Origin: Cognaticolwellia sp.
GTDB lineage: Bacteria; Myxococcota_A; UBA796; CAJQPC01
Length of the DNA stretch: 48,432 nt
Reading direction: 5' to 3'
Assembly (NCBI GenBank): GCA_047621545.1
Contig: JBLHMA010000002.1
Location: 1-48,432 of the forward strand
Of this stretch, positions 1-48,432 are shown in pieces (position 1 is the stretch's first letter; every line of letters starts with the position of its first letter). The translations under genes and the position numbers were made by a program. The notes beneath the pieces are model-generated. The model did no database searches, was not told where the DNA came from, and worked only from the letters and a program-made list of their open reading frames with translations.

Positions 1-130
1 CTATCCCACGTCGGGCGTGGAGAGTGGGCAGAGGGCCGCCTTGCCAGTAGTCACCACCGTATATGAGACCAGCGCCAAGCTCCCAGGCAGGTGCCGGTCC
101 GAGAACCAGCGCGGCGGCCAATAGGGTCAT
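1..130 (-). CDS. Partial CDS (first 43 codons, continues past the left window edge): small secreted beta-rich protein, paralog of 453..998 and 995..1498
   Basis: My own reverse-strand translation from the ATG at 130-128 gives MTLLAAALVLGPAPAWELGAGLIYGGDYWQGGPLPTLHARRGI..., with no in-frame stop before position 1. The start looks like a signal peptide. It is followed by the motif P-x-W-E-[LV]-[GS]-[AG]-G, which the two upstream paralogs also carry. It is too short to appear in the ORF track. Confidence 0.4.
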   Translation of the reverse strand, partial: MTLLAAALVLGPAPAWELGAGLIYGGDYWQGGPLPTLHARRGI

Positions 131-210
131 TCAGTCTCCTCCCGACGCGTCGGCGTAAAGCTCACGCCCCAAGACACCATAGCCAACTGATTCCAGATCA
201 GGTTGAAGAA

Positions 211-456
211 TCAGATCTGGAATGAGAGGTTCCCAACATTGCGGTACCAGCCGAGGCTCAGGTAGGGATCGACCCGACCCGTTCGAAGGAGGCAGCCCGA
301 GCGACCCCCAACGGGTCCAATCCCAAACCCAATTCCTGTGTGGACAGCGGACATACTATGGGTGTACCTGCTGTAGTGGGTGACTCCCAAGTCTGCGGAA
401 AGGTCAACCGGCTTAGCTAAAGAAACAGCGTTCACAAGCAGGATAACGGAGTTCAT
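211..456 (-). CDS. Small secreted hypothetical protein (81 aa)
   Basis: Internal ATG of ORF 211..516 gives MNSVILLVNAVSLAKPVDL..., a signal-peptide-like N-terminus. Its ATG overlaps the stop of the upstream gene as ATGA (453-456). Third-position GC is lower than in the neighbours, so the coding status is less certain. Confidence 0.4.
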   Translation of the reverse strand: MNSVILLVNAVSLAKPVDLSADLGVTHYSRYTHSMSAVHTGIGFGIGPVGGRSGCLLRTGRVDPYLSLGWYRNVGNLSFQI

Positions 457-998
457 ATCGGGAGCTCTCCCGGCTTGAATCGCGCGTCCTCCGCCGCAGA
501 GCCCTTCCAGGTCCAACTCAGGCCGAGCAGAACAAGAGAAGACTCAAAGTACGGGTACAAGGACGACGTACTGTCGTCCGCGACGAGCAGTCGTCCTTCT
601 CCCCACACGCACAGCGTCGGCGTGGTCTGGTAGTAAGCCCGCCCTCCAAGGTACCCAAAGTAGCGTCGGCGCTCCAACCAGGTTGAGGACTCAAAGAGCG
701 CAGAGTTCGGCTCGAGCCAGGTCCCGCTGTAGCCTATGCCCATCGACGCGCAAGCGCCCAGGCGCTGCGCTTTGCACAAGGACAGCTCGCCTTCCAGGTC
801 CCGCAGTTGAGGCCGCCACCCCACGCCAAACTGTATCGGACCCCAGCCGCGGCGGAGAGCCAACTGTACGCCGAGCTTCGGATCCAGAGAGCGGTCACTC
901 TGATAGGCCCCTGCGCTAACCTCCCACAGTGGGGTCAAATTCGCTGGCCCCGGGACCGGCTCCAGCGCCAATGCGACAGCGACAAGAAACGACCTCAT
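453..998 (-). CDS. Secreted beta-rich hypothetical protein (181 aa), possible small outer-membrane beta-barrel
   Basis: Internal ATG of ORF 453..1094 gives MRSFLVAVALALEPVPG.... It overlaps the upstream stop as ATGA (995-998). The sequence shows an alternating aromatic/Gly beta-strand pattern and the PLWEVSAG motif after the signal peptide. Confidence 0.6.
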   Translation of the reverse strand: MRSFLVAVALALEPVPGPANLTPLWEVSAGAYQSDRSLDPKLGVQLALRRGWGPIQFGVGWRPQLRDLEGELSLCKAQRLGACASMGIGYSGTWLEPNSALFESSTWLERRRYFGYLGGRAYYQTTPTLCVWGEGRLLVADDSTSSLYPYFESSLVLLGLSWTWKGSAAEDARFKPGELPI

Positions 999-1498
999 GG
1001 TTGCCCCTGGGGAGGAGGCAAGCGCCAGAGGAGGTGGCGCTTGTGGCGGGTCAGCGTCACGCCAGTAAACACCAAAGGCGGCCCCATTCTCCACCCTTCC
1101 ACATAGTAAGCTCTGTTGGAGCGGGCGTCCATATAGAGCGCCACTGCAGGTGCCAAAGGATAACTGACCCTAAGACTCAAGAAATGGAGAGCCGCGCTCG
1201 AGTACGTGTCCCCCAGAATATACCAGCTGTTGGCCCAGCCCCGCCCCGCTCCTGCACAGACCCAAAGACGCTCCTCGACGCACAACGACACAGAGACTGC
1301 GCGGTATATACCGGGCAGCCCTTCAACGGCCAACTGTGCTGGACCGATGCTCCTACGAAGATGAACAGACGGATAATAGGACAAACTGCCGCGAGAAATC
1401 CCTCCACCAACTTCCCAAACAGGCTGCCGACTGCGGTCCACCTCTCGTACATCATCGATGGCAGCGAAGGCGGGCAGACAGAGAACAAGGGCGATCAT
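995..1498 (-). CDS. Secreted beta-rich hypothetical protein (167 aa), paralog of 453..998
   Basis: Signal-peptide-like start MIALVLCLPAFAAIDD, followed by the PVWEVGGG motif. Its ATG overlaps the stop of the 738-aa gene as ATGA (1495-1498). Confidence 0.6.
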   Translation of the reverse strand: MIALVLCLPAFAAIDDVREVDRSRQPVWEVGGGISRGSLSYYPSVHLRRSIGPAQLAVEGLPGIYRAVSVSLCVEERLWVCAGAGRGWANSWYILGDTYSSAALHFLSLRVSYPLAPAVALYMDARSNRAYYVEGWRMGPPLVFTGVTLTRHKRHLLWRLPPPQGQP

Positions 1499-3711
1499 AG
1501 GCCACCGCCCGGGAGAGGCTCTTCCTCAAAGCCTTCCAGCCGGCAGGCGCGTAAGCAAGCCTGGTACTCCGAGAGGCTGATCGCAAACCCAGATGAGGCT
1601 TGTTCAAGGCAGGCCTCGACGCAGGGATCAGTATGCGAAGGCCCAAACTCCCCCCCCGTGCTGGGTCTGTCACAGCTGAGAGCCTCCTCGCTGCCACGGC
1701 TTGAACACCTTCCGACGCTACAAAAGTTGGGGTCGGAGACAAAGAAACCCGGCTCCACCAAGTCGCAACTGTAGTCAATATAGCCGTAGCCGGAGGACGC
1801 CCACGATGCGGTATCGAGCTTGCAGTCTCCCAACTTTCCAACCTTCTCAGCTCCGCAAGCGCAAGGATCACTGGCGTCGGATGAACACGCGTCATCGACG
1901 ACCAAGCGCACCGCATCCAATGGGAGTTGCTCCGCCGAGGTCACCGCTGGATAGTCTCCGACGCCTTCTACAGCCCACTCCCCCATAGGCAGGCCATTCT
2001 GCCCCATGGTCTTGCACAACCAACGCTGAGCCGCGATCTCAAAGCAGCAATTCCACGGACAGTGGCAGCCTTGCCCCATGAAGCTGTGACCCATTTCGTG
2101 TATCAGGGTTCGCCCGCTCCCGGCGATCATGCGCAAAGCGTAGCGCCCTATGTATTCCGCGCCACGCAGGTGCGAGAAGGAATAGGTTTGCCGTCCGTAA
2201 TCAAGGCTCATCCGGGCCCAGAAAAGAATCTGGTCTGCCACACAGGCGTCAAAGGCAACGGCCCAGGACTTGGTCTTCACACTTGCATCAGTTGACGGAG
2301 AGTACCCACCAGGACAAGTCCCATCTTCGGGCCGGTATCCAGAAGCCTTGGTCCCCGAGGGGTCGACATTCCCAGCCCACACCGAGGGTCCATCCTCCCA
2401 AATAGGAGTCCAGTCGTTCCATGCCTTAAAGCTGTCACAGTTCGGAAAGTCCGGCTTGAAGCCCTCCTTGCAATTCTGTCCAGAAGACAACTCAATCCCA
2501 ACGCAATCGTTCCGCGCCCGATCATCCATGCCGTCGACGCTCCCTCCAAAAATGTCCCACCGAAAGCGACAAGCGAAACGCGATTTCCCACTCTCCTGTC
2601 GTCTAGGCTGGTTCTCCGCTCGGAGCCCACTCAGGGAGTTCGCAACATAATTCCCAAACCCAGAGCAGAAGTCGGTTCCGGTGTAGTCATCCCGAACCTC
2701 CGACCACCCCACGTAGACTAGTTTCATCACCTGCTGCAGATAGACCCGGGGCGCTCCCTTCCCATACCACCAGAACAAGTAGTCCCCCTTGTCGAATGAT
2801 GTTGGAATATTGTAGCAGCCAATCAAGCTGTCAACCGTGCTCCACAAGGGACCGGTGTCGCGTTGAAAGTTCGGCCATACAAAATCAAGGGTGTAGTCCA
2901 CAGAACTGACCATCCCTCCCGGACTAGACTGGAAGCGGCCACCCTCCATCTCCAAGTAGTCTTTGATGTACTCCACAAACCAAGACGCTGGAACGCAGAA
3001 CTTGACCTCGCGATATTGATACTCGATCGCAAAGAAGCTGCGCACATCCAGGTCATCACACTCAGCCTTTGCCCAACCATGCCCCAGCTGTTCCTCGAAA
3101 GAGGGTTCAAGGGCGATGGACTCCCCTACAGCGGCCGCCGACTTGGCCTTGGGCAAGGTGTCATAGACGCTCCTCTTACGATTGGCAGTCGGCCGCTGGG
3201 ATCGTAGCGGGTAGAGTACACAGCACTTCTGTCCTTCTGGCCTACTCTTCAGGGCCTGGGACAACGCCAGCCCAATGTTTTGCCCATCCATGGCCAAACC
3301 TGCCAGCCCAGGAATCAGCAACACCGACCTGGCTTGTGGGGTTAAAAGCTCCGTCTTGCTTGCCTTTGGCCAAAGAATCGTCTCCGACGGTTCCCAAGAC
3401 ACCCCGCACTCAGGCGGTACGGGAACTCGCAGCGCAATACTTGGGGAGAAACGCTGCTCAGGCAGCACATCCCTAAAGACCGCCTTCTGCCCCTGGCGCG
3501 GCGCTGACTTTCGGACTTGGGATTCCTCGGCAGGCTGAAGCGTCTCCGTCCTGCTACCGGATTGATGCGAACCACAGCCACAATCGGCGCCACAGCCACC
3601 TGGGGGCTTGCCCCCGCAGCCGCAATCACTGGCATTTGAGCCACCGCAGCCGCAAGAACCTGACCCACTGCTGCAGCCACAGCTGCCTTTGGACTGTGCT
3701 CGCATCACCAT
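1495..3711 (-). CDS. Cys-rich putative zinc metallopeptidase (HExxH) with an N-terminal CGC-repeat tract and no recognisable signal peptide
   Basis: 738-aa ORF. HEMGH lies at residues 538-542 (nt 2086-2100, checked by reverse translation) in the context LIHEMGHSFMGQGCHC. I count 39 Cys in total, 9 of them within residues 11-46 (SCGCSSGSGSCGCGGSNASDCGCGGKPPGGCGADCGCG). An AAGGAG ribosome-binding site sits at the end of the upstream gene. Confidence 0.8.
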   Translation of the reverse strand: MVMRAQSKGSCGCSSGSGSCGCGGSNASDCGCGGKPPGGCGADCGCGSHQSGSRTETLQPAEESQVRKSAPRQGQKAVFRDVLPEQRFSPSIALRVPVPPECGVSWEPSETILWPKASKTELLTPQARSVLLIPGLAGLAMDGQNIGLALSQALKSRPEGQKCCVLYPLRSQRPTANRKRSVYDTLPKAKSAAAVGESIALEPSFEEQLGHGWAKAECDDLDVRSFFAIEYQYREVKFCVPASWFVEYIKDYLEMEGGRFQSSPGGMVSSVDYTLDFVWPNFQRDTGPLWSTVDSLIGCYNIPTSFDKGDYLFWWYGKGAPRVYLQQVMKLVYVGWSEVRDDYTGTDFCSGFGNYVANSLSGLRAENQPRRQESGKSRFACRFRWDIFGGSVDGMDDRARNDCVGIELSSGQNCKEGFKPDFPNCDSFKAWNDWTPIWEDGPSVWAGNVDPSGTKASGYRPEDGTCPGGYSPSTDASVKTKSWAVAFDACVADQILFWARMSLDYGRQTYSFSHLRGAEYIGRYALRMIAGSGRTLIHEMGHSFMGQGCHCPWNCCFEIAAQRWLCKTMGQNGLPMGEWAVEGVGDYPAVTSAEQLPLDAVRLVVDDACSSDASDPCACGAEKVGKLGDCKLDTASWASSGYGYIDYSCDLVEPGFFVSDPNFCSVGRCSSRGSEEALSCDRPSTGGEFGPSHTDPCVEACLEQASSGFAISLSEYQACLRACRLEGFEEEPLPGGGL

Positions 3712-3714
3712 GGC

Positions 3715-4056
3715 CTACTCCTTCGCCACAAGGTCGAGGAGAGCAACGGGGTCACCCGCAAAGGTCCCAACCCCCGCGACGCGAACGAAACGCATAAAGG
3801 TGGTCGTATCCAAGACACCCCCTGTACCGTTGCTATCTACAACCCAGGAGATGCCAGGGATGTCGATGTAGGCCCCCTCCTCGTCGATTGCGGCATGTTG
3901 AACCACAAGCTGTGCACCAGCCGTGCCGCTGCCAGCCTTAAGCAGCCGAAGGTGGAACACCACTTGCCGGTATGCTCCCAAATCCACTGCGTCCTGGCTC
4001 TGGGGGCCTTGGGTGATGGTTCCTGCATCCATGAGTCGTACGTACTGTCCTGCCAT
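3715..4056 (-). CDS. Hypothetical small protein (113 aa), first gene of the operon
   Basis: Clean ORF with high third-position GC. It has no signal peptide and a beta-rich composition. Its stop lies 3 nt before the ATG of the 738-aa gene. I recognise no family. Confidence 0.65.
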   Translation of the reverse strand: MAGQYVRLMDAGTITQGPQSQDAVDLGAYRQVVFHLRLLKAGSGTAGAQLVVQHAAIDEEGAYIDIPGISWVVDSNGTGGVLDTTTFMRFVRVAGVGTFAGDPVALLDLVAKE

Positions 4057-4189
4057 CTTTGTATCTCCAAGCTGGTTTCGCTATCGAAGAGCTCGAAAGC
4101 GACGTTCGCCCCCCCCAATCGATGAGACATAAGGAACATGCCATGCTTTCCCTTGGTCGTCAATGAGATTCCAGAGAAAAGACCAAGCC

Positions 4190-4600
4190 CTACTTCCCGT
4201 CCCGCACCGGCACCCCAAACTTGCCAAAGTGCTCGATCAAGATGTGCCCAGCGATGTAGTTCGTCGCCAAGGGGACCTCGTGCACATCACACAGTCTCAT
4301 GAGCATCTGCACATCGGGTTCGTGGGGGTGCTTGTCCAGTGGGTCGCGGAAGAAGACCACTCCTTGCACCTCCCCCTTGGTGACCATCGCGGCGATCTCC
4401 GCATCTCCGCCAAGCGGTCCAGAGTGCACACGCTCGACCTTGGTGATGCCAGCATCCAAGATCAGAGTGCCGGTGGTTCCGGTGGTGACAATGTCCACCT
4501 CCTCCCGGTTGAAGAACTCCAGGCGCTTCATGACGAAGGAGACCATCGAGGCCTTCTTTCCGTCATGGGCAATCAGGGCGACGCGCATCCGCTTCGGCAC
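4190..4600 (-). CDS. mgsA: Methylglyoxal synthase
   Basis: 136 aa with the hallmark MgsA motifs ALIAHDGKK, TTGTTG, GPLGGDAEI and FFRDPL..HPHEPDV..L.RL..VH.VPLATN. Confidence 0.93.
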   Translation of the reverse strand: MPKRMRVALIAHDGKKASMVSFVMKRLEFFNREEVDIVTTGTTGTLILDAGITKVERVHSGPLGGDAEIAAMVTKGEVQGVVFFRDPLDKHPHEPDVQMLMRLCDVHEVPLATNYIAGHILIEHFGKFGVPVRDGK

Positions 4601-4624
4601 AGCAGCTCCAGGCTTTGGGCAAGC

Positions 4625-5461
4625 TTAGCCTCTGGTGGAGTAGAGACCCACACCTTGTGCACCAGCCGTGACATCCCAGCCCAGGTAGTCCACGGGTCCG
4701 GACTGCATCAAAGACAAGATGCGTCCCTGTCCCACGGCGTCCGTGGCAGCCAGGAGCCCGACCAGCTCTGCGCTGGGCTCTCCGATGTCCAACTTGGCGC
4801 CATCCTTCAGTCCCTCCGCGCCTATGCGAATGCTCGCGAAGCGCTGGGCGTCCTCCAGCTCAAGCTCTTGCAGCCGGGCAATGGTGGCTTGGGGGATGGA
4901 GCGCGTTGGCAACCAGGCAAGCGTGCGTTGCCAGCCAGGAGCACCGGGAGGCTGGGCAAAGTACAGCTTGTGCTCCAGGGCCCGACTCTCCCCTTCAAGC
5001 GTCCAAGACTGCGCCACGAAGTGCACCTTGGGGCAGCCCAGAATCTGCGCGGTGTGGGCAATGCCAAGCAGGCTCTTGCGGTCCACGCCGTCCTGGTTCA
5101 ACCACTGCAGCACGGTCTCCACAGGAGGGCGGCGGCGGAAGTAGAGCGAGATCTCCCGGGGACCGCTGGCCCCAAAGTCCACCTTGAGAAAGACACGCCG
5201 GCCCTCGAAGCGGTTCATCCACAGAGTCGCCCGCGCGAGGTCGGGCCGGCCCGCGTTTTGGAGCCCGAAATGCGCCATCAGCCGCAGCACCCGCTCGCAG
5301 TAGTCCGGCCCGTCTCCGTTGATCATCGCGCCCACACCACCCCGGTGGCTGTGCACGGAGAGCTCCAAGGGGGCCACCGGCTCCAAGAAGCGCACTAGGT
5401 CCAAGCCAGGCTGAGTCGGGAGACCTTGGTGGACGAGCAGATCGCTGAGACGTTGGTGCAT
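4625..5461 (-). CDS. Hypothetical protein (278 aa), possible PT-barrel (ABBA prenyltransferase-like) architecture
   Basis: Five beta-hairpin-like segments recur, separated by helical stretches: FLKVDFGASGPREISLYF, VHFVAQSW...HKLYFAQP, FASIRIGAEGLKDGAKLDIG, LGWDVTAGAQGVGLYS. The fold assignment is inference only. Confidence 0.7.
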   Translation of the reverse strand: MHQRLSDLLVHQGLPTQPGLDLVRFLEPVAPLELSVHSHRGGVGAMINGDGPDYCERVLRLMAHFGLQNAGRPDLARATLWMNRFEGRRVFLKVDFGASGPREISLYFRRRPPVETVLQWLNQDGVDRKSLLGIAHTAQILGCPKVHFVAQSWTLEGESRALEHKLYFAQPPGAPGWQRTLAWLPTRSIPQATIARLQELELEDAQRFASIRIGAEGLKDGAKLDIGEPSAELVGLLAATDAVGQGRILSLMQSGPVDYLGWDVTAGAQGVGLYSTRG

Positions 5462-5470
5462 CTCTAGAGC

Positions 5471-6067
5471 CTACTCCGGCGACCTGGGCGGCGGCACCAT
5501 CAAGGACAGCCCTCCCTGCATCTCCCAGGCAGCGAGCTGCTGGACAGGAACGCCGCCAGAGCGAATCTCCGTGCGGCGTAGATCTCCAAACACGCGCACC
5601 ACGGGCACCAAAGCGATGCGGTCACCCCAGACCGGAATGGCCACCCCGCTCTCAATACCGATGACCGGAATGACGGTGTTGGCGACCAGCTCTCCGCTGT
5701 CCTCGTAGCGGCGCACCGAGACCCCACCCATGGCCGTGAGGATGGGACTCCACGGCCCGCCAGCAGCCCACTGGGCGCAGATCAGCGTCTCCACTGGCTG
5801 CAGCGTTCGCTCTTCTCCCAAGCGGGGCAGGGGGCGCGGATAGCCCCAGTCGACCTCCACCCCCAAGCGAACGCCAGACGGAGTGGTCACACCGCCACGG
5901 ATCCAGGCGTTGGCACCCCACCAGGTCGCGTCACGGCGGGCCACGACAAAGCTGCCCTGAACCCAGGGGGCCGACGCCAACTCCACAGCGCCAAACAGGC
6001 CCCCTCCTTGGGGACCTGTTCCAGTAGGGACAGCCAGCGCAGCCCCAACCAGCAAACCTGCGATCAC
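5471..6067 (-). CDS. Secreted beta-rich hypothetical protein (198 aa), possible small OM beta-barrel
   Basis: The GTG start overlaps the sucB stop as GTGA (6064-6067). N-terminus is [16 protein letters not shown], followed by an alternating beta-strand pattern. Confidence 0.65.
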
Positions 6068-7254
6068 ACCTCGAGGAGGATGCGCTCAGGCGCCTCGACC
6101 AGCTGCTTGACCTTGACCAAGAAGCTCACAGCCTCTCGCCCGTCGATGATGCGGTGGTCGTAGGACAGGGCCAGGTACATCATCGGACGCAGCTCGATGT
6201 TGGTGCCAACCGCCACGGGGCGCTGCTGCATGGCGTGCATGCCCAAGATGGCGACCTGGGGTGGGTTGATGATGGGGGTGCTCATCAGGGAACCGAACAC
6301 ACCCCCATTGGAGATGGTGAAGGTCCCGTCCTTGAAGTCGTCCATCGTCAGCTTGTTGTCCCGCGCGCGGCCGGCCAGCTCGCGGATGCCACCCTCGGTC
6401 TGGGCCATGCTCAGACGGTCGGCGTCGCGCAGCACCGGCACGGTCAGGCCCTTGGGCCCCGAGACCGCGACACCGATGTTGTAGTAGCGCTTGTAGAGGA
6501 TCTCATTGCCGTCGATCTCGGCGTTGGCAGCAGGGAACTCCTTGAGAGCTTCCACGCAGGCCTTGACGAAGAAAGGCATGAAGCCCAGCTTGAAGCCGTT
6601 CTTCTTAACGAAGGCGTCCTGGTAGGTCTTGCGCAGGGCCAGGATGCCGCTCATGTCCACTTCGTTGAAAGTGGTCAGCAACGCAGCGTCTTGCTGGGCC
6701 TGAACCAAGCGGCGCGCGATGGTGCGCCGCAGCGGGCTCATCTTGACGCGCTCAACGCGGCGCTCGCTCGGGGCCGGTGCGGGCTGAGCCACTCCACCAT
6801 TGGCCACCGCAGCCGCCTGCTGGCCGGCGTCCACGTCACCAGAAAGAATGCGACCGCGCTTGCCAGAGCCAGCGACCGTGGTCAGGTCAACGCCCTTTTC
6901 GGAGGCGGCTTGGCGGGCGGCAGGTCCAGCCGGTCCACCGGGGGCGGCATCGGAGACAGGAGCCGCAGGAGCCGCAGGAGCCGCAGGAGCCGCAGGAGCC
7001 GCATCGCCCCTGGCCTGGGTCTCATCGATGCGAGCGACCACAGTGCCGATATCAACCTCGTCGCCGTCTTCACCAATGAGCTCGGTGATGACGCCGGAGA
7101 CAGGCGAAGGAACGCCCATGGACGCCTTGTCGGAGTCGATCTCCAAGACGGTGTCACCAGCGTTTACGTAGTCCCCAACGGAGACGGCAAAGCCGGCAAT
7201 AAATACGGAGGGAATGGACTCCCCCACTTGCGGAATCTGCAGTTCGGTGGCCAT
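6064..7254 (-). CDS. sucB: Dihydrolipoyllysine-residue succinyltransferase (2-oxoglutarate dehydrogenase E2)
   Basis: Lipoyl domain with [15 protein letters not shown], an Ala/Pro linker, and a catalytic C-terminus with [13 protein letters not shown]. Start set at the internal ATG ([13 protein letters not shown], cat at 7252-7254). The Arg/Pro-rich 56-codon upstream extension of the ORF looks non-coding. Confidence 0.95.
6957..7003. repeat. Perfect 9-bp tandem repeat (agccgcagg, about 4.8 copies) inside sucB, encoding the (AAP)n linker
   Basis: Read directly: agccgcagg occurs 4 times at 6961-6996, plus a partial fifth copy. It translates on the minus strand to [16 protein letters not shown]. 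Confidence 0.9.
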
Positions 7255-7321
7255 GAATTGAGAACCTTTGAAACGTGAGTCGAAACGGGGGGCGTGAGGG
7301 GCTCTGCCCCGCACACGACAA

Positions 7322-10123
7322 TTACTTGGAGACGGTGAGGGCTTCGTCGGTGAAGCGTGCCTGAGCCGCCTCGGATGCCTTCTTGTAGCCGGGTGCCGGG
7401 GAGGCGGCAGGGCGACGACCAATGTACCGGGGCTGGCGAGTCATGGGCAGCTGCTCTCGCAGCCAGTCCCCGTACACGGGCCAGACGCCCATGTTCCGAG
7501 GCTCTTCCTGAACCCAGCAGACTTCGGCGTCGGGGTAGGCATCGAACTGCGCTTGCAGCAGCGCCCCTGGGTAGGGGTAGAGCTCTTCCACCCGAACCAA
7601 GGCGACATTGTCTACACGGCGCTCACGGCGCTCCTCCAGCAGGTCGAAGTAGACCTTTCCGGAGCAGAGGACCAGGCGTTCCACCTTGCCGACCATGTCG
7701 GTCTCACCAATGACAGGCTGGAAGGCCCCATCGCTGAGCTCTTCCAGGGTCGAGGTCGCCAAGGGGTGACGCAAGCCCTTCTTGGGGGTGAAGACCACCA
7801 GAGGCTTGCGGGTCCTGCGGAGACCCTGACGGCGCAGCAGGTGGAAGAAGTTGGCCGGAGTGGTGCAGTTGGCCAAAGTCATGTTGTCCTCGGCCGCCAG
7901 CAGCATGTAGCGCTCAATGCGCGCGGAGCTGTGCTCGGGGCCCTGATGCTCAAAGCCGTGCGGCAGGAGCATCACCACGCCGGTGCAGCGGTTCCACTTC
8001 TGCTCGGTGGAGGCGATGAACTGGTCCACCACCACCTGCGCGCCATTGGCAAAGTCGCCAAACTGGGCCTCCCACAACACCAGAGAGTCGGGGTAGTCCA
8101 GGCTGTAGCCAAACTCAAAGCCCAGGACTGCAGCCTCGGAGAGCAGGGAGTCCAACACCTCAAAGCGGGCCTGTCCCTCTCGGAGATTGTCCAAGGGGAA
8201 GTAGGGCTTGCCGGTCTTGGTATCGGTGATGTTGGCGTGGCGGTGAGAGAAGGTGCCGCGGCCCGAGTCCTGGCCACTCAGGCGAATACGAATGCCCTGT
8301 GCTGCTAAGGTGGCAAATGCGGCCTGCTCGCCAACGTCCCAGTGCATGGGCCGCTCACCCTTGACCACCGCGAGGCGGTCATTCATCAAGCGCTGGATCT
8401 TGCGGTGGGCGTCCAGGCTGTCCGGCAGGGTGTTGGCCCGGGTCAGCAAGGCACGCAGCGCATCCAAATCGTAGCCGGTGTTGGGCTCTGGAGCGTCAGG
8501 CTGGCGGTACTCCTGCCAGAGCTTGCCCATCTTAGAGCTGACGTTGCCAATGTACGAGTCCTGAGCGCCGTCGACGGAGGCGTCGTTCATGCGCTTCTTG
8601 GCGTCGTTGTGGATCTGGTCGGCCTGCTTCTGGGTAATGCGACCGCGCTCCACTAGGGTGCCGGCGTAGACCTGACGGGCGGTGCTGTGGGCCTTGATGG
8701 CCTCGTACAACAGGGGCTGGGTAAAGCTGGGCTCGTCGCCCTCGTTGTGGCCGTACTTGCGGAAGCAGAGCATGTCGATGACCACGTCTTGTCTGTAGCG
8801 CTGGCGCCACTCAACCGCGACCCGGGTGACAGCTGCCACAGCCGCGGGGTCCTCGCCATTGACGTGGAAGATGGGCACGCCGAGCATGCGGGCCACGTCG
8901 GTGGCATAAGGGGTCGATCGGGCATCCTTGGGGGACGTGGTGAAGCCGATCTGGTTGTTGATGATCACATGCACCGTGCCACCGGTGCTGTAGCCCTGGA
9001 GCCCCGAGAGATTCAGGGTCTCGGCGACCACGCCCTGTCCCGCAAAGGCCGCGTCACCGTGCAGCATCAGGCCCATGCACAGCTTGTCGGCGTCCCCTCC
9101 CGGGTTCTCGTAGCGGTGGCGGTCCTGCTTCGCGCGCACCCGGCCGGAGACGACAGGGTTGACGATCTCCAGATGGCTGGGGTTAAAGGCCATGTTCAGG
9201 TGGATGCTGCCCGTCGCAGTCTTACGGTCGGTGCTGTAGCCCAGGTGGTACTTCACATCGCCGGAGCCGTTGAACTCGTCATTGGAGTCCTTGCCCTGGA
9301 ACTCTTTGACGACCATCGCCGGTGGCTTGCCGAAGATGTTGACCAAGGTGTTCAAGCGACCGCGATGTGCCATGCCCACAATGATCTCTGCCACGCCAAG
9401 CTCGGAGGCATACTCGACGAGGTTGTCGAGCAGAGGAATAAGGGTCTCTCCTCCCTCCAAAGAAAAGCGCTTTGTTCCCGGAAACTTCGTGTGCAGCATG
9501 GTCTCGAAAGCCTCGGCCTCCGAGAGTTTTCGCAGCACGCGCAGCTCGCCATCCATGTCCAAGATCGGCTCATCGTGCAGGGTCTCCAGGCGCTTTGCAA
9601 CCCAGAGCTTCTGCTCCACGATGGGGAGGTTCCGGTACTCCACACCAAAGCTGCCGCAGTAGGCCCGCTTGCAGCGCTCGATCACCTTTCGGAGGGTGCT
9701 CTGCTCAGCGATACCAAAGAGGGGCTGGGTGTTGACCGTCTTGTCGAGATCGGACTCGCTCAGGCCGTAGTAGCGCAGGGAGAGCTCGGGGTGCTCCTTC
9801 CGGCCCAGGCGTCCCAAGGGATCGATGTCCGCGACAACGTGGCCTTCCACTCGGTAGGCGTTGATCAGCTGTGCGACCTTGGCCTGCAAGGCTGCCGCTT
9901 CTGGATCCACGGCCCCAGCAGAAGGCGCGCTTCCCCCCGGAGAAAAAATCGACGGCGAGGCAAAGCTAGGCCGTGCCGTGGATCCTTGTGGGGTCCCCTG
10001 CTCCGCGAAGAGCTGGGCCCAGTCGGCAGTGACCGACTTAGGATCGGCCAGCCAAATCTGGTAGAGGCCATCGATGTAGGCGGCGTTTTCGCCAGTCAGC
10101 AAAGACTCCAAAGACACGAGCAT
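7322..10123 (-). CDS. sucA: 2-oxoglutarate dehydrogenase E1 component
   Basis: 933 aa. N-terminus [20 protein letters not shown], ThDP region [20 protein letters not shown], and a transketolase-like C-terminal half. It sits immediately upstream of sucB. Confidence 0.97.
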
Positions 10124-10220
10124 GCTCCCGAAGGTGGTGTGCAGGCTAACCCTGTCGGACGCGCGTGCACGTACCCAAGGCTGACTGTCTTATGTCACCG
10201 CGCACACCCCGGGAGTTTTC

Positions 10221-10544
10221 ATGACCGAGCTTGAGTTCCGCCGCTACGTCTCCGAAGTGCTGGAGGCTCTGTTCGAGCAGATCGATGAACTGGACCCCGA
10301 CGAGCTCGACCCCACCTTTGCGGCCGGGGTGCTCAAGGTCGTCTTTGAGAAAGGCGGAACCTTCGTGCTCTCACAGCAAGTACCGGTTCAGGAACTCTGG
10401 CTCAGCGCGAACAGCACGGCGTGGCACTTCAAGTACGTCGACCAGGTCTGGGTCGAGCGGGACACAGCCGAGCCCATGTTGCCCCTGCTCTCCAAGCTCT
10501 TTGGCGAAAAAATGGGTGAAACGGTCACACTGTCGCTGGACTGA
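10221..10544 (+). CDS. cyaY: Frataxin-like iron-sulfur cluster assembly protein CyaY
   Basis: 107 aa, colinear with E. coli CyaY as I remember it: acidic helix EF..Y....L..L.EQIDELD, GVL.V.FE.GG.F.LS.Q.P..ELWLS, WHF. Confidence 0.88.
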   Translation: MTELEFRRYVSEVLEALFEQIDELDPDELDPTFAAGVLKVVFEKGGTFVLSQQVPVQELWLSANSTAWHFKYVDQVWVERDTAEPMLPLLSKLFGEKMGETVTLSLD

Positions 10545-10634
10545 GCTTGGGCCAAGCGGGCCAAAACTAGACTGCTTGAGTCGCCCACGTTGGAAGGTCG
10601 AGCTACCGTTCTGATACCTGGATGGAGAGCTGAC

Positions 10635-11489
10635 GTGCGCAAGACCTTTGCTTTGATGCTTTGCTGCTTTGGCCTGCTCTTCTCCTCAATGGCTCTGGCC
10701 GAAGTGCCCGACGCCACTTGGGACACGCTGGTCGGGCAGTCTGTGCTGTTGACAAATCCCCAGGGCAAGGAGATCCGCGGGACCCTGTTGGATGCCCAGG
10801 GAGAGACGCTGCGCATCGAGCGCGCGGACGGTAGCGTGGTCACGGTGGGCAAGTCCGAGGTGATCACAGCGAAGAACCTGGCGGTGTACACAAGCATCTC
10901 CGGTGAGCTCAAGGAGCCCGAGCCGGCCCCTGCCGAACCCACTCCGCCCAAGGCCACCGAGGTCCCTTCGGAGGCCACGCTCGGCCGCGACACCTCTACG
11001 GAGCCAGAAGTGGAGACAGAAGTGGAGCCAGCGCCGGTCAAGACTGATTCTGCCGAGCCGCTTCCCTCCGAAGACCAACCTTTCTCCATCGGCGTCCCAG
11101 TCCCCAATCCGGAGCTGGAGATGCAAGACGCCGTGGCTGGAGAAGTGGATGGAAGGGCGGCAGCGCAGATGCAGTCTCTGACCGGCCCCACCGCTGTGAG
11201 CGCCGGAGTCGGCATCGCCGCTGGAGCCATTACTCCCCTGTGTTGCTGCGCGGCGCCCTGTGCAGCGGCTGGCCCAGTATTTTACGGCCTGCAAAAGGTT
11301 GACCTCGTCGACCCCGGCGGCACCAAGACCTACAACGACGCGTACAACAACGCCTACTCCTCCGAGCTTAAGAAGCGCCGCTGGATCTGGACCGGCGTGG
11401 GTGCCGGAGCTGGCTTGTTGGTGGGCATCGGCGTGGGCTACGCGACAATGCTGACTGTGGACAACACCAACCTTCAGCCGGTCTTCTGA
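10635..11489 (+). CDS. Secreted protein: small beta domain, acidic Pro/Glu-rich linker, and a C-terminal Cys-containing two-helix membrane module
   Basis: GTG at 10635 is preceded by GGAGAG and gives the signal peptide VRKTFALMLCCFGLLFSSMALA/EV. The C-terminal approx. 110 aa are homologous to the C-termini of the next two genes (NDAYNNAYSSELKKRRWIWTGVGAGAGLLVG). Confidence 0.75.
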   Translation: MRKTFALMLCCFGLLFSSMALAEVPDATWDTLVGQSVLLTNPQGKEIRGTLLDAQGETLRIERADGSVVTVGKSEVITAKNLAVYTSISGELKEPEPAPAEPTPPKATEVPSEATLGRDTSTEPEVETEVEPAPVKTDSAEPLPSEDQPFSIGVPVPNPELEMQDAVAGEVDGRAAAQMQSLTGPTAVSAGVGIAAGAITPLCCCAAPCAAAGPVFYGLQKVDLVDPGGTKTYNDAYNNAYSSELKKRRWIWTGVGAGAGLLVGIGVGYATMLTVDNTNLQPVF

Positions 11490-11491
11490 GC

Positions 11492-12700
11492 ATGCTCGCC
11501 TTTCTACTAAGCACCGCCATGGCTCAAGAAGCACCCTCAACAACGGCCCCAGACCAAGAAGGGCCTGCCCAGGAAGCACCGGTTCCTGAAGCGCAAGCAG
11601 ATACGCCAGCCCCCAGCCCGCCTCCACCAACAGCCGAGGTCCTGCCCATCGCAGAGGCGCCTTTTGCTTGGGAACGCACACTGACCGCCCAGCACTGTCC
11701 CGCCGGCGGCTTTGACTTGAGCAAGGATGTCGAGGCCCCCATGGACGCGGTCCTGCTGCTCAAGGACAAGGAGGGAACCGGCAGCGGCGTGCTGATCAGC
11801 CCAGATGGTGTGGTGCTCACGGCAGCCCACGTGGTCGGAAAAAAGGAACGGGTCAAGGCTCTGACCCAGAGCGGCGAAGAGCTCACCCTGGAGGTGGTGC
11901 GTACCCACCCTTTCTACGATGTGGCCGTTCTAAAGGTGGTCGACGGCCCCGAAGAGCTCCCCTGCCTACAGCTCTCGGAGGTGCGGGCCACGCTGGGAAC
12001 CAGCGCCTACGTCATGGGTTCTCCTGCAGGCGAAGAACTCAGCTTCTCCGTCAGTCGTGGCATCGTGAGCGGCCGACGTGAGATCGGCGGAAGGAGCTTC
12101 CTGCAGACCGACGCAAGCGTGAACCCCGGCAACTCGGGTGGCCCGATGGTCAACGAGCAAGGCCAGGTCATGGGCATCGTGAGCTGGAAGGTGGCAGCCA
12201 CCGAGTACGAGGGACTGAGCTTTGCGGTCCCCGCGACGCGCGCCATGGAGTTTCTTGGCATCGAGACTGCGGACCAGACCGACCTGAACGAGCCAGGAGT
12301 CCGAATCGCCCCTGGGGCTGCGATGAACGAAGGCAAGGACGGGGAGTACCAGCGCGGCTTCGAGGCCGGGCGCCTGGCGGCAAAGAGCACCCCTTGGCTG
12401 GGCCCAATGGGCGTCGGAGCGGCGGCAGGCTGCGCAGCAGGCTTTACCCTGGGTCCATGCGGCGCCCCCATACTCTGCTTGGCCCCCGGCGCCGCACTGG
12501 CGTCTGTGGATGTGCCTGAGCTACCCGCAGACGACGCAGCAAACGACAGCTATCAGCGAGGCTACCTCTCCGGCTTCCAGGTCCAGACCCGACTGCGGCG
12601 CGCGGCCTACACCACAGCAGGCGCAGCTGGCGGCCTAATCGTGGGTAGCGCAATCGCCCTGACAACAGTCGGCGTGAGCTTCGGACCCTTCGCGCAGTGA
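11492..12700 (+). CDS. Trypsin-like (S1C/HtrA-type, no PDZ) serine protease with a C-terminal two-helix membrane module
   Basis: Signal peptide MLAFLLSTAMA/QE. Catalytic motifs are VVLTAAHVV (His), YDVAVLKV (Asp) and TDASVNPGNSGGPMVN (Ser). The start lies 2 nt after the upstream stop. Confidence 0.88.
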   Translation: MLAFLLSTAMAQEAPSTTAPDQEGPAQEAPVPEAQADTPAPSPPPPTAEVLPIAEAPFAWERTLTAQHCPAGGFDLSKDVEAPMDAVLLLKDKEGTGSGVLISPDGVVLTAAHVVGKKERVKALTQSGEELTLEVVRTHPFYDVAVLKVVDGPEELPCLQLSEVRATLGTSAYVMGSPAGEELSFSVSRGIVSGRREIGGRSFLQTDASVNPGNSGGPMVNEQGQVMGIVSWKVAATEYEGLSFAVPATRAMEFLGIETADQTDLNEPGVRIAPGAAMNEGKDGEYQRGFEAGRLAAKSTPWLGPMGVGAAAGCAAGFTLGPCGAPILCLAPGAALASVDVPELPADDAANDSYQRGYLSGFQVQTRLRRAAYTTAGAAGGLIVGSAIALTTVGVSFGPFAQ

Positions 12701-13806
12701 ACCTGGGCCTGCTCCTGGCGCTCTTTCCCGCCGCAAGCGCCCAGTCAGAAGCGCGCCAATTGACAGTGCAGACCTGTACTGAGACCTCCTCCCCCAGCCA
12801 AGCCTTGGGCGCCGTACTGCGTACCCGCCATGGCAGCGCCGTGCTCATCAGCTCTGATGGGGTCGTCCTGAGCAACACCCAGTCCATCGGCCAGGACTGG
12901 TCCCGCCCCATTCAGGCCTGGGCCCCCAGCGGCACACCGCTGACCCTGAATGTCGTACGGGTGGACACCACAACCCAGAGCGTGCTGCTCAAAGTACAAG
13001 GGGAGCAGACTTGGCCTTGCCTGCCCCTGAATACGGCTGAGTTCTCCCTTGGAGAGCCTGCCTATGTCTTGGGCTTTCCAGATCTCACGGCACCGCCATC
13101 CATCAGTCTGGGTATTGTCTCCGCCAAGCGCCAAGTCGCTGGTCGACCGGTCATCCAGACGGACGCTAGCGTGAACCCCCGCAACACCGGCGGCGCCCTG
13201 GTCAACCAAGAGGGCCAAGTCTTGGGCCTGGTGAGCAGCAAGGTCTCCGGGGTCGCCTACGAAGGCCTGGCTTTTGCAGTGCCTGTCGACGAAGTGTTGA
13301 AGGGCTTGAAGCTCAGTATTGCCCCCCAGACTGACCTTACAGACCCAGGCCTCTTGCCCCAGTACAGCCCAGCGCAGGCCGGCACAAACCAGGCCACCTT
13401 GGGCGCAGAAGCCGGCGTGGCCGACGCCCGCTCTGCCTTTCAGCCGCTTCGCCCCCTGGTCCTGGGCGCCGGCGCTGGCGCCTGCTTGGGCTTCGCAGGC
13501 TGCCTGACCCCTTGCGTGGGTCCTGCCTGCATGGTGCCCACTGGAGCCTTGGCTCCAGCCGCCCTGGCTTTTGCCCAAAAGCCCAACATCGACCCGGCCG
13601 TGAACGCCGCCCTGGAGAGCACCAGCCCGGACTACCAGTTGGGCTACGAGATTGCCTACGGCCTGGAGACCCGTAAGCGTAGGGGGCTGTACACCGGCGC
13701 TGGTGCCATCGCCGGGACCTTTGTTGGGGCAACTGTGGGCACCTTGGTGTACATCGCCGTCATCGGCGTGACGCCATGGGACCGAATCGAGATTCCAAAC
13801 TTCTGA
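12697..13806 (+). CDS. Trypsin-fold pseudoprotease (catalytic triad replaced) with the same C-terminal membrane module
   Basis: The GTG start overlaps the upstream stop as GTGA. It aligns with 11492..12700, but the motifs read VVLSNTQSI (His to Gln), TQSVLLKV (Asp to Gln) and TDASVNPRNTGGALVN (Ser to Thr). Confidence 0.85.
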   Translation: MNLGLLLALFPAASAQSEARQLTVQTCTETSSPSQALGAVLRTRHGSAVLISSDGVVLSNTQSIGQDWSRPIQAWAPSGTPLTLNVVRVDTTTQSVLLKVQGEQTWPCLPLNTAEFSLGEPAYVLGFPDLTAPPSISLGIVSAKRQVAGRPVIQTDASVNPRNTGGALVNQEGQVLGLVSSKVSGVAYEGLAFAVPVDEVLKGLKLSIAPQTDLTDPGLLPQYSPAQAGTNQATLGAEAGVADARSAFQPLRPLVLGAGAGACLGFAGCLTPCVGPACMVPTGALAPAALAFAQKPNIDPAVNAALESTSPDYQLGYEIAYGLETRKRRGLYTGAGAIAGTFVGATVGTLVYIAVIGVTPWDRIEIPNF

Positions 13807-13979
13807 GCAGGCATCAAGGGGTCAACGCAGTCTTGCGTTCAACCCTTACACCCTCGATCAGGCAGACTGACCACATGCGAGGCTTGCGCTCGCACGCCTC
13901 CGCTGCGTTCTTCGCCCTTGAAATGCTTGCGTATTCCTTCGTTCTAACGCCTTGCGGAGTCGCACTCCGCTGGCGCCTC

Positions 13980-14822
13980 TCACGGATCATCTTGCCTGAC
14001 CGAGGGTGTAATGCTCGCTTCGAGATGTTTCCGGAGAGCCGCGATGTGCGCTGGTCCCGTGCCGCAACATCCGCCGATGACCTGCGCGCCCAGGTCCCTC
14101 CAAGACGTTGCATGCTCGGCGTAGCGCTCCGGCCCCCTCGGATCTCCCCAACCCAGACCATCCTCTGGCTTGCCAGCGTTGGCGTAGATCCCCCAAGGCA
14201 ACCCCGTCTCCGCCAGCGCTCGGGCATAGGGCAACGCATAGGCAGCCGGTAGGCAGTTCACCAGCACCACCTCGGCCCCAGCATCCCCCAGCGACCTAGC
14301 CCCGTCGGCAAGCTGGCACGGAGACATCAGACTGTTGTCATAGCCGGGAGTCAGGGCCGACCAAACCTGGGAGATGCAGGATCTTGCCGCGGTGGTCGCA
14401 GCCAAGGCTTCGGAGAGGTGGGGATGGGTCTCAACCAAGAGCAGGTCCACGCCCTCTTCCACAAGTGCCTGGGCCAGCGCAAGGTGCTCGGGCCCAGGAT
14501 TTAGAGGTGAGAGGTCCGGGCGGTAGCAGTCCTGCAGAGGCGCCATGCTGCCCGCCACACGGCCGCCGCCAACCTGGGCCAGCTCCACAGCGACCTGCAC
14601 CAACGCTCGCCAACTTGGACCTGCATTCCGCTCGTGGCATCGAAAGGTGTTGGCCGTGTGAACCTGTGCCCCTGCGGCACAATAGGCCTGGTGCAGATCC
14701 ACCACCGCCTGGGGCCGGTGCTTCAAGGCCCAAGCGCTCCAAAGAGGCGCAGGCGCTGGCACCCCTTGGGCGATGAGTTGGGTTCCGATTGGGCCGTCTA
14801 ACAGGAGCATCCTTAGCAACAT
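13980..14822 (-). CDS. Homocysteine S-methyltransferase family protein (MmuM-like)
   Basis: MLLLDGPIGTQL N-terminus, a VNC Cys, and the C-terminal GGCCGTGPAHI zinc-site motif. Start chosen at an internal ATG (MLLRMLLLDG); 14810 is an alternative. Confidence 0.85.
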   Translation of the reverse strand: MLLRMLLLDGPIGTQLIAQGVPAPAPLWSAWALKHRPQAVVDLHQAYCAAGAQVHTANTFRCHERNAGPSWRALVQVAVELAQVGGGRVAGSMAPLQDCYRPDLSPLNPGPEHLALAQALVEEGVDLLLVETHPHLSEALAATTAARSCISQVWSALTPGYDNSLMSPCQLADGARSLGDAGAEVVLVNCLPAAYALPYARALAETGLPWGIYANAGKPEDGLGWGDPRGPERYAEHATSWRDLGAQVIGGCCGTGPAHIAALRKHLEASITPSVRQDDP

Positions 14823-14865
14823 AACCCTCTGGTGTTTGGGCAGTGGGGGGGCTGATGCGGGTATT

Positions 14866-15470
14866 CTATGCGCCAGGCAAGGGCTCAAAGATCCCGATCC
14901 CTTCCGTCTTCCCCTTCACCACGACCACGTCCACTTTGCGGCTCTCGATCTGCCCAGTCAAGAGTTCGTCGGTGCGCTCGCCAATCAGGACTCGGGTGCC
15001 GTACTTCTTGTTGATGGCCTCGATTCGGGCTGCGGTGGTCCTCTTGTGGAATATGGGTTCCCCAGGCCATGTAGAAGCCGGCGCCCATTTCGGAGATCAA
15101 GGCACCCTCCTCCGCCTGCACGCAGCGGTTGATCATCTCCGTGGGAGAAGCTGCGCAGACCGGTGCGCATGTGCTCAAAACTGTCGGCCAGCTGGCCGGC
15201 CTCTCGTATGGTAGCGGGCGGCATAGGTTCCAGATCCTTACCCACCTCGGCCATGTCTTTTAGGCGCCGGGTGACCCGCAGGAAGGGGCGTGCGATGCCG
15301 CTGGCCAGCCAAAAAGACAAGCACATCGCGAACAGGAGCACGATGCCACCCAGAAGTTCAGTGCGCCGCATGATGGCTTGGTCCGGACCGTTGAGCTTCG
15401 ACTCCGGAACCTCGATTGCAATGCGCCACTGGCCCCCCAGTGGTGTCAGCCGATGACGCACTCTCCCTCT
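14866..15470 (-). pseudogene. Decayed remnant of a membrane-bound HAMP plus class III adenylate/guanylate cyclase gene
   Basis: My three-frame reading shows a TM helix plus HAMP (LLGGIVLLFAMCLSFWLASGIARPFLRVTRRLKDMA...QLADSFEHMRTGL). A second frame gives PTEMINRCVQAEEGALISEMGAGFYMAWG. A third frame gives AARIEAINKKYGTRVLIGERTDELLTGQIESRKVDVVVVKGKTEGIGIFEPL, ending at the stop at 14866-14868. There are two frameshifts, and the conserved FSDI-type block and the central catalytic block are missing. The N-terminal sensor region is truncated by the thioesterase gene. Confidence 0.7.
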
Positions 15471-15545
15471 CGAGGAGCAGGGGGTGCCTTTGCGGGGCTC
15501 CCTTGAGCCACCGGTTAGAGAGCCCTTCTCAAGCGAGGCCAAGCT

Positions 15546-16343
15546 GTGTCTGACTTTCAGAGCGCCCTGAACTGGGCTCCCATCGGTGAGAACATATGGA
15601 GCGGAGGGATCGACGACACCTGGCGTCAGGGACGGGCTGCCTACGGCGGTTTGCTGGCTGCCCATGCCCTAAAAGCGATGCAGGCCATCGTGGCCCAAGC
15701 CCGGCCTGCCCGTTCACTGCAGGTCGTCTTTGTCGCCCCTCCGAAAGAAGGCGTCCTAAAAGTGCAGAGCACCCCGCTGCGCGAGGGACGCAACGTGAGC
15801 CTGGCCCAAGCGCGTATCACCCAGGGGGAGCACCTCATCTTGAGCGCCACTGCTGCCTTTGGCGCCGACCGCCTCTCGGACATCCAGGTCGAGCCCAAGC
15901 CCGCGCCCAGCTTCAAAGCGCCTGATGCGTGTATGCCCCTGCCTTTCCTACCGGGCATGACCCCCAACTTCACCCAGCACCTCGACTACCGCTGGGTCGA
16001 AGGTGGCTTTCCCTACAGCGGTCATTCTACGCCGGGTATCACTGGCTACTGCCGACACAAGACCCGGGTCGACGATCCAGCCCTAGCTCTGGTCGGCCTG
16101 GCTGATGCCTGGCCAGCCCCCATCCTGCCCTTGGCCAAGGGACCGGCGCCGGCCAGCTCGGTGACCTGGAACCTGCAACTCCTGCAGCTGCCCCAAGTGC
16201 CCCAAGCCGCTTGGTGGACGATGATCTACGACGCCGACCAAGCCCAGGCCGGCATGAGCACCGTCACCGGGCGGCTCTACGCCCCCGACGGCTCCCTTGC
16301 AGCGATCTCAACCCAGCTCACGGTGGTGTTTGACAAGCGCTAA
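15546..16343 (+). CDS. Acyl-CoA thioesterase (TesB-like double hotdog family)
   Basis: 265 aa with a GTG start. The W..GRAAYGGLLAAHALKAM motif and the protein size are typical of thioesterase II-like proteins. Confidence 0.75.
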   Translation: MSDFQSALNWAPIGENIWSGGIDDTWRQGRAAYGGLLAAHALKAMQAIVAQARPARSLQVVFVAPPKEGVLKVQSTPLREGRNVSLAQARITQGEHLILSATAAFGADRLSDIQVEPKPAPSFKAPDACMPLPFLPGMTPNFTQHLDYRWVEGGFPYSGHSTPGITGYCRHKTRVDDPALALVGLADAWPAPILPLAKGPAPASSVTWNLQLLQLPQVPQAAWWTMIYDADQAQAGMSTVTGRLYAPDGSLAAISTQLTVVFDKR

Positions 16344-17847
16344 GCCAAGCTTCGCGAAAGATTTTGCCAAGGTCCTGGGGATCTTTGCAGTCCTATGGTC
16401 TTTGCTCTACCTACCTCTGGCCATCGGTGTACCCACCGCCGACCACGACCCGAACCTGGGGGCCATCGCCCTTCAGGCACGGCACTGGCAGGAGAGCGGC
16501 AGCCCCCAGCGATTCAGCATTCTCTGGGGCGGTGGCACACTCTTCTCGGGCCTGGTGGAGCAGGCCCCTTGGTCACCGGCGGTGCTCCTGGCCCTGGTGC
16601 TTGGGCCCAAGGCTGGTGGGATGGGCTGGATGTGGGCCCAACTCAGCTTTGGTGGTGCCGCGCTCTACGGCTGGTTCCGCAGCGAAGGGGCCAAGCACCA
16701 CCCGGCTCTGGTTGGCGCAATCGGGGCGTGGTGCACCCTCTGGCTGGCCCGACACGCCATCGATGGTCACCTGGCTTGGGGCGCCTTTGCCCTGTGCATC
16801 TCCCTTGGATGGACCTTCGCCAAAGGCCCAAAGTGGATGCCGCTCTGGACCGGACTGCAGGCCCTTCTGCTGCTCAGCTCCAGCCACCTGCAGGCCCCGC
16901 TCTACGGCTGGCCGGTCGTGCTCTTCGGCATGGCGCTGGGCTTACGGCGCCACCCCACCCAAGTGCTCTGGGGTGTCGCAGCCTGCGTGCCCGCCCTAGC
17001 GTTGCATGGGCGACTCTGGGCAGACGCTTGGCGCGCCGGACAACTCTACGAGCGCGGGCAACTCATCGCCGCTCAGGACGTGCGCTTTGCCACCGGATGG
17101 GCCCCAAAGCTGCTTGGCATTCTGCTCCCAGGAGCCAGCTACGGAGCACACGCCGAAGGCAACCTATTGGCCCTGCTCCCGGCCCTTTTTGCAACCAAAC
17201 GCTGGCCCCAGAGGTGGGTATGGGGTGCGGCCGCCGCCCTGATCGCCTTGGCTCTGATCCCCAACGTGGGGCCCTTTCGCCAGGCCGAGCGCCTGCTCTG
17301 GGGCCTGCCTCTACTGGCGGGCTGGCACCTGGCTCAAGCACCGCTTCCACAGTGGGCAGAGCGCCTGAGCCTGGGCTTGGGGGTCGGCGGCGCGGCTCTG
17401 CTGATGGCTCTCCGGATGGTAAGTGGACTCGGAGCGCCGACGGGGCCTGAGCCGGCGCCGGGGATTCAAGGCGTGGCTCTGCCCCAGCAGAGCTACGACA
17501 TCAGCGAGGCCTACATAGGTGGCCTGGTAGCGCAGATTCAAGCGGGCCAAGTCGTGCACCGGCCTGCCGGGCACCTGGCACTGGAACAGGTCCCCGAGCG
17601 CGGGACTAGCCTGTCTCTAAGCCCAAACTTCCACGCCAAAGGCACCGACCCGCGCCTGGTTGTGACAGGACCCTGGGAACCCGGAAGCCTAGTCGTTCTG
17701 CAGCTCCGTGACGGCGGCTGGCAGGTCTCGGGCTGTGCGGCGCTGAGGACCGAAGGGCGGTGGCTCTTTCTAGTGGGTACGGGACGATGTTCCGCAGTGA
17801 CCCTGACGCTGAGTTCATTGCCTGATCAAAAAACACCGCCGGATTGA
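16330..17847 (+). CDS. Polytopic integral membrane protein with a C-terminal extracytoplasmic domain (GT-C-like?)
   Basis: More than 10 hydrophobic segments. The first loop reads PTADHDPNLG. The start is uncertain: TTG at 16330 overlaps the thioesterase stop, and the ORF is open from 16297. The stop TGA lies inside the first copy of the 16-bp repeat. Confidence 0.7.
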   Translation: MTSAKPSFAKDFAKVLGIFAVLWSLLYLPLAIGVPTADHDPNLGAIALQARHWQESGSPQRFSILWGGGTLFSGLVEQAPWSPAVLLALVLGPKAGGMGWMWAQLSFGGAALYGWFRSEGAKHHPALVGAIGAWCTLWLARHAIDGHLAWGAFALCISLGWTFAKGPKWMPLWTGLQALLLLSSSHLQAPLYGWPVVLFGMALGLRRHPTQVLWGVAACVPALALHGRLWADAWRAGQLYERGQLIAAQDVRFATGWAPKLLGILLPGASYGAHAEGNLLALLPALFATKRWPQRWVWGAAAALIALALIPNVGPFRQAERLLWGLPLLAGWHLAQAPLPQWAERLSLGLGVGGAALLMALRMVSGLGAPTGPEPAPGIQGVALPQQSYDISEAYIGGLVAQIQAGQVVHRPAGHLALEQVPERGTSLSLSPNFHAKGTDPRLVVTGPWEPGSLVVLQLRDGGWQVSGCAALRTEGRWLFLVGTGRCSAVTLTLSSLPDQKTPPD

Positions 17848-17983
17848 AAACACGACGGATTGAAAGCACGACGGATTGAAAGCACGACGGATTGAAAGCA
17901 CGACGGATTGAAAGCACGACGGATTGAAAGCACGACGGATTGAAAGTACGACGGATTGAAAGTATGCCGGATTGAAAGCACGG
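17835..17983. repeat. Tandem array of a 16-bp unit (cacgacggattgaaag): 9 phased copies plus a partial tenth
   Basis: The core cggattgaaa[ag] starts at 17840, 17856, 17872, 17888, 17904, 17920, 17936, 17952 and 17968, an exact 16-bp period. Six central units are identical; the flanking units are degenerate (tacga.., tatgc..). The array is intergenic and ends 26 nt before the GAF kinase ATG (18009). Confidence 0.97.
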
Positions 17984-18008
17984 CTCGTCCGCAGAGATAG
18001 GCTTCACA

Positions 18009-19196
18009 ATGCCCGCATCAATCAACGCCTCCTCTACACCAAGAATCCCCTACAACGAGGCTGCAAGGCTGGAGGCTCTCCACAACCTGGACATCCTCGA
18101 CACGGGGCCCGAGAAGGCATTTGACCGAATTACTCGACTTGCAGCAACGATCATTGGTACGCCCGTCGCCCTGGTGTCCCTGATCGATGCGGACCGACAG
18201 TGGTCCAAGTCGGCCCACGGCGTTGAACCCTCAGAAATGATCCGAAAGGACGCATTCTGTTCCCACGCCATCCTGCAGGACGATGTGATGGTCGTCCCAA
18301 ATGCCACGATGGATCCCCGTTTCGCAGACAATCCCTTGGTGACCGCAGAACAGGGCATTCGCTTCTATGCAGGAGCGCCCTTGATGCTCAATGACAATCT
18401 GAGATTGGGCACTCTCTGCACTGTGGGCTTTGAACCCAGGGAGATGAGCGCGCGAGAGATAGACGCCTTGAGAGATCTGGCTGCCATCGTTGTAGACGAG
18501 CTGAAGTTGCGGCTCCTGGTTCAGACTCAGGCGGCGACCAACGCCATTCTCAACGAGCGGACGCGCGAGCTGGCGATCGCAAATCAGTCCCTGGACCAGT
18601 TCGCCTACATGGCCTCCCACGACCTTCGAGGCCCCCTTCAGACGATCATCGGCATGGCGGACATAGCGGGCCCACTGGCCAGCGAGCTGAACCGCGAGCC
18701 CTTGCGTTTTATTGGAAAGGCTGCCAAGAACCTCGACGAGGTCGTTCTCGGTTACCGGCGTCTGTCCAGGCTCAGCTGTGGCGAGAAGCAGAACGTCGCC
18801 TTGAAAGGCTTGGTTGAGCGTGCCCGGCAGCAAGCCGCCCCCAACCTTGAAGTGGACGTACCGGTCAACGTCAACATCCACTGCGACCCAGTCCTGCTCA
18901 CCCAGGTGTTGACCAACCTCCTGACCAACGCGGAGCAATATGCCTCGCAGCCCAAGATTGAGATTCGTGCCCAAGTCGGCGGATCGACCACCGTCATACG
19001 CGCCGAGAGTCCTGTTCGGGAAGCCTTCGCCGTCGATGCCACCATCTTCACCCCATTCAAGCGTTTCACGAACGATGGTGACGGCACCGGACTCGGCTTG
19101 GCGATCGTCGATCGCGTGGTCAAGCTGCATGGGGGTTCGGCTGCAGCTGGCTGCTCGGACTCAACGTTCTGGATTGAGCTCGTGCTTCCAGCCTAG
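18009..19196 (+). CDS. Cytoplasmic GAF-domain sensor histidine kinase
   Basis: N-terminal GAF-like region (YNEAARLEAL..LDILDT..FDRITRLAA, typical of GAF kinases). H-box MASHDLRGPL. G-box GDGTGLGLAIVDRVV. No TM segments. Confidence 0.9.
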   Translation: MPASINASSTPRIPYNEAARLEALHNLDILDTGPEKAFDRITRLAATIIGTPVALVSLIDADRQWSKSAHGVEPSEMIRKDAFCSHAILQDDVMVVPNATMDPRFADNPLVTAEQGIRFYAGAPLMLNDNLRLGTLCTVGFEPREMSAREIDALRDLAAIVVDELKLRLLVQTQAATNAILNERTRELAIANQSLDQFAYMASHDLRGPLQTIIGMADIAGPLASELNREPLRFIGKAAKNLDEVVLGYRRLSRLSCGEKQNVALKGLVERARQQAAPNLEVDVPVNVNIHCDPVLLTQVLTNLLTNAEQYASQPKIEIRAQVGGSTTVIRAESPVREAFAVDATIFTPFKRFTNDGDGTGLGLAIVDRVVKLHGGSAAAGCSDSTFWIELVLPA

Positions 19197-19288
19197 GGCA
19201 CAGCAACCGAGCTTCGCTGGCGCCCAGCTCTCGCTCCAAGGGTGGAAGGAGGAGTAGACTTGCCGTCCCGACCTTTTGGAGTCCGCCG

Positions 19289-19918
19289 ATGACCTTGCTC
19301 CTGCTCAGTCTGTTCGCACTGGATGTCCCCGACCAGGCCATTGAGTCCTTGGAAGATGTGGCTGCCCCCGACCCAGGCGAGTCGGCCTATGCCACCTGCG
19401 GCGGCTGTCACGGTGCCCAAGGGCAAGGCAACCCAGCCATGAATGCGCCTGCTCTGGCAGGCCAGGACGCCGACTACACGGCGCGGCAGCTGCGCAACTA
19501 CAAGGCTGGCATTCGCGGTGCTGATCCCGAGGACGTCTACGGTGCACAGATGCGGGGCATGTCCAATGTCTTGATCGAAGACGCGGCCGTGGTGGCTGTC
19601 TCCGAGTACATCGCCACCCTTGAGCGTCCATCTGCCGCAGCCACAACAGCCACCCAGGCCGAGCTAAGCGCGGGGCAGAGCGCCTACATGAACTGCGTGT
19701 CGTGCCACGGCCAGAATGGCCAGGGCAACCCCGTGATGATGGGACCTGCCTTGGCCGGCCTGGATGCCCCCTATGTTGAGCGGCAACTTGAGCACTTCCG
19801 CGCCGGTCGCCGCGGCGCCCACACCGAGGATGCATGGGGCGCCAGCATGGTCCCCTTGGCCAAGCAGCTCGATGCGGAGACTTCCGTGGCCATCGCGGCC
19901 TACTTGACCAGTCTATAG
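19289..19918 (+). CDS. Diheme cytochrome c4-type protein
   Basis: Signal peptide, two CxxCH sites (CGGCHG and CVSCHG), each followed by G.GNP.M..PALAG.D..Y...QL...G.R. GGAG lies 7 nt upstream of the ATG. Confidence 0.9.
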   Translation: MTLLLLSLFALDVPDQAIESLEDVAAPDPGESAYATCGGCHGAQGQGNPAMNAPALAGQDADYTARQLRNYKAGIRGADPEDVYGAQMRGMSNVLIEDAAVVAVSEYIATLERPSAAATTATQAELSAGQSAYMNCVSCHGQNGQGNPVMMGPALAGLDAPYVERQLEHFRAGRRGAHTEDAWGASMVPLAKQLDAETSVAIAAYLTSL

Positions 19919-19924
19919 GCCGCT

Positions 19925-20053
19925 CTAAAGCACGCCGAAGCGGTAGGTCTCCGCCAGGGTGTTGCTCTCGGGTGCTGTCAGCACGAGCCAGAGCCCCACC
20001 CCCGCAACCACCAGGAGCGCGCCGCCAATCCAGAGCCAGAGATCCTTGGACAT
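19925..20053 (-). CDS. Possible small membrane protein (42 aa)
   Basis: My own translation gives MSKDLWLWIGGALLVVAGVGLWLVLTAPESNTLAETYRFGVL*. It has one clear TM helix and high third-position GC. It is too short for the ORF track and has no strong ribosome-binding site. Confidence 0.35.
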   Translation of the reverse strand: MSKDLWLWIGGALLVVAGVGLWLVLTAPESNTLAETYRFGVL

Positions 20054-20083
20054 GTCGCCAGCCTACACCGAGAAACACCCCCT

Positions 20084-20923
20084 GTGCCGCGCACCCTAAA
20101 GAACCTGCTCATGTCGCTGTTCACCGCCCTGGTTGTCCTAGGTGGTACCGAGCTGCTGCTCAATCTGGCGGACTGGCCGGCGCCGTCGGTCTACGTCGAC
20201 GGGCACCGGCCCATCTGGACCCTGCGCCCCAACGTGGACTTGGAGCTGAGGCACCACGAACTGAACCGAGACTTCTCAGTCCACGTAAGCGGGGTCGGCT
20301 TCCGCGGACCGGAGCCCGTCTCACCACGCATCGCCTGCCTGGGCGACTCCACAACCTTTGGATGGGGCGTCACTCAGGAGCCAGCTTGGCCCAGCATTCT
20401 TGGAGACGAGCTCGGCGTAGAAGTCCTGAACGCGGGGGTACCCGGCTACTCCACACACCAAGGTTTAGCGACCCTGGACCGGGTGTTGGCGCTCAACCCG
20501 GATGTGGTGGTCCTGGCCTACATGATTCGGGATGCGGATCCGGCGCCCATTCCCGACGCCCAGCAACGCGATTCAGGCCCAGCGCACCCTCTGCAGATGC
20601 AGCGCGCGCTGGTGAGTTTGTTGCCCACGCCCGCTCCTGCGCCACCCATTGGAGACACCCAGCGGGTGCCGCCCCTGCTCTATGGGCAAAACGTCGATAC
20701 GCTCACGCGGCGCATACGGGCCTCGGGGGCGCAGGCAGTCTTGTTGAGCTTCCCGGTACAGGAAGACCGAGGCGCCCACCAACAGGTCCTGGAGGAGCGC
20801 GGTGCTCTGAGCCCCGAGCTCCCGGCACAGGCCTTCTTTGCAGAAGACCCCCTCCACCTGAACGTGGATGGCAACCGCCTGCTGGCAGCGTGGCTGGCCG
20901 AAGAGCTGCCCCCCATGAATTAG
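20084..20923 (+). CDS. SGNH/GDSL-family hydrolase
   Basis: Block I IACLGDSTTFGWG, block II NAGVPGYST, block V DPLHLN. N-terminal TM/signal segment. The start may instead be the ATG at 20111. Confidence 0.85.
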   Translation: MPRTLKNLLMSLFTALVVLGGTELLLNLADWPAPSVYVDGHRPIWTLRPNVDLELRHHELNRDFSVHVSGVGFRGPEPVSPRIACLGDSTTFGWGVTQEPAWPSILGDELGVEVLNAGVPGYSTHQGLATLDRVLALNPDVVVLAYMIRDADPAPIPDAQQRDSGPAHPLQMQRALVSLLPTPAPAPPIGDTQRVPPLLYGQNVDTLTRRIRASGAQAVLLSFPVQEDRGAHQQVLEERGALSPELPAQAFFAEDPLHLNVDGNRLLAAWLAEELPPMN

Positions 20924-20983
20924 GCTGTCGTGCTCTGAAGAGAGCTAGGCTGCCGTGCTCTGAAGAGAGTTAGGCCGCCGAAG
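20921..20983. repeat. 25-bp tandem repeat (2 copies plus a partial third) between convergent genes; each unit holds a small hairpin
   Basis: taggctgtcgtgctctgaagagagc (20921-20945), taggctgccgtgctctgaagagagt (20946-20970), taggccgccgaag (20971-20983). Each full unit contains gctct-gaag-agagc (5-bp stem, 4-nt loop). Unit 1 begins with the SGNH gene's TAG stop. Confidence 0.9.
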
Positions 20984-20984
20984 T

Positions 20985-21641
20985 CTAGATCGCGATGGTC
21001 TCGGCTGGCTGCTGGCCGCTGAGATCCAGCCACAGAATGTAGCGGGAGAGAAGCAGTGCGGGCAGGACCACGAAAGGTCCCACAATTGGAACTGCACTCA
21101 GGCCGCCGCAGAAGAACACCAGCAGAAAGTCGGTGATGACCACGTCCGGGTAGCGGGTCTTCATCAGGTCCAAGGCCATCGTGAAGGACTCTCTGAGCGA
21201 GTGTCCCTGGGACAAGGCACTCTCAGGCAGAAAGAGCAGAGGCCGCAAGAACAGGCCCGGCACGATGCACATCAGGAAGCCGAGCACCACGATGGGCGCG
21301 CGAATGGCCTCCAAGGCCACAGCCTCGAAGACCTCGCCAACGCCCACCTTGACCAAGGCTCCATCAGTGCCGGCCATGGCCGCTTGGAGGCGGCGCAGCC
21401 ACCAGACCTCGATGGGGGCGGTGCAGATCCGACCCAAGAAAAAGAGCAGGCTGGCAAAGGGCCAGAATCCATAGCCTTGCAGCACATCCGTTCCAGACAG
21501 CACACCGACGAGCACGCCTGCCGCCATGAGCGACGCCATGACCAACATCGCGCCTACCAGCACGGCTGTCGGCTTGAGCATCTCTTTGTAGTGCTTCATG
21601 GCCACGCGAACAATCGCGCTCAAAATGGGGCCGATTCTCAA
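20985..21641 (-). CDS. Integral membrane protein (5-6 TM), unknown function
   Basis: Hydrophobic segments run throughout. Candidate start is a TTG overlapping the UDG stop as TTGA (21638-21641), giving (M)RIGPILSAIVRVAMKHYKEML. The ATG at 21599 is the alternative. Confidence 0.7.
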   Translation of the reverse strand: MRIGPILSAIVRVAMKHYKEMLKPTAVLVGAMLVMASLMAAGVLVGVLSGTDVLQGYGFWPFASLLFFLGRICTAPIEVWWLRRLQAAMAGTDGALVKVGVGEVFEAVALEAIRAPIVVLGFLMCIVPGLFLRPLLFLPESALSQGHSLRESFTMALDLMKTRYPDVVITDFLLVFFCGGLSAVPIVGPFVVLPALLLSRYILWLDLSGQQPAETIAI

Positions 21642-22297
21642 GCGCCACTCCAATTCAACTGGGTGAGCCGCTGCGACATGAGCTGCGGAAAGCGCTTGTA
21701 CCAAATGGCGTTGAGAGGACTCGGGTGGGGTACGGGGTGGAGAACAAAGTCCTTGCCTCCCAAGGTGAGTCCCAGGCTGCGCTGGTAGCGGTCGGGCAGC
21801 GCCCAGAAGGCCTTGAGCTGGGGCTTGAGGGACTTGTCGGCCAAGCCGAACCACTCAAAGGCGACGTTGCCGCACGTGATCAGGTCGCGGCCCTGCCACT
21901 GGTCCACCAGCAGCTCCTGGATGTGGGGCAAGAAACGGCGCTTGATCTTGACCGACCAGGCCTTGTTGCCGGTTGGCTTGTAGGGCACGGTGTTGGCCCA
22001 AAAGAAGCTCTGGCCGGCGCGCTTGTAGTCGTCGAGCGAGGACGCATCTCGGCCAAACTGGGCCTGGTGAAGAGCCTGCCGAATCAGCTGCCCTCCCTTC
22101 CCGATGAAGGGCTCATTCTCAATGACCTCGTGGCGACCGGGATCTCGGCCCATGACCCCGATTCGGGCCTGCAGCGAGCCTGTGCCCAAGAGCACCGGCT
22201 TGGTCGGCTCCACTCCTGCAGACTCGTAGACTGGGACGTCGATGGGCATCTCACCCAAGGCCGCCTCGGCCCGGATCGCTGCGAGCAGGTCCTTCAC
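21638..22297 (-). CDS. Uracil-DNA glycosylase superfamily protein (family 4-like motifs, no Fe-S cysteines)
   Basis: Motif A-like GRDPGRHEVIENEPFIGKGGQLI and motif B-like HPVPHPSPLN. The whole protein has only one Cys. The GTG start overlaps the TerB stop as GTGA. Confidence 0.8.
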   Translation of the reverse strand: MKDLLAAIRAEAALGEMPIDVPVYESAGVEPTKPVLLGTGSLQARIGVMGRDPGRHEVIENEPFIGKGGQLIRQALHQAQFGRDASSLDDYKRAGQSFFWANTVPYKPTGNKAWSVKIKRRFLPHIQELLVDQWQGRDLITCGNVAFEWFGLADKSLKPQLKAFWALPDRYQRSLGLTLGGKDFVLHPVPHPSPLNAIWYKRFPQLMSQRLTQLNWSGA

Positions 22298-22746
22298 GCG
22301 TTCAGGACTTCATCGATGGTGAACTGGTCCAAGCCCATGGCCTTGCCCAGAGCTTCTACCTGGGCGCGGGACTGTTTGACCCCGGCCAAGTTCGAGAGCA
22401 GCGCGGCTGCAACATCGGAGATGGCCCGACTGACTTCGCGCTCACCCAGACCCAGCTTCTGCGCGTAGCCGCGGATGACGTCGGTCTCCTCGTCGCCTAA
22501 CTTCATGTCAGCAAAAGCCACCAGTACCAAGCTCTTGATGAAGGCCTCTTTCAGGGCGGAGGTGTTGACCACGCTCAGGTCGACCGTGTCGGTGTTGCCG
22601 GCGGGGAGTTCGTCCTCGAAAGACTGAATCAAGAGCAGCTCGCGGGGGTGATCGCCGTCCGCGGCAGCGACTTCGCGCATGGCCTGGACAAGGGCGTATC
22701 CGACGGATTGGTCGATCTGGACCATCTGCTTCATGATGCTTCGCAT
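22294..22746 (-). CDS. TerB-family (tellurite-resistance TerB-like) protein
   Basis: 150 aa, all-helical, with two A.ADG/D.....E repeats (VAAADGDHPRE and VAFADMKLGDEE), characteristic of the TerB fold. Confidence 0.7.
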   Translation of the reverse strand: MRSIMKQMVQIDQSVGYALVQAMREVAAADGDHPRELLLIQSFEDELPAGNTDTVDLSVVNTSALKEAFIKSLVLVAFADMKLGDEETDVIRGYAQKLGLGEREVSRAISDVAAALLSNLAGVKQSRAQVEALGKAMGLDQFTIDEVLNA

Positions 22747-22775
22747 TGGGGGGCTCCGAGAAGGGTTGGGGGATT

Positions 22776-23534
22776 CTAATCTTCGTCGTCGCCTAGCGGG
22801 GAGACAGCGTGAAGGAGGCGCAGGAGCTCTTCGGGGTCAAAGCGCTCCTGAAGCTGCTGCGTGCGCACAGAACGCTCGACCAACAACAGGTAGAGGTGAT
22901 CGGGGCCAGCGGGGATGGCTCCCAGGGCATGGGCCGCCTCCTCCCACCCATCTCCAAGAGCGATCTGGCCCGCCTCAAGGGCGTGGATGAGCATCTCTTC
23001 ATCAGCATCCCCCCACAGGCCATCGGGCATACCGCGGGGGCGGAAGACCAAGGTCACGCCGGCGATCACCAACATGCCCACCAGCCAGGCGTTGACGCCG
23101 GCCAACCACCCCACCAAGAGCCAGCCGAACATGAGGAAGAGTCCAGCGCAGCCTACCGCCCGCCGCCGACGGTGCGTGGTGTCAAAGGCCCGGGCTGCCT
23201 GAACCATCTCGATGAGCCCTTGGGGTCCCATGATCTCCAACTGCTCGGTGCGCAGCCAGCTGCCCGCACCCGTGTCCCACGCGTTTAGCCACCCATCCCA
23301 GCTCAACTCAGACTGCCGGGCCGCCCGCCGCAAAGGCTCGTCCAGTACTGGGTCGGGTTCGGGCTCAAGTCGGTCCCAGAGCTCCGTGTCGTGGAAGGCG
23401 CGGAGATGATCCGCGTCCGCTGAAAGCAACACATCTACGTCTTCAACCAGCAGCCTTAGCCGCGGGTGAATCCACATATCCTCAGGGTCCAGGACGTAGC
23501 CCAGGGCTCGAAGTTCGATTGCGCCATCGCTCAT
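22776..23534 (-). CDS. Hypothetical membrane protein (252 aa, central TM hairpin)
   Basis: Start at the internal ATG (MSDGAIELRALGYV, cat at 23532-23534); the longer ORF would overlap the divergent TetR gene. It has two adjacent TM helices (GCAGLFLMFGWLLVGWLAGVNAWLVGMLVIAGVTLVF) and acidic termini. Confidence 0.65.
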   Translation of the reverse strand: MSDGAIELRALGYVLDPEDMWIHPRLRLLVEDVDVLLSADADHLRAFHDTELWDRLEPEPDPVLDEPLRRAARQSELSWDGWLNAWDTGAGSWLRTEQLEIMGPQGLIEMVQAARAFDTTHRRRRAVGCAGLFLMFGWLLVGWLAGVNAWLVGMLVIAGVTLVFRPRGMPDGLWGDADEEMLIHALEAGQIALGDGWEEAAHALGAIPAGPDHLYLLLVERSVRTQQLQERFDPEELLRLLHAVSPLGDDED

Positions 23535-23590
23535 GGACCTTGGGTTATCACGGCACACACCACCTTCAACCGGGGCGTTATCCGCATGCC

Positions 23591-24214
23591 ATGGGCCTAA
23601 GAGAGCAAAAGAAAGCCGCGCGGCGCCAAGCCATCCTGGACGCCGGTCGACGTGCAATGCTCGAAGAGGGCTTTGAGCGTGCCAGCGTGGAGCGTATCGT
23701 CGCCGAAGTTGGAATCGCAAGAGGCACTTTCTACCTGTATTTTCCAGATAAGGAGACGCTCTTCTCAACACTACTGGAGGAGCTCTACGCTCCCTTCGTT
23801 GGCGCCCTAAAATCTCATGCGAAAGCCTTGGCCTCGGCGGCGACCACCCAGCAACAACAGCTTCTCTATTTGCAGATGAGCCTGGGGTTGGCTCAGGTCT
23901 TGGAACGAACAAGGACCACCCTCCCCCTCCACTTTCAGCACGCTCGGGCCCCAGGGACCTCTGGAACACTGTGCCGAGAATGGCTGACCCAGGTCGAGGA
24001 CACAGCGATCACGATTCTGGAGGACGCCCAAAATCGGGGCCTGGTTCGGCATCACGACAGCGCAGCAGTGGCGTTAGCCATTGTCGGAGCCGCCGAGCGC
24101 CTGCTGTGGGCCTGGCTGCAAGGAGACCCGCGCCTGAACGCAGAACAGGCGGCCAGCGAACTGGCGCGCCTGTTCTTTGAAGGCATCCGCCCGCAGGCGA
24201 TGCCCAAGTCCTAA
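23591..24214 (+). CDS. TetR/AcrR-family transcriptional regulator
   Basis: N-terminal HTH: RRQAILDAGRRAMLEEGFERASVERIVAEVGIARGTFYLYFPDKETLF. ATG at 23591, in frame with ORF 23519..24214. Confidence 0.9.
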   Translation: MGLREQKKAARRQAILDAGRRAMLEEGFERASVERIVAEVGIARGTFYLYFPDKETLFSTLLEELYAPFVGALKSHAKALASAATTQQQQLLYLQMSLGLAQVLERTRTTLPLHFQHARAPGTSGTLCREWLTQVEDTAITILEDAQNRGLVRHHDSAAVALAIVGAAERLLWAWLQGDPRLNAEQAASELARLFFEGIRPQAMPKS

Positions 24215-24228
24215 AGACTGAGCTCGTT

Positions 24229-25800
24229 CTAGAACTCGTACAGGTAGACGGAGCCCTTGTCGTTGCTGGCGCGGCGGCTTGCGCCGACCACGAGCACATC
24301 GCGGAACAGGGTGTCCTGGTTCTCTACAACGTCCACCCAGCTGCCGTAGCGGTCATCGGTTGCGGAGCCGGCCAGCTTCACATCCGCGTCGGAGGTAGCG
24401 CTCAAACTGGAGCCGGAGGTGGGCGCCAGGAAGACGTACACCGCGCCTCGGTCATTGCTGCTCTGACGGTTGGCCGAGACCACGATGTCAGGGGAGCCAT
24501 CGCGGTCCACATCGCCGGTCGCCAAGCCAGCGCCAAACTGGTCGCCGGTGAGCTGCCCGGAGAACTTGATGTCAGCCTGAGCGCCAATGGCCCCGGTGAC
24601 CGCGTTGTTGCCGCGAATCAAGTACGCCGCGCCGCGTCCGTTGTGGCTCAGTGCGCCAGCGAGGAAGTCGTCATAGCCATCGCCGTCAAAGTCGCCGGCC
24701 TCGGCCAGCTGATTGCCTGCCTCGCTGCCTGCGAGGTTGCCACGCAGAATCACATCCGCATCATTCATGTTCGCGGGCAAGGTGCTCGCGGTGAGGATGT
24801 AAACGGAGCCTGAATCAGTCTTGCCAGCGTGATCACGGCTGCGTGCGCCGACTACAAAGTCCGCAGCGCCATCACCATCAAAGTCGCCGATGCCGCGCAC
24901 GCGGGCACCAACGGCGTCTCCAGCCCCCTCTCCGCCCACTACACCGTCGGCGTCACTCAGATCCATGTCTGCTGTAATGGGACCATTGATCAGGTAGACC
25001 GCACCCGACTCAGCGCCACCGTCATCGGCGCCGCTGGCTCCAATGATCACGTCGACGTTGCCGTCTCCGTCCAGGTCACCGACGATGTCCAGGCCGGAGC
25101 CCGCAAAGTCATTGGCCTTGATTCCAGAGATCCGAAGGGCGGCGTCGGGGAGGGTATTGTTGCCGCGGTCAGCCCAAGTCACGATGTAAACCGCACCGGC
25201 GTTGACCTTCCAGGTGTCGGTCGGGTTGTCCCAGGAACGCGCGCCAATCAGAAATTCGTTTCCAGCTACGCCATTCAGGTCACCGTCCTCGAGGAGGACC
25301 ATGTCGCGCTTGTAACCGTAGCCAGCCACGTTTTCAGCAACGGCTCCGCTCTCGCCGTACCACTTGCCCTTCACCCCATCAACGCGGAAGCTGCCCGACG
25401 TGAAGCGGCCCTTGTCCATGTACGCGCCACCTGCACCGGCACTCTCAGACCCAGCTGCGACCTCCGAGCGGTTGTCACCGTTCATGTCGCCCAGGGCAGC
25501 AACAGTCATACCCAGATTGTCGCCAGCGGACTCACCCTGCCAAGAAGTCCGGGCGACGTTGGCGCCAATGCTCGTGCCCAGGGGCACAGCAATGGCCGTA
25601 CCGTTGGGGGCCCAGCGATCGACGCCCGGCTTGTAGAGCGGGTCATCCCACTTGGTGCTCATCTCCTCGGGAAGAAGCGGCTCGATGTTCTCATCGTTGG
25701 CCACGGCACCGCCAGGAGCATCCAACTCCATTGGCTCGACAGCGCATGCGGAGAGGGCGGCAAGGCCTCCTACCAGGACGAGAATGGACAGCTTGTGCAT
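24229..25800 (-). CDS. FG-GAP (integrin-alpha-like) repeat lipoprotein
   Basis: Lipoprotein signal MHKLSILVLVGGLAALSAC. Repeated Ca-binding-type motifs GDMNGDNRSE, GDLDGDGNVD, GDFDGDGAAD, GDFDGDGYDD and GDVDRDGSPD. Confidence 0.88.
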   Translation of the reverse strand: MHKLSILVLVGGLAALSACAVEPMELDAPGGAVANDENIEPLLPEEMSTKWDDPLYKPGVDRWAPNGTAIAVPLGTSIGANVARTSWQGESAGDNLGMTVAALGDMNGDNRSEVAAGSESAGAGGAYMDKGRFTSGSFRVDGVKGKWYGESGAVAENVAGYGYKRDMVLLEDGDLNGVAGNEFLIGARSWDNPTDTWKVNAGAVYIVTWADRGNNTLPDAALRISGIKANDFAGSGLDIVGDLDGDGNVDVIIGASGADDGGAESGAVYLINGPITADMDLSDADGVVGGEGAGDAVGARVRGIGDFDGDGAADFVVGARSRDHAGKTDSGSVYILTASTLPANMNDADVILRGNLAGSEAGNQLAEAGDFDGDGYDDFLAGALSHNGRGAAYLIRGNNAVTGAIGAQADIKFSGQLTGDQFGAGLATGDVDRDGSPDIVVSANRQSSNDRGAVYVFLAPTSGSSLSATSDADVKLAGSATDDRYGSWVDVVENQDTLFRDVLVVGASRRASNDKGSVYLYEF

Positions 25801-26013
25801 CTTGAGATCTCCGAGGGGTGCTAATGACGACGTTCTGTACCTTTCAATCGGCTCTACCAAAGGTGGACTTGAGGTCTGGATACGTCGCACCATCAGCAAT
25901 CAGCCTGACCTACCGCACATGGCCCCGCAAGTGGTCATGTGAACTCATAGGTGACAGGTGATCGCGAGAAGCCGCACGGGGTAAGGATTTCCGACAATCT
26001 TTCACCATGGTGT

Positions 26014-26066
26014 CCACAAACAGAAACCGCCGCAAAGCGCACCACTCTGTGGCGCCCATTGCGGCG
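26014..26066 (-). terminator. Rho-independent-terminator-like hairpin downstream of the second FG-GAP gene
   Basis: The minus strand reads cgccgcaatgggcgccacagagtggtgcgctttgcggcg, with outer arms cgccgca/tgcggcg and an inner gcgccac/gtggtgcgc stem with a bulge. It is followed by gtttctgtttgtgg (T-rich). It lies 25 nt after the stop at 26091. Confidence 0.55.
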
Positions 26067-26090
26067 ATCCTGAACGATTCAGTTCCCGAA

Positions 26091-27620
26091 TCAGGGGGTC
26101 TGGAACATGTAGACCGCGCCCTTGTTGCCGGTACCTCGCGAGCTGGCGCCGACGATTAGGGTGTTCTTTGAGTCCACCGTGGTGTTCTCGGCAACATCGA
26201 CCCACGAGCCGAAGCGGTCGTTAGAGCCCACACCCGCGAGCTTGGAGTCGGCGTCATAGGACGCGATGGTTCCTGTGACGGGTCCATAGAAGACGTAAAC
26301 CGCGCCACGATCAGTAGAAGACTGGCGGTTGGCCGCGACGACCACATCTTCGATGCCGTCACCGGAGATGTCACCCGAGGTGACTCCGGACCCGAACTGG
26401 TCCCCAGATGACTGCCCAACAAAGCGGGCATATGCCACCTCTCCCATCTTGCCGGATGTGACCGAGCCCTGGAGAACATAGGCGTTGCCCAGACCGTTGT
26501 GTCCGAGAGCACCGACCAAGTAGTCATTGAGCCCGTCTCCATCCAGGTCGCCCGCCTCACTCACGCCACTGCCGCCTGCCGAGCCGTCCTTGTTTCCGCG
26601 AATGATGATGTCGGCATCGGCCAGGGTGGCCGGCATGGTGCTGGAGGTGATCACGTAGACCGCCCCTGCGTCCACGCCGTTGGTGTCCTCTGTCCGGGCG
26701 CCTACAGCGAAGTCGTCTACGCCGTCCCCGTCCACATCCCCGAGTCCGACCACGCGGGAGCCAATGGCGTCCTCAGCCGTCTCGCCGCCGATCTCCGCGT
26801 CAGCCACAGCCAGATCCACGTCCGCGGTGATCGGGCCATTGATGATGTAGACGCAACCGCTCGCTGAGCCGTTCGTGTCTGCACCGGTCGCACCCACAGC
26901 CAAGTCGGCAAAACCGTCTCCATCCAGGTCACCCAGGATATCTACACCTGCGCCTGCGTACTCGTAGGCCTTCGTTCCGGTGAGGGCGGTGGCTCCTGCA
27001 GGCAGCGTGTTGTTCCCACGATCAAAGCCAAACACCAGATAAGCCGCGCCGGCATTCAGCTTCCAAGTGTCGACGGGATCATTCCAGGTGCGCCCCCCGA
27101 TGATGAAGTCGTCATTCCCGTCCCCATCCACATCACCGCCACCGGCAACCTGCTCCCCAGCACGACTTCCGCTGACCCCGTACCAGCGACCCTTGGAGGC
27201 ATCTGCCCGGTAGTTGCCGTCCTTGAAGCTGGCGCGGTTCATGTAGGCGGCCCCATCGCCCGAGCCCGAACCAGAGCCGTAGATGGAGCCCATGGCCATA
27301 TCTTCCAAGCCGTCCCCGTTCAGGTCGCCGACCGCCGCCACGCCAATACCCAAGCGATCCCCATCACCCTCGCCCTTCCAAGTGGCATCGACCACGTTGA
27401 AGGCGTTGGAGGTGCCCAAGGGGACGTTGACCGGGTGCCCTTGAGGCGCCCATCGGTCCACGTCGGAGCGGAAGTCAGGATCGTCCCAGGACAGGTTGGC
27501 ATCCTCGCCTAGAGCGTCGTAGCGATCTCCGTCCTCCAAGATGTAGGACTCCTCCATCCCCGGGCTGGAGCAGGCGAAGAGTACGAGGGGCATCAGAAGG
27601 ATGGCGATCTTGCGCGGCAT
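26091..27620 (-). CDS. FG-GAP repeat lipoprotein, paralog of 24229..25800
   Basis: Lipoprotein signal MPRKIAILLMPLVLFAC. Motifs GDLNGDGLED, GDVDGDGNDD, GDLDGDGFAD, GDVDGDGVDD, GDLDGDGLND and GDISGDGIED. It shares the N-terminal W(D/S)DP..(R/K)..VDRWAP motif with its paralog. Confidence 0.9.
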   Translation of the reverse strand: MPRKIAILLMPLVLFACSSPGMEESYILEDGDRYDALGEDANLSWDDPDFRSDVDRWAPQGHPVNVPLGTSNAFNVVDATWKGEGDGDRLGIGVAAVGDLNGDGLEDMAMGSIYGSGSGSGDGAAYMNRASFKDGNYRADASKGRWYGVSGSRAGEQVAGGGDVDGDGNDDFIIGGRTWNDPVDTWKLNAGAAYLVFGFDRGNNTLPAGATALTGTKAYEYAGAGVDILGDLDGDGFADLAVGATGADTNGSASGCVYIINGPITADVDLAVADAEIGGETAEDAIGSRVVGLGDVDGDGVDDFAVGARTEDTNGVDAGAVYVITSSTMPATLADADIIIRGNKDGSAGGSGVSEAGDLDGDGLNDYLVGALGHNGLGNAYVLQGSVTSGKMGEVAYARFVGQSSGDQFGSGVTSGDISGDGIEDVVVAANRQSSTDRGAVYVFYGPVTGTIASYDADSKLAGVGSNDRFGSWVDVAENTTVDSKNTLIVGASSRGTGNKGAVYMFQTP

Positions 27621-27896
27621 GAGAACTCCAAAGGGTGGGGATTACGAATCTATCACCTCTCTTTTTGAGAACAACGACAAAGACACCTCCCAGTTGACAG
27701 TGCTGCGCAGATACCTGAAATCCATGAAAAACTAATCGCTATGAAAGTCTGTCCTCATCGCCGCCAACTTGCACACATGTCCCGCAGGGCCTCCTGTGAA
27801 CCGCGCACGCTCCCCAAGGCACCACAGTGCCAAGCTCCTCCTCCAGCACCCGCGCCCTGTCCGCGTTAGTCTGCGCCCCCAGCGCTTCGGATCCCA

Positions 27897-29330
27897 ATGC
27901 CCTTTACCTTCCAGACCCTGTCCTTCTTGCTCCTGCTTGGCAACCCAGCCATGGCACAAGACGAGGAGGAGGCCGCCCCAGCCCCCACGCTGCCCGACCT
28001 GGCCCTGGAGGCCCCCTGGACCCTGCCCCCAACTCCCCTATTGGAAGGCGAGGAGCCCGAGACTCCCCTGACGGAGGAGGAAAAGTACCCCTTCGGGAGA
28101 GCATTGGTGAACATCCCCGGTCTACCGGTGGACTTGGTCGTACCCCAGACGGAGCCCGGCCTGGAGCCCCGTTGGAAGTGGACCGCAAACGAGTCGACAA
28201 GCGAGGTTCGCCTTGGCATGCGTGCGTCAGAGGCGTACAGCAACGTACGTTTTCGTGCCACCAACTTCCAGCCCGACGTGGCACTGCTCCAAGGCGAGAA
28301 CCTCACCCGTGAGCTCGCGTTGCAGGACCAGCCCGAAGCGGACCTGGATCTGACTCTGGGCGAATGGCAGGCCGTGGAGCACCCCGATTTGGGCCCCATG
28401 CAGATCCTGAATTTCCATGCTTGGGACGGCTTTTTGGAGCGGGACCTGTACTACCACGTCTTCCTGTACGCGGTAGAGGGACACGCCGTGATCGGAAGCG
28501 TAGAGTCTTCGGACAGCCTGGAGCGCGCACAAGAGGTGGCCGGCGAGATCATCGCTATGACCAGCGTGGCCAAGCCCCCCTTTGACCCAGCAGCTCTGGG
28601 CCTAACGGGCACCATCGAGGTGGACGCCGGGTACAGCATCACGCTGCCCGACGGCATGCGCGCCCTATCCGAAGAAGAGCTGAACTTGGTCTCCGGTGGA
28701 CGCTTGGGCGGCGAGGGCCCCTTCAACGGCAAGCGGGCCCGCCTGAGCATCATCCGAACCGATCGTCTCTACGACAACTTGGCGTTCCGCTGTCGCGCCG
28801 AAGCTGGCTCCCCTCTCGAGGTCCTGGACCCGAAGAAAAGTGCTCAGACCACTGAAAACTTCCGGGCTTGGGCCAAGGCAGTGTTCAGCGCAGGACAAGC
28901 CAAGGTGACCTCTGCCGGCGAGGACACCACATTCGACTTTAGCGATGACTACGCCCGCGCTCTGCACACGGAGTCCAACGTCGACCCCGAGTTCCTGCAG
29001 CTGGACGGTGGGCGCGACGCCTACCTCTGGAAGGTAACCGGCGATGTTTATACCGTACCGCACCAAGGGAGCATGCTTTACACGGCCTACGCCGATGTGG
29101 CCCTGACCTGTATGGCGGTCGTCGAAGAGAGCGAGAGCTTGGAGAGCTTTGAGCAGGCCGCACGCGGTGTGAAGATCGCCCTAGACGAAAACGGCGAACC
29201 CTACCCAATGCCCTTGTCCCTGCAGGCCCGCTACACCCGCTGGTGGCCCACAGGCAACCCCTTCCTGCAGCTCTACTGGCTGCCGGTCCCACTGATGCTC
29301 ATTGCCGGGTACTTGGTCCTCAAGGACTGA
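27897..29330 (+). CDS. Secreted hypothetical protein with a C-terminal TM anchor (477 aa)
   Basis: Signal peptide MPFTFQTLSFLLLLGNPAMA/QDE, an acidic Pro-rich linker, two similar internal domains, and a C-terminal helix WLPVPLMLIAGYLVL. Confidence 0.75.
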   Translation: MPFTFQTLSFLLLLGNPAMAQDEEEAAPAPTLPDLALEAPWTLPPTPLLEGEEPETPLTEEEKYPFGRALVNIPGLPVDLVVPQTEPGLEPRWKWTANESTSEVRLGMRASEAYSNVRFRATNFQPDVALLQGENLTRELALQDQPEADLDLTLGEWQAVEHPDLGPMQILNFHAWDGFLERDLYYHVFLYAVEGHAVIGSVESSDSLERAQEVAGEIIAMTSVAKPPFDPAALGLTGTIEVDAGYSITLPDGMRALSEEELNLVSGGRLGGEGPFNGKRARLSIIRTDRLYDNLAFRCRAEAGSPLEVLDPKKSAQTTENFRAWAKAVFSAGQAKVTSAGEDTTFDFSDDYARALHTESNVDPEFLQLDGGRDAYLWKVTGDVYTVPHQGSMLYTAYADVALTCMAVVEESESLESFEQAARGVKIALDENGEPYPMPLSLQARYTRWWPTGNPFLQLYWLPVPLMLIAGYLVLKD

Positions 29331-29347
29331 CCCCGGGGGCGCGAGAA

Positions 29348-30919
29348 ATGCTGGAGCAAGCTGTGATCCAACTGCAGTCCTACGTCTTGGACGGCTGGTC
29401 CGACGGCCAAGCCCCCTTCCGTGACTTGGTCAACCCCGCCACCGACGAGGTGGTGGCACAAGCCTCCTCTAATGGGCTGGACATGGCCGAAGTCATGGCC
29501 CACGCCCGAAGCGTTGGAGGCCCTACGCTGCGCGCTATGAGCTTCGAGGAGCGCGGTGCGATGCTGCGCACTTGGTCCAAGGCCCTGTACGCCGCCCGCG
29601 AGGCTTTACTCGATGTGACCATGGTCAACGCCGGCAGCACACGCGGCGACGCCAAGTTCGACGTAGACGGAGCCACCGGCACCCTGAGCTACTACGCCGG
29701 TCTGGGCAAGAAGCTCGGAGACCGCAAGTGGCTGGTCGACGGCGAGAGCGAGCAGCTCACCCGCAACAGCGCGCGCTTCTACGGCATGCACATCCGCGTT
29801 CCCATCCAGGGCGCAGCGGTGCACATCGGCGCCTTTAATTTCCCCGCTTGGGGAACCTTTGCCAAGGCGGCTGTCTCCATCCTATCAGGCGTGCCTGTGG
29901 TCACCAAGCCCGCCTCCAGCACCGCCTGGATCACCCACGAGATGGTCAAAGTGCTCACCGAGCAGGACCTGATCCCAGCCGGCGTCTTTCAGCTGATCTG
30001 CGGCAGCCCCGGCAATCTGCTGGACCACCTGGGTCCACAAGACGCCTTGGCCTTTACCGGCAGCGCAGACACTGGAGCCAAGCTGCGCGCGGGTCAGGGT
30101 CCAGTGCAGGCCTCGACCGCGGTGAACATCGAGGCTGACAGCCTCAACGCCATGGTACTGGGCCCAGACTTGGAGCACGGCTCCGACCTGTACCACTGGG
30201 TCAAGAACAGCATCGTGCTGGAAATGACCCAAAAGGCGGGCCAGAAGTGCACCGCCATCCGCCGTGTCGTTGTGACAGAGTCCCTGGTAGGCGCCTTGAC
30301 CGCAGACTTGAGCGAGGAGCTGGGCCGGATTCGCATCGGCGATCCCCGCGCCGAAGGCGTGCGCATGGGCCCCCTGAACAACCGGGCCCAACAGCAGGAC
30401 TACCGAGAGGGGGTGGCCCTGTTGGCCACCGAAGGAACCATCGTCTACGGCGACCCGGCCAGGTCCGAGTTCGAAGGCGTCAAGCCCGGTCAGGGCGCAT
30501 TCGCGTCACCGATCTTGCTGCGCTGTGACGCCCCGCTGCAGGCTGAAGCCGTTCACTCCCGCGAGGTCTTTGGACCCGTGGTCACCCTCTGCGTCTACGA
30601 CGGAAGCGTCGCCCAGGCGGCCGCCATTGTGGCCAAGGGACAGGGCATGCTGGCCTCGACCGTGGCAAGCAGTGACCGGAAGTTCGGAGGGGAGCTTGTC
30701 TTTGAGCTGGCACCCTACAATGGACGGGTGATGCTGATCGACAAGAAGGTCTGCGACCAGGCCACACCCCACGGCATGGTGCTGCCCAACCTGAACCACG
30801 GCGGTCCCGGACGCGCTGGCGGAGGCGCCGAGCTGGGTGGCCTGCGCGGCATGGAGTTCTACATGCGCCGGGTCGCCATCCAGGGCAACCGCGGCCTGCT
30901 CGAGAAGCTCTTCGCTTAG
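29348..30919 (+). CDS. Aldehyde dehydrogenase of the PaaZ N-terminal / 3,4-dehydroadipyl-CoA semialdehyde dehydrogenase type
   Basis: Colinear with the ALDH half of E. coli PaaZ as I remember it: LRAMSFEERGAML, VHIGAFNFPAWG, FTGSADTG, EADSLN, catalytic KAGQKCTAIRR and HGGPGRAGGGAELGG. There is no MaoC hydratase domain. ATG at 29348. Confidence 0.88.
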   Translation: MLEQAVIQLQSYVLDGWSDGQAPFRDLVNPATDEVVAQASSNGLDMAEVMAHARSVGGPTLRAMSFEERGAMLRTWSKALYAAREALLDVTMVNAGSTRGDAKFDVDGATGTLSYYAGLGKKLGDRKWLVDGESEQLTRNSARFYGMHIRVPIQGAAVHIGAFNFPAWGTFAKAAVSILSGVPVVTKPASSTAWITHEMVKVLTEQDLIPAGVFQLICGSPGNLLDHLGPQDALAFTGSADTGAKLRAGQGPVQASTAVNIEADSLNAMVLGPDLEHGSDLYHWVKNSIVLEMTQKAGQKCTAIRRVVVTESLVGALTADLSEELGRIRIGDPRAEGVRMGPLNNRAQQQDYREGVALLATEGTIVYGDPARSEFEGVKPGQGAFASPILLRCDAPLQAEAVHSREVFGPVVTLCVYDGSVAQAAAIVAKGQGMLASTVASSDRKFGGELVFELAPYNGRVMLIDKKVCDQATPHGMVLPNLNHGGPGRAGGGAELGGLRGMEFYMRRVAIQGNRGLLEKLFA

Positions 30920-31698
30920 AAAATGCCCGTCTTGGTCTCGATCGCAGGGCTCATGTCCAGCCCTTCGATCGCAGCCTTGAAGTTCTTCTCAAAATCCCTG
31001 TCGATGGCCTTCTTCATCGAGCGCTCCTCGCTGAAGCCGTCCTCGAACTCCACCACCTCGGAGTTCTCGGCGAGGAAGCGCTTCCAGCAGAGTCTCTCCT
31101 GGGTCAGAGAGTCCACGATGACCAGGTAGCCGTCGTAGTAGCCGCCCTCAAAGGTCTCATCATCGAAGGTGGTGGGCTCGATAGCTTCGAGATCGACAAA
31201 CACGCCTACCAGGGGGAACCCACCCAATCTGCGGTAGTCGCTATCGCTGGGGTCGTAGCCCAGCGACGAAGAGAAGCTGCTTGGCAGGCGAACCTGGCGC
31301 AGCTCACCGAAGTAGCTCTCATCTGCGGTGTAGTCCTTCTCGCCAGCCACTCGGCGGGAGAGTTCTTCAAGCTGGGAGAAGTCGGTCAGAAGCAAGTTCT
31401 TCTCTCCGTTCTCACCCAGGCGGACTCTCAAGGATGTGGTATCGCAGGCCTGGACATCACTCCAGGTCAGCGGGTTGAATTCCGCCTCCCTGCCGGCAAG
31501 AGCCACAAGCCCAGCCTCTACGGCCTTGCCCGCATCGAGTTCCGCTTCTTTGGCAGCAGCACGGGCGGCTTTCTCCTCTGGGGTCATGGTGGCTTCTTGA
31601 ATGCCGAGAATGGCTAGCGGACCGCCGCAGCAGAGCACGCAGAGCACTCCAACACCAATGACTACCTTGCCCGTCGTTGAAAGCGCCATGAGCCGCAC
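30916..31698 (-). CDS. Membrane-anchored hypothetical protein (260 aa)
   Basis: N-terminal TM with VLCVLCCGGP, then a soluble acidic domain. Its stop codon overlaps the stop of the convergent ALDH gene (30916-30919). Confidence 0.7.
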   Translation of the reverse strand: MRLMALSTTGKVVIGVGVLCVLCCGGPLAILGIQEATMTPEEKAARAAAKEAELDAGKAVEAGLVALAGREAEFNPLTWSDVQACDTTSLRVRLGENGEKNLLLTDFSQLEELSRRVAGEKDYTADESYFGELRQVRLPSSFSSSLGYDPSDSDYRRLGGFPLVGVFVDLEAIEPTTFDDETFEGGYYDGYLVIVDSLTQERLCWKRFLAENSEVVEFEDGFSEERSMKKAIDRDFEKNFKAAIEGLDMSPAIETKTGIF

Positions 31699-31752
31699 TC
31701 CTTCATGAGATGCGGCCTGTTAGACCAGATTTGTGCCCAGCGCAACGTAGAA

Positions 31753-32277
31753 TCAGCGGGTAGCGAAGCTCAGCTGCGGTCCCAACATCGCACCCACATG
31801 GACGTTCTTGACCTGTCCGTCGGGGCCAACAACCACGGTGGTTGGCAGGGTCGTGATCCCGTAGTCCCGCTGCACGTCGGAGTCAGCGAGCAGGACCGTG
31901 TACTGCATGTCTTTCTTCTTTGCGGTCACGCGAACCTTCGCCGAGCTCTGGTCGGTAGCGACTCCCAGGACCGGAATGTCCGGATTCTCCAGGGCAAACT
32001 CGTTGAATGTGGGTATCTCAGCCATGCAGGGCCCACACCAAGTCGCCCAGAAGTTCACCACCACGGTCTGGCCTCGGTAGTCCGAGAGAGAGACCAGTTC
32101 TCCCTCCAAGTTCAAGAGCTCAAACTCGGGCGCCTCGTCGGGAAGATCCGGAGCACGCATCACCCCAATGCCCCAGTAGACCCCAAGGGCCACCACGATT
32201 GAGAGCCCCCAGTCACGCACATAGCGTAGCCAGCTGGATTTTCTCTTGGGCGCATCGAGCAGTTCTTCATCAGCCAT
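31753..32277 (-). CDS. TlpA/ResA-like membrane-anchored thiol:disulfide oxidoreductase (thioredoxin fold)
   Basis: N-terminal TM helix, then FWATWCGPC (the CxxC active site) and YGITTLPTTVVV. Confidence 0.88.
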   Translation of the reverse strand: MADEELLDAPKRKSSWLRYVRDWGLSIVVALGVYWGIGVMRAPDLPDEAPEFELLNLEGELVSLSDYRGQTVVVNFWATWCGPCMAEIPTFNEFALENPDIPVLGVATDQSSAKVRVTAKKKDMQYTVLLADSDVQRDYGITTLPTTVVVGPDGQVKNVHVGAMLGPQLSFATR

Positions 32278-32529
32278 GGGGTCAAGCTATCCACGTATGG
32301 GCATTTGGACACCGTGGCAGCGCTTTGGTTGCAGGGGAGAAGCAGAGGAGCACTCTTCGATTCATAGATTCCGGCTACCCTAATGGGTACAACGACAGGC
32401 TGTCCGTCCTGCCTTCCGCAGACGAGGACACCCTGACAGTGCGTCCAAATCCGGACCTGATATTGGGCTTTGACGCTGGCACGGTGTGTGCATCGAGGAG
32501 GAGTAGACCGCTCCCCCAAGGCTCCCGCC

Positions 32530-32967
32530 ATGCCCGTCTCGCTGCATATCCCTTCCCTTTTCTTCCTCTCTGCGCTCTCCCTGAGCGCATCGGCCTTGGG
32601 GGCACCGGTCCTCTGCGCGGCCGGTCTGGGCTGGACCCTACTCTCGGCGATCGGCGCCGCCCGTCCTCTGCGGCTCTACCAGCTGCTGCTCTTCGTTGGC
32701 ATCGCTCTGGCCACCGGTGCATCTTGGACCTGGTGCCTACTCCTCAGCGCCCCCGTCACCGTGGCCGCCATCGCCTGCACCGTGGCCAGTCCGCGCTATC
32801 GGGGCCCCGGCGTGGCTCTGCTGGTCGAGAAGTTGCAGAATAAGCGGACCTCCCCAACCGTTGTGTGCCCATGGACCATGCCCCAGAAATCGCCGCCAGC
32901 CGTTTTGGTCTTGGGCCCCGTCCTAGCGAGCTCGCGCGTATGCGAAGGGACCCCCGTGGTTGGCTGA
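32530..32967 (+). CDS. Possible small membrane protein (about 3 TM); its 3' end overlaps the DUF1800 gene
   Basis: ATG at 32530 gives MPVSLHIPSLFFLSALSLSASALGAPVLCAAGLGW.... Third-position GC is high for about 110 codons. The last approx. 100 nt overlap the next gene in another frame, which lowers confidence. Confidence 0.3.
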   Translation: MPVSLHIPSLFFLSALSLSASALGAPVLCAAGLGWTLLSAIGAARPLRLYQLLLFVGIALATGASWTWCLLLSAPVTVAAIACTVASPRYRGPGVALLVEKLQNKRTSPTVVCPWTMPQKSPPAVLVLGPVLASSRVCEGTPVVG

Positions 32968-34172
32968 GCAGCCAACTCCAGGCCAGCGCCGGTCCCAGCG
33001 GCCTTCAAAACATCGGCCCTCTGAGCTACGCCCTGTACCGGGCCACGAAGCGAGACCCTCAGGACGCACGCAAGCTGGCCAAGACCACATACGATGCCGA
33101 GGCCAACGCCCGGGAGGCCTACGCAGCGACCACGCGCAGTCCCTTCCAAGAACGCCTGGTGCGCTTCTGGAGCAACCACTTCTGCGTCTCCATCACCCAG
33201 GCTCGCTGCGTGGGGTTGGTGGGCAACTTCGAGCGACAGGCCATCCGCCCAAACCTGGACGGACACTTCTTAGACCTGTTGTTGGCCACCGCGCACCACC
33301 CCGCGATGCTGCTGTACCTGGACCAGACCCGCAGCGTGGGCCCGAACAGCCGGATGGGTCGCAAGCGCGAGAAAGGTCTGAACGAGAACTACGCCCGGGA
33401 GCTGATGGAACTGCACACCCTGGGGGTCAACGGCGGCTACACCCAGCAGGACGTACAGGCTCTGGCCGCCATCCTGACCGGTTGGGGCCTGGACCCGGGA
33501 CAGGGCAGACGAGACCCCTTCGAGTTCGATCCCAAGCGCCACGAGCCTGGCGATCACACCTTCCTAGGCCAACGCCTACGGGAAGGCGGACACGACCAGG
33601 GCATTGAGGCGCTGGGGCTGCTTGCCGCGCACCCGAGCACCGCAGTGTTCATCGCGACCAAGCTGGTACGCCACTTCGTCAGCGACACGCCCCACCCTCA
33701 AGACGTCGCCCACATCGCGCGCACCTTCACCCAGACCCAGGGCCACCTGCCGTCCGTACACGAGGCGCTGATCCATCTGGAGCGCGCCTGGCAGCCAGGG
33801 CACCCAAAGCTACGCACCCCTGCGGAGCTGGTCACCGCCATCGCCCGAGGCATGGGCTACAGCGCCCATGGAAGCGAACTTCTCCAAGGCCGCCGCGCAC
33901 TGGGTCAGATGCCCTGGGCAGCGCCCTCTCCTCAAGGTTGGCCAGACCAAACCAGCGCCTGGACCGGCCCGGACAGCATCGTGGCCCGCGTAGACCTGGC
34001 CAAGCGTTTCGCCGAGCGCGCTCAGCTTGAGGTAGACCCGATAGAGCTTGGGGAGCGGGTTCTTGGAGCCCGCTTTCCCGCCCGGGATCGAAAGCTCTTG
34101 GCCAGCCTGTCGCCTCTCCAGGGGGTGGCCGTGCTCTTCGCAAGCCCGAGCTTTCAGTGGAGGGCCCAGTGA
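32871..34172 (+). CDS. DUF1800-family protein
   Basis: N-terminal AASRFGLGPRP..L, then ELMELHTLGVNGGYTQQDVQALAAILTGWG. These motifs are typical of DUF1800, and the gene is paired with DUF1501 downstream. Confidence 0.8.
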   Translation: MDHAPEIAASRFGLGPRPSELARMRRDPRGWLSSQLQASAGPSGLQNIGPLSYALYRATKRDPQDARKLAKTTYDAEANAREAYAATTRSPFQERLVRFWSNHFCVSITQARCVGLVGNFERQAIRPNLDGHFLDLLLATAHHPAMLLYLDQTRSVGPNSRMGRKREKGLNENYARELMELHTLGVNGGYTQQDVQALAAILTGWGLDPGQGRRDPFEFDPKRHEPGDHTFLGQRLREGGHDQGIEALGLLAAHPSTAVFIATKLVRHFVSDTPHPQDVAHIARTFTQTQGHLPSVHEALIHLERAWQPGHPKLRTPAELVTAIARGMGYSAHGSELLQGRRALGQMPWAAPSPQGWPDQTSAWTGPDSIVARVDLAKRFAERAQLEVDPIELGERVLGARFPARDRKLLASLSPLQGVAVLFASPSFQWRAQ

Positions 34173-34186
34173 CGCCGATCAAGGGA

Positions 34187-35329
34187 ATGCAGCGGCGTGC
34201 CTTTTTGGGCGGGCTGCTTGGCCTGGCGGGCCTGACATTACTACCGAGCCGTTCCTTTGCAAAAGCGCCAGGGAGTCGGTTGATCCTTCTGATGCTGGAA
34301 GGAGCTGTCGACGGCCTGGCCCTCTGCCCACCCCACGCCGATCCGAACTACGCCCACGCCCGAGGTCACCTGGCCCTGCCCAGTCCCGAGCGCCCAGACG
34401 GCGTGGTCGACCTGGATGGCTTCTTTGGGCTGCACCCTTCCTTGGCCGCCTTGGCCGCGCTCTATGACAGCGGCGAGCTCGGAGTGGTGCACGCTACCGG
34501 ACAGCCCGGCAGCCGGCGCTCGCACTTCGAGGCGATGGACATGTTGCAAGGCGGCGGGCCCAAACCCCACAGCACCCGAACCGGCTGGCTGGGACGGGCC
34601 CTGGGTGCGGCGGGCTCAGCGGGCCTAGCCATCGGCAATCAGGTTCCCTTGATTCTGCAAGGGCCCGCCGAGATTGGCAGCATCGATCTGCAGCGAGACC
34701 TATCGTCGGACCAAGACTTTCTGCAGGTCATGGCCACACTCTATCAAGGGGACCCCACCTTGGGACCGGCCTACCAAGAGGGCCTGGAGCTGCGCAGCGA
34801 GCTGGCCGAGCAAGGCGTCATGACCCGGCCCAAGCGCAGCGATCATGGCCTGAGTCGCGGCTTAGCACTTCAGCTGGGACAGATACTAGCCAAAGAGGAC
34901 GGCCCTCAAGCCGCCGTGGTTCAGCTGGGTGGATGGGACACCCACACCAACCAGACCCGGCGACTGGACAGTGGCTTCTCCAAGCTGGCAGAGAGCCTGC
35001 TGGCTCTAAAAGAGGGACTCGGGCCACGCTGGCAGAACACTCTGGTTCTGGGACTGACCGAATTCGGCCGCAGCGTACGTGGCAACGGCACCAAGGGCAG
35101 CGACCACGGAAGCGCCTCCGCCACTCTCTTCGCAGGAGGAGCGGTGCTCGGCGGCCAAGTGATGGGGCCATGGCCCGGCCTGGCCCAACTGTACCAAGAT
35201 CGAGACTTAGCGGTGGGCACGGACATCCGCGATGTCCTGGCCGGCGCCTTGGTGCACCACCTGGGGCTTGCAGATCTGTCCACGGTGTTCCCCGAAAGCC
35301 AGCCCAGTCCGCTCCGCTTGGTGCGCTAA
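34187..35329 (+). CDS. DUF1501-family (sulfatase-fold) protein with a Tat signal
   Basis: Twin-arginine signal MQRRAFLGGLLGLAGLTLL, with AAGGGA just upstream. Motifs GGWDTH, TEFGRS and GSDHG. Confidence 0.85.
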   Translation: MQRRAFLGGLLGLAGLTLLPSRSFAKAPGSRLILLMLEGAVDGLALCPPHADPNYAHARGHLALPSPERPDGVVDLDGFFGLHPSLAALAALYDSGELGVVHATGQPGSRRSHFEAMDMLQGGGPKPHSTRTGWLGRALGAAGSAGLAIGNQVPLILQGPAEIGSIDLQRDLSSDQDFLQVMATLYQGDPTLGPAYQEGLELRSELAEQGVMTRPKRSDHGLSRGLALQLGQILAKEDGPQAAVVQLGGWDTHTNQTRRLDSGFSKLAESLLALKEGLGPRWQNTLVLGLTEFGRSVRGNGTKGSDHGSASATLFAGGAVLGGQVMGPWPGLAQLYQDRDLAVGTDIRDVLAGALVHHLGLADLSTVFPESQPSPLRLVR

Positions 35330-35341
35330 CAAGCCATGCCC

Positions 35342-36982
35342 CTATGGAGCAGCAGCAATCTCCGCCCGAGAGAGAAGATAGATCGCCGATTCACGGCCCG
35401 CTTCGATTCCGTTGACCCGCTGCACGGGGCTGTGGTTTTCCTGCACCCAAGCGTCAAAGACTCGGTTGGGAGACTGGTCCCATGGACCGCCGTTCTGGAG
35501 TTCCACTACGACCGCAATGGGGTCCCCGGCGCACTGACTAAGCACAAGGGTCTTGCAGGAGGCAAGGTTGGCAGGGTCGGGGCTACAGTAGTTGCCCGGG
35601 CAGCTGTCCACACCGGTGTAGAAAGCGACCACCTGCTGTGTGTTGACCACCGACCGAATGCCTGGCTCACCGACCGCCAAATCCGCGACGGCCAGACCCG
35701 TCGCGCGGTTTTGAAGCGCCTGCTCAATGGGCATGCGCGGCGGCCACTCGGTGACGAAGCCTTGAAGAGTGAGCCATGCCACGCCACCGCAGAGCGCGAG
35801 CGGCAGGACTCCGCAGGGCCACTTGGGCAGCTTCTTTCGTAACCCTGCTTCCAGGGCGGCAGCAGGGCTAGCCAGACCTCGCATGACCAACAGGATCACC
35901 AATGGCCGGAGGAAGTCTCGGTAGCGCTCGGGAGCCCGGGTGGCCTCCAGAAGGATCAGTGGCCCACACAGGACCAACAACCACAGGCCTGAGCGCCAGT
36001 CCCAAGGGCGCTTGTCTCGACCTGGGAGCCCCCAACCCACTACCCCAGCCCAGAGCAAAACAACCAAACTCCACCAGGGCAAACCGCTGTCCCGGAGCGG
36101 GGCCACGCCGCGCTGCACGGCGAGCATCGGGGCAGAGAGCAGGCGTTGAGAGAGGGGCTCGGCGACAGCTGCAGAGGCCGTAGGGTTGGCCACTCCTTCT
36201 TGATAGACCGCAAGGATCTGGGCCAGCCCCATGCTCTCGTAGGGCAACAGCAAGAACTTGAGCACCACAAAGCCTAGGAGCAGCGCCCCCACAGCCGGAA
36301 GAACCCGCCGCTTCCAATCGCCTTTGGCCTGCAGCATTCCGATGGCCAGGACCACGGGAAAAGCGAGCCCCAGGTAGTGCGTGCCGACCAGGAGCCCCAT
36401 GAGCAGACCTGGCGCAATCGCGCGCAGAGCATGCCCCTTAGTTGCCCACCAGGCGCTGGCCACCGCCGCCAAGAACACCGCACCAAAGACCGGGTCTACA
36501 CCGTACAACCCCTGGCTCTCGACCAAGTTAGGCAGCACCGCCATCCAGAGCGCCGCCCCCAGCGCCGCCCCTCTTCCAGAGGTCTGTACCCCCAGCCAGT
36601 ACAGCGCCACACAGGCCAAGGCCCCAGCCCCATGGTTGACCAAGTGTCCGCCCCAGACCACATCTCCACCTGGAGCGAACACCGCCGCGAGCGCCGTATA
36701 GACCGGCAACCGGTTGGGATCCAAGGGCGCATTCTGAGCCCAAGCCTCTGCGTTCGCCGCCCAGTTTCCTGCATCAGGTCCATACAGGACAAAGTCCCCA
36801 GGCCCGCCCCACTGCCACGCGCTCGCCGGAATGTCCTGGAGTCCAGGGGTCACCGGATCGCTCTGCCCGACAGGCCAGGCCAGCCACCTGAGCCAGAGCA
36901 CCAAAACTACCGCCAGGGCATCCACCGCGCCCCGAGCAGCCTTGGGGAGCCGGCGCTTCCAGGCCGGGCTCACAGGCGCCAC
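35342..36982 (-). CDS. Polytopic membrane protein, GT-C-like (ArnT/PMT-like) putative glycosyltransferase with a C-terminal periplasmic domain
   Basis: More than 10 TM segments. The first loop contains YGPDAGNWAANAE. A soluble Cys-containing C-terminal domain of about 130 aa follows. The start overlaps the upstream gene by 13 nt. Confidence 0.7.
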   Translation of the reverse strand: MAPVSPAWKRRLPKAARGAVDALAVVLVLWLRWLAWPVGQSDPVTPGLQDIPASAWQWGGPGDFVLYGPDAGNWAANAEAWAQNAPLDPNRLPVYTALAAVFAPGGDVVWGGHLVNHGAGALACVALYWLGVQTSGRGAALGAALWMAVLPNLVESQGLYGVDPVFGAVFLAAVASAWWATKGHALRAIAPGLLMGLLVGTHYLGLAFPVVLAIGMLQAKGDWKRRVLPAVGALLLGFVVLKFLLLPYESMGLAQILAVYQEGVANPTASAAVAEPLSQRLLSAPMLAVQRGVAPLRDSGLPWWSLVVLLWAGVVGWGLPGRDKRPWDWRSGLWLLVLCGPLILLEATRAPERYRDFLRPLVILLVMRGLASPAAALEAGLRKKLPKWPCGVLPLALCGGVAWLTLQGFVTEWPPRMPIEQALQNRATGLAVADLAVGEPGIRSVVNTQQVVAFYTGVDSCPGNYCSPDPANLASCKTLVLSQCAGDPIAVVVELQNGGPWDQSPNRVFDAWVQENHSPVQRVNGIEAGRESAIYLLSRAEIAAAP

Positions 36983-38805
36983 ACCCCATAGCGCCCGTCT
37001 CGGTAAACCAAGGTGGCGTTCTCCAAAAGCAAGGCCTCCCAGAGGGCCTCCGGGTCGGTGAACTGCTCCCGAAAGACGGCGTCACTCAGGAAGGGGTAGG
37101 TCTTGTGGATGAAGCGTACCCGGCCGCTGACCACGTGGGTCACGCCCAGCTGGCGCAGCACTTCGACGGTCTCTGGACCGTGCAGGTAGAGCAAGTGGCG
37201 CATGGGCACGTGGTCCTCGACTGAGCCCAGCAAGTAGGGCTTGTCCAGGTAGTAGCCAGCCCAAGCAAAAGTCAGTGCGATGCGCGCGTCGACTGGGGCC
37301 TCTTCATTGACCCACTGGATCGCGCTGTAGCCCGGCACCTCCTCCTCCAGCAGTTCCTGGGTAGTGCTGCTCCCAAAGGACACTTGCGCGAGCGGCAGGG
37401 CCTGCTCAAGGACTGGACGCAGGTTGCTGGGCAGGCCAATGACCCCAACACCCAGCGCAAGTGCCTGGCCCCACTTGGGCAACTGGGAGATCCCCAACCC
37501 CACCGCAAGGGCCAACAGCGGCGCCGCCGGGAGGAGGTAGCGCAGCCAGTGTGCACCGAGCGTCCACCCCAGCCATGCACAAGCCGCAGTGCCCAACACC
37601 ACTGCAAAGGCTGGTCGCTCTCGCGCCTTCCAAGCAGCCAGCGCCATTCCGGGGACCGCAGCCAGCCCCAACGGCGACATACGCCCCAAGAAGCCTTGGT
37701 ACTTGGTCGGGTCACCGTGCAGGGTGGCATTCCAGGGCAGCATCAGCATCGACAGGGCGTCTCGACCCATGCCGTAGCGCTCGATGTATGCGAACACAAA
37801 GCGGTCGCCAGCCGGCCATCCAGCGTACGGAAACAAAGGATGCAGACCCTCAAGCAGGTTGCGCGTCCACCACGGCGCGACCAATCCCAAAGCCAGGCAG
37901 GTGGTCAAGGCGCTGCGCTTGAGATCCCGGCGCTGGATCAGGTCGCAGAGGTACAGCCCAAAGACCACCGGCGCAGCGGTGTATTTGATGGATAGAGCTA
38001 TGCCTGAGAACAGGGCCATGCGCCAAGGCGCGTCGTCTAGCTGTGCCCGTAGTGCGTAGAGGCACATCAAGGCCGCAGGCAGATTATTGTCCGCCAACCC
38101 CAGTTCCCGCAGCACGGTGTAGCTGCCTACCAGCACAGCCAAGGCACCCCATCCCGCCCGAGTCGCCAGGCGCTCCCCGAGCCGATGTACCTCGGCCAAC
38201 AGCAACAGGGCAGCCCCCAGATGGAAGAGCTTGGGTCCTGCGCTGCCTCCAAAGGCGAGCAGCGCGGTGTAGCTCATGTGCAGGGGCACTGGCCGGGAAC
38301 CGTCGGGGGTGAGCATTCCGCCCACCAAGCCCCCCGTGTTCAGCATGAGCTTGGGCAAGGCCAAGTGTTGGTAGATCTCGTCGGTGTCGATGGGGGGGGC
38401 CAGCGCTACCCCCAACCCCAAGGCCGCCACGGGAACGAGCACCCAGAGCACCGCGGGGTCCAGGTCAATCTCCAGCTGTGGCTTGAGAATCCAGCCACAG
38501 CTGGCGGCAAGAGCCACCCCCCCCAACATCCAGCCGGACAGCATTCCTAGGGTAGCCAATAGGAGCAGCACCAAGCCGAGGACACCGATCCCAAGGGCCA
38601 TGGCCGGGCCAGCGCGGGCTTTTCCTAGTAGGGCACCGCCCAGACCTGTGGCCGCAAGAGCCCAGAGCATCACTGCGCCGAGTCCCTTCAGCCCGGGCAG
38701 GACACGGGGATCCACGCCGCTGGAGACCAACAGCGCGACCAGAAAGCACAGAACAGCCACCCCGGCCAAGTGCGGTACCCAAGCCCTGATTGCGCCAAGA
38801 TTCAT
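36970..38805 (-). CDS. Polytopic membrane protein, GT-C-like putative glycosyltransferase with a C-terminal periplasmic domain
   Basis: The ATG at 38805 overlaps the upstream stop as ATGA (MNLGAIRAWVPHLAGVAVLCFLV). There are many TM segments. The first periplasmic loop reads APPIDTDEIYQHLALPK (acidic D-x-D-type motif). The C-terminal domain is about 170 aa. Confidence 0.7.
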   Translation of the reverse strand: MNLGAIRAWVPHLAGVAVLCFLVALLVSSGVDPRVLPGLKGLGAVMLWALAATGLGGALLGKARAGPAMALGIGVLGLVLLLLATLGMLSGWMLGGVALAASCGWILKPQLEIDLDPAVLWVLVPVAALGLGVALAPPIDTDEIYQHLALPKLMLNTGGLVGGMLTPDGSRPVPLHMSYTALLAFGGSAGPKLFHLGAALLLLAEVHRLGERLATRAGWGALAVLVGSYTVLRELGLADNNLPAALMCLYALRAQLDDAPWRMALFSGIALSIKYTAAPVVFGLYLCDLIQRRDLKRSALTTCLALGLVAPWWTRNLLEGLHPLFPYAGWPAGDRFVFAYIERYGMGRDALSMLMLPWNATLHGDPTKYQGFLGRMSPLGLAAVPGMALAAWKARERPAFAVVLGTAACAWLGWTLGAHWLRYLLPAAPLLALAVGLGISQLPKWGQALALGVGVIGLPSNLRPVLEQALPLAQVSFGSSTTQELLEEEVPGYSAIQWVNEEAPVDARIALTFAWAGYYLDKPYLLGSVEDHVPMRHLLYLHGPETVEVLRQLGVTHVVSGRVRFIHKTYPFLSDAVFREQFTDPEALWEALLLENATLVYRDGRYGVWRL

Positions 38806-40232
38806 GGGATGCGCACCGCGCGCACTGCATCTTGAGCAAACACATCCTGCACATAGGGACCTACTTGAACCCAAGCGCCATCCTGCCACTTCTCTAAAGT
38901 CCAGTCGCCCTCCAACTCCGGAAGGGAATAGCGGACACCTTCAGGCACATAGGCGCCCTTGTAGGCCGCTCCCGCGCTGACTCTGGTCCCGGCACGCTGT
39001 GCGCGGGGATCGTCGTCGTCCCACACAAGCTCGGTGGCCGTGGCCACCATGGTGCGCTGGCCGTCGCGGTACAGCATCCACCCCTGGTAGCGGGAGGGGG
39101 CCCGCTGATGGCCCGGCCCGTCAGCTATCAGGCCGTCGCTGCATACGGCGTCCACATCTTGGCCGTTCCAGTGCTCCCAGCAAGCCACCGGTCCCCAAAG
39201 GCTCAAGCCCGTCGCGGAATGGGTGTCGCTGGGGTACCGGCGGCGCTCCCCCGTACGCAGATCCTGGACCACAACAAAGTGGGCCTCGATCCAGGCCACC
39301 CACTGCTCGGACGCCGCCACATGAACCTGATCGCCGGGAGCCCGGGCCAAGACTTGGGCGCTTCGACCGTTCTGGCTCAACAGCAGCACGTCCAGGCCCG
39401 TCCAAGCCGAATCGCGGCGGTCCACCCAGAGCACCGCAGACTCGCTCACTGCTGGCGCGTACCAGGAGGCGGGAGCAGCTGGCAGCTCTCGCCGGTGACC
39501 CGCATCCCAGGGCATCAGGACCACAGCGTCCCGGGTAAGCACGGCTACCTGTTCCGGCCCCACACCCACAGGTGCGATGGCGTTCAAGCGAGCCGCCTTG
39601 CCTGGATGCCAAGTCCAGTCCTGGCTCCTCCAGCCCCCTCGCGAGAGCCCATAGACCCCTTGCGCGCTTGCACCTGGGGATTCCATCGGAGGATCGAGCG
39701 GGCGCTCCGGCCCACCTTGAATGGGCAGTACCCGTGCCACCTTGCCGCCCTCACAGGCTAGGATCCAAGCCCCGCTCAACCTGGGGAAGCGCGGATCAAA
39801 GCAAGCATTGTCAGCGCCAGGCACAGGCCGCTTACCAATGGGCAGTGGGATCAGATCGGAGCGATTGCGTGCAGGCTGCACGTCCACAACCACCTCCGCG
39901 CCGTCCACCCGAATCACGGCTTTTCCCAGCATGGTCAGAGTGACCCACGCCTGGGTCCCGTCCGCTTGGTCTACACCCTCCCACGACAACGCGGCCGGCC
40001 AGGGGCCGGCATAGGCCAGATCGATCTGAATGGTCTGCCCCAGGGCTGGGTCCAGGCGCTCTGCGTGCACCAAGCTCGCCGTCTCTAAGGGAAGCGCGAC
40101 AGCGACGACCTGGGCCTTGGGCAAACCAGCACCGCCATCCGGTCCACATCCCATCCAAAGCAGCTTCCACATAGGAACCCCCAACGCAAGAAGGGCGGGG
40201 CTCCGAAGAACCCCGCCCATCTCAAACTTCAC
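38802..40232 (-). CDS. Hypothetical secreted protein or lipoprotein (476 aa), beta-rich
   Basis: Hydrophobic N-terminus ending LLWMGCG (weak lipobox) and a Trp-rich beta-type sequence. I recognise no family. The gene lies 8 nt downstream of the PKD lipoprotein gene. Confidence 0.7.
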   Translation of the reverse strand: MKFEMGGVLRSPALLALGVPMWKLLWMGCGPDGGAGLPKAQVVAVALPLETASLVHAERLDPALGQTIQIDLAYAGPWPAALSWEGVDQADGTQAWVTLTMLGKAVIRVDGAEVVVDVQPARNRSDLIPLPIGKRPVPGADNACFDPRFPRLSGAWILACEGGKVARVLPIQGGPERPLDPPMESPGASAQGVYGLSRGGWRSQDWTWHPGKAARLNAIAPVGVGPEQVAVLTRDAVVLMPWDAGHRRELPAAPASWYAPAVSESAVLWVDRRDSAWTGLDVLLLSQNGRSAQVLARAPGDQVHVAASEQWVAWIEAHFVVVQDLRTGERRRYPSDTHSATGLSLWGPVACWEHWNGQDVDAVCSDGLIADGPGHQRAPSRYQGWMLYRDGQRTMVATATELVWDDDDPRAQRAGTRVSAGAAYKGAYVPEGVRYSLPELEGDWTLEKWQDGAWVQVGPYVQDVFAQDAVRAVRIP

Positions 40233-40240
40233 GGACTGAA

Positions 40241-41656
40241 TCAGCCGTCACATGCCTCGTCGGAACCGGAGTCACCGTCCTCGACACCACAACACTCTAC
40301 GTTGACCGCGACATCGGTCTGCGTGATCTCGCCAGTACAGTCGGTGACCGACAGACGGACTACGTACTCGTTGGTGTCACAGACACTGGGCTCGGTGGCC
40401 AGAACATCTTCCAAGCTGATGTCGGTTGGAATCTCCGTAGTGGAGGAGAATACAGCCTCGCCCGAAATGACCGTCCACTCGTAGGTGAAGGGGTCGCCAT
40501 CCGCATCCGCGATGCTCACTGCGTCGAGCGCAACGGTCCAATCCTGGTCGTCACAGTCGTCACAGTCGTAGCTGTACCCAGACTCCTCACAGCAGGTGTA
40601 GCCTGCTGCGATGGTGGCGGGTGCAGTCACACTGACGGCGGGGGCCGAGTTGTAGCTACGCTCCCCCAACTCCAAAGTGACCATGTCCGGGGTCGACCAG
40701 CTGGAGCCGTCGTAGACAGTCAGCGAGACGACGTAGGTGCCAGCCATGTCAGCCCAAAGATTCGGACTCACTGCGCTGCGGTCACTGAAGTTCGCGTTGG
40801 TGGTCGCAGAACCGGCGGGAACACTCTGCACTTCCCAGAAGTACTCGATGGCATCGTTGTCCGGGTCAACAGACCCAGCACCATCGAGAACCACGTACGT
40901 ACAGTCCTCGGCAGCAACGTCTGCACCGGCGTTGGCCACTGGTGCGTTGTCGTCACCAGTGACGGTCACGCGGACCAAGTCACTCAGGGAGGTCGTGATG
41001 CCATTGTCAACGATCAACGTCAGTTCGTAGACACCACGGGCGTCTGGCGTGAAGCTGGAGGTCGCACTGTCCGCGCCACTCAAAGCGCTGTTGTCCAGCG
41101 CGGAGAGCTCAGGCGTAGAGTTGAAGGCCCAGCCGTATGCCAAGTCCAACCCAGTGGGGTCAAAGGACTTGGTTCCGTCCAAGGTCACAACCGATGCGAC
41201 CTCGACCGTCAGGTCGCTGCCAGCGTCTGCAACAGGGCGCGCGCCGTCCTCCATCTCCACCTGGACCACAACGTAGTCGGTGATGGAGTACAGGAAGCCG
41301 TCGTGGGCGCGGAGGCTGACCACATAGGTTCCAGGCAGGTCGGGGACGAAGCGGGTGCTCACCGCCTCGGCGTTGCCATTGCGGCTGAAGGGTGCGTCAC
41401 GTTCCGTGATCGCGGACCCTTCCGGTACGTGCTCGAAGCCCCAGTCGTAAAACAGGGTGTCGCCGTCTGGATCGAAGGAGCCAGATGCGTTCAAGTCAAC
41501 AGCACCGTAAGTGACAACTTGGTCCTCTCCCGCTTCCGCGGTTGGGGCCTCGTTGATGTCGACGGGGACCGAGTCCTCGGCTTCCTTGTTGCAAGCAACG
41601 AGGTTAGCCAGAGCAGCCAGACCGATAATTGCGATAGAGCGGTTCATGCTGGTCAT
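40241..41656 (-). CDS. PKD-like repeat lipoprotein with a Cys-rich C-terminal part
   Basis: Lipoprotein signal MTSMNRSIAIIGLAALANLVAC. Four to five repeats of the form AP.A.AG.D..V......V.LDG..S.DPDGD.L.Y.W. An insert reads YTCCEESGYSYDCDDCDD, and the protein ends VECCGVEDGDSGSDEACDG. Confidence 0.85.
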   Translation of the reverse strand: MTSMNRSIAIIGLAALANLVACNKEAEDSVPVDINEAPTAEAGEDQVVTYGAVDLNASGSFDPDGDTLFYDWGFEHVPEGSAITERDAPFSRNGNAEAVSTRFVPDLPGTYVVSLRAHDGFLYSITDYVVVQVEMEDGARPVADAGSDLTVEVASVVTLDGTKSFDPTGLDLAYGWAFNSTPELSALDNSALSGADSATSSFTPDARGVYELTLIVDNGITTSLSDLVRVTVTGDDNAPVANAGADVAAEDCTYVVLDGAGSVDPDNDAIEYFWEVQSVPAGSATTNANFSDRSAVSPNLWADMAGTYVVSLTVYDGSSWSTPDMVTLELGERSYNSAPAVSVTAPATIAAGYTCCEESGYSYDCDDCDDQDWTVALDAVSIADADGDPFTYEWTVISGEAVFSSTTEIPTDISLEDVLATEPSVCDTNEYVVRLSVTDCTGEITQTDVAVNVECCGVEDGDSGSDEACDG

Positions 41657-41658
41657 CC

Positions 41659-43056
41659 TCAGTTGGTGCCTTCGCAGTTGACGGTGAGTCGGACGGTGTC
41701 GTCGTCCGACTCGCTGCAGTCTGCAACCTCGAGATTAATGTCGAAGTTCCAAGCCGTAGCGGTCCCGTAAGTCGCGGCAGTTCCAGGAACGTAGATGTCG
41801 GTCTTAAAGCCGTACTCAGCCTGAACGATGACGGAGTAGTCATCCGATGACCAAGTGTAGCCAATGTCATCACCGTCCGGATCGTAAGAGCCGGAACCGT
41901 CCACCTCGAACTCGGCGGCCTCGCAGTCGTCACAGGTCCATACGTAGGAGCTGGTCGTGCAGGTCGCTTCCAGATCGACGGAGGAGTCTTCGCCTGCGTT
42001 GGAGACCGGAGGCGTGTTGCCCGTGGTCAGGTCCACAAAGGTCAGCGTCACAATATCGGGAGCCGACCAGGCGACACCGTCAAAGACTTGGAGTTGGAAG
42101 GTGTAGTCACCCGCCACATCCCAAGCGAAGTCGGGGTCTGCCACTGCAGTGTCGGAGAGATCCGACTCGGTTGCCAGCGACTCGGTGGGCACCGAGAGCA
42201 GGTTCCATTGGTAGGTCAGGGTCTCGCCTTCGGGGTCGTAAGAACCGAAGCCATCCAGAGTAACGACCGAGTCCGTGCATGGCTCCATCGTGCGGGAGTC
42301 ACCAGCATCCGCCACCGGAGGCTGGTCGCCGTCGGTGCAGGTCACTGTGGCGCTGTCGACAGCGGACCACTGAACACCGTCGCTCACAACCAGCTCCACC
42401 AAGTAAGTACCTGCGCAGTCGCAGATCATGGAGGGGTTGGACGTGTTGGCGTTGTACAGGTCATCGCTCTCAAGGGCCGAGCAATCCGGCGCCGAAGAGA
42501 TGGCCCAAGAGAAGTCGAGCTCAGCCCCCTCGGGGTCGAGGCTCGCGCTTCCGTCCAGCTCAACGCGGGTTTCAACTGCACCCGTCTGATCAGCGCCGGC
42601 GTCCGCGACGGGCAAGCCGTCGGAGGAACTCACCGTGATAATCACCAGGTCCTGCTGCGCAGACACCCCTGTGATCTCATCTTCGACGGAGAGGTTCACC
42701 ACGTAGGTACCTACAACGTCAGGCTGGAAGCTGGCAGCAACCGCCGTGGGGCTGTTGTTGTCGGAGAGAGCTCCGTCATCAACCGCGGAACCGATGGGAA
42801 CCGCTTGGAAAGACCAGGTGAACACGATCTCCAAGTCCTGGTTGCAATCCAAGGTCGGGTCATCCGCATCCATAAAGGAAGAGGCTGCGCCGTCGAGGTT
42901 CACGAGGTCTTGGAGGAGCGCGTCCTGGTCCACCCCTGCATCAGCAGCGGGGGGGCAGTAGGCAGGCCCAGTGTCTTCCTCCTTATCCGAACAAGCGGAC
43001 AAGAATGTGAGGGAGCCAAGGGCAAAGATGATGGCGATCCGGCTGGTCTTGAGCAT
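41659..43056 (-). CDS. PKD-like repeat lipoprotein, paralog of 40241..41656
   Basis: The internal ATG (cat at 43054-43056) gives the lipoprotein signal MLKTSRIAIIFALGSLTFLSAC. The repeat architecture matches its paralog. Insert ATCTTSSYVWTCDDCE. The stop lies 2 nt before the next gene's start. Confidence 0.85.
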   Translation of the reverse strand: MLKTSRIAIIFALGSLTFLSACSDKEEDTGPAYCPPAADAGVDQDALLQDLVNLDGAASSFMDADDPTLDCNQDLEIVFTWSFQAVPIGSAVDDGALSDNNSPTAVAASFQPDVVGTYVVNLSVEDEITGVSAQQDLVIITVSSSDGLPVADAGADQTGAVETRVELDGSASLDPEGAELDFSWAISSAPDCSALESDDLYNANTSNPSMICDCAGTYLVELVVSDGVQWSAVDSATVTCTDGDQPPVADAGDSRTMEPCTDSVVTLDGFGSYDPEGETLTYQWNLLSVPTESLATESDLSDTAVADPDFAWDVAGDYTFQLQVFDGVAWSAPDIVTLTFVDLTTGNTPPVSNAGEDSSVDLEATCTTSSYVWTCDDCEAAEFEVDGSGSYDPDGDDIGYTWSSDDYSVIVQAEYGFKTDIYVPGTAATYGTATAWNFDINLEVADCSESDDDTVRLTVNCEGTN

Positions 43057-43183
43057 CGGACTGTTGCTCCGCGGAGAGGGGTCCATGGGAAAAACCCACG
43101 ACGTGCAGGCAACACCTGCTAATTCGGGCTTCGGTGGCAAGATACCCACCATGTGAGTTGCCCGTCAACTCCCCAGGTGACAC

Positions 43184-43939
43184 GTGCTCGCTTTTTTTCT
43201 CGCAACGCAGATTACATCTCCGTCCTACGCACCGCCCGCGCCGGTCTGGCATCGCTCCGGCCGACTCGTCTCGAGCCCCGTCTCCGCCCAGTTCAGCGGT
43301 GCAATCGTTCTAGGCGAGGTCCCCCCCTACGCCTTGGCCCAGCGCAACCTCGCGGCCTCTCAGCTGTCTCTGGCTTGGCGGCCTGCGCCATCCGTGCAAA
43401 TTGCGGCTCGCTGGGGGGTCTACGGAGCATGGTGGCCCGATGGCACGCAGGTGATCGGGCCGGGTGATCTTCATTTTTCTACCCAGGCGCGGCTAGTCAA
43501 GTCCGAGGGGCGGGCCCCCGATCTCTGGCTGGCTTGGGAGCTAAAGCTTCCGAACGCCGAACAGCCGCTTGGAACCAACGAGACCGACACCCAAGTCCTT
43601 CTTTGGGCCAGGGAGAGCCAAGGCCCGTGGGCCGCCGAACTGGGTTCGGGAATCTGGATTGCCGGCCACCCCGATCAACTCGCCGCACAAGACGATGCGC
43701 TTCTGGTCTTGGCCCGCGTCAGCCGAGCTACCGGGCCAGGATTTGCTCTTCTGAACTCTGATCTGCGGCTGCGGTCTGCCAGAAACCCAACAGCCGCCCA
43801 GATGGGTGTTGGCTGGGAACAGCCCCTTGGAGAGCGCGTGCATCTGGGGGCCAGCGTGGACCTTGGGTTGAGCGCTGCGGCGCCTGATCAAGCATTCCGC
43901 CTCTGGGTTGCCCTTGTCCCCGACTCACCGGGGGCTTAG
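43184..43939 (+). CDS. Secreted beta-rich hypothetical protein (251 aa), possible OM beta-barrel
   Basis: GTG start, N-terminus MLAFFLATQITSPSYA, alternating strand pattern with aromatic girdle residues (LWLAWELKL, IWIAGH, FRLWVAL). Confidence 0.6.
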   Translation: MLAFFLATQITSPSYAPPAPVWHRSGRLVSSPVSAQFSGAIVLGEVPPYALAQRNLAASQLSLAWRPAPSVQIAARWGVYGAWWPDGTQVIGPGDLHFSTQARLVKSEGRAPDLWLAWELKLPNAEQPLGTNETDTQVLLWARESQGPWAAELGSGIWIAGHPDQLAAQDDALLVLARVSRATGPGFALLNSDLRLRSARNPTAAQMGVGWEQPLGERVHLGASVDLGLSAAAPDQAFRLWVALVPDSPGA

Positions 43940-43967
43940 ATGCCCACCCCGACGAAGAGGAGCTTCC

Positions 43968-44693
43968 ATGGGCCTGCTGGACTGGTTTAAGGGTGGATCT
44001 GGCGAGAGCAAGATCAAGAAGTACGGCAAGAAGCTCCGGAACAAGGACACGCCCGTCGAGGAGCGCGAGTCCATCGCCCACGATCTGGCCGAAGATGGCT
44101 CTGAAGAGGCCATTTTGGCTCTTCTCGGTCGCTTCGAGATGACCTACGAGCACGGCATGAAGGACGCCTCCGAGAAGGAGCGCGTGACGAACCTGATGCT
44201 CGGCTTGGGCCAAAACGCCGTAGAGCCCTTGGAGATTTTCCTTAGGGCCAGCAACGCTTTCTCTCGGCCCTTGAGCATCTACGAGCGCCTGACCAACCCT
44301 GAGCAGGCTCAGACTTTGGTGCTTGAGCTGGTCGAAGCCGAGTACAAGAAGAGCGGGCTTAAGCCCAAAAAGAAGCGCGACCTGTTGGTCAAGCTGGCCG
44401 ACTTTAAGGGGCCTAAAGTGGTGACGAGCGCGCTGCGCTTCGTGGACGACTTTGACGAGGGTTGCCGGGCCTCGGCTGTGGAAGTTTTGATTGCCCAGCA
44501 AGAGACGGAAGCGATTCGCGAGACCCTGCTCCTGCGCTTGAGCGGAGACGACGAGGACTCCTCCCGCATCTGCTTCCGCATCGCAGAGATCGCGGCGGCA
44601 CGAAGCTGGCCACTCGGAGAGCACGCTGCGACGATTGGTGCCAATCCCCCGATGAACTTCGTGGTCAACGGCGACCGCTTGATGGCCGGCTGA
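43968..44693 (+). CDS. Hypothetical all-alpha protein (241 aa), HEAT/ARM-like repeats possible
   Basis: ATG at 43968 preceded by GAAGAGGAG. Helical, charged sequence with repeated L..L....D..VR..A...L-like units. Confidence 0.7.
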   Translation: MGLLDWFKGGSGESKIKKYGKKLRNKDTPVEERESIAHDLAEDGSEEAILALLGRFEMTYEHGMKDASEKERVTNLMLGLGQNAVEPLEIFLRASNAFSRPLSIYERLTNPEQAQTLVLELVEAEYKKSGLKPKKKRDLLVKLADFKGPKVVTSALRFVDDFDEGCRASAVEVLIAQQETEAIRETLLLRLSGDDEDSSRICFRIAEIAAARSWPLGEHAATIGANPPMNFVVNGDRLMAG

Positions 44694-44740
44694 TTTCGGC
44701 GGGCTTTGCCCCCGGGCGTCCCAGGGGTATCCTAAGCTCA

Positions 44741-46150
44741 ATGAAGGTCCTACTCGTCCGCCCCCCGCGTCGTGACTCCCGCGATGCAGGCTTGCCCGTG
44801 CCCCCCCTGGGGTTGGCCTACTTGGCCGGGGTCAGCGCACGCGCGAACCGACAGGTAGAGGTCTTGGACGCCTACGCCTTAGGATGGTCCTGGACTCGCT
44901 TCGAGCAAGAGCTCGCCCAGCGCCGCCCAGATGTGCTGGGTTTGGGCACCATGACCCCCGTGGCAGACGTGGCCTACCGCGCGGCAAAGATCGCCAAGCG
45001 CTACGCCGGACACATCATCCTGGGCGGCCCCCACCCAACAGCGGTCGGCGCAAAGGTCTTCCAGGACTGTCCGGAGGTAGACCACCTGGCCATCGGCGAG
45101 GCCGAGGAGACTTGGCTCCCCTACTTGGACTGGGTGGCCCAAGGGGCAACAGGCGCCCCGCCAGCAGGCATTCGCGCCAGAGACCAAGCATTCAGCGACC
45201 ACCTACCCACCCAAGATATCGAGACCATCCCCTGGCCCGCCCGGCACCTGTTGCCACAGACCGCCTACCGCTACCTGATGGCCACCCGACCGGGCTTTGC
45301 CACGATGGTCACCAGCCGCGGCTGCCCGTTCTCTTGCTCCTTTTGCGACAAGAGCGTGAGCGGTTCCAAGTGGCGGGCACGGGGCGCGGTCTCCGTGGTC
45401 GACGAGCTCCAAGCGCTACAGCAAATGGGCGTGGGATTCGTCAACTTCTATGACGACAACTTCACCCTCCACCGCAAGCGGGTCGTGGACATCTGCGAGG
45501 AGATCCTGCGCCGCGGGCTGGACATCGAGTGGAAGTGCGAGGGCCGAGTGGACGGCGTGGACAGCGAGATGCTGGTGCTCATGCGCCGGGCAGGCTGCCG
45601 GGTGGTCGCCTTTGGGGTGGAGTCCGGAAACCCCGAGACGCTGGCCTTGCTGCGCAAGGACGTGAAAGTCGAACAGGTGGAGCAGGCCTTCGCCGCGTGC
45701 CGCGCTGCGGGCGTGCGGAGCTTGGCCTACATCATCCTGGGTGCCCCTGGAGAGAGCGCCGAACAGGTCAGCCACACTCTGCGCTTCGTGCAAGACATTG
45801 GCGCAGACTACGTGCAGTTCAGCTCCCTGGTCGCCTTGCCCGGTACCCCACTGTTCGCCGAATACGGCCATAGAGCCCCAGCGGACGTTCAAAACCCGGT
45901 GGACGCCGACCAGAACAGGCACACAGTCACCGACCTGCCCCCAGATCAACTGGCCAAGCTGATGCGTCAGGCGTGGTGCGGATTTTATCTGCGTCCAAAG
46001 CCTATTCTGCGCTTGGGTGCCGACGCCTACCACAGCGGTGCGTGGCGAGAGGCGCTGCGTTTGGGCGGTGCCATGGCCCGCTGGTCACTGCCGTGGGAGC
46101 GCCCTGCCGGCTCACCGTATCAGCCCTCTCGTGCCCAAGGCGGTCTGTAG
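44741..46150 (+). CDS. B12-binding-domain radical SAM protein (class B)
   Basis: N-terminal cobalamin-binding-type region (KVLLVRPP...LGLAYLAG...DVLGLGTMTP...IILGGPHPT) and the radical SAM cluster motif SRGCPFSCSFC (CX3CX2C). Confidence 0.88.
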   Translation: MKVLLVRPPRRDSRDAGLPVPPLGLAYLAGVSARANRQVEVLDAYALGWSWTRFEQELAQRRPDVLGLGTMTPVADVAYRAAKIAKRYAGHIILGGPHPTAVGAKVFQDCPEVDHLAIGEAEETWLPYLDWVAQGATGAPPAGIRARDQAFSDHLPTQDIETIPWPARHLLPQTAYRYLMATRPGFATMVTSRGCPFSCSFCDKSVSGSKWRARGAVSVVDELQALQQMGVGFVNFYDDNFTLHRKRVVDICEEILRRGLDIEWKCEGRVDGVDSEMLVLMRRAGCRVVAFGVESGNPETLALLRKDVKVEQVEQAFAACRAAGVRSLAYIILGAPGESAEQVSHTLRFVQDIGADYVQFSSLVALPGTPLFAEYGHRAPADVQNPVDADQNRHTVTDLPPDQLAKLMRQAWCGFYLRPKPILRLGADAYHSGAWREALRLGGAMARWSLPWERPAGSPYQPSRAQGGL

Positions 46151-47620
46151 GTGGCAGTCGCTGTGGTGTGGCTGAAGCGGGACCTACGCCTGCATGACCA
46201 CGCCCCCCTGTGCCAAGCGGTCGCAACAGGGCATCCGGTGCTCGTGCTCTACGTCTTCGAGCCGGGACTGTGGGCACTGCCGGAGTACGCTCGGTGCCAG
46301 TTTGACTTTGTTTGCGGGAGCCTGGCCGAGTTGGACGCGGGCCTCAGAGAGTGCGGCGCACGCCTGATACAACGCAGCGGGAGGATCCTCGACATCCTCC
46401 AGGACCTGCACCAAATCTTGGGAATCGCGTCTCTTCACAGCCATCAGGAGACCGGCGTGGGGTGGACCTTTGGACGGGATCGGGCGGTCGCGCGCTTCTG
46501 TCAGTCCCAGCAGGTCCCCTGGCACGAGTCCATGCAAGACGGCGTGTTCCGGGCTCAGCGCACCCGAGAGGGCTGGAGAAGACGACGGGAGGCCTGGCTG
46601 CGCACCCCCCAGTTGCAGGCGCCTGAGCAGATCCAGGGGGTGGAGCTTCGGAGCGATCCCACCCCGAGCGCATCGTCTCTGGGCTTGGGCCCATCCCTCC
46701 CCATCCAGCCTGCTGGATCAACCGCAGCCGAGGCCACCTTAGAGTCCTTCCGGCGAGAGCGTGCTCTGGGCTACCGCAGCAACATCTCCAGCCCTGCCGC
46801 CGGGTGGGATGGTTGCTCCCGCCTGAGTCCCCACCTAGCCTTTGGCACCGTCAGCCTGCGCCGGGCCACCCACCAAACGCTCCGGCGCCTCAACGCCGTG
46901 CGCTTGCGCGGGGAAGCGGACTGGGCCCACGATCTGGACGCCTTTCTCTCGCGCTTGGCTTGGCGCGACCACTTCATGCAGCGCCTGGAATCCCAGCCCG
47001 ACATGGAGTTCCAGTCCCTACACCACACGATGCGTGGCCTGCGAGGACCGGTAGACCCCGGCAAGCTCCAGGCCTGGAGGAGCGGGCGCACCGGCTACCC
47101 GATGGTCGACGCCTGCATGCGCAGTCTGGTGGCCACCAAGTGGCTCAACTTCCGCATGCGGGCCATGGTGGTCAGCTTTGCGGCCTACGACCTGTGGCAG
47201 CCCTGGCGCAGCTTCGCCCCCTGGCTGGGCGCCCAGTTCTTGGATTTCGAGCCCGGTATTCACTACAGCCAGGTGCAGATGCAGTCCGGCTCCACCGGAA
47301 TCAACGCCCTGCGCATCTACGACGTGGTCAAACAAGCCAAAGAGCAGGACCCAGCCGGAGACTTTGTGCGCCGGTGGATACCGGAGCTGGCACAGCTCCC
47401 CGCACCCGCGATCTTCACGCCCTGGACCCTCTCAGCTCTGGAGCGCGAAGCCCTGGGCTGCACTGACTATCCCCGCCCAATCGTCGATCACCGCGTGGCC
47501 AGACAGCGCGCCCATCGCCAGATCGAAGCCCTGAGACGGGACCCAAAAGCCAAGGCACAGGCCCAGGCGGTACATCAACAACATGGCTCCCGGCTGGGGC
47601 CGATGTCCGAGCGGCGTTGA
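46151..47620 (+). CDS. Cryptochrome/photolyase-family (CPF) flavoprotein
   Basis: The GTG start immediately follows the radical SAM stop. N-terminus VVWLKRDLRLHDHAPL, then SRLSPHLAFGTVSLR, TGYPMVDACMRSL, RMRAMVVSF and RIYDVVKQAKEQDPAGDFVRRWIPEL. Confidence 0.85.
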   Translation: MAVAVVWLKRDLRLHDHAPLCQAVATGHPVLVLYVFEPGLWALPEYARCQFDFVCGSLAELDAGLRECGARLIQRSGRILDILQDLHQILGIASLHSHQETGVGWTFGRDRAVARFCQSQQVPWHESMQDGVFRAQRTREGWRRRREAWLRTPQLQAPEQIQGVELRSDPTPSASSLGLGPSLPIQPAGSTAAEATLESFRRERALGYRSNISSPAAGWDGCSRLSPHLAFGTVSLRRATHQTLRRLNAVRLRGEADWAHDLDAFLSRLAWRDHFMQRLESQPDMEFQSLHHTMRGLRGPVDPGKLQAWRSGRTGYPMVDACMRSLVATKWLNFRMRAMVVSFAAYDLWQPWRSFAPWLGAQFLDFEPGIHYSQVQMQSGSTGINALRIYDVVKQAKEQDPAGDFVRRWIPELAQLPAPAIFTPWTLSALEREALGCTDYPRPIVDHRVARQRAHRQIEALRRDPKAKAQAQAVHQQHGSRLGPMSERR

Positions 47621-47632
47621 CCGCATGGGCGA

Positions 47633-48432
47633 CTACCAAGTCAGCCGCGTCAACCGCTCCCGAATCTCCGCAGACCAGCTCTCACTGGGGCAGATCTCCA
47701 GGTAGGCTTGGTAGTGCATCACCGCCAAGGGCTTGTCCTGCAAGCGATCCTGGTAGAGCTCGCCCAGGAGCCGGTGGGCGGTGCAGTCGCGGGGACACTT
47801 GGACAGAGTGGTGTTCAGCTCGACCGCGGCCAGCTGGTACCGGCCCTGCTCGCCGTAGAGCTTGCCTAGGTTGTTGTGGGCCGGGCAGTAGCTGGTGTCC
47901 TGGATCAAGGCCTTCTTCCAGGCATCCTCGGCTGCATCCCAGCCCCCCAGCTCGATCTCCAACAGGCCCAGGTTGTTCCAAGCCTGGGAGTAGGTGGGAT
48001 CCAGCTTTACAGCGCGCTTGTAGGCCTTGCGGGCACCTTGCGGGTCCTTGGCTAAGCGGCGGGCATCTCCCAGTGCATACCAGGCCTGGGCGGAGCCAGG
48101 GTTCTTGTGGACGGCGTCCTGCCACAAGCTGACCTCGGTCGACCAGACCCGGTTTCGCAGGTGGGTGGCGCCCATCAGGACCAAGCACAGGCCGAGTATT
48201 GCCCAGCGCCCAGCTTGCTTCTCCCAAGACCCGACCGCCCATGCCAGTCCCAAGGCCGGTCCCATCAGCGCCAGGTAACTGCGGTGCTCCGCGAAGGTCT
48301 CCTTGAGGGCCACGACGCTTGAGCTGGGCGCGAGACAGAGAGCCCACCAGAGCAGCCCAAAGAGAAGGACGGGGTGCTTCTTTACCTGGGTCAACGCCCC
48401 GATTGTCAAGGCCACCCAGCCCAAACAGGCGG
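47633..48432 (-). CDS. Partial CDS (C-terminal part; N-terminus beyond the right edge): membrane protein with a C-terminal TPR domain, TMTC/PMT-like
   Basis: The reading frame is open to the window edge; the track's start is only a TTG. TM helices are followed by KETFAEHRSYLALMG and at least 4 TPR units (AQAWYALGD..., SQAWNNLGL..., CPAHNNLGKLY...). Confidence 0.8.
   Translation of the reverse strand, partial: ACLGWVALTIGALTQVKKHPVLLFGLLWWALCLAPSSSVVALKETFAEHRSYLALMGPALGLAWAVGSWEKQAGRWAILGLCLVLMGATHLRNRVWSTEVSLWQDAVHKNPGSAQAWYALGDARRLAKDPQGARKAYKRAVKLDPTYSQAWNNLGLLEIELGGWDAAEDAWKKALIQDTSYCPAHNNLGKLYGEQGRYQLAAVELNTTLSKCPRDCTAHRLLGELYQDRLQDKPLAVMHYQAYLEICPSESWSAEIRERLTRLTW

Follow-up and report, generated by a model that had tools for sequence, protein, structure and literature searches.

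A mobile cassette of Myxococcota-type bacteria encoding a Cys-rich, zinc-peptidase-like protein, a small cytoplasmic partner and small exported proteins

Introduction

T6SS cargo loci, such as Tse-Tsi and Tle-Tli with Tap or Eag chaperones, encode an effector enzyme without a signal, next to it a small cytoplasmic helper, and downstream signal-peptide or lipobox immunity proteins that are often arrayed; these loci are scattered, mobile, strain-variable islands. T6SS effector-immunity pairs also exist free-standing, such that missing linkage to secretion genes is compatible with a T6SS route. Type III effectors with class I chaperones combine a small acidic cytoplasmic protein with a large co-translated partner that has a long disordered N-terminus, and S-acylation and N-myristoylation of type III effectors by the host after injection are established. 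Polymorphic toxins reportedly recombine a constant N-terminal trafficking module with variable toxin-plus-immunity modules (Zhang et al. 2012). In Serralysin-Inh (AprA-AprI), a metalloprotease without an N-terminal signal is encoded beside a small periplasmic inhibitor that shields the producer. Lastly, eCIS (PVC/Afp-type) cargo toxins can have HExxH, phage-related accessory parts and a polar disordered N-terminus; that such cargo is loaded through a polar N-terminal signal is established (PMC9054023, PMC11297309).

Here, we describe an operon in a 48,432-nt stretch of DNA from Cognaticolwellia sp. (GCA_047621545.1 JBLHMA010000002.1:1-48432; hereafter, the window). It represents one copy of a cassette of Myxococcota-type bacteria that had not been described before and that consists of a small cytoplasmic partner (component A), a Cys-rich zinc-peptidase-like protein without an export signal (component B), and small exported proteins (component C). 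The cassette resembles T6SS cargo loci in its signal-less enzyme, in having A beside B, in the arrangement of its exported genes, and in its distribution as scattered, mobile, strain-variable islands. Unlike those loci, it has no DUF4123, DUF1795 or DUF2169 adaptor domain, nearby or detected, and neither A nor the N-terminal CxC cluster of B is in a known T6SS marker family. The HExxH, phage-related accessory parts and polar disordered N-terminus of eCIS cargo toxins have counterparts in the cassette, and a sister strain has an eCIS_core toxin operon at the cassette's chromosomal spot. However, g2 (the B gene of the window) and 70 relatives have no match to PF13699 (eCIS_core/DUF4157), known eCIS signals lack a conserved sequence whereas B has a conserved CxC cluster, and no eCIS structural genes were seen near the cassette. 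The cassette recalls Serralysin-Inh and type III effector-chaperone loci in its layout, but differs from Serralysin-Inh in lacking RTX repeats, adjacent type I secretion genes and sequence similarity, and from type III loci in that no T3SS genes were seen and in having immunity-like downstream genes, which are foreign to T3SS. Unlike in polymorphic toxins, it is the enzymatic core that is the conserved part of the B family, and no known trafficking domain was detected in B.

Results

ORF calls agree with an initial annotation of this DNA in placing six genes in succession on the minus strand (Table 1). After the g1 stop codon (TAG, 3717-3715) come GCC and the g2 ATG, giving the described 3-nt spacing, and the reported AAGGAG is present; the three ATGA overlaps are likewise there, at 1498-1495 (g2/g3), 998-995 (g3/g4) and 456-453 (g4/g5). 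At the g1/g2 junction, the window and relative L001 are 100% identical, with adjoining g1 codons differing at almost all third positions, and the C-terminal Lys-Glu is near-invariant across the A family (alignment A7).

Table 1. Features of the cassette in the window, with g2 subdivided by protein region
Feature	Position	Strand	Description
g1 (component A)	3715..4056	-	113 aa; ORF call
Shine-Dalgarno for g2, AAGGAG	3718..3723	-	formed by the final two g1 sense codons (Lys-Glu)
g2 (component B)	1495..3711	-	738 aa; ORF call
g2 residues 1-50, Cys/Gly/Ser-rich cluster	3562..3711	-	9 Cys, 15 Gly; CGC...CGCGG...CGCGG...CGC
g2 residues 51-160	3232..3561	-	disordered linker (pLDDT <50), then 'LLxPG' hairpin and helix
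g2 residues 226-592, conserved core	1936..3036	-	best-matching part of nearly all hits; alignments A1, A3
g2 residues 538-566, putative zinc site	2014..2100	-	HEMGH-x7-H550-C551-x3-C555-C556-F...W564-x-C566
g2 residues 593-738, C-terminal extension	1498..1935	-	variable, Cys-rich (12 Cys)
g3	995..1498	-	167 aa; putative signal peptide (hydrophobic N-terminus)
g4	453..998	-	181 aa counted from ATG at 998; putative signal-peptide protein
g5	211..456	-	81 aa; putative signal-peptide protein
g6	1..130	-	43 codons of 5' end; off contig edge; g3/g4 paralog

The g2 protein contains 39 Cys, and its HEMGH spans residues 538-542. It lacks a signal peptide, lipobox or TM helix, with a best 19-residue Kyte-Doolittle mean of just 1.26; a search for hydrophobic N-terminal, twin-arginine and lipobox export signals found none, and the N-terminus is polar and Cys/Gly/Ser-rich. 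Exhaustive HMMER searches recovered 152 homolog cluster representatives of B that have a ~360-aa core in common, indicating that g2 is a real gene and not an orphan. The B family matched no family in Pfam, NCBIfam, PADLOC or PHROG, and Foldseek searches of PDB and BFVD with an AF2 model of g2 (input alignment of 71 sequences; pTM 0.73) returned zero neighbours. These profile and structure searches bear out the annotation's view of g2 as a Cys-rich HExxH protein of no recognised family, with no confident match to a characterised peptidase family.

The N-terminal Cys cluster is a hallmark of the B family. Complete members have a CxC/Gly-rich N-terminus and then a long disordered linker; among members with a long N-terminal extension, at least three Cys lie in the first 30 residues in 46/71, and a CxC starts within 10 residues in 38. 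Several members without the cluster have mis-called starts. In the g2 model, the semi-conserved 'LLxPG' hairpin and helix (residues ~126-160) have pLDDT values of 57-84, with P134 and G135 conserved in 45-46 of 71 sequences; values for the core are mostly ~82-98, falling to 60-75 in places, and those for the C-terminal extension are mainly low or medium. Members of the B family have 10-39 Cys (71 aligned sequences), or 12-39 for those longer than 450 aa, and about ten of these are near-invariant and isolated rather than in CxxC pairs.

The N-terminal cluster could be read as a sign that B is an anti-eukaryote effector: the host would lipidate the cluster of injected B, anchoring the peptidase to host membranes, and the downstream lipoproteins would not be immunity proteins. 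Indeed, the CxC cluster is at the N-terminal extreme in most complete B members, several of which start with MGC or MGxC, and the MGCGC starts of some resemble the dual-acylation motif of Src-family kinases; weak eCIS associations also favour this idea. Nonetheless, we consider it improbable: Gly2 is missing in many members (MNSCGC, MDKCGC, MSCGC), the numerous conserved core Cys suit an oxidising compartment and not the eukaryotic cytosol, and the ever-present small exported proteins 3' of B fit bacterial periplasmic self-protection better.

The residues of the putative zinc site are conserved, namely H538 (70/71), E539 (71/71), H542 (70/71) and H550 (71/71), together with C551 (69/71), C556 (64/71) and C566 (66/71). 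A profile of alignment A3 matched the catalytic zinc site of the adamalysin ADAM33 (M12B; E 8.5e-4 over 46 residues) and, at E 0.24-0.56 over 22-26 residues, archaemetzincins in the PDB. As in metzincins, B appears to have a helix bearing HExxH, followed by a Gly turn, the third His and a Cys-rich segment (HExGHxxxGxxxHCxxxCC in B, HExxHxxGxxHD..CC in ADAM33, HExxHxxGxxHCxxxxC in AmzA). By contrast, its second-to-third His gap is 1-2 residues longer, giving HExxH-x3-G-x3-H (G546 in 56/71) rather than the metzincin consensus HExxHxxGxxH, and its domain is ~360 aa and has no Foldseek neighbour. The position aligned to C-V-M of ADAM33, where a Met-turn would lie, is M569 in g2, but Arg in 38/71 members. 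Foldseek against the PDB gave no match at E <= 1, metzincin catalytic domains included, although large insertions could mask a local likeness; Pfam Reprolysin did not match B, and archaemetzincin PF07998 (M54) matched 1/71 members weakly (E 0.003). The likeness of B to ADAM proteins and archaemetzincins is limited to the zinc site. We use the label "peptidase" from the motif alone, and infer the activity from it.

Component A homologs (28-41% identity) lie immediately 5' of each B homolog examined (alignment A7). The g1 protein is Cys-free, acidic (pI 4.7) and cytoplasmic, and the A family spans 108-120 aa, pI 4.7-6.6 and 0-2 Cys; a dN/dS of 0.05 between g1 and L001 indicates that g1 is a real gene. 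The A-B-C order is kept in 12 independent contigs, where neighbouring genes overlap or lie 1-5 nt apart. Counting contigs with visible upstream DNA, and including L095 after mending a mis-called B start, an A homolog lies 1-5 nt 5' of B in 12/12. Together with the Shine-Dalgarno sequence inside the end of g1, this shows the g1-g2 coupling to be non-accidental; the neighbourhood is conserved in relatives.

Searches of Pfam and PDB with A gave zero matches, and 5/12 A members matched phrog_5707 (best E 4.4e-6). The PHROG match would fit a cassette that is what is left of a phage or tailocin module, e.g. a virion-associated or lysis peptidase accompanied by a spanin-like lipoprotein, and small lipoprotein genes that overlap the 3' end of an enzyme gene do recall o-spanins. 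We regard this origin as highly improbable, given that the neighbourhoods contain no holin, TM protein or phage genes, B has no PHROG match, IMG/VR has no exact match to the two commonest zinc-site motif variants, and tblastn of A against 50,697 phage genomes gave nothing significant (sole match, E = 3).

One or more exported genes lie directly 3' of B in all contexts, often overlapping and duplicated, with a putative immunity role. Relatives have 1-3, usually encoding Cys-rich lipoproteins (83-148 aa, 7-10 Cys) and often tandem paralogs; one 229-aa lipoprotein and one larger FG-GAP lipoprotein also occur. Tandem genes are found in L095 (two, 73% identity), L096 (two, 34%), L099 (two) and the window (three or four); copy number behind B is 1 to 4. 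In the window, the usual lipoproteins are swapped for an unrelated signal-peptide family (hhalign probability 0.2%). Each of g3-g6 begins with a hydrophobic 10-mer (2.6-2.7), fitting the signal peptides that the annotation had assigned, which are putative. The description of these proteins as paralogs holds for g3, g4 and g6, which have P-x-W-E-[VL]-x-[AG]-G ... RR[GS][IW] in common, and fails for g5, which has no significant similarity to any of them. Protein-level similarity between g3 and g4 (35% identity across 72 aa; score 97 versus 32+/-5.6 for shuffles) indicates that these are real genes; the g3-g6 score was reached by 0/1000 shuffles, and that of g4-g6 by 5/1000.

The annotation had proposed that the downstream proteins are OMP-like and serve the protease as its own module for export or activation, in a stoichiometric assembly. 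The strict start/stop overlaps throughout the operon, the constant presence of an exported protein behind B, and the alternating hydrophobic patterns and signal-like N-termini of g3 and g4 would all suit such a module. However, the "OMP-like" label was not supported, since g3-g6 have no OMP match in Pfam, or any match in Pfam or NCBIfam, and the complete proteins g3-g5 (ending ...PQGQP, ...GELPI and ...LSFQI) lack a terminal aromatic residue. Nor is the partner conserved: relatives have Cys-rich lipoproteins without detectable homology to g3-g6, and copy number varies. Moreover, a translocon is impossible from 83-104 aa proteins with four disulfides, and inner-membrane crossing would be left unexplained. 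We consider the export module unlikely. Where the enzyme is conserved but the exported partner behind it varies and is duplicated, the pattern is that of immunity or inhibitor genes and not that of a translocon.

The cassette is a stand-alone, mobile, variable island. It is missing 3' of mgsA in two close relatives (MgsA 96% and 91% identical), and in the first of these an eCIS_core (DUF4157) toxin operon, with a lipoprotein gene last, is at the cassette's site; PF13699 is found in a neighbouring-strain protein (L002:11585-13189, E 1.1e-10). GC3 is 0.61-0.65 for g1, g2, g3, g5 and g6, 0.74 for g4, and 0.72-0.82 for surrounding genes. Transposases flank the cassette in L096-98, and L094 and L095 have orphan second A genes. 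The L096 cassette adjoins Dnd-like and transposase genes. Relative to L001, the g2 body is 98-100% identical from about codon 38, whereas the Cys-cluster region is only ~62% identical and g1 has a dS of 1.86. This contrast between a diverged A and N-terminus and a near-identical body places a recombination breakpoint after ~codon 38 of g2, suggesting modular recombination like that of polymorphic toxin loci. Within 10 kb of the cassette in L082, L095, L096, L099 and L101, and in the 48-kb window, there are no vgrG, hcp, PAAR or known adaptor genes, and no T6SS, eCIS, T3SS or T1SS genes apart from one orphan CIS-tube-like gene in L082; the adjoining ClpB there is the housekeeping ClpB.

Discussion

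The cassette looks most like a toxin with a helper and antidotes. Our best reading, which we hold tentatively and at slightly less than an even chance, is that B is a non-Sec-exported peptidase effector, A its chaperone or adaptor, and the exported proteins periplasmic neutralisers. The (near-)invariant H538, E539, H542 and H550 and the match to the ADAM33 zinc site count for a peptidase effector. The conserved A-B-C order, island behaviour, mosaic divergence and the polar N-terminal loading signal established for eCIS cargoes count for the effector reading generally. The difference between a Cys-poor A and Cys-rich B and C fits different compartments, and the variable, tandem-duplicated downstream genes resemble poly-immunity arrays, which counts for a neutraliser role. 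Several observations count against the effector reading. Apart from the orphan gene in L082, no delivery-system genes are linked in long contexts, and g3-g6 share no relationship with the lipoproteins that usually follow B; the lack of a structural neighbour and the unconserved Met-turn position count against a peptidase effector. Nor is a conserved CxC cluster known as a T6SS or eCIS signal. In addition, immunity genes are often absent from eCIS toxins (PMC3482391).

An alternative possibility is that the whole system is intracellular: B would be a zinc or metal-cluster protease of the cytoplasm, with metals bound by its Cys, and A its regulator or inhibitor. The system might act in phage defence, the stress response or the quality control of envelope proteins, and the exported proteins might be substrates, sensors or just co-regulated. 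This would account for the lack of an export signal in B and of linked secretion genes, and is consistent with the defence-island-like setting of L096 and the remote relationship of A to a phage protein family. We consider this reading unlikely, because the conserved Cys of B are isolated, without CxxC metal-finger pairs, its zinc-site Cys align with those of an extracellular protease, ADAM33, PADLOC gave no match, ordinary chromosomal genes surround most cassettes, and the Cys-free A beside Cys-rich B and C suits separate compartments.

Returning to the effector reading, we propose that B would be synthesised in the cytoplasm, without a Sec/Tat signal, as a zinc-dependent peptidase-like effector that folds via disulfides outside the cytoplasm. 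A may be its cytoplasmic chaperone or adaptor, kept at a fixed ratio by translational coupling, and probably handles the Cys-cluster, disordered-linker and 'LLxPG' region of B. A would then pass B on to delivery machinery whose genes lie elsewhere, for which a contractile-injection-type system (T6SS or eCIS) is our favoured guess. Lastly, the downstream exported proteins, Cys-rich lipoproteins in most relatives and g3-g6 in the window, may reside in the envelope or periplasm and, as inhibitors or immunity proteins, keep the producer and its kin safe by neutralising B.

Organization of the operon

Six minus-strand open reading frames (g1-g6; see table) lie at the left end of the window, where the initial annotation had placed them. 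Its description of the g1/g2 junction also holds: the TAG stop codon of g1 is followed by GCC and the ATG of g2, with AAGGAG as the final two sense codons of g1. The three junctions that follow are ATGA start/stop overlaps, and g2, as described, encodes 39 cysteines and an HEMGH motif (residues 538-542) and lacks a hydrophobic segment (maximum 19-residue hydropathy 1.26). Each of g3-g6 has a hydrophobic 10-mer at its N-terminus. None of the six proteins matches Pfam or NCBIfam, and Rfam searches and promoter/terminator scans of positions 1-6200 revealed nothing notable. GC3 is 0.61-0.65 in g1, g2, g3, g5 and g6 and 0.74 in g4; surrounding genes have higher values (0.72-0.82).

Genes at the left end of the window, and regions of the g2 protein
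Feature	Position	Strand	Description
g1	4056..3715	-	113 aa ORF
g2	3711..1495	-	738 aa ORF
g3	1498..995	-	167 aa ORF
g4	998..453	-	181 aa ORF
g5	456..211	-	81 aa ORF
g6	from 130, off contig end	-	partial ORF
g2 protein	residues 1-50		Cys/Gly-rich cluster
g2 protein	residues 51-125		disordered
g2 protein	residues ~126-160		semi-conserved 'LLxPG' hairpin + helix
g2 protein	residues 161-225		linker
g2 protein	residues 226-592		core
g2 protein	residues 593-738		variable Cys-rich tail

The genes downstream of g2 had been regarded as a run of paralogs, which is true of g3, g4 and g6. The similarity score of g3 and g4 is 97, as compared to 32+/-5.6 for shuffled sequences, making them clear paralogs, and g6 is related to both (0/1000 shuffles for g3, 5/1000 for g4); g5 has no demonstrable relation to any of the three. 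Only one further contig, L103, carries g3-g5 (1 SNP); it stops 21 nt beyond g5, and no sequence extending leftward beyond g6 was found in other contigs. Between sucB and mgsA (window 4625-6067) are orf278 and orf198, neither with a Pfam match; orf198 has a signal-like N-terminus. Elsewhere in the window, tandem gene pairs occur at 11492-13806, 24229-27620, 40241-43152 and 32865-35329: one pair each for trypsin-like peptidases, FG-GAP repeat proteins and PKD-domain proteins, and one combining DUF1800 with DUF1501.

g2 represents a large protein family with a predicted metzincin-like zinc site

Homologs of g2 (family B) had to be sought with an exhaustive HMMER search, because word-indexed searches recovered g2 alone, when g2 was the query, or only three proteins, when a core-domain profile was used. 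Among 1.84 billion cluster representatives, 152 proteins had E <= 1e-3 (119 of these <= 1e-10), nearly all matching g2 residues ~226-592. Clustered at 50% identity, family B spans 152 or more clusters, every one annotated as hypothetical. A scan of genome contigs with g2 as query gave no match. A fixed zinc-site DNA pattern identified two true loci and two chance matches in metagenome contigs, and had no match in viral contigs; L092 and L093 were rejected as chance matches, since stop codons surround the pattern.

In an alignment of 71 B members, C414, D493, E539 and H550 are invariant, and H538, H542, G541, C299, C349, C381, C403, C551, C556, C566, C609 and C649 are at least 90% conserved; the zinc site follows the pattern HExGH-x6/7-H-C-x3-C-C-[FM]...W-x-C. 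One member, P0011, has AREVGH in place of HExGH, such that the first zinc ligand is gone, and is possibly an inactivated paralog. Pfam assigned no family to the 71 members, with one weak match to M54 (E 0.003), and neither PADLOC nor PHROG had a match for B. In comparisons with the PDB, a core-only profile of B matched ADAM33 in its zinc-binding segment (46 residues, E 8.5e-4) and, more weakly, archaemetzincins (E ~0.5); on the basis of these matches, the catalytic site of B is predicted to be metzincin-like. The Met-turn position, as aligned to ADAM33, is not conserved across the family. AF2 produced a usable model of g2 with the family alignment (pTM 0.73; pLDDT ~82-98 for most of the core) and a useless one from the single sequence (pLDDT 36). 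A Foldseek search of the PDB and BFVD with the g2 model returned nothing with E <= 1. Separately, L086:145-921, about 4.8 kb upstream of the B locus in that contig, encodes a 258-aa protein that lacks a Pfam match; its sequence HEATHGFGPPH fits the metzincin consensus perfectly and precedes a Cys-rich stretch.

A small partner is translationally coupled to B

The only database homolog of g1 (82% identity) is on L001, a 2.1-kb contig with the same gene order as the window: orf278, mgsA, g1, g2'. We also compared contigs with distant B homologs, 24-31% identical to g2 (L082-85, L086/87, L088, L089, L090, L091, L094, L095, L096-98, L099/100 and L101/102). In every case with a visible upstream side, a homolog of g1 (family A) terminates 1-5 nt ahead of B, which for L095 requires correction of a mis-called B start. 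These homologs are 108-120 aa long, 28-41% identical to g1 and Cys-poor, with a pI of 4.7-6.6. Their near-invariant C-terminal Lys-Glu is encoded by the AAGGAG ribosome-binding site of B (within 3715-3723 of the window). At the g1/g2 junction, L001 and the window have 100% identical sequences, amid g1 codons that differ at nearly every third base; hence, translational coupling itself is conserved, and conservation of Lys-Glu may reflect a constraint at the RNA level. This agrees with the earlier inference that the pairing of A and B is non-accidental and stoichiometric.

Five of 12 A proteins match phrog_5707, a phage family of unknown function (best E 4.4e-6); A has no match in the PDB or Pfam, and tblastn of phage genomes found nothing significant. 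That the A-B-C cassette (C being the exported proteins encoded downstream of B) is a phage remnant is, in our view, less probable than the effector reading discussed below. A relationship between A and a contractile injection system (CIS) tube protein was rejected, as hhalign shows no relation. Two contigs have an extra A gene, ~30% identical, behind their lipoprotein genes (L095:3548-3892 and L094:3593-3850); the former is an orphan with no B after it, and the latter contig ends inside the gene.

Exported proteins downstream of B are variable

At least one exported protein is always encoded downstream of B, usually with a start codon overlapping the B stop codon. In most contigs the protein is a lipoprotein, 83-148 aa long and containing 7-10 Cys, and many share the motif CDxCGxxWxC...W...DxPCxCI..G. 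The lipoproteins are often tandem paralogs (73% identical in L095, 34% in L096, two copies in L099). In L101 the protein is a 229-aa Cys-rich lipoprotein, and in L090 an FG-GAP lipoprotein, 258 aa or longer because the contig end cuts its gene. Membership of g3-g6 in the usual lipoprotein family was rejected (hhalign probability 0.2%). The initial proposal of an export module with OMP-like partners is not borne out by genes so variable and duplicated, with g3-g6 unrelated to the lipoproteins of relatives, and we give it less weight than the effector reading.

The N-terminus of B and a putative recombination breakpoint

At least three Cys fall within the first 30 residues in 46/71 B members with a long N-extension, and this N-terminal CxC cluster is a hallmark of the family. 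Several members that lack it have visibly mis-called starts: the true start of B in L095 is VGCGCDGGG, directly after A, and the L091 and P0017 variants are comparable. In P0157, P0160, P0098 and P0020, a late start call drops the CxC N-terminus or B is fused to the end of A. Since late or fused calls are frequent, the motif is under-represented in protein databases. The DNA of the cluster contains no tandem repeats.

We compared window 3546-4056 with L001:985-1500. g1 is ~73% identical (dS 1.86, dN/dS 0.05), a greater divergence than in mgsA, the housekeeping gene beside it (dS 0.40); the Cys-cluster region of g2 is ~62% identical, and from about codon 38 g2 is 98-100% identical, with a few scattered differences. 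This pattern indicates a putative recombination breakpoint between A plus the B N-terminus and the body of B. There is a residual chance that so sharp a change reflects a chimeric metagenome contig; even so, the source of L001 must have a g1 and a g2 N-terminus of its own.

Genomic setting of the cassette

Two GTDB representatives, L002 and L003 (MgsA 96% and 91% identical), have orf198, orf278 and mgsA and lack the cassette. Both orfs are kept at 71-88% identity, with an insertion of ~47 residues in orf278 of L002. Beyond mgsA, L003 has ordinary genes. At the same spot as the window's cassette, L002 has an operon converging on mgsA (L002:10441-13189), with genes for an eCIS_core protein (PF13699/DUF4157; 534 aa, HEAAH), a 146-aa protein and a 229-aa lipoprotein. 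Judging from this, a hot spot for toxin islands appears to lie 3' of mgsA. In L096-98 the cassette lies between transposases; those flanking it in L096 are of the DDE and Y2 types, and DndE-like and SMC-like ATPase genes adjoin it, so that its surroundings (L096:1-9113 and L096:12675-13229) form a mobile or defence-island setting.

Neither the 48-kb window nor, to a distance of 10 kb, the five long contexts contain secretion-system genes, except for an orphan CIS tube-like gene in L082 (L082:6233-6676; a TIGR02241 match that falls short of the CIS1 and CIS5 cut-offs). Its neighbours are a methyltransferase gene and clpB, and the cassette is 3.3 kb away; the product of clpB was rejected as ClpV, being housekeeping ClpB. 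Three B members have the source name "Myxococcota bacterium", and the GC content of all cassette contigs is 62-70%. Besides the MAG of the window, GCA_002343455.1, GCA_031383765.1, GCA_964556105.1, GCA_005792815.1 and GCA_964359125.1 are carriers of the cassette.

Discussion

We tentatively favour, at somewhat less than even confidence, an effector-chaperone-immunity reading of the cassette. B would be a zinc peptidase-like effector working outside the cytoplasm, A its chaperone or adaptor, and the small exported proteins behind B immunity proteins guarding the producer's periplasm. That B is a zinc hydrolase is argued by its invariant catalytic residues. Several features support both action outside the cytoplasm and shielding of the producer's periplasm: A is Cys-free whereas B and C are Cys-rich; the conserved Cys are isolated rather than in CxxC fingers; the zinc-site Cys align with those of the extracellular protease ADAM33; and B lacks a Sec/Tat signal, with variable, duplicated small exported proteins encoded behind it. 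We accordingly weight a cytoplasmic protease or defence system below the effector reading, and likewise a host-lipidated effector directed against eukaryotes. A chaperone or adaptor role is the best reading of A, given its stoichiometric coupling to B and its co-divergence with the B N-terminus. The overall logic appears to match that of known toxin-helper-immunity cassettes: effector-immunity loci share it, and the serralysin-Inh arrangement is similar.

For delivery of a B effector, weak pointers favour a contractile-injection-type machine: the sister strain has an eCIS toxin at the same hot spot, L082 has an orphan tube gene close to its cassette, and eCIS cargo is known to carry polar N-terminal signals (PMC9054023, PMC11297309). 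An argument against this route is that apparatus genes are not linked to the cassette. Moreover, we know of no precedent for a conserved CxC signal. Immunity genes, too, are often absent with eCIS toxins (PMC3482391). A bolder proposal, which we consider unlikely, is that A and the extreme N-terminal CxC/Gly cluster of B constitute a new export or loading signal in Myxococcota, delivering a zinc peptidase with a fold absent from the PDB. Such proteins could form a new class of cargo for a predation or contractile injection apparatus, or could even use a self-contained release route.

The B family, its A partner and the N-terminal motif appear to be undescribed: curated families and structural neighbours are lacking, and we found no published description of the B family or its motif. 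The start-codon miscalls exposed here are systematic, and hide the N-terminal motif in databases. Myxococcota-type bacteria are largely uncultured and often predatory, and the substrates of such a delivery system in Myxococcota are, to our knowledge, mostly unknown. If our interpretation is correct, these bacteria would have an effector family so far unannotated, accompanied by helper and antidote genes of its own, adding a new zinc-peptidase fold and a new N-terminal recognition motif to the weapons of interbacterial competition and predation. The cassettes would provide candidate protease-inhibitor pairs, and A together with the CxC N-terminus would be a sequence handle for finding delivery-system cargo in Myxococcota.

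Follow-up and report, generated by a model that had tools for sequence, protein, structure and literature searches.

A cysteine-bearing C-terminal glycine-zipper module common to three translationally coupled genes for a small-barrel protein, an HtrA-type protease and its catalytically dead paralogue

In a 48,432-nucleotide stretch of DNA (here called the window), three consecutive genes, designated A, B and C, encode proteins whose N-terminal domains differ and whose C-termini look alike. The locus raises the question of what this common C-terminal segment is, and why a small beta-domain protein, a protease and a dead protease should all carry it. A preliminary description, made from the sequence alone, had proposed an unrecognised two-helix membrane module containing cysteines, through which the three products would assemble.

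Gene layout and the common C-terminal module

The coordinates and junctions given previously for the three genes (Table 1) were found to be correct on re-reading. The TGA stop codon of A is followed by the dinucleotide GC and then by the ATG of B, giving a 2-nt gap, and the GTG start codon of C overlaps the TGA stop codon of B (GTGA overlap); A, B and C are translationally coupled in the window. Gene A starts with GTG at 10635, has a Shine-Dalgarno-like site (GGAGAG) 5 nt upstream, and its orthologues start MRKTLAL. The co-directional cyaY gene is found upstream in eight loci of the window's clade, window included. It is a conserved neighbour and no more than a possible member of the unit.

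As previously described, a signal peptide could be read at each N-terminus, where the hydrophobic stretch ends in A-x-A (SMALA/EV in A, TAMA/QE in B and AASA/QS in C, the slash marking the cleavage site). Reading of these sites in A, B and C revealed no lipobox ([LVI][ASTVI][GAS]C), the A-x-A sites being of the signal-peptidase-I type. Signal peptides of the module family are unusually short and have no basic n-region, which counts against a membrane-anchor explanation. An invariant cysteine pair common to the protease domains of B and C (C69/C158 in B) is compatible with a periplasmic disulfide, and hence with periplasmic passengers. From these sequence features we infer that all three proteins are exported.

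The C-termini of A, B and C align pairwise at 31-35% identity. Their local alignment scores lie 14-16 standard deviations above those of shuffled sequences (z = 14-16), and none of 500 residue shuffles reached the observed score. BLASTP with composition correction gave E = 6e-3 (A-B), 1e-8 (A-C) and 1.5e-10 (B-C), and a profile built from these three modules alone picked up unrelated members of the family, with E = 1e-16 to 1e-10. The homology of the three modules exceeds what composition explains, and the common module proposed earlier is upheld. Its length is 120-140 aa (about 125), and its start had been placed too late: an amphipathic Y-x-x-G-[YF]-x-x-G helix belongs to it as well, which moves the start about 20-25 residues towards the N-terminus. 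Across genomes the modules cluster by type, the C module being 54% identical to a module-only protein (P0002).

Table 1. Features of the A-B-C locus in the window
Feature	Coordinates	Strand	Basis
cyaY (frataxin-like), co-directional neighbour upstream of A	10221..10544	+	ORF; PF01491 in Pfam listings of the homologous gene in L005, L007, L018, L019, L020
Gene A, 284 aa: signal peptide, Sm/SH3-like small beta barrel, acidic disordered linker, C-terminal module	10635..11489	+	ORF, start site, full-protein AF2 model
A, predicted Sec signal peptide, aa 1-22 (SSMALA/EVP)	10635..10700	+	Hydrophobicity peak 2.05 and A-x-A site, by eye from sequence
A, small beta barrel, aa 26-85, Sm/Hfq-like fold	10710..10889	+	AF2 pLDDT 91-94; Foldseek
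A, acidic Pro/Glu-rich disordered linker, aa 86-151	10890..11087	+	AF2 pLDDT < 50 over residues 85-151; composition
A, C-terminal module, aa 155-284; helices 159-179, 183-199, 206-218, 231-276	11097..11486	+	AF2, alignments, HMM E = 1.3e-33
A, Cys cluster C203-C204-C205 and C209 at predicted hairpin turn	11241..11261	+	Cys positions; AF2 turn at residues 200-205
Gene B, 402 aa: short signal peptide, Pro-rich linker, active HtrA-type S1 protease without PDZ, C-terminal module	11492..12700	+	Trypsin_2 E = 2.3e-31
B, protease domain, aa 80-255; catalytic H113, D143, S215 (GNSGGP)	11729..12256	+	Pfam and NCBIfam
B, C-terminal module, aa 279-402; Cys 314, 323, 329 (12431-12478)	12326..12697	+	Alignments, HMM E = 8.4e-33
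Gene C, 369 aa: short signal peptide, catalytically dead HtrA-type paralogue, C-terminal module	12697..13806	+	Trypsin_2 E = 7.3e-18
C, pseudoprotease domain, aa 43-202; His to Q62, Asp to Q94, Ser to T164	12823..13302	+	Alignment with B and orthologues
C, C-terminal module, aa 229-369; in module numbering helix 4-19, hairpin 23-42 / turn / 48-65, short helix 72-78, long helix 83-130	13381..13803	+	AF2
C, Cys cluster C263, C269, C273, C278 around hairpin turn	13483..13530	+	Cys positions, AF2

Predicted architecture and membrane placement of the module

The C module was modelled with AF2 using a 31-sequence alignment (mean pLDDT 87.4, pTM 0.73); confidence was lowest near the hairpin turn, where the means of 10-residue blocks were 69-77. 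Two independent AF2 runs gave the same helix pattern, with three membrane helices and two surface helices, so the two-helix picture was wrong in detail. In the models, what had been taken for the first helix becomes a helix-turn-helix hairpin whose cysteines cluster around the turn, and the supposed loop (D-x-Y-x-x-G-Y...RRR) is helical and runs without a break into the last glycine-zipper helix. The module is internally repetitive, its two halves matching each other (hhalign probability 94.8%, E = 5.5e-8, 40 columns); the repeat resurfaces in BLAST, where the first helix of B pairs with the second helix of C in a secondary match. In each repeat unit a GxxxG-zipper helix comes after a Y-x-x-G-Y-x-x-G helix, and an extra helix between the units closes the hairpin. 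Runs of GxxxGxxxG were read from the alignment in both units.

Nearly all cysteines of the 31 family members (99 of 101) fall in the hairpin columns, and the last module helix, which has the same Gly/Ala/Val/Leu composition, contains almost none. Such strict confinement shows that the cysteines are under selection, whatever their role. Each member has one to four, variable in number and spacing, with vicinal CC or C-x-C followed by Pro being frequent.

Nearly all Lys and Arg of the module lie on the passenger (periplasmic) side, with a mean per sequence of 6.2 there versus 0.1 in the tail, which conflicts with the positive-inside rule if the module spans the inner membrane N-out, C-in. A simple Hessa-scale sum put the first segment at +0.8 to +6.4 and the last at -2.5 to +4.0 kcal/mol; with scores given overall as +1 to +5 kcal/mol, the hydrophobic segments appear marginal for Sec stop-transfer. 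Both observations count against the membrane placement proposed here. The module would insert into a membrane, for which the inner membrane is plausible. We regard burial of the uncharged hairpin and last helix in the inner membrane as somewhat probable, and their burial in the inner leaflet of the outer membrane, by analogy with SlyB-type glycine zippers, as possible but less likely.

The closest parallels to the module are SlyB/Pcp, YfgH and OsmB of the Gly-zipper clan (PF05433, PF13441, PF13488, PF13436). SlyB and YfgH are glycine-zipper membrane inserts that oligomerise under envelope stress (bioRxiv 10.64898/2025.12.22.696046). As in these proteins, the module has Gly/Ala-rich GxxxG helices of marginal hydrophobicity, a helical hairpin predicted to be membrane-inserted, charges that all appear periplasmic, and an expected oligomerisation; a link to the envelope and stress would also be shared, resting for the module on the HtrA fusions and a clpB neighbourhood. 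In contrast to them, it has no lipobox or lipid anchor, its three buried and two Tyr/Gly surface helices form an internal repeat with a cysteine cluster at the turn, and it stands C-terminal to varied passenger domains. Membership of the clan was not supported among the 32 members scanned, of which two matched PF13441 (best E = 0.038, 14.1 versus 28.9 bits), one matched PF13488 (E = 0.033) and none matched PF05433. The two-helix GxxxG hairpin fold of SlyB was likewise rejected, as GxxxG is present but in a three-helix arrangement, and a Foldseek search of the PDB with the module model returned 25 matches, none of them significant at E <= 0.001 and none a SlyB entry (the best had E = 3 and a TM of about 0.3).

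The sorting tags MYXO-CTERM, GlyGly-CTERM and PEP-CTERM are also C-terminal hydrophobic segments with Gly and Cys on exported proteins, proteases included, from the same broad bacterial group. They span about 25-35 aa, with a single helix between a signature motif and a basic tail, whereas the module has 120-140 aa, three helices and a tail nearly free of Lys and Arg. No sorting-tag model was found among the NCBIfam matches of A, B and C (E <= 1) or among the 25 families listed, out of 37, for the 32 members (E <= 0.1), and no sortase-like gene was seen adjoining module genes; identity with a sorting tag was rejected. MerT and MerF carry CC..P motifs, which the CC or C-x-C then Pro of the module, in a Gly/Ala-rich membrane helix, resembles. 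The module differs from these transporters in its variable cysteine pattern, helix count and architecture, only one member matched a related model (MerT_CopZ_Se, NF045683, E = 0.016), and no mer or cop genes lie near module genes, so this identity was not retained either.

Passenger domains

The passengers had been described as a small beta domain with an acidic PE-rich linker, an active protease and a dead paralogue, and each of these assignments held, through the AF2 model of A, the triad of B and its replacement in C. In the AF2 model, the N-terminal domain of A comprises an N-terminal helix and a five-stranded bent sheet that superposes on Sm/Hfq proteins (Foldseek probability 1.00, E about 1e-2, target TM 0.7-0.8, rmsd 1.3-1.8 A over about 59 residues). 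This likeness is at the level of fold only, there being no significant sequence-family match to Sm/Hfq; weak matches to RimP_C and Lepto_7_Nterm were seen. Eight homologues of A were found among 5.8 billion proteins, none of them named.

B is a trypsin-like protease (Trypsin_2, HtrA-type) with an intact triad, which is kept in four orthologues. C is 39% identical to B, and the loss of the triad is common to all four C orthologues aligned (Ser to T or A). C is nevertheless kept under constraint, at 73-83% identity to its orthologues, and so needs a non-catalytic role.

B shares with HtrA, DegP and DegS (MEROPS S1C) the Trypsin_2 fold, the H/D/S triad, the GNSGGP motif and a putative export, and its best NCBIfam matches are the Do-family, DegS and HhoA models. 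B and C differ from HtrA/DegP in that a Pfam scan detected no PDZ domain in either at E <= 1, the membrane module taking the place of the C-terminal regulatory region. DegS is anchored at its N-terminus, whereas the models would place the anchor of B and C at the C-terminus. Full membership of the Do family was rejected for lack of PDZ and on scores of 130 bits (B) and 75.5 bits (C) for TIGR02037, against a cut-off of 416; the catalytic His-Asp-Ser of that model is present in B and missing in C.

MamE carries PDZ and magnetochrome domains and MamO carries TauE. None of these was detected in B or C, whose Pfam matches were to protease families only, and the predicted anchor of B and C is the C-terminal module, unlike that of MamE and MamO. 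Matches to the MamE and MamO models (NF040960, NF040961) covered the protease core only, with 66.8 and 48.3 bits for B and 32.5 and 21.7 bits for C against cut-offs of 800, and no magnetosome genes were present among the window ORFs scanned; identity with MamE and MamO was not supported. The arrangement is similar nonetheless, since in both cases an active HtrA-type protease, at the membrane in MamE and putatively so in B, has beside it a triad-less paralogue kept for a non-catalytic role, and MamO is a dead HtrA paralogue that activates MamE (PMC4794232).

Distribution and proposed role

When 1.84 billion representative proteins were searched exhaustively with the family profile, 30 clusters came up at E <= 1e-3, of which 29 were genuine and one spurious. 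Most of the 29 consist of a signal peptide and the module only, which indicates that the module is an autonomous unit; many members carry an acidic Asp/Glu/Pro-rich stretch between the two. Pfam and NCBIfam scans of 32 family members gave no module match (best, Gly-zipper_YMGG at 14.1 bits versus a cut-off of 28.9), nor did PHROGs, and a PDB sequence-profile search had no significant match (best E = 1.2). Absent from these collections and from PDB folds, the segment is previously uncatalogued, as had been supposed. The family is rare, and belongs to uncultured bacteria that are probably Myxococcota-like.

Co-occurrence of the three genes in relatives held in part. The trio is kept in six related lineages (L001, L002, L007/8, L018, L019 and L020; A 58-68% identical). 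In L005/6, where A is 47% identical, both protease domains are missing, and in four distant loci (L009-L012) the A-type gene is alone, with no second module gene within 8 kb. A three-part complex is therefore no inherent property of the module. Diverged module genes stand as tandem pairs in L005/L006 and L014/15/17, and single small module genes adjoin clpB in L013 and L016. In three lineages, small family members, in some cases as tandem pairs, lie next to a divergently oriented clpB; the ClpB proteins of these lineages share only 73-77% identity. This link comes from module subfamilies other than those of the window, where clpB was absent among the ORFs scanned and no ORF is long enough to encode it. 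A radical SAM gene adjoins the distant A-types and a Fer2 protein is encoded beside L013. The surroundings of these genes are of the housekeeping kind (sucAB, cyaY, clpB), and their synteny is conserved.

With confidence about evenly balanced, we propose that the segment is a membrane-insertion and oligomerisation module which tethers a periplasmic PDZ-less HtrA, a pseudoprotease and an Sm-like barrel as a hetero-oligomer for envelope quality control. The module would have arisen when a unit consisting of an interfacial Tyr/Gly helix and, after it, a GxxxGxxxG glycine-zipper helix was duplicated internally, and a third hydrophobic helix between the units would form, with the first zipper helix, the hairpin with its one to four cysteines around the turn. 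After Sec export, the passengers, both Tyr/Gly helices and the conserved R-R-R cluster would lie on the periplasmic face, with the uncharged hairpin and last helix buried in the membrane. Contacts between the glycine zippers would then probably join the three diverged copies in a hetero-oligomer, which would hold the B protease, C and A at the membrane. C may serve there as a scaffold or regulator, as MamO does for MamE, and A as a possible ring-forming adaptor. Such co-assembly is suggested, indirectly, by the translational coupling, the retention of the trio in six lineages, the zippers themselves and the tandem module pairs elsewhere.

The modules might instead be plain tethers, perhaps homo-oligomeric, on proteins that are used separately, with linkage reflecting co-expression and common descent. 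The solitary A-type genes, the breakdown of the trio in L005/6, the single module genes by clpB, and modules that are only 31-35% identical within the trio and group by type (C with P0002) all speak for this. The 2-nt gap and GTGA overlap, the constraint on a dead C and the recurrence of tight pairs of diverged module genes in unrelated contexts speak against it, and we consider separate use possible but the less likely reading. We think it unlikely that the hairpin cysteines bind a soft metal or Fe-S, or form regulated inter-subunit disulfides, making the module a sensor or transfer site to which the protease responds. At least one cysteine is present in the hairpin of every member, CC or C-x-C then Pro is frequent, MerT_CopZ_Se is matched weakly, Fe-S-flavoured neighbours are found in cyaY, radical SAM and Fer2, and MamO offers the precedent of a metal-binding pseudoprotease (PMC4794232); but number and position of the cysteines vary with no fixed C-x-x-C-type ligand set, the weak family matches are not significant, and cyaY linkage is limited to one clade and may be plain synteny.

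A secreted membrane-active peptide, that is, a bacteriocin-like or pore-forming precursor with signal peptide, acidic pro-region and Gly-rich C-terminus that protease B would process, seems very improbable. It would account for the many members built of signal peptide, acidic stretch and module, and glycine zippers are said to have been described in pore formers by Kim et al. in 2005. Against it, no immunity, ABC-exporter or toxin-type neighbours were seen in a housekeeping context of conserved synteny, and each of A, B and C joins the module to a folded, putatively periplasmic domain.

A more far-reaching reading, which we put forward as speculative and rather unlikely, combines assembly with the thiols. 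The family would then be a new class of duplicated, cysteine-tipped glycine-zipper inserts forming hetero-oligomeric rings in the envelope, in which the clustered thiols bind a metal or Fe-S centre or act as a redox switch; the membrane assembly would then sense stress or metal and, by way of the dead paralogue, gate a PDZ-less HtrA. If this were true, the neighbours of the module genes, cyaY here and clpB and radical SAM elsewhere, would be functional links and not synteny.

Gene layout and passenger domains

Reading of the ORFs and their junctions from the sequence showed that the preliminary description had placed the three coupled genes, here termed A, B and C, correctly (see table). A and B are separated by 2 nt and the GTG start of C overlaps the TGA stop of B; GGAGAG precedes the GTG start of A, whose orthologues start with MRKTLAL. 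The G+C content of the window was 62-65%. An Rfam scan of the whole window revealed no RNA gene. Between positions 10000 and 14300, a sigma-70 scan found no promoter-like sites, and terminator-like sites occurred at chance level, none of them at any gene end.

Several other features of the window were recorded. Several large ORFs, putative genes without a Pfam match at the thresholds used, were located at 1495-3711(-), 4163-5398(+), 16297-17847(+), 19834-20973(+), 35342-36982(-) and 36970-38889(-), and an antisense ORF at 8687-10234(+) lies opposite sucA. Two adjacent FG-GAP repeat proteins (24229-25899(-) and 26091-27620(-)), a DUF1800/DUF1501 pair (32865-35329(+)) and a two-domain cytochrome c (19289-19918(+)) are unrelated to A-B-C.

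Genes, protein regions and helices with their positions (nucleotides in the window or in the homologous locus named; residues in protein A or in the C-terminal module of protein C)
Feature	Sequence	Position	Strand	Remark
sucB, sucA	window	upstream of A-B-C	-	
cyaY (frataxin-like)	window	10221-10544	+	directly upstream of A
gene A	window	10635-11489	+	GTG start
gene B	window	11492-12700	+	
gene C	window	12697-13806	+	GTG start
homocysteine S-methyltransferase	window	downstream of A-B-C	-	
acyl-CoA thioesterase	window	downstream of A-B-C		
small beta barrel	protein A	26-85		AlphaFold2 pLDDT >90
disordered acidic linker	protein A	85-151		AlphaFold2
Tyr/Gly surface helix	C module	4-19		family motif Y-x-x-G-[YF]-x-x-G
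first glycine-zipper helix	C module	23-42		AlphaFold2
turn T-P-C-V-G	C module	43-47		AlphaFold2
hairpin return helix	C module	48-65		AlphaFold2
short helix	C module	72-78		AlphaFold2
long helix	C module	83-130		D-Y-x-x-G-Y-x-x-x-Y, then R-K-R-R, then G108/G112/G116/G120 zipper
clpB	L013	3251-5863	-	
module gene	L013	5914-6399	+	
clpB	L016	3000-5690	-	
module gene	L016	5757-6209	+	
clpB	L015	2336-5047	-	
module genes	L015	5110-6393	+	
clpB	L017	678-3326	-	
module genes	L017	3516-4574	+	

Full-length A was modelled by AlphaFold2 with 17 homologues, giving an N-terminal signal helix followed by the small beta barrel and the disordered acidic linker. The barrel superposes on Hfq/Sm (Foldseek probability 1.00, E ~1e-2, TM (target) 0.7-0.8, rmsd 1.3-1.8 Å). 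B contains a Trypsin_2 domain (Pfam, E = 2.3e-31); its best NCBIfam matches were HtrA, Do and DegS models, every one far under cut-off, and no PDZ domain was found in it by Pfam or NCBIfam. The catalytic residues H113, D143 and S215 (GNSGGP) are kept in four orthologues. By its catalytic domain, B is an HtrA-type protease, one without a PDZ domain and under the family cut-off. C, 39% identical to B overall, has Q62, Q94 and T164 in place of the catalytic triad. Because catalytic loss is common to all four C orthologues (Ser replaced by Thr or Ala) while the neighbouring motifs are conserved, C is a maintained pseudoprotease. The protease domains of B and C have an invariant pair of cysteines in common, consistent with an oxidising, periplasmic location.

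Signal peptides of the family (protein clusters P0007-P0029; window 11492-11524 and 12697-12741) were unusually short, at about 11-16 aa, and most had no Lys/Arg n-region, as in MLLLLTALAMA/QDP.

Anatomy of the shared C-terminal module

That the three proteins share a C-terminal module, as had been claimed, was confirmed by alignment: their C-termini are 31-35% identical, with local alignment scores 14-16 SD over residue shuffles (reached by 0 of 500 shuffles), and composition-corrected BLASTP between the three modules gave E = 6e-3, 1e-8 and 1.5e-10. The C module was modelled by AlphaFold2 using a 31-sequence family alignment (mean pLDDT 87.4, pTM 0.73), and the separate model of full-length A showed a matching pattern, with helices at 159-179, 183-199, 206-218 and 231-276. 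The models alter the two-helix architecture originally proposed. Its first helix is indeed hydrophobic and Cys-bearing, but is predicted to form a hairpin rather than a single helix, and the segment described as a loop (D-x-Y...RRR) is predicted to be a helix continuous with the last zipper. Comparison by hhalign of the surface helix plus first zipper helix (unit 1) with the corresponding later segment (unit 2) gave a probability of 94.8% and E = 5.5e-8 over 40 columns, so the two halves of the module are homologous, forming an internal repeat.

Cysteines are concentrated in the hairpin, whose columns hold 99 of the 101 found in 31 modules and where they make up 7.9% of residues. Every member has 1-4 hairpin cysteines, often vicinal or in a G-P-C-G-x-P turn; the last helix, of similar G/A/V/L composition, has almost none.

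No described anchor domain was matched in Pfam, NCBIfam, PHROGs, PDB sequences or the PDB by Foldseek, in agreement with the initial view of the module as unrecognised. Scanning of 32 members against Pfam and NCBIfam (for the latter, among the matches listed) gave no module match except for Gly-zipper_YMGG and Gly-zipper_Omp hits under threshold, each confined to one or two members; PHROGs gave nothing, the best hit in a profile search of PDB sequences had E = 1.2, and the best Foldseek hit of the module model against the PDB had E = 3 and TM ~0.3. The module is an uncatalogued, rare, internally duplicated glycine-zipper module with a cysteine-bearing hairpin.

Distribution and gene neighbourhoods of the family

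An exhaustive search of 1.84 billion representative proteins with a profile built from only the three window modules returned 30 clusters at E <= 1e-3, of which 29 were genuine and one (P0022) was a spurious repeat protein. Most matches, 135-240 aa long, consist of a short hydrophobic N-terminal segment that ends with A-x-A, in some cases an acidic stretch, and then the module. The A-type architecture of barrel, linker and module is seen in seven, and protease domains are confined to B and C orthologues. Since the search gave few clusters, mostly without a passenger domain, the module is an autonomous, rare evolutionary unit. NCBI labels, available for distant members only, are Myxococcota, 'Proteobacteria' and 'Alphaproteobacteria' MAGs, and the only name given to the proteins, in those sources that give one, is 'hypothetical protein'. 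Two further loci from the genome scan (L003 and L004) were rejected as ordinary HtrA matches (33% identity), with no ORF hit by the family HMM.

The A-B-C trio is also found together in other genomes, all of them within a narrow clade. In the homologous loci L001, L002, L007/8, L018, L019 and L020 the order is sucA(-), cyaY, A, B, C and methyltransferase(-), with A 58-68% identical to that of the window (L001, where A is cut by the contig end, was excluded from this range). In L019 a run of N interrupts B (5594-6547), and in L020 C is frameshifted within the module (6952-8062), possibly an assembly error or a pseudogene. A reduced arrangement was found in L005/L006, where cyaY and A (47% identical) are followed by a 178-aa module-only protein (P0002) and a LIP-family protein, and no protease domain is present. 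In L005, C is reduced to this signal-peptide-plus-module protein (8798-9334), its module 54% identical to the C module, and the LIP-family (PF03583) protein at 9336-10643 occupies the B position. The LIP lipase was rejected as a module carrier; it has no module, and its N-terminus resembles a lipoprotein signal (...LALAC). The gene of the frataxin-like iron chaperone, cyaY, lies directly upstream of A, co-directionally, in eight clade loci including the window, L002, L005/6, L007/8, L018, L019 and L020, and is kept in L005 without the proteases; the linkage may reflect simple synteny or may hint at a connection with Fe/thiol chemistry.

More distant A-type genes (27-32% identical) stand alone in L009-L012, one of which is labelled Myxococcota by NCBI, and no second module gene was found within 8 kb of them. 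In each of these loci (~6300-10400), the A-type gene has on one side a divergent gene for a 522-aa B12-binding radical SAM protein and is followed by a co-directional 459-468-aa amine-oxidase-like (NAD_binding_8) gene, which in L010 overlaps the A-type stop codon.

Small module-only genes divergently adjoin clpB (TIGR03346 above cut-off) in L013, L016 and L014/15 plus L017, and in L014/15/17 two diverged module genes are in tandem. Across these three lineages ClpB is 73-77% identical and the module proteins 30-42%. The adjacency suggests regulation shared with the heat-shock disaggregase. The window ORFs scanned include no clpB, and none is of sufficient length to encode it. A search for CIRCE elements between clpB and the module genes, and in front of A, met 8 or more mismatches at every site. 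In L017 (~3430-3470), a sigma-32-like CTTGAA-N13-CCCCGCTT motif is directed at the module gene pair; it is absent from the other loci and upstream of A and, being present in L017 only, carries no weight as evidence.

In L013 and L016, a ~960-aa ORF preceding the module gene was rejected as a conserved unknown protein: its odd composition pointed to an antisense reading, and ClpB is encoded on the opposite strand. These high-GC genomes contain antisense ORFs of great length, up to 953-971 aa, facing real genes (L013 3116-5977(+) opposite clpB), and one pair aligned at 54% identity, resembling a conserved unknown protein.

Proposed membrane insertion and function

The module is a probable glycine-zipper membrane insert serving as a C-terminal anchor, fused in the window to three different, putatively periplasmic domains that are encoded by translationally coupled genes. 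Because one extra hydrophobic helix parts the two repeat units, both Tyr/Gly helices are expected on the passenger side. The charge pattern of 31 modules agrees with this: per sequence, Lys/Arg residues average 6.2 in the parts that precede the hairpin or link it to the last helix, 0.7 in the hairpin columns and 0.1 in the C-terminal tail. For an inner-membrane protein of N-out, C-in topology, the positive-inside rule predicts the opposite distribution. The segments also rated as marginal in a simple Hessa-scale sum, at +1 to +5 kcal/mol for most; a hand calculation puts a SlyB-type zipper at a roughly similar value. Sec stop-transfer may place the segments in the inner membrane, in which case their charge pattern is unusual, or the protein may be fully exported and then inserted from the periplasmic side into either membrane. 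The inner membrane is slightly favoured; the proteins have no lipobox and no other feature known to direct them to the outer membrane.

Glycine zippers in membranes were reportedly treated by Kim et al. in 2005. From knowledge of such zippers and the precedent of SlyB/YfgH for membrane insertion and oligomerisation (bioRxiv 10.64898/2025.12.22.696046), we infer that the module inserts in a membrane and oligomerises through its GxxxG faces. The modules of A, B and C would then probably co-assemble, and protease B may be scaffolded or regulated by its dead paralogue C together with barrel protein A, as a pseudoprotease activates an HtrA protease in MamO/MamE (PMC4794232). A role in envelope proteostasis or stress is suggested by the HtrA fusions and by the proximity of other members to clpB. 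That the three modules act as independent anchors, without a joint complex, was judged unlikely. A metal or redox role of the hairpin cysteines, compatible with co-assembly, was given still less credence, and a secreted membrane-active peptide appears very improbable.

The module is likened to a SlyB-type glycine-zipper insert in mode of action, but it scores below that family's models, has no lipobox and does not match the fold; the likeness of the B/C pair to MamE/MamO is one of analogy only; and the MYXO-CTERM and GlyGly-CTERM sorting tags differ from the module in size, helix count and tail charge.

The module family is well defined, unannotated and taxonomically narrow, with a striking cysteine pattern. 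PDZ domains usually control HtrA proteases; in B, a predicted membrane module, shared with a pseudoprotease and a barrel protein, takes the place of the PDZ region. If true, envelope proteolysis would here be localised, and perhaps controlled, by a different means. For small glycine-zipper proteins, a testable connection with stress is suggested by the hairpin with its cysteines and by the repeated proximity to clpB, and defining the family would annotate small envelope proteins of uncultured bacteria, some of them labelled Myxococcota by NCBI.
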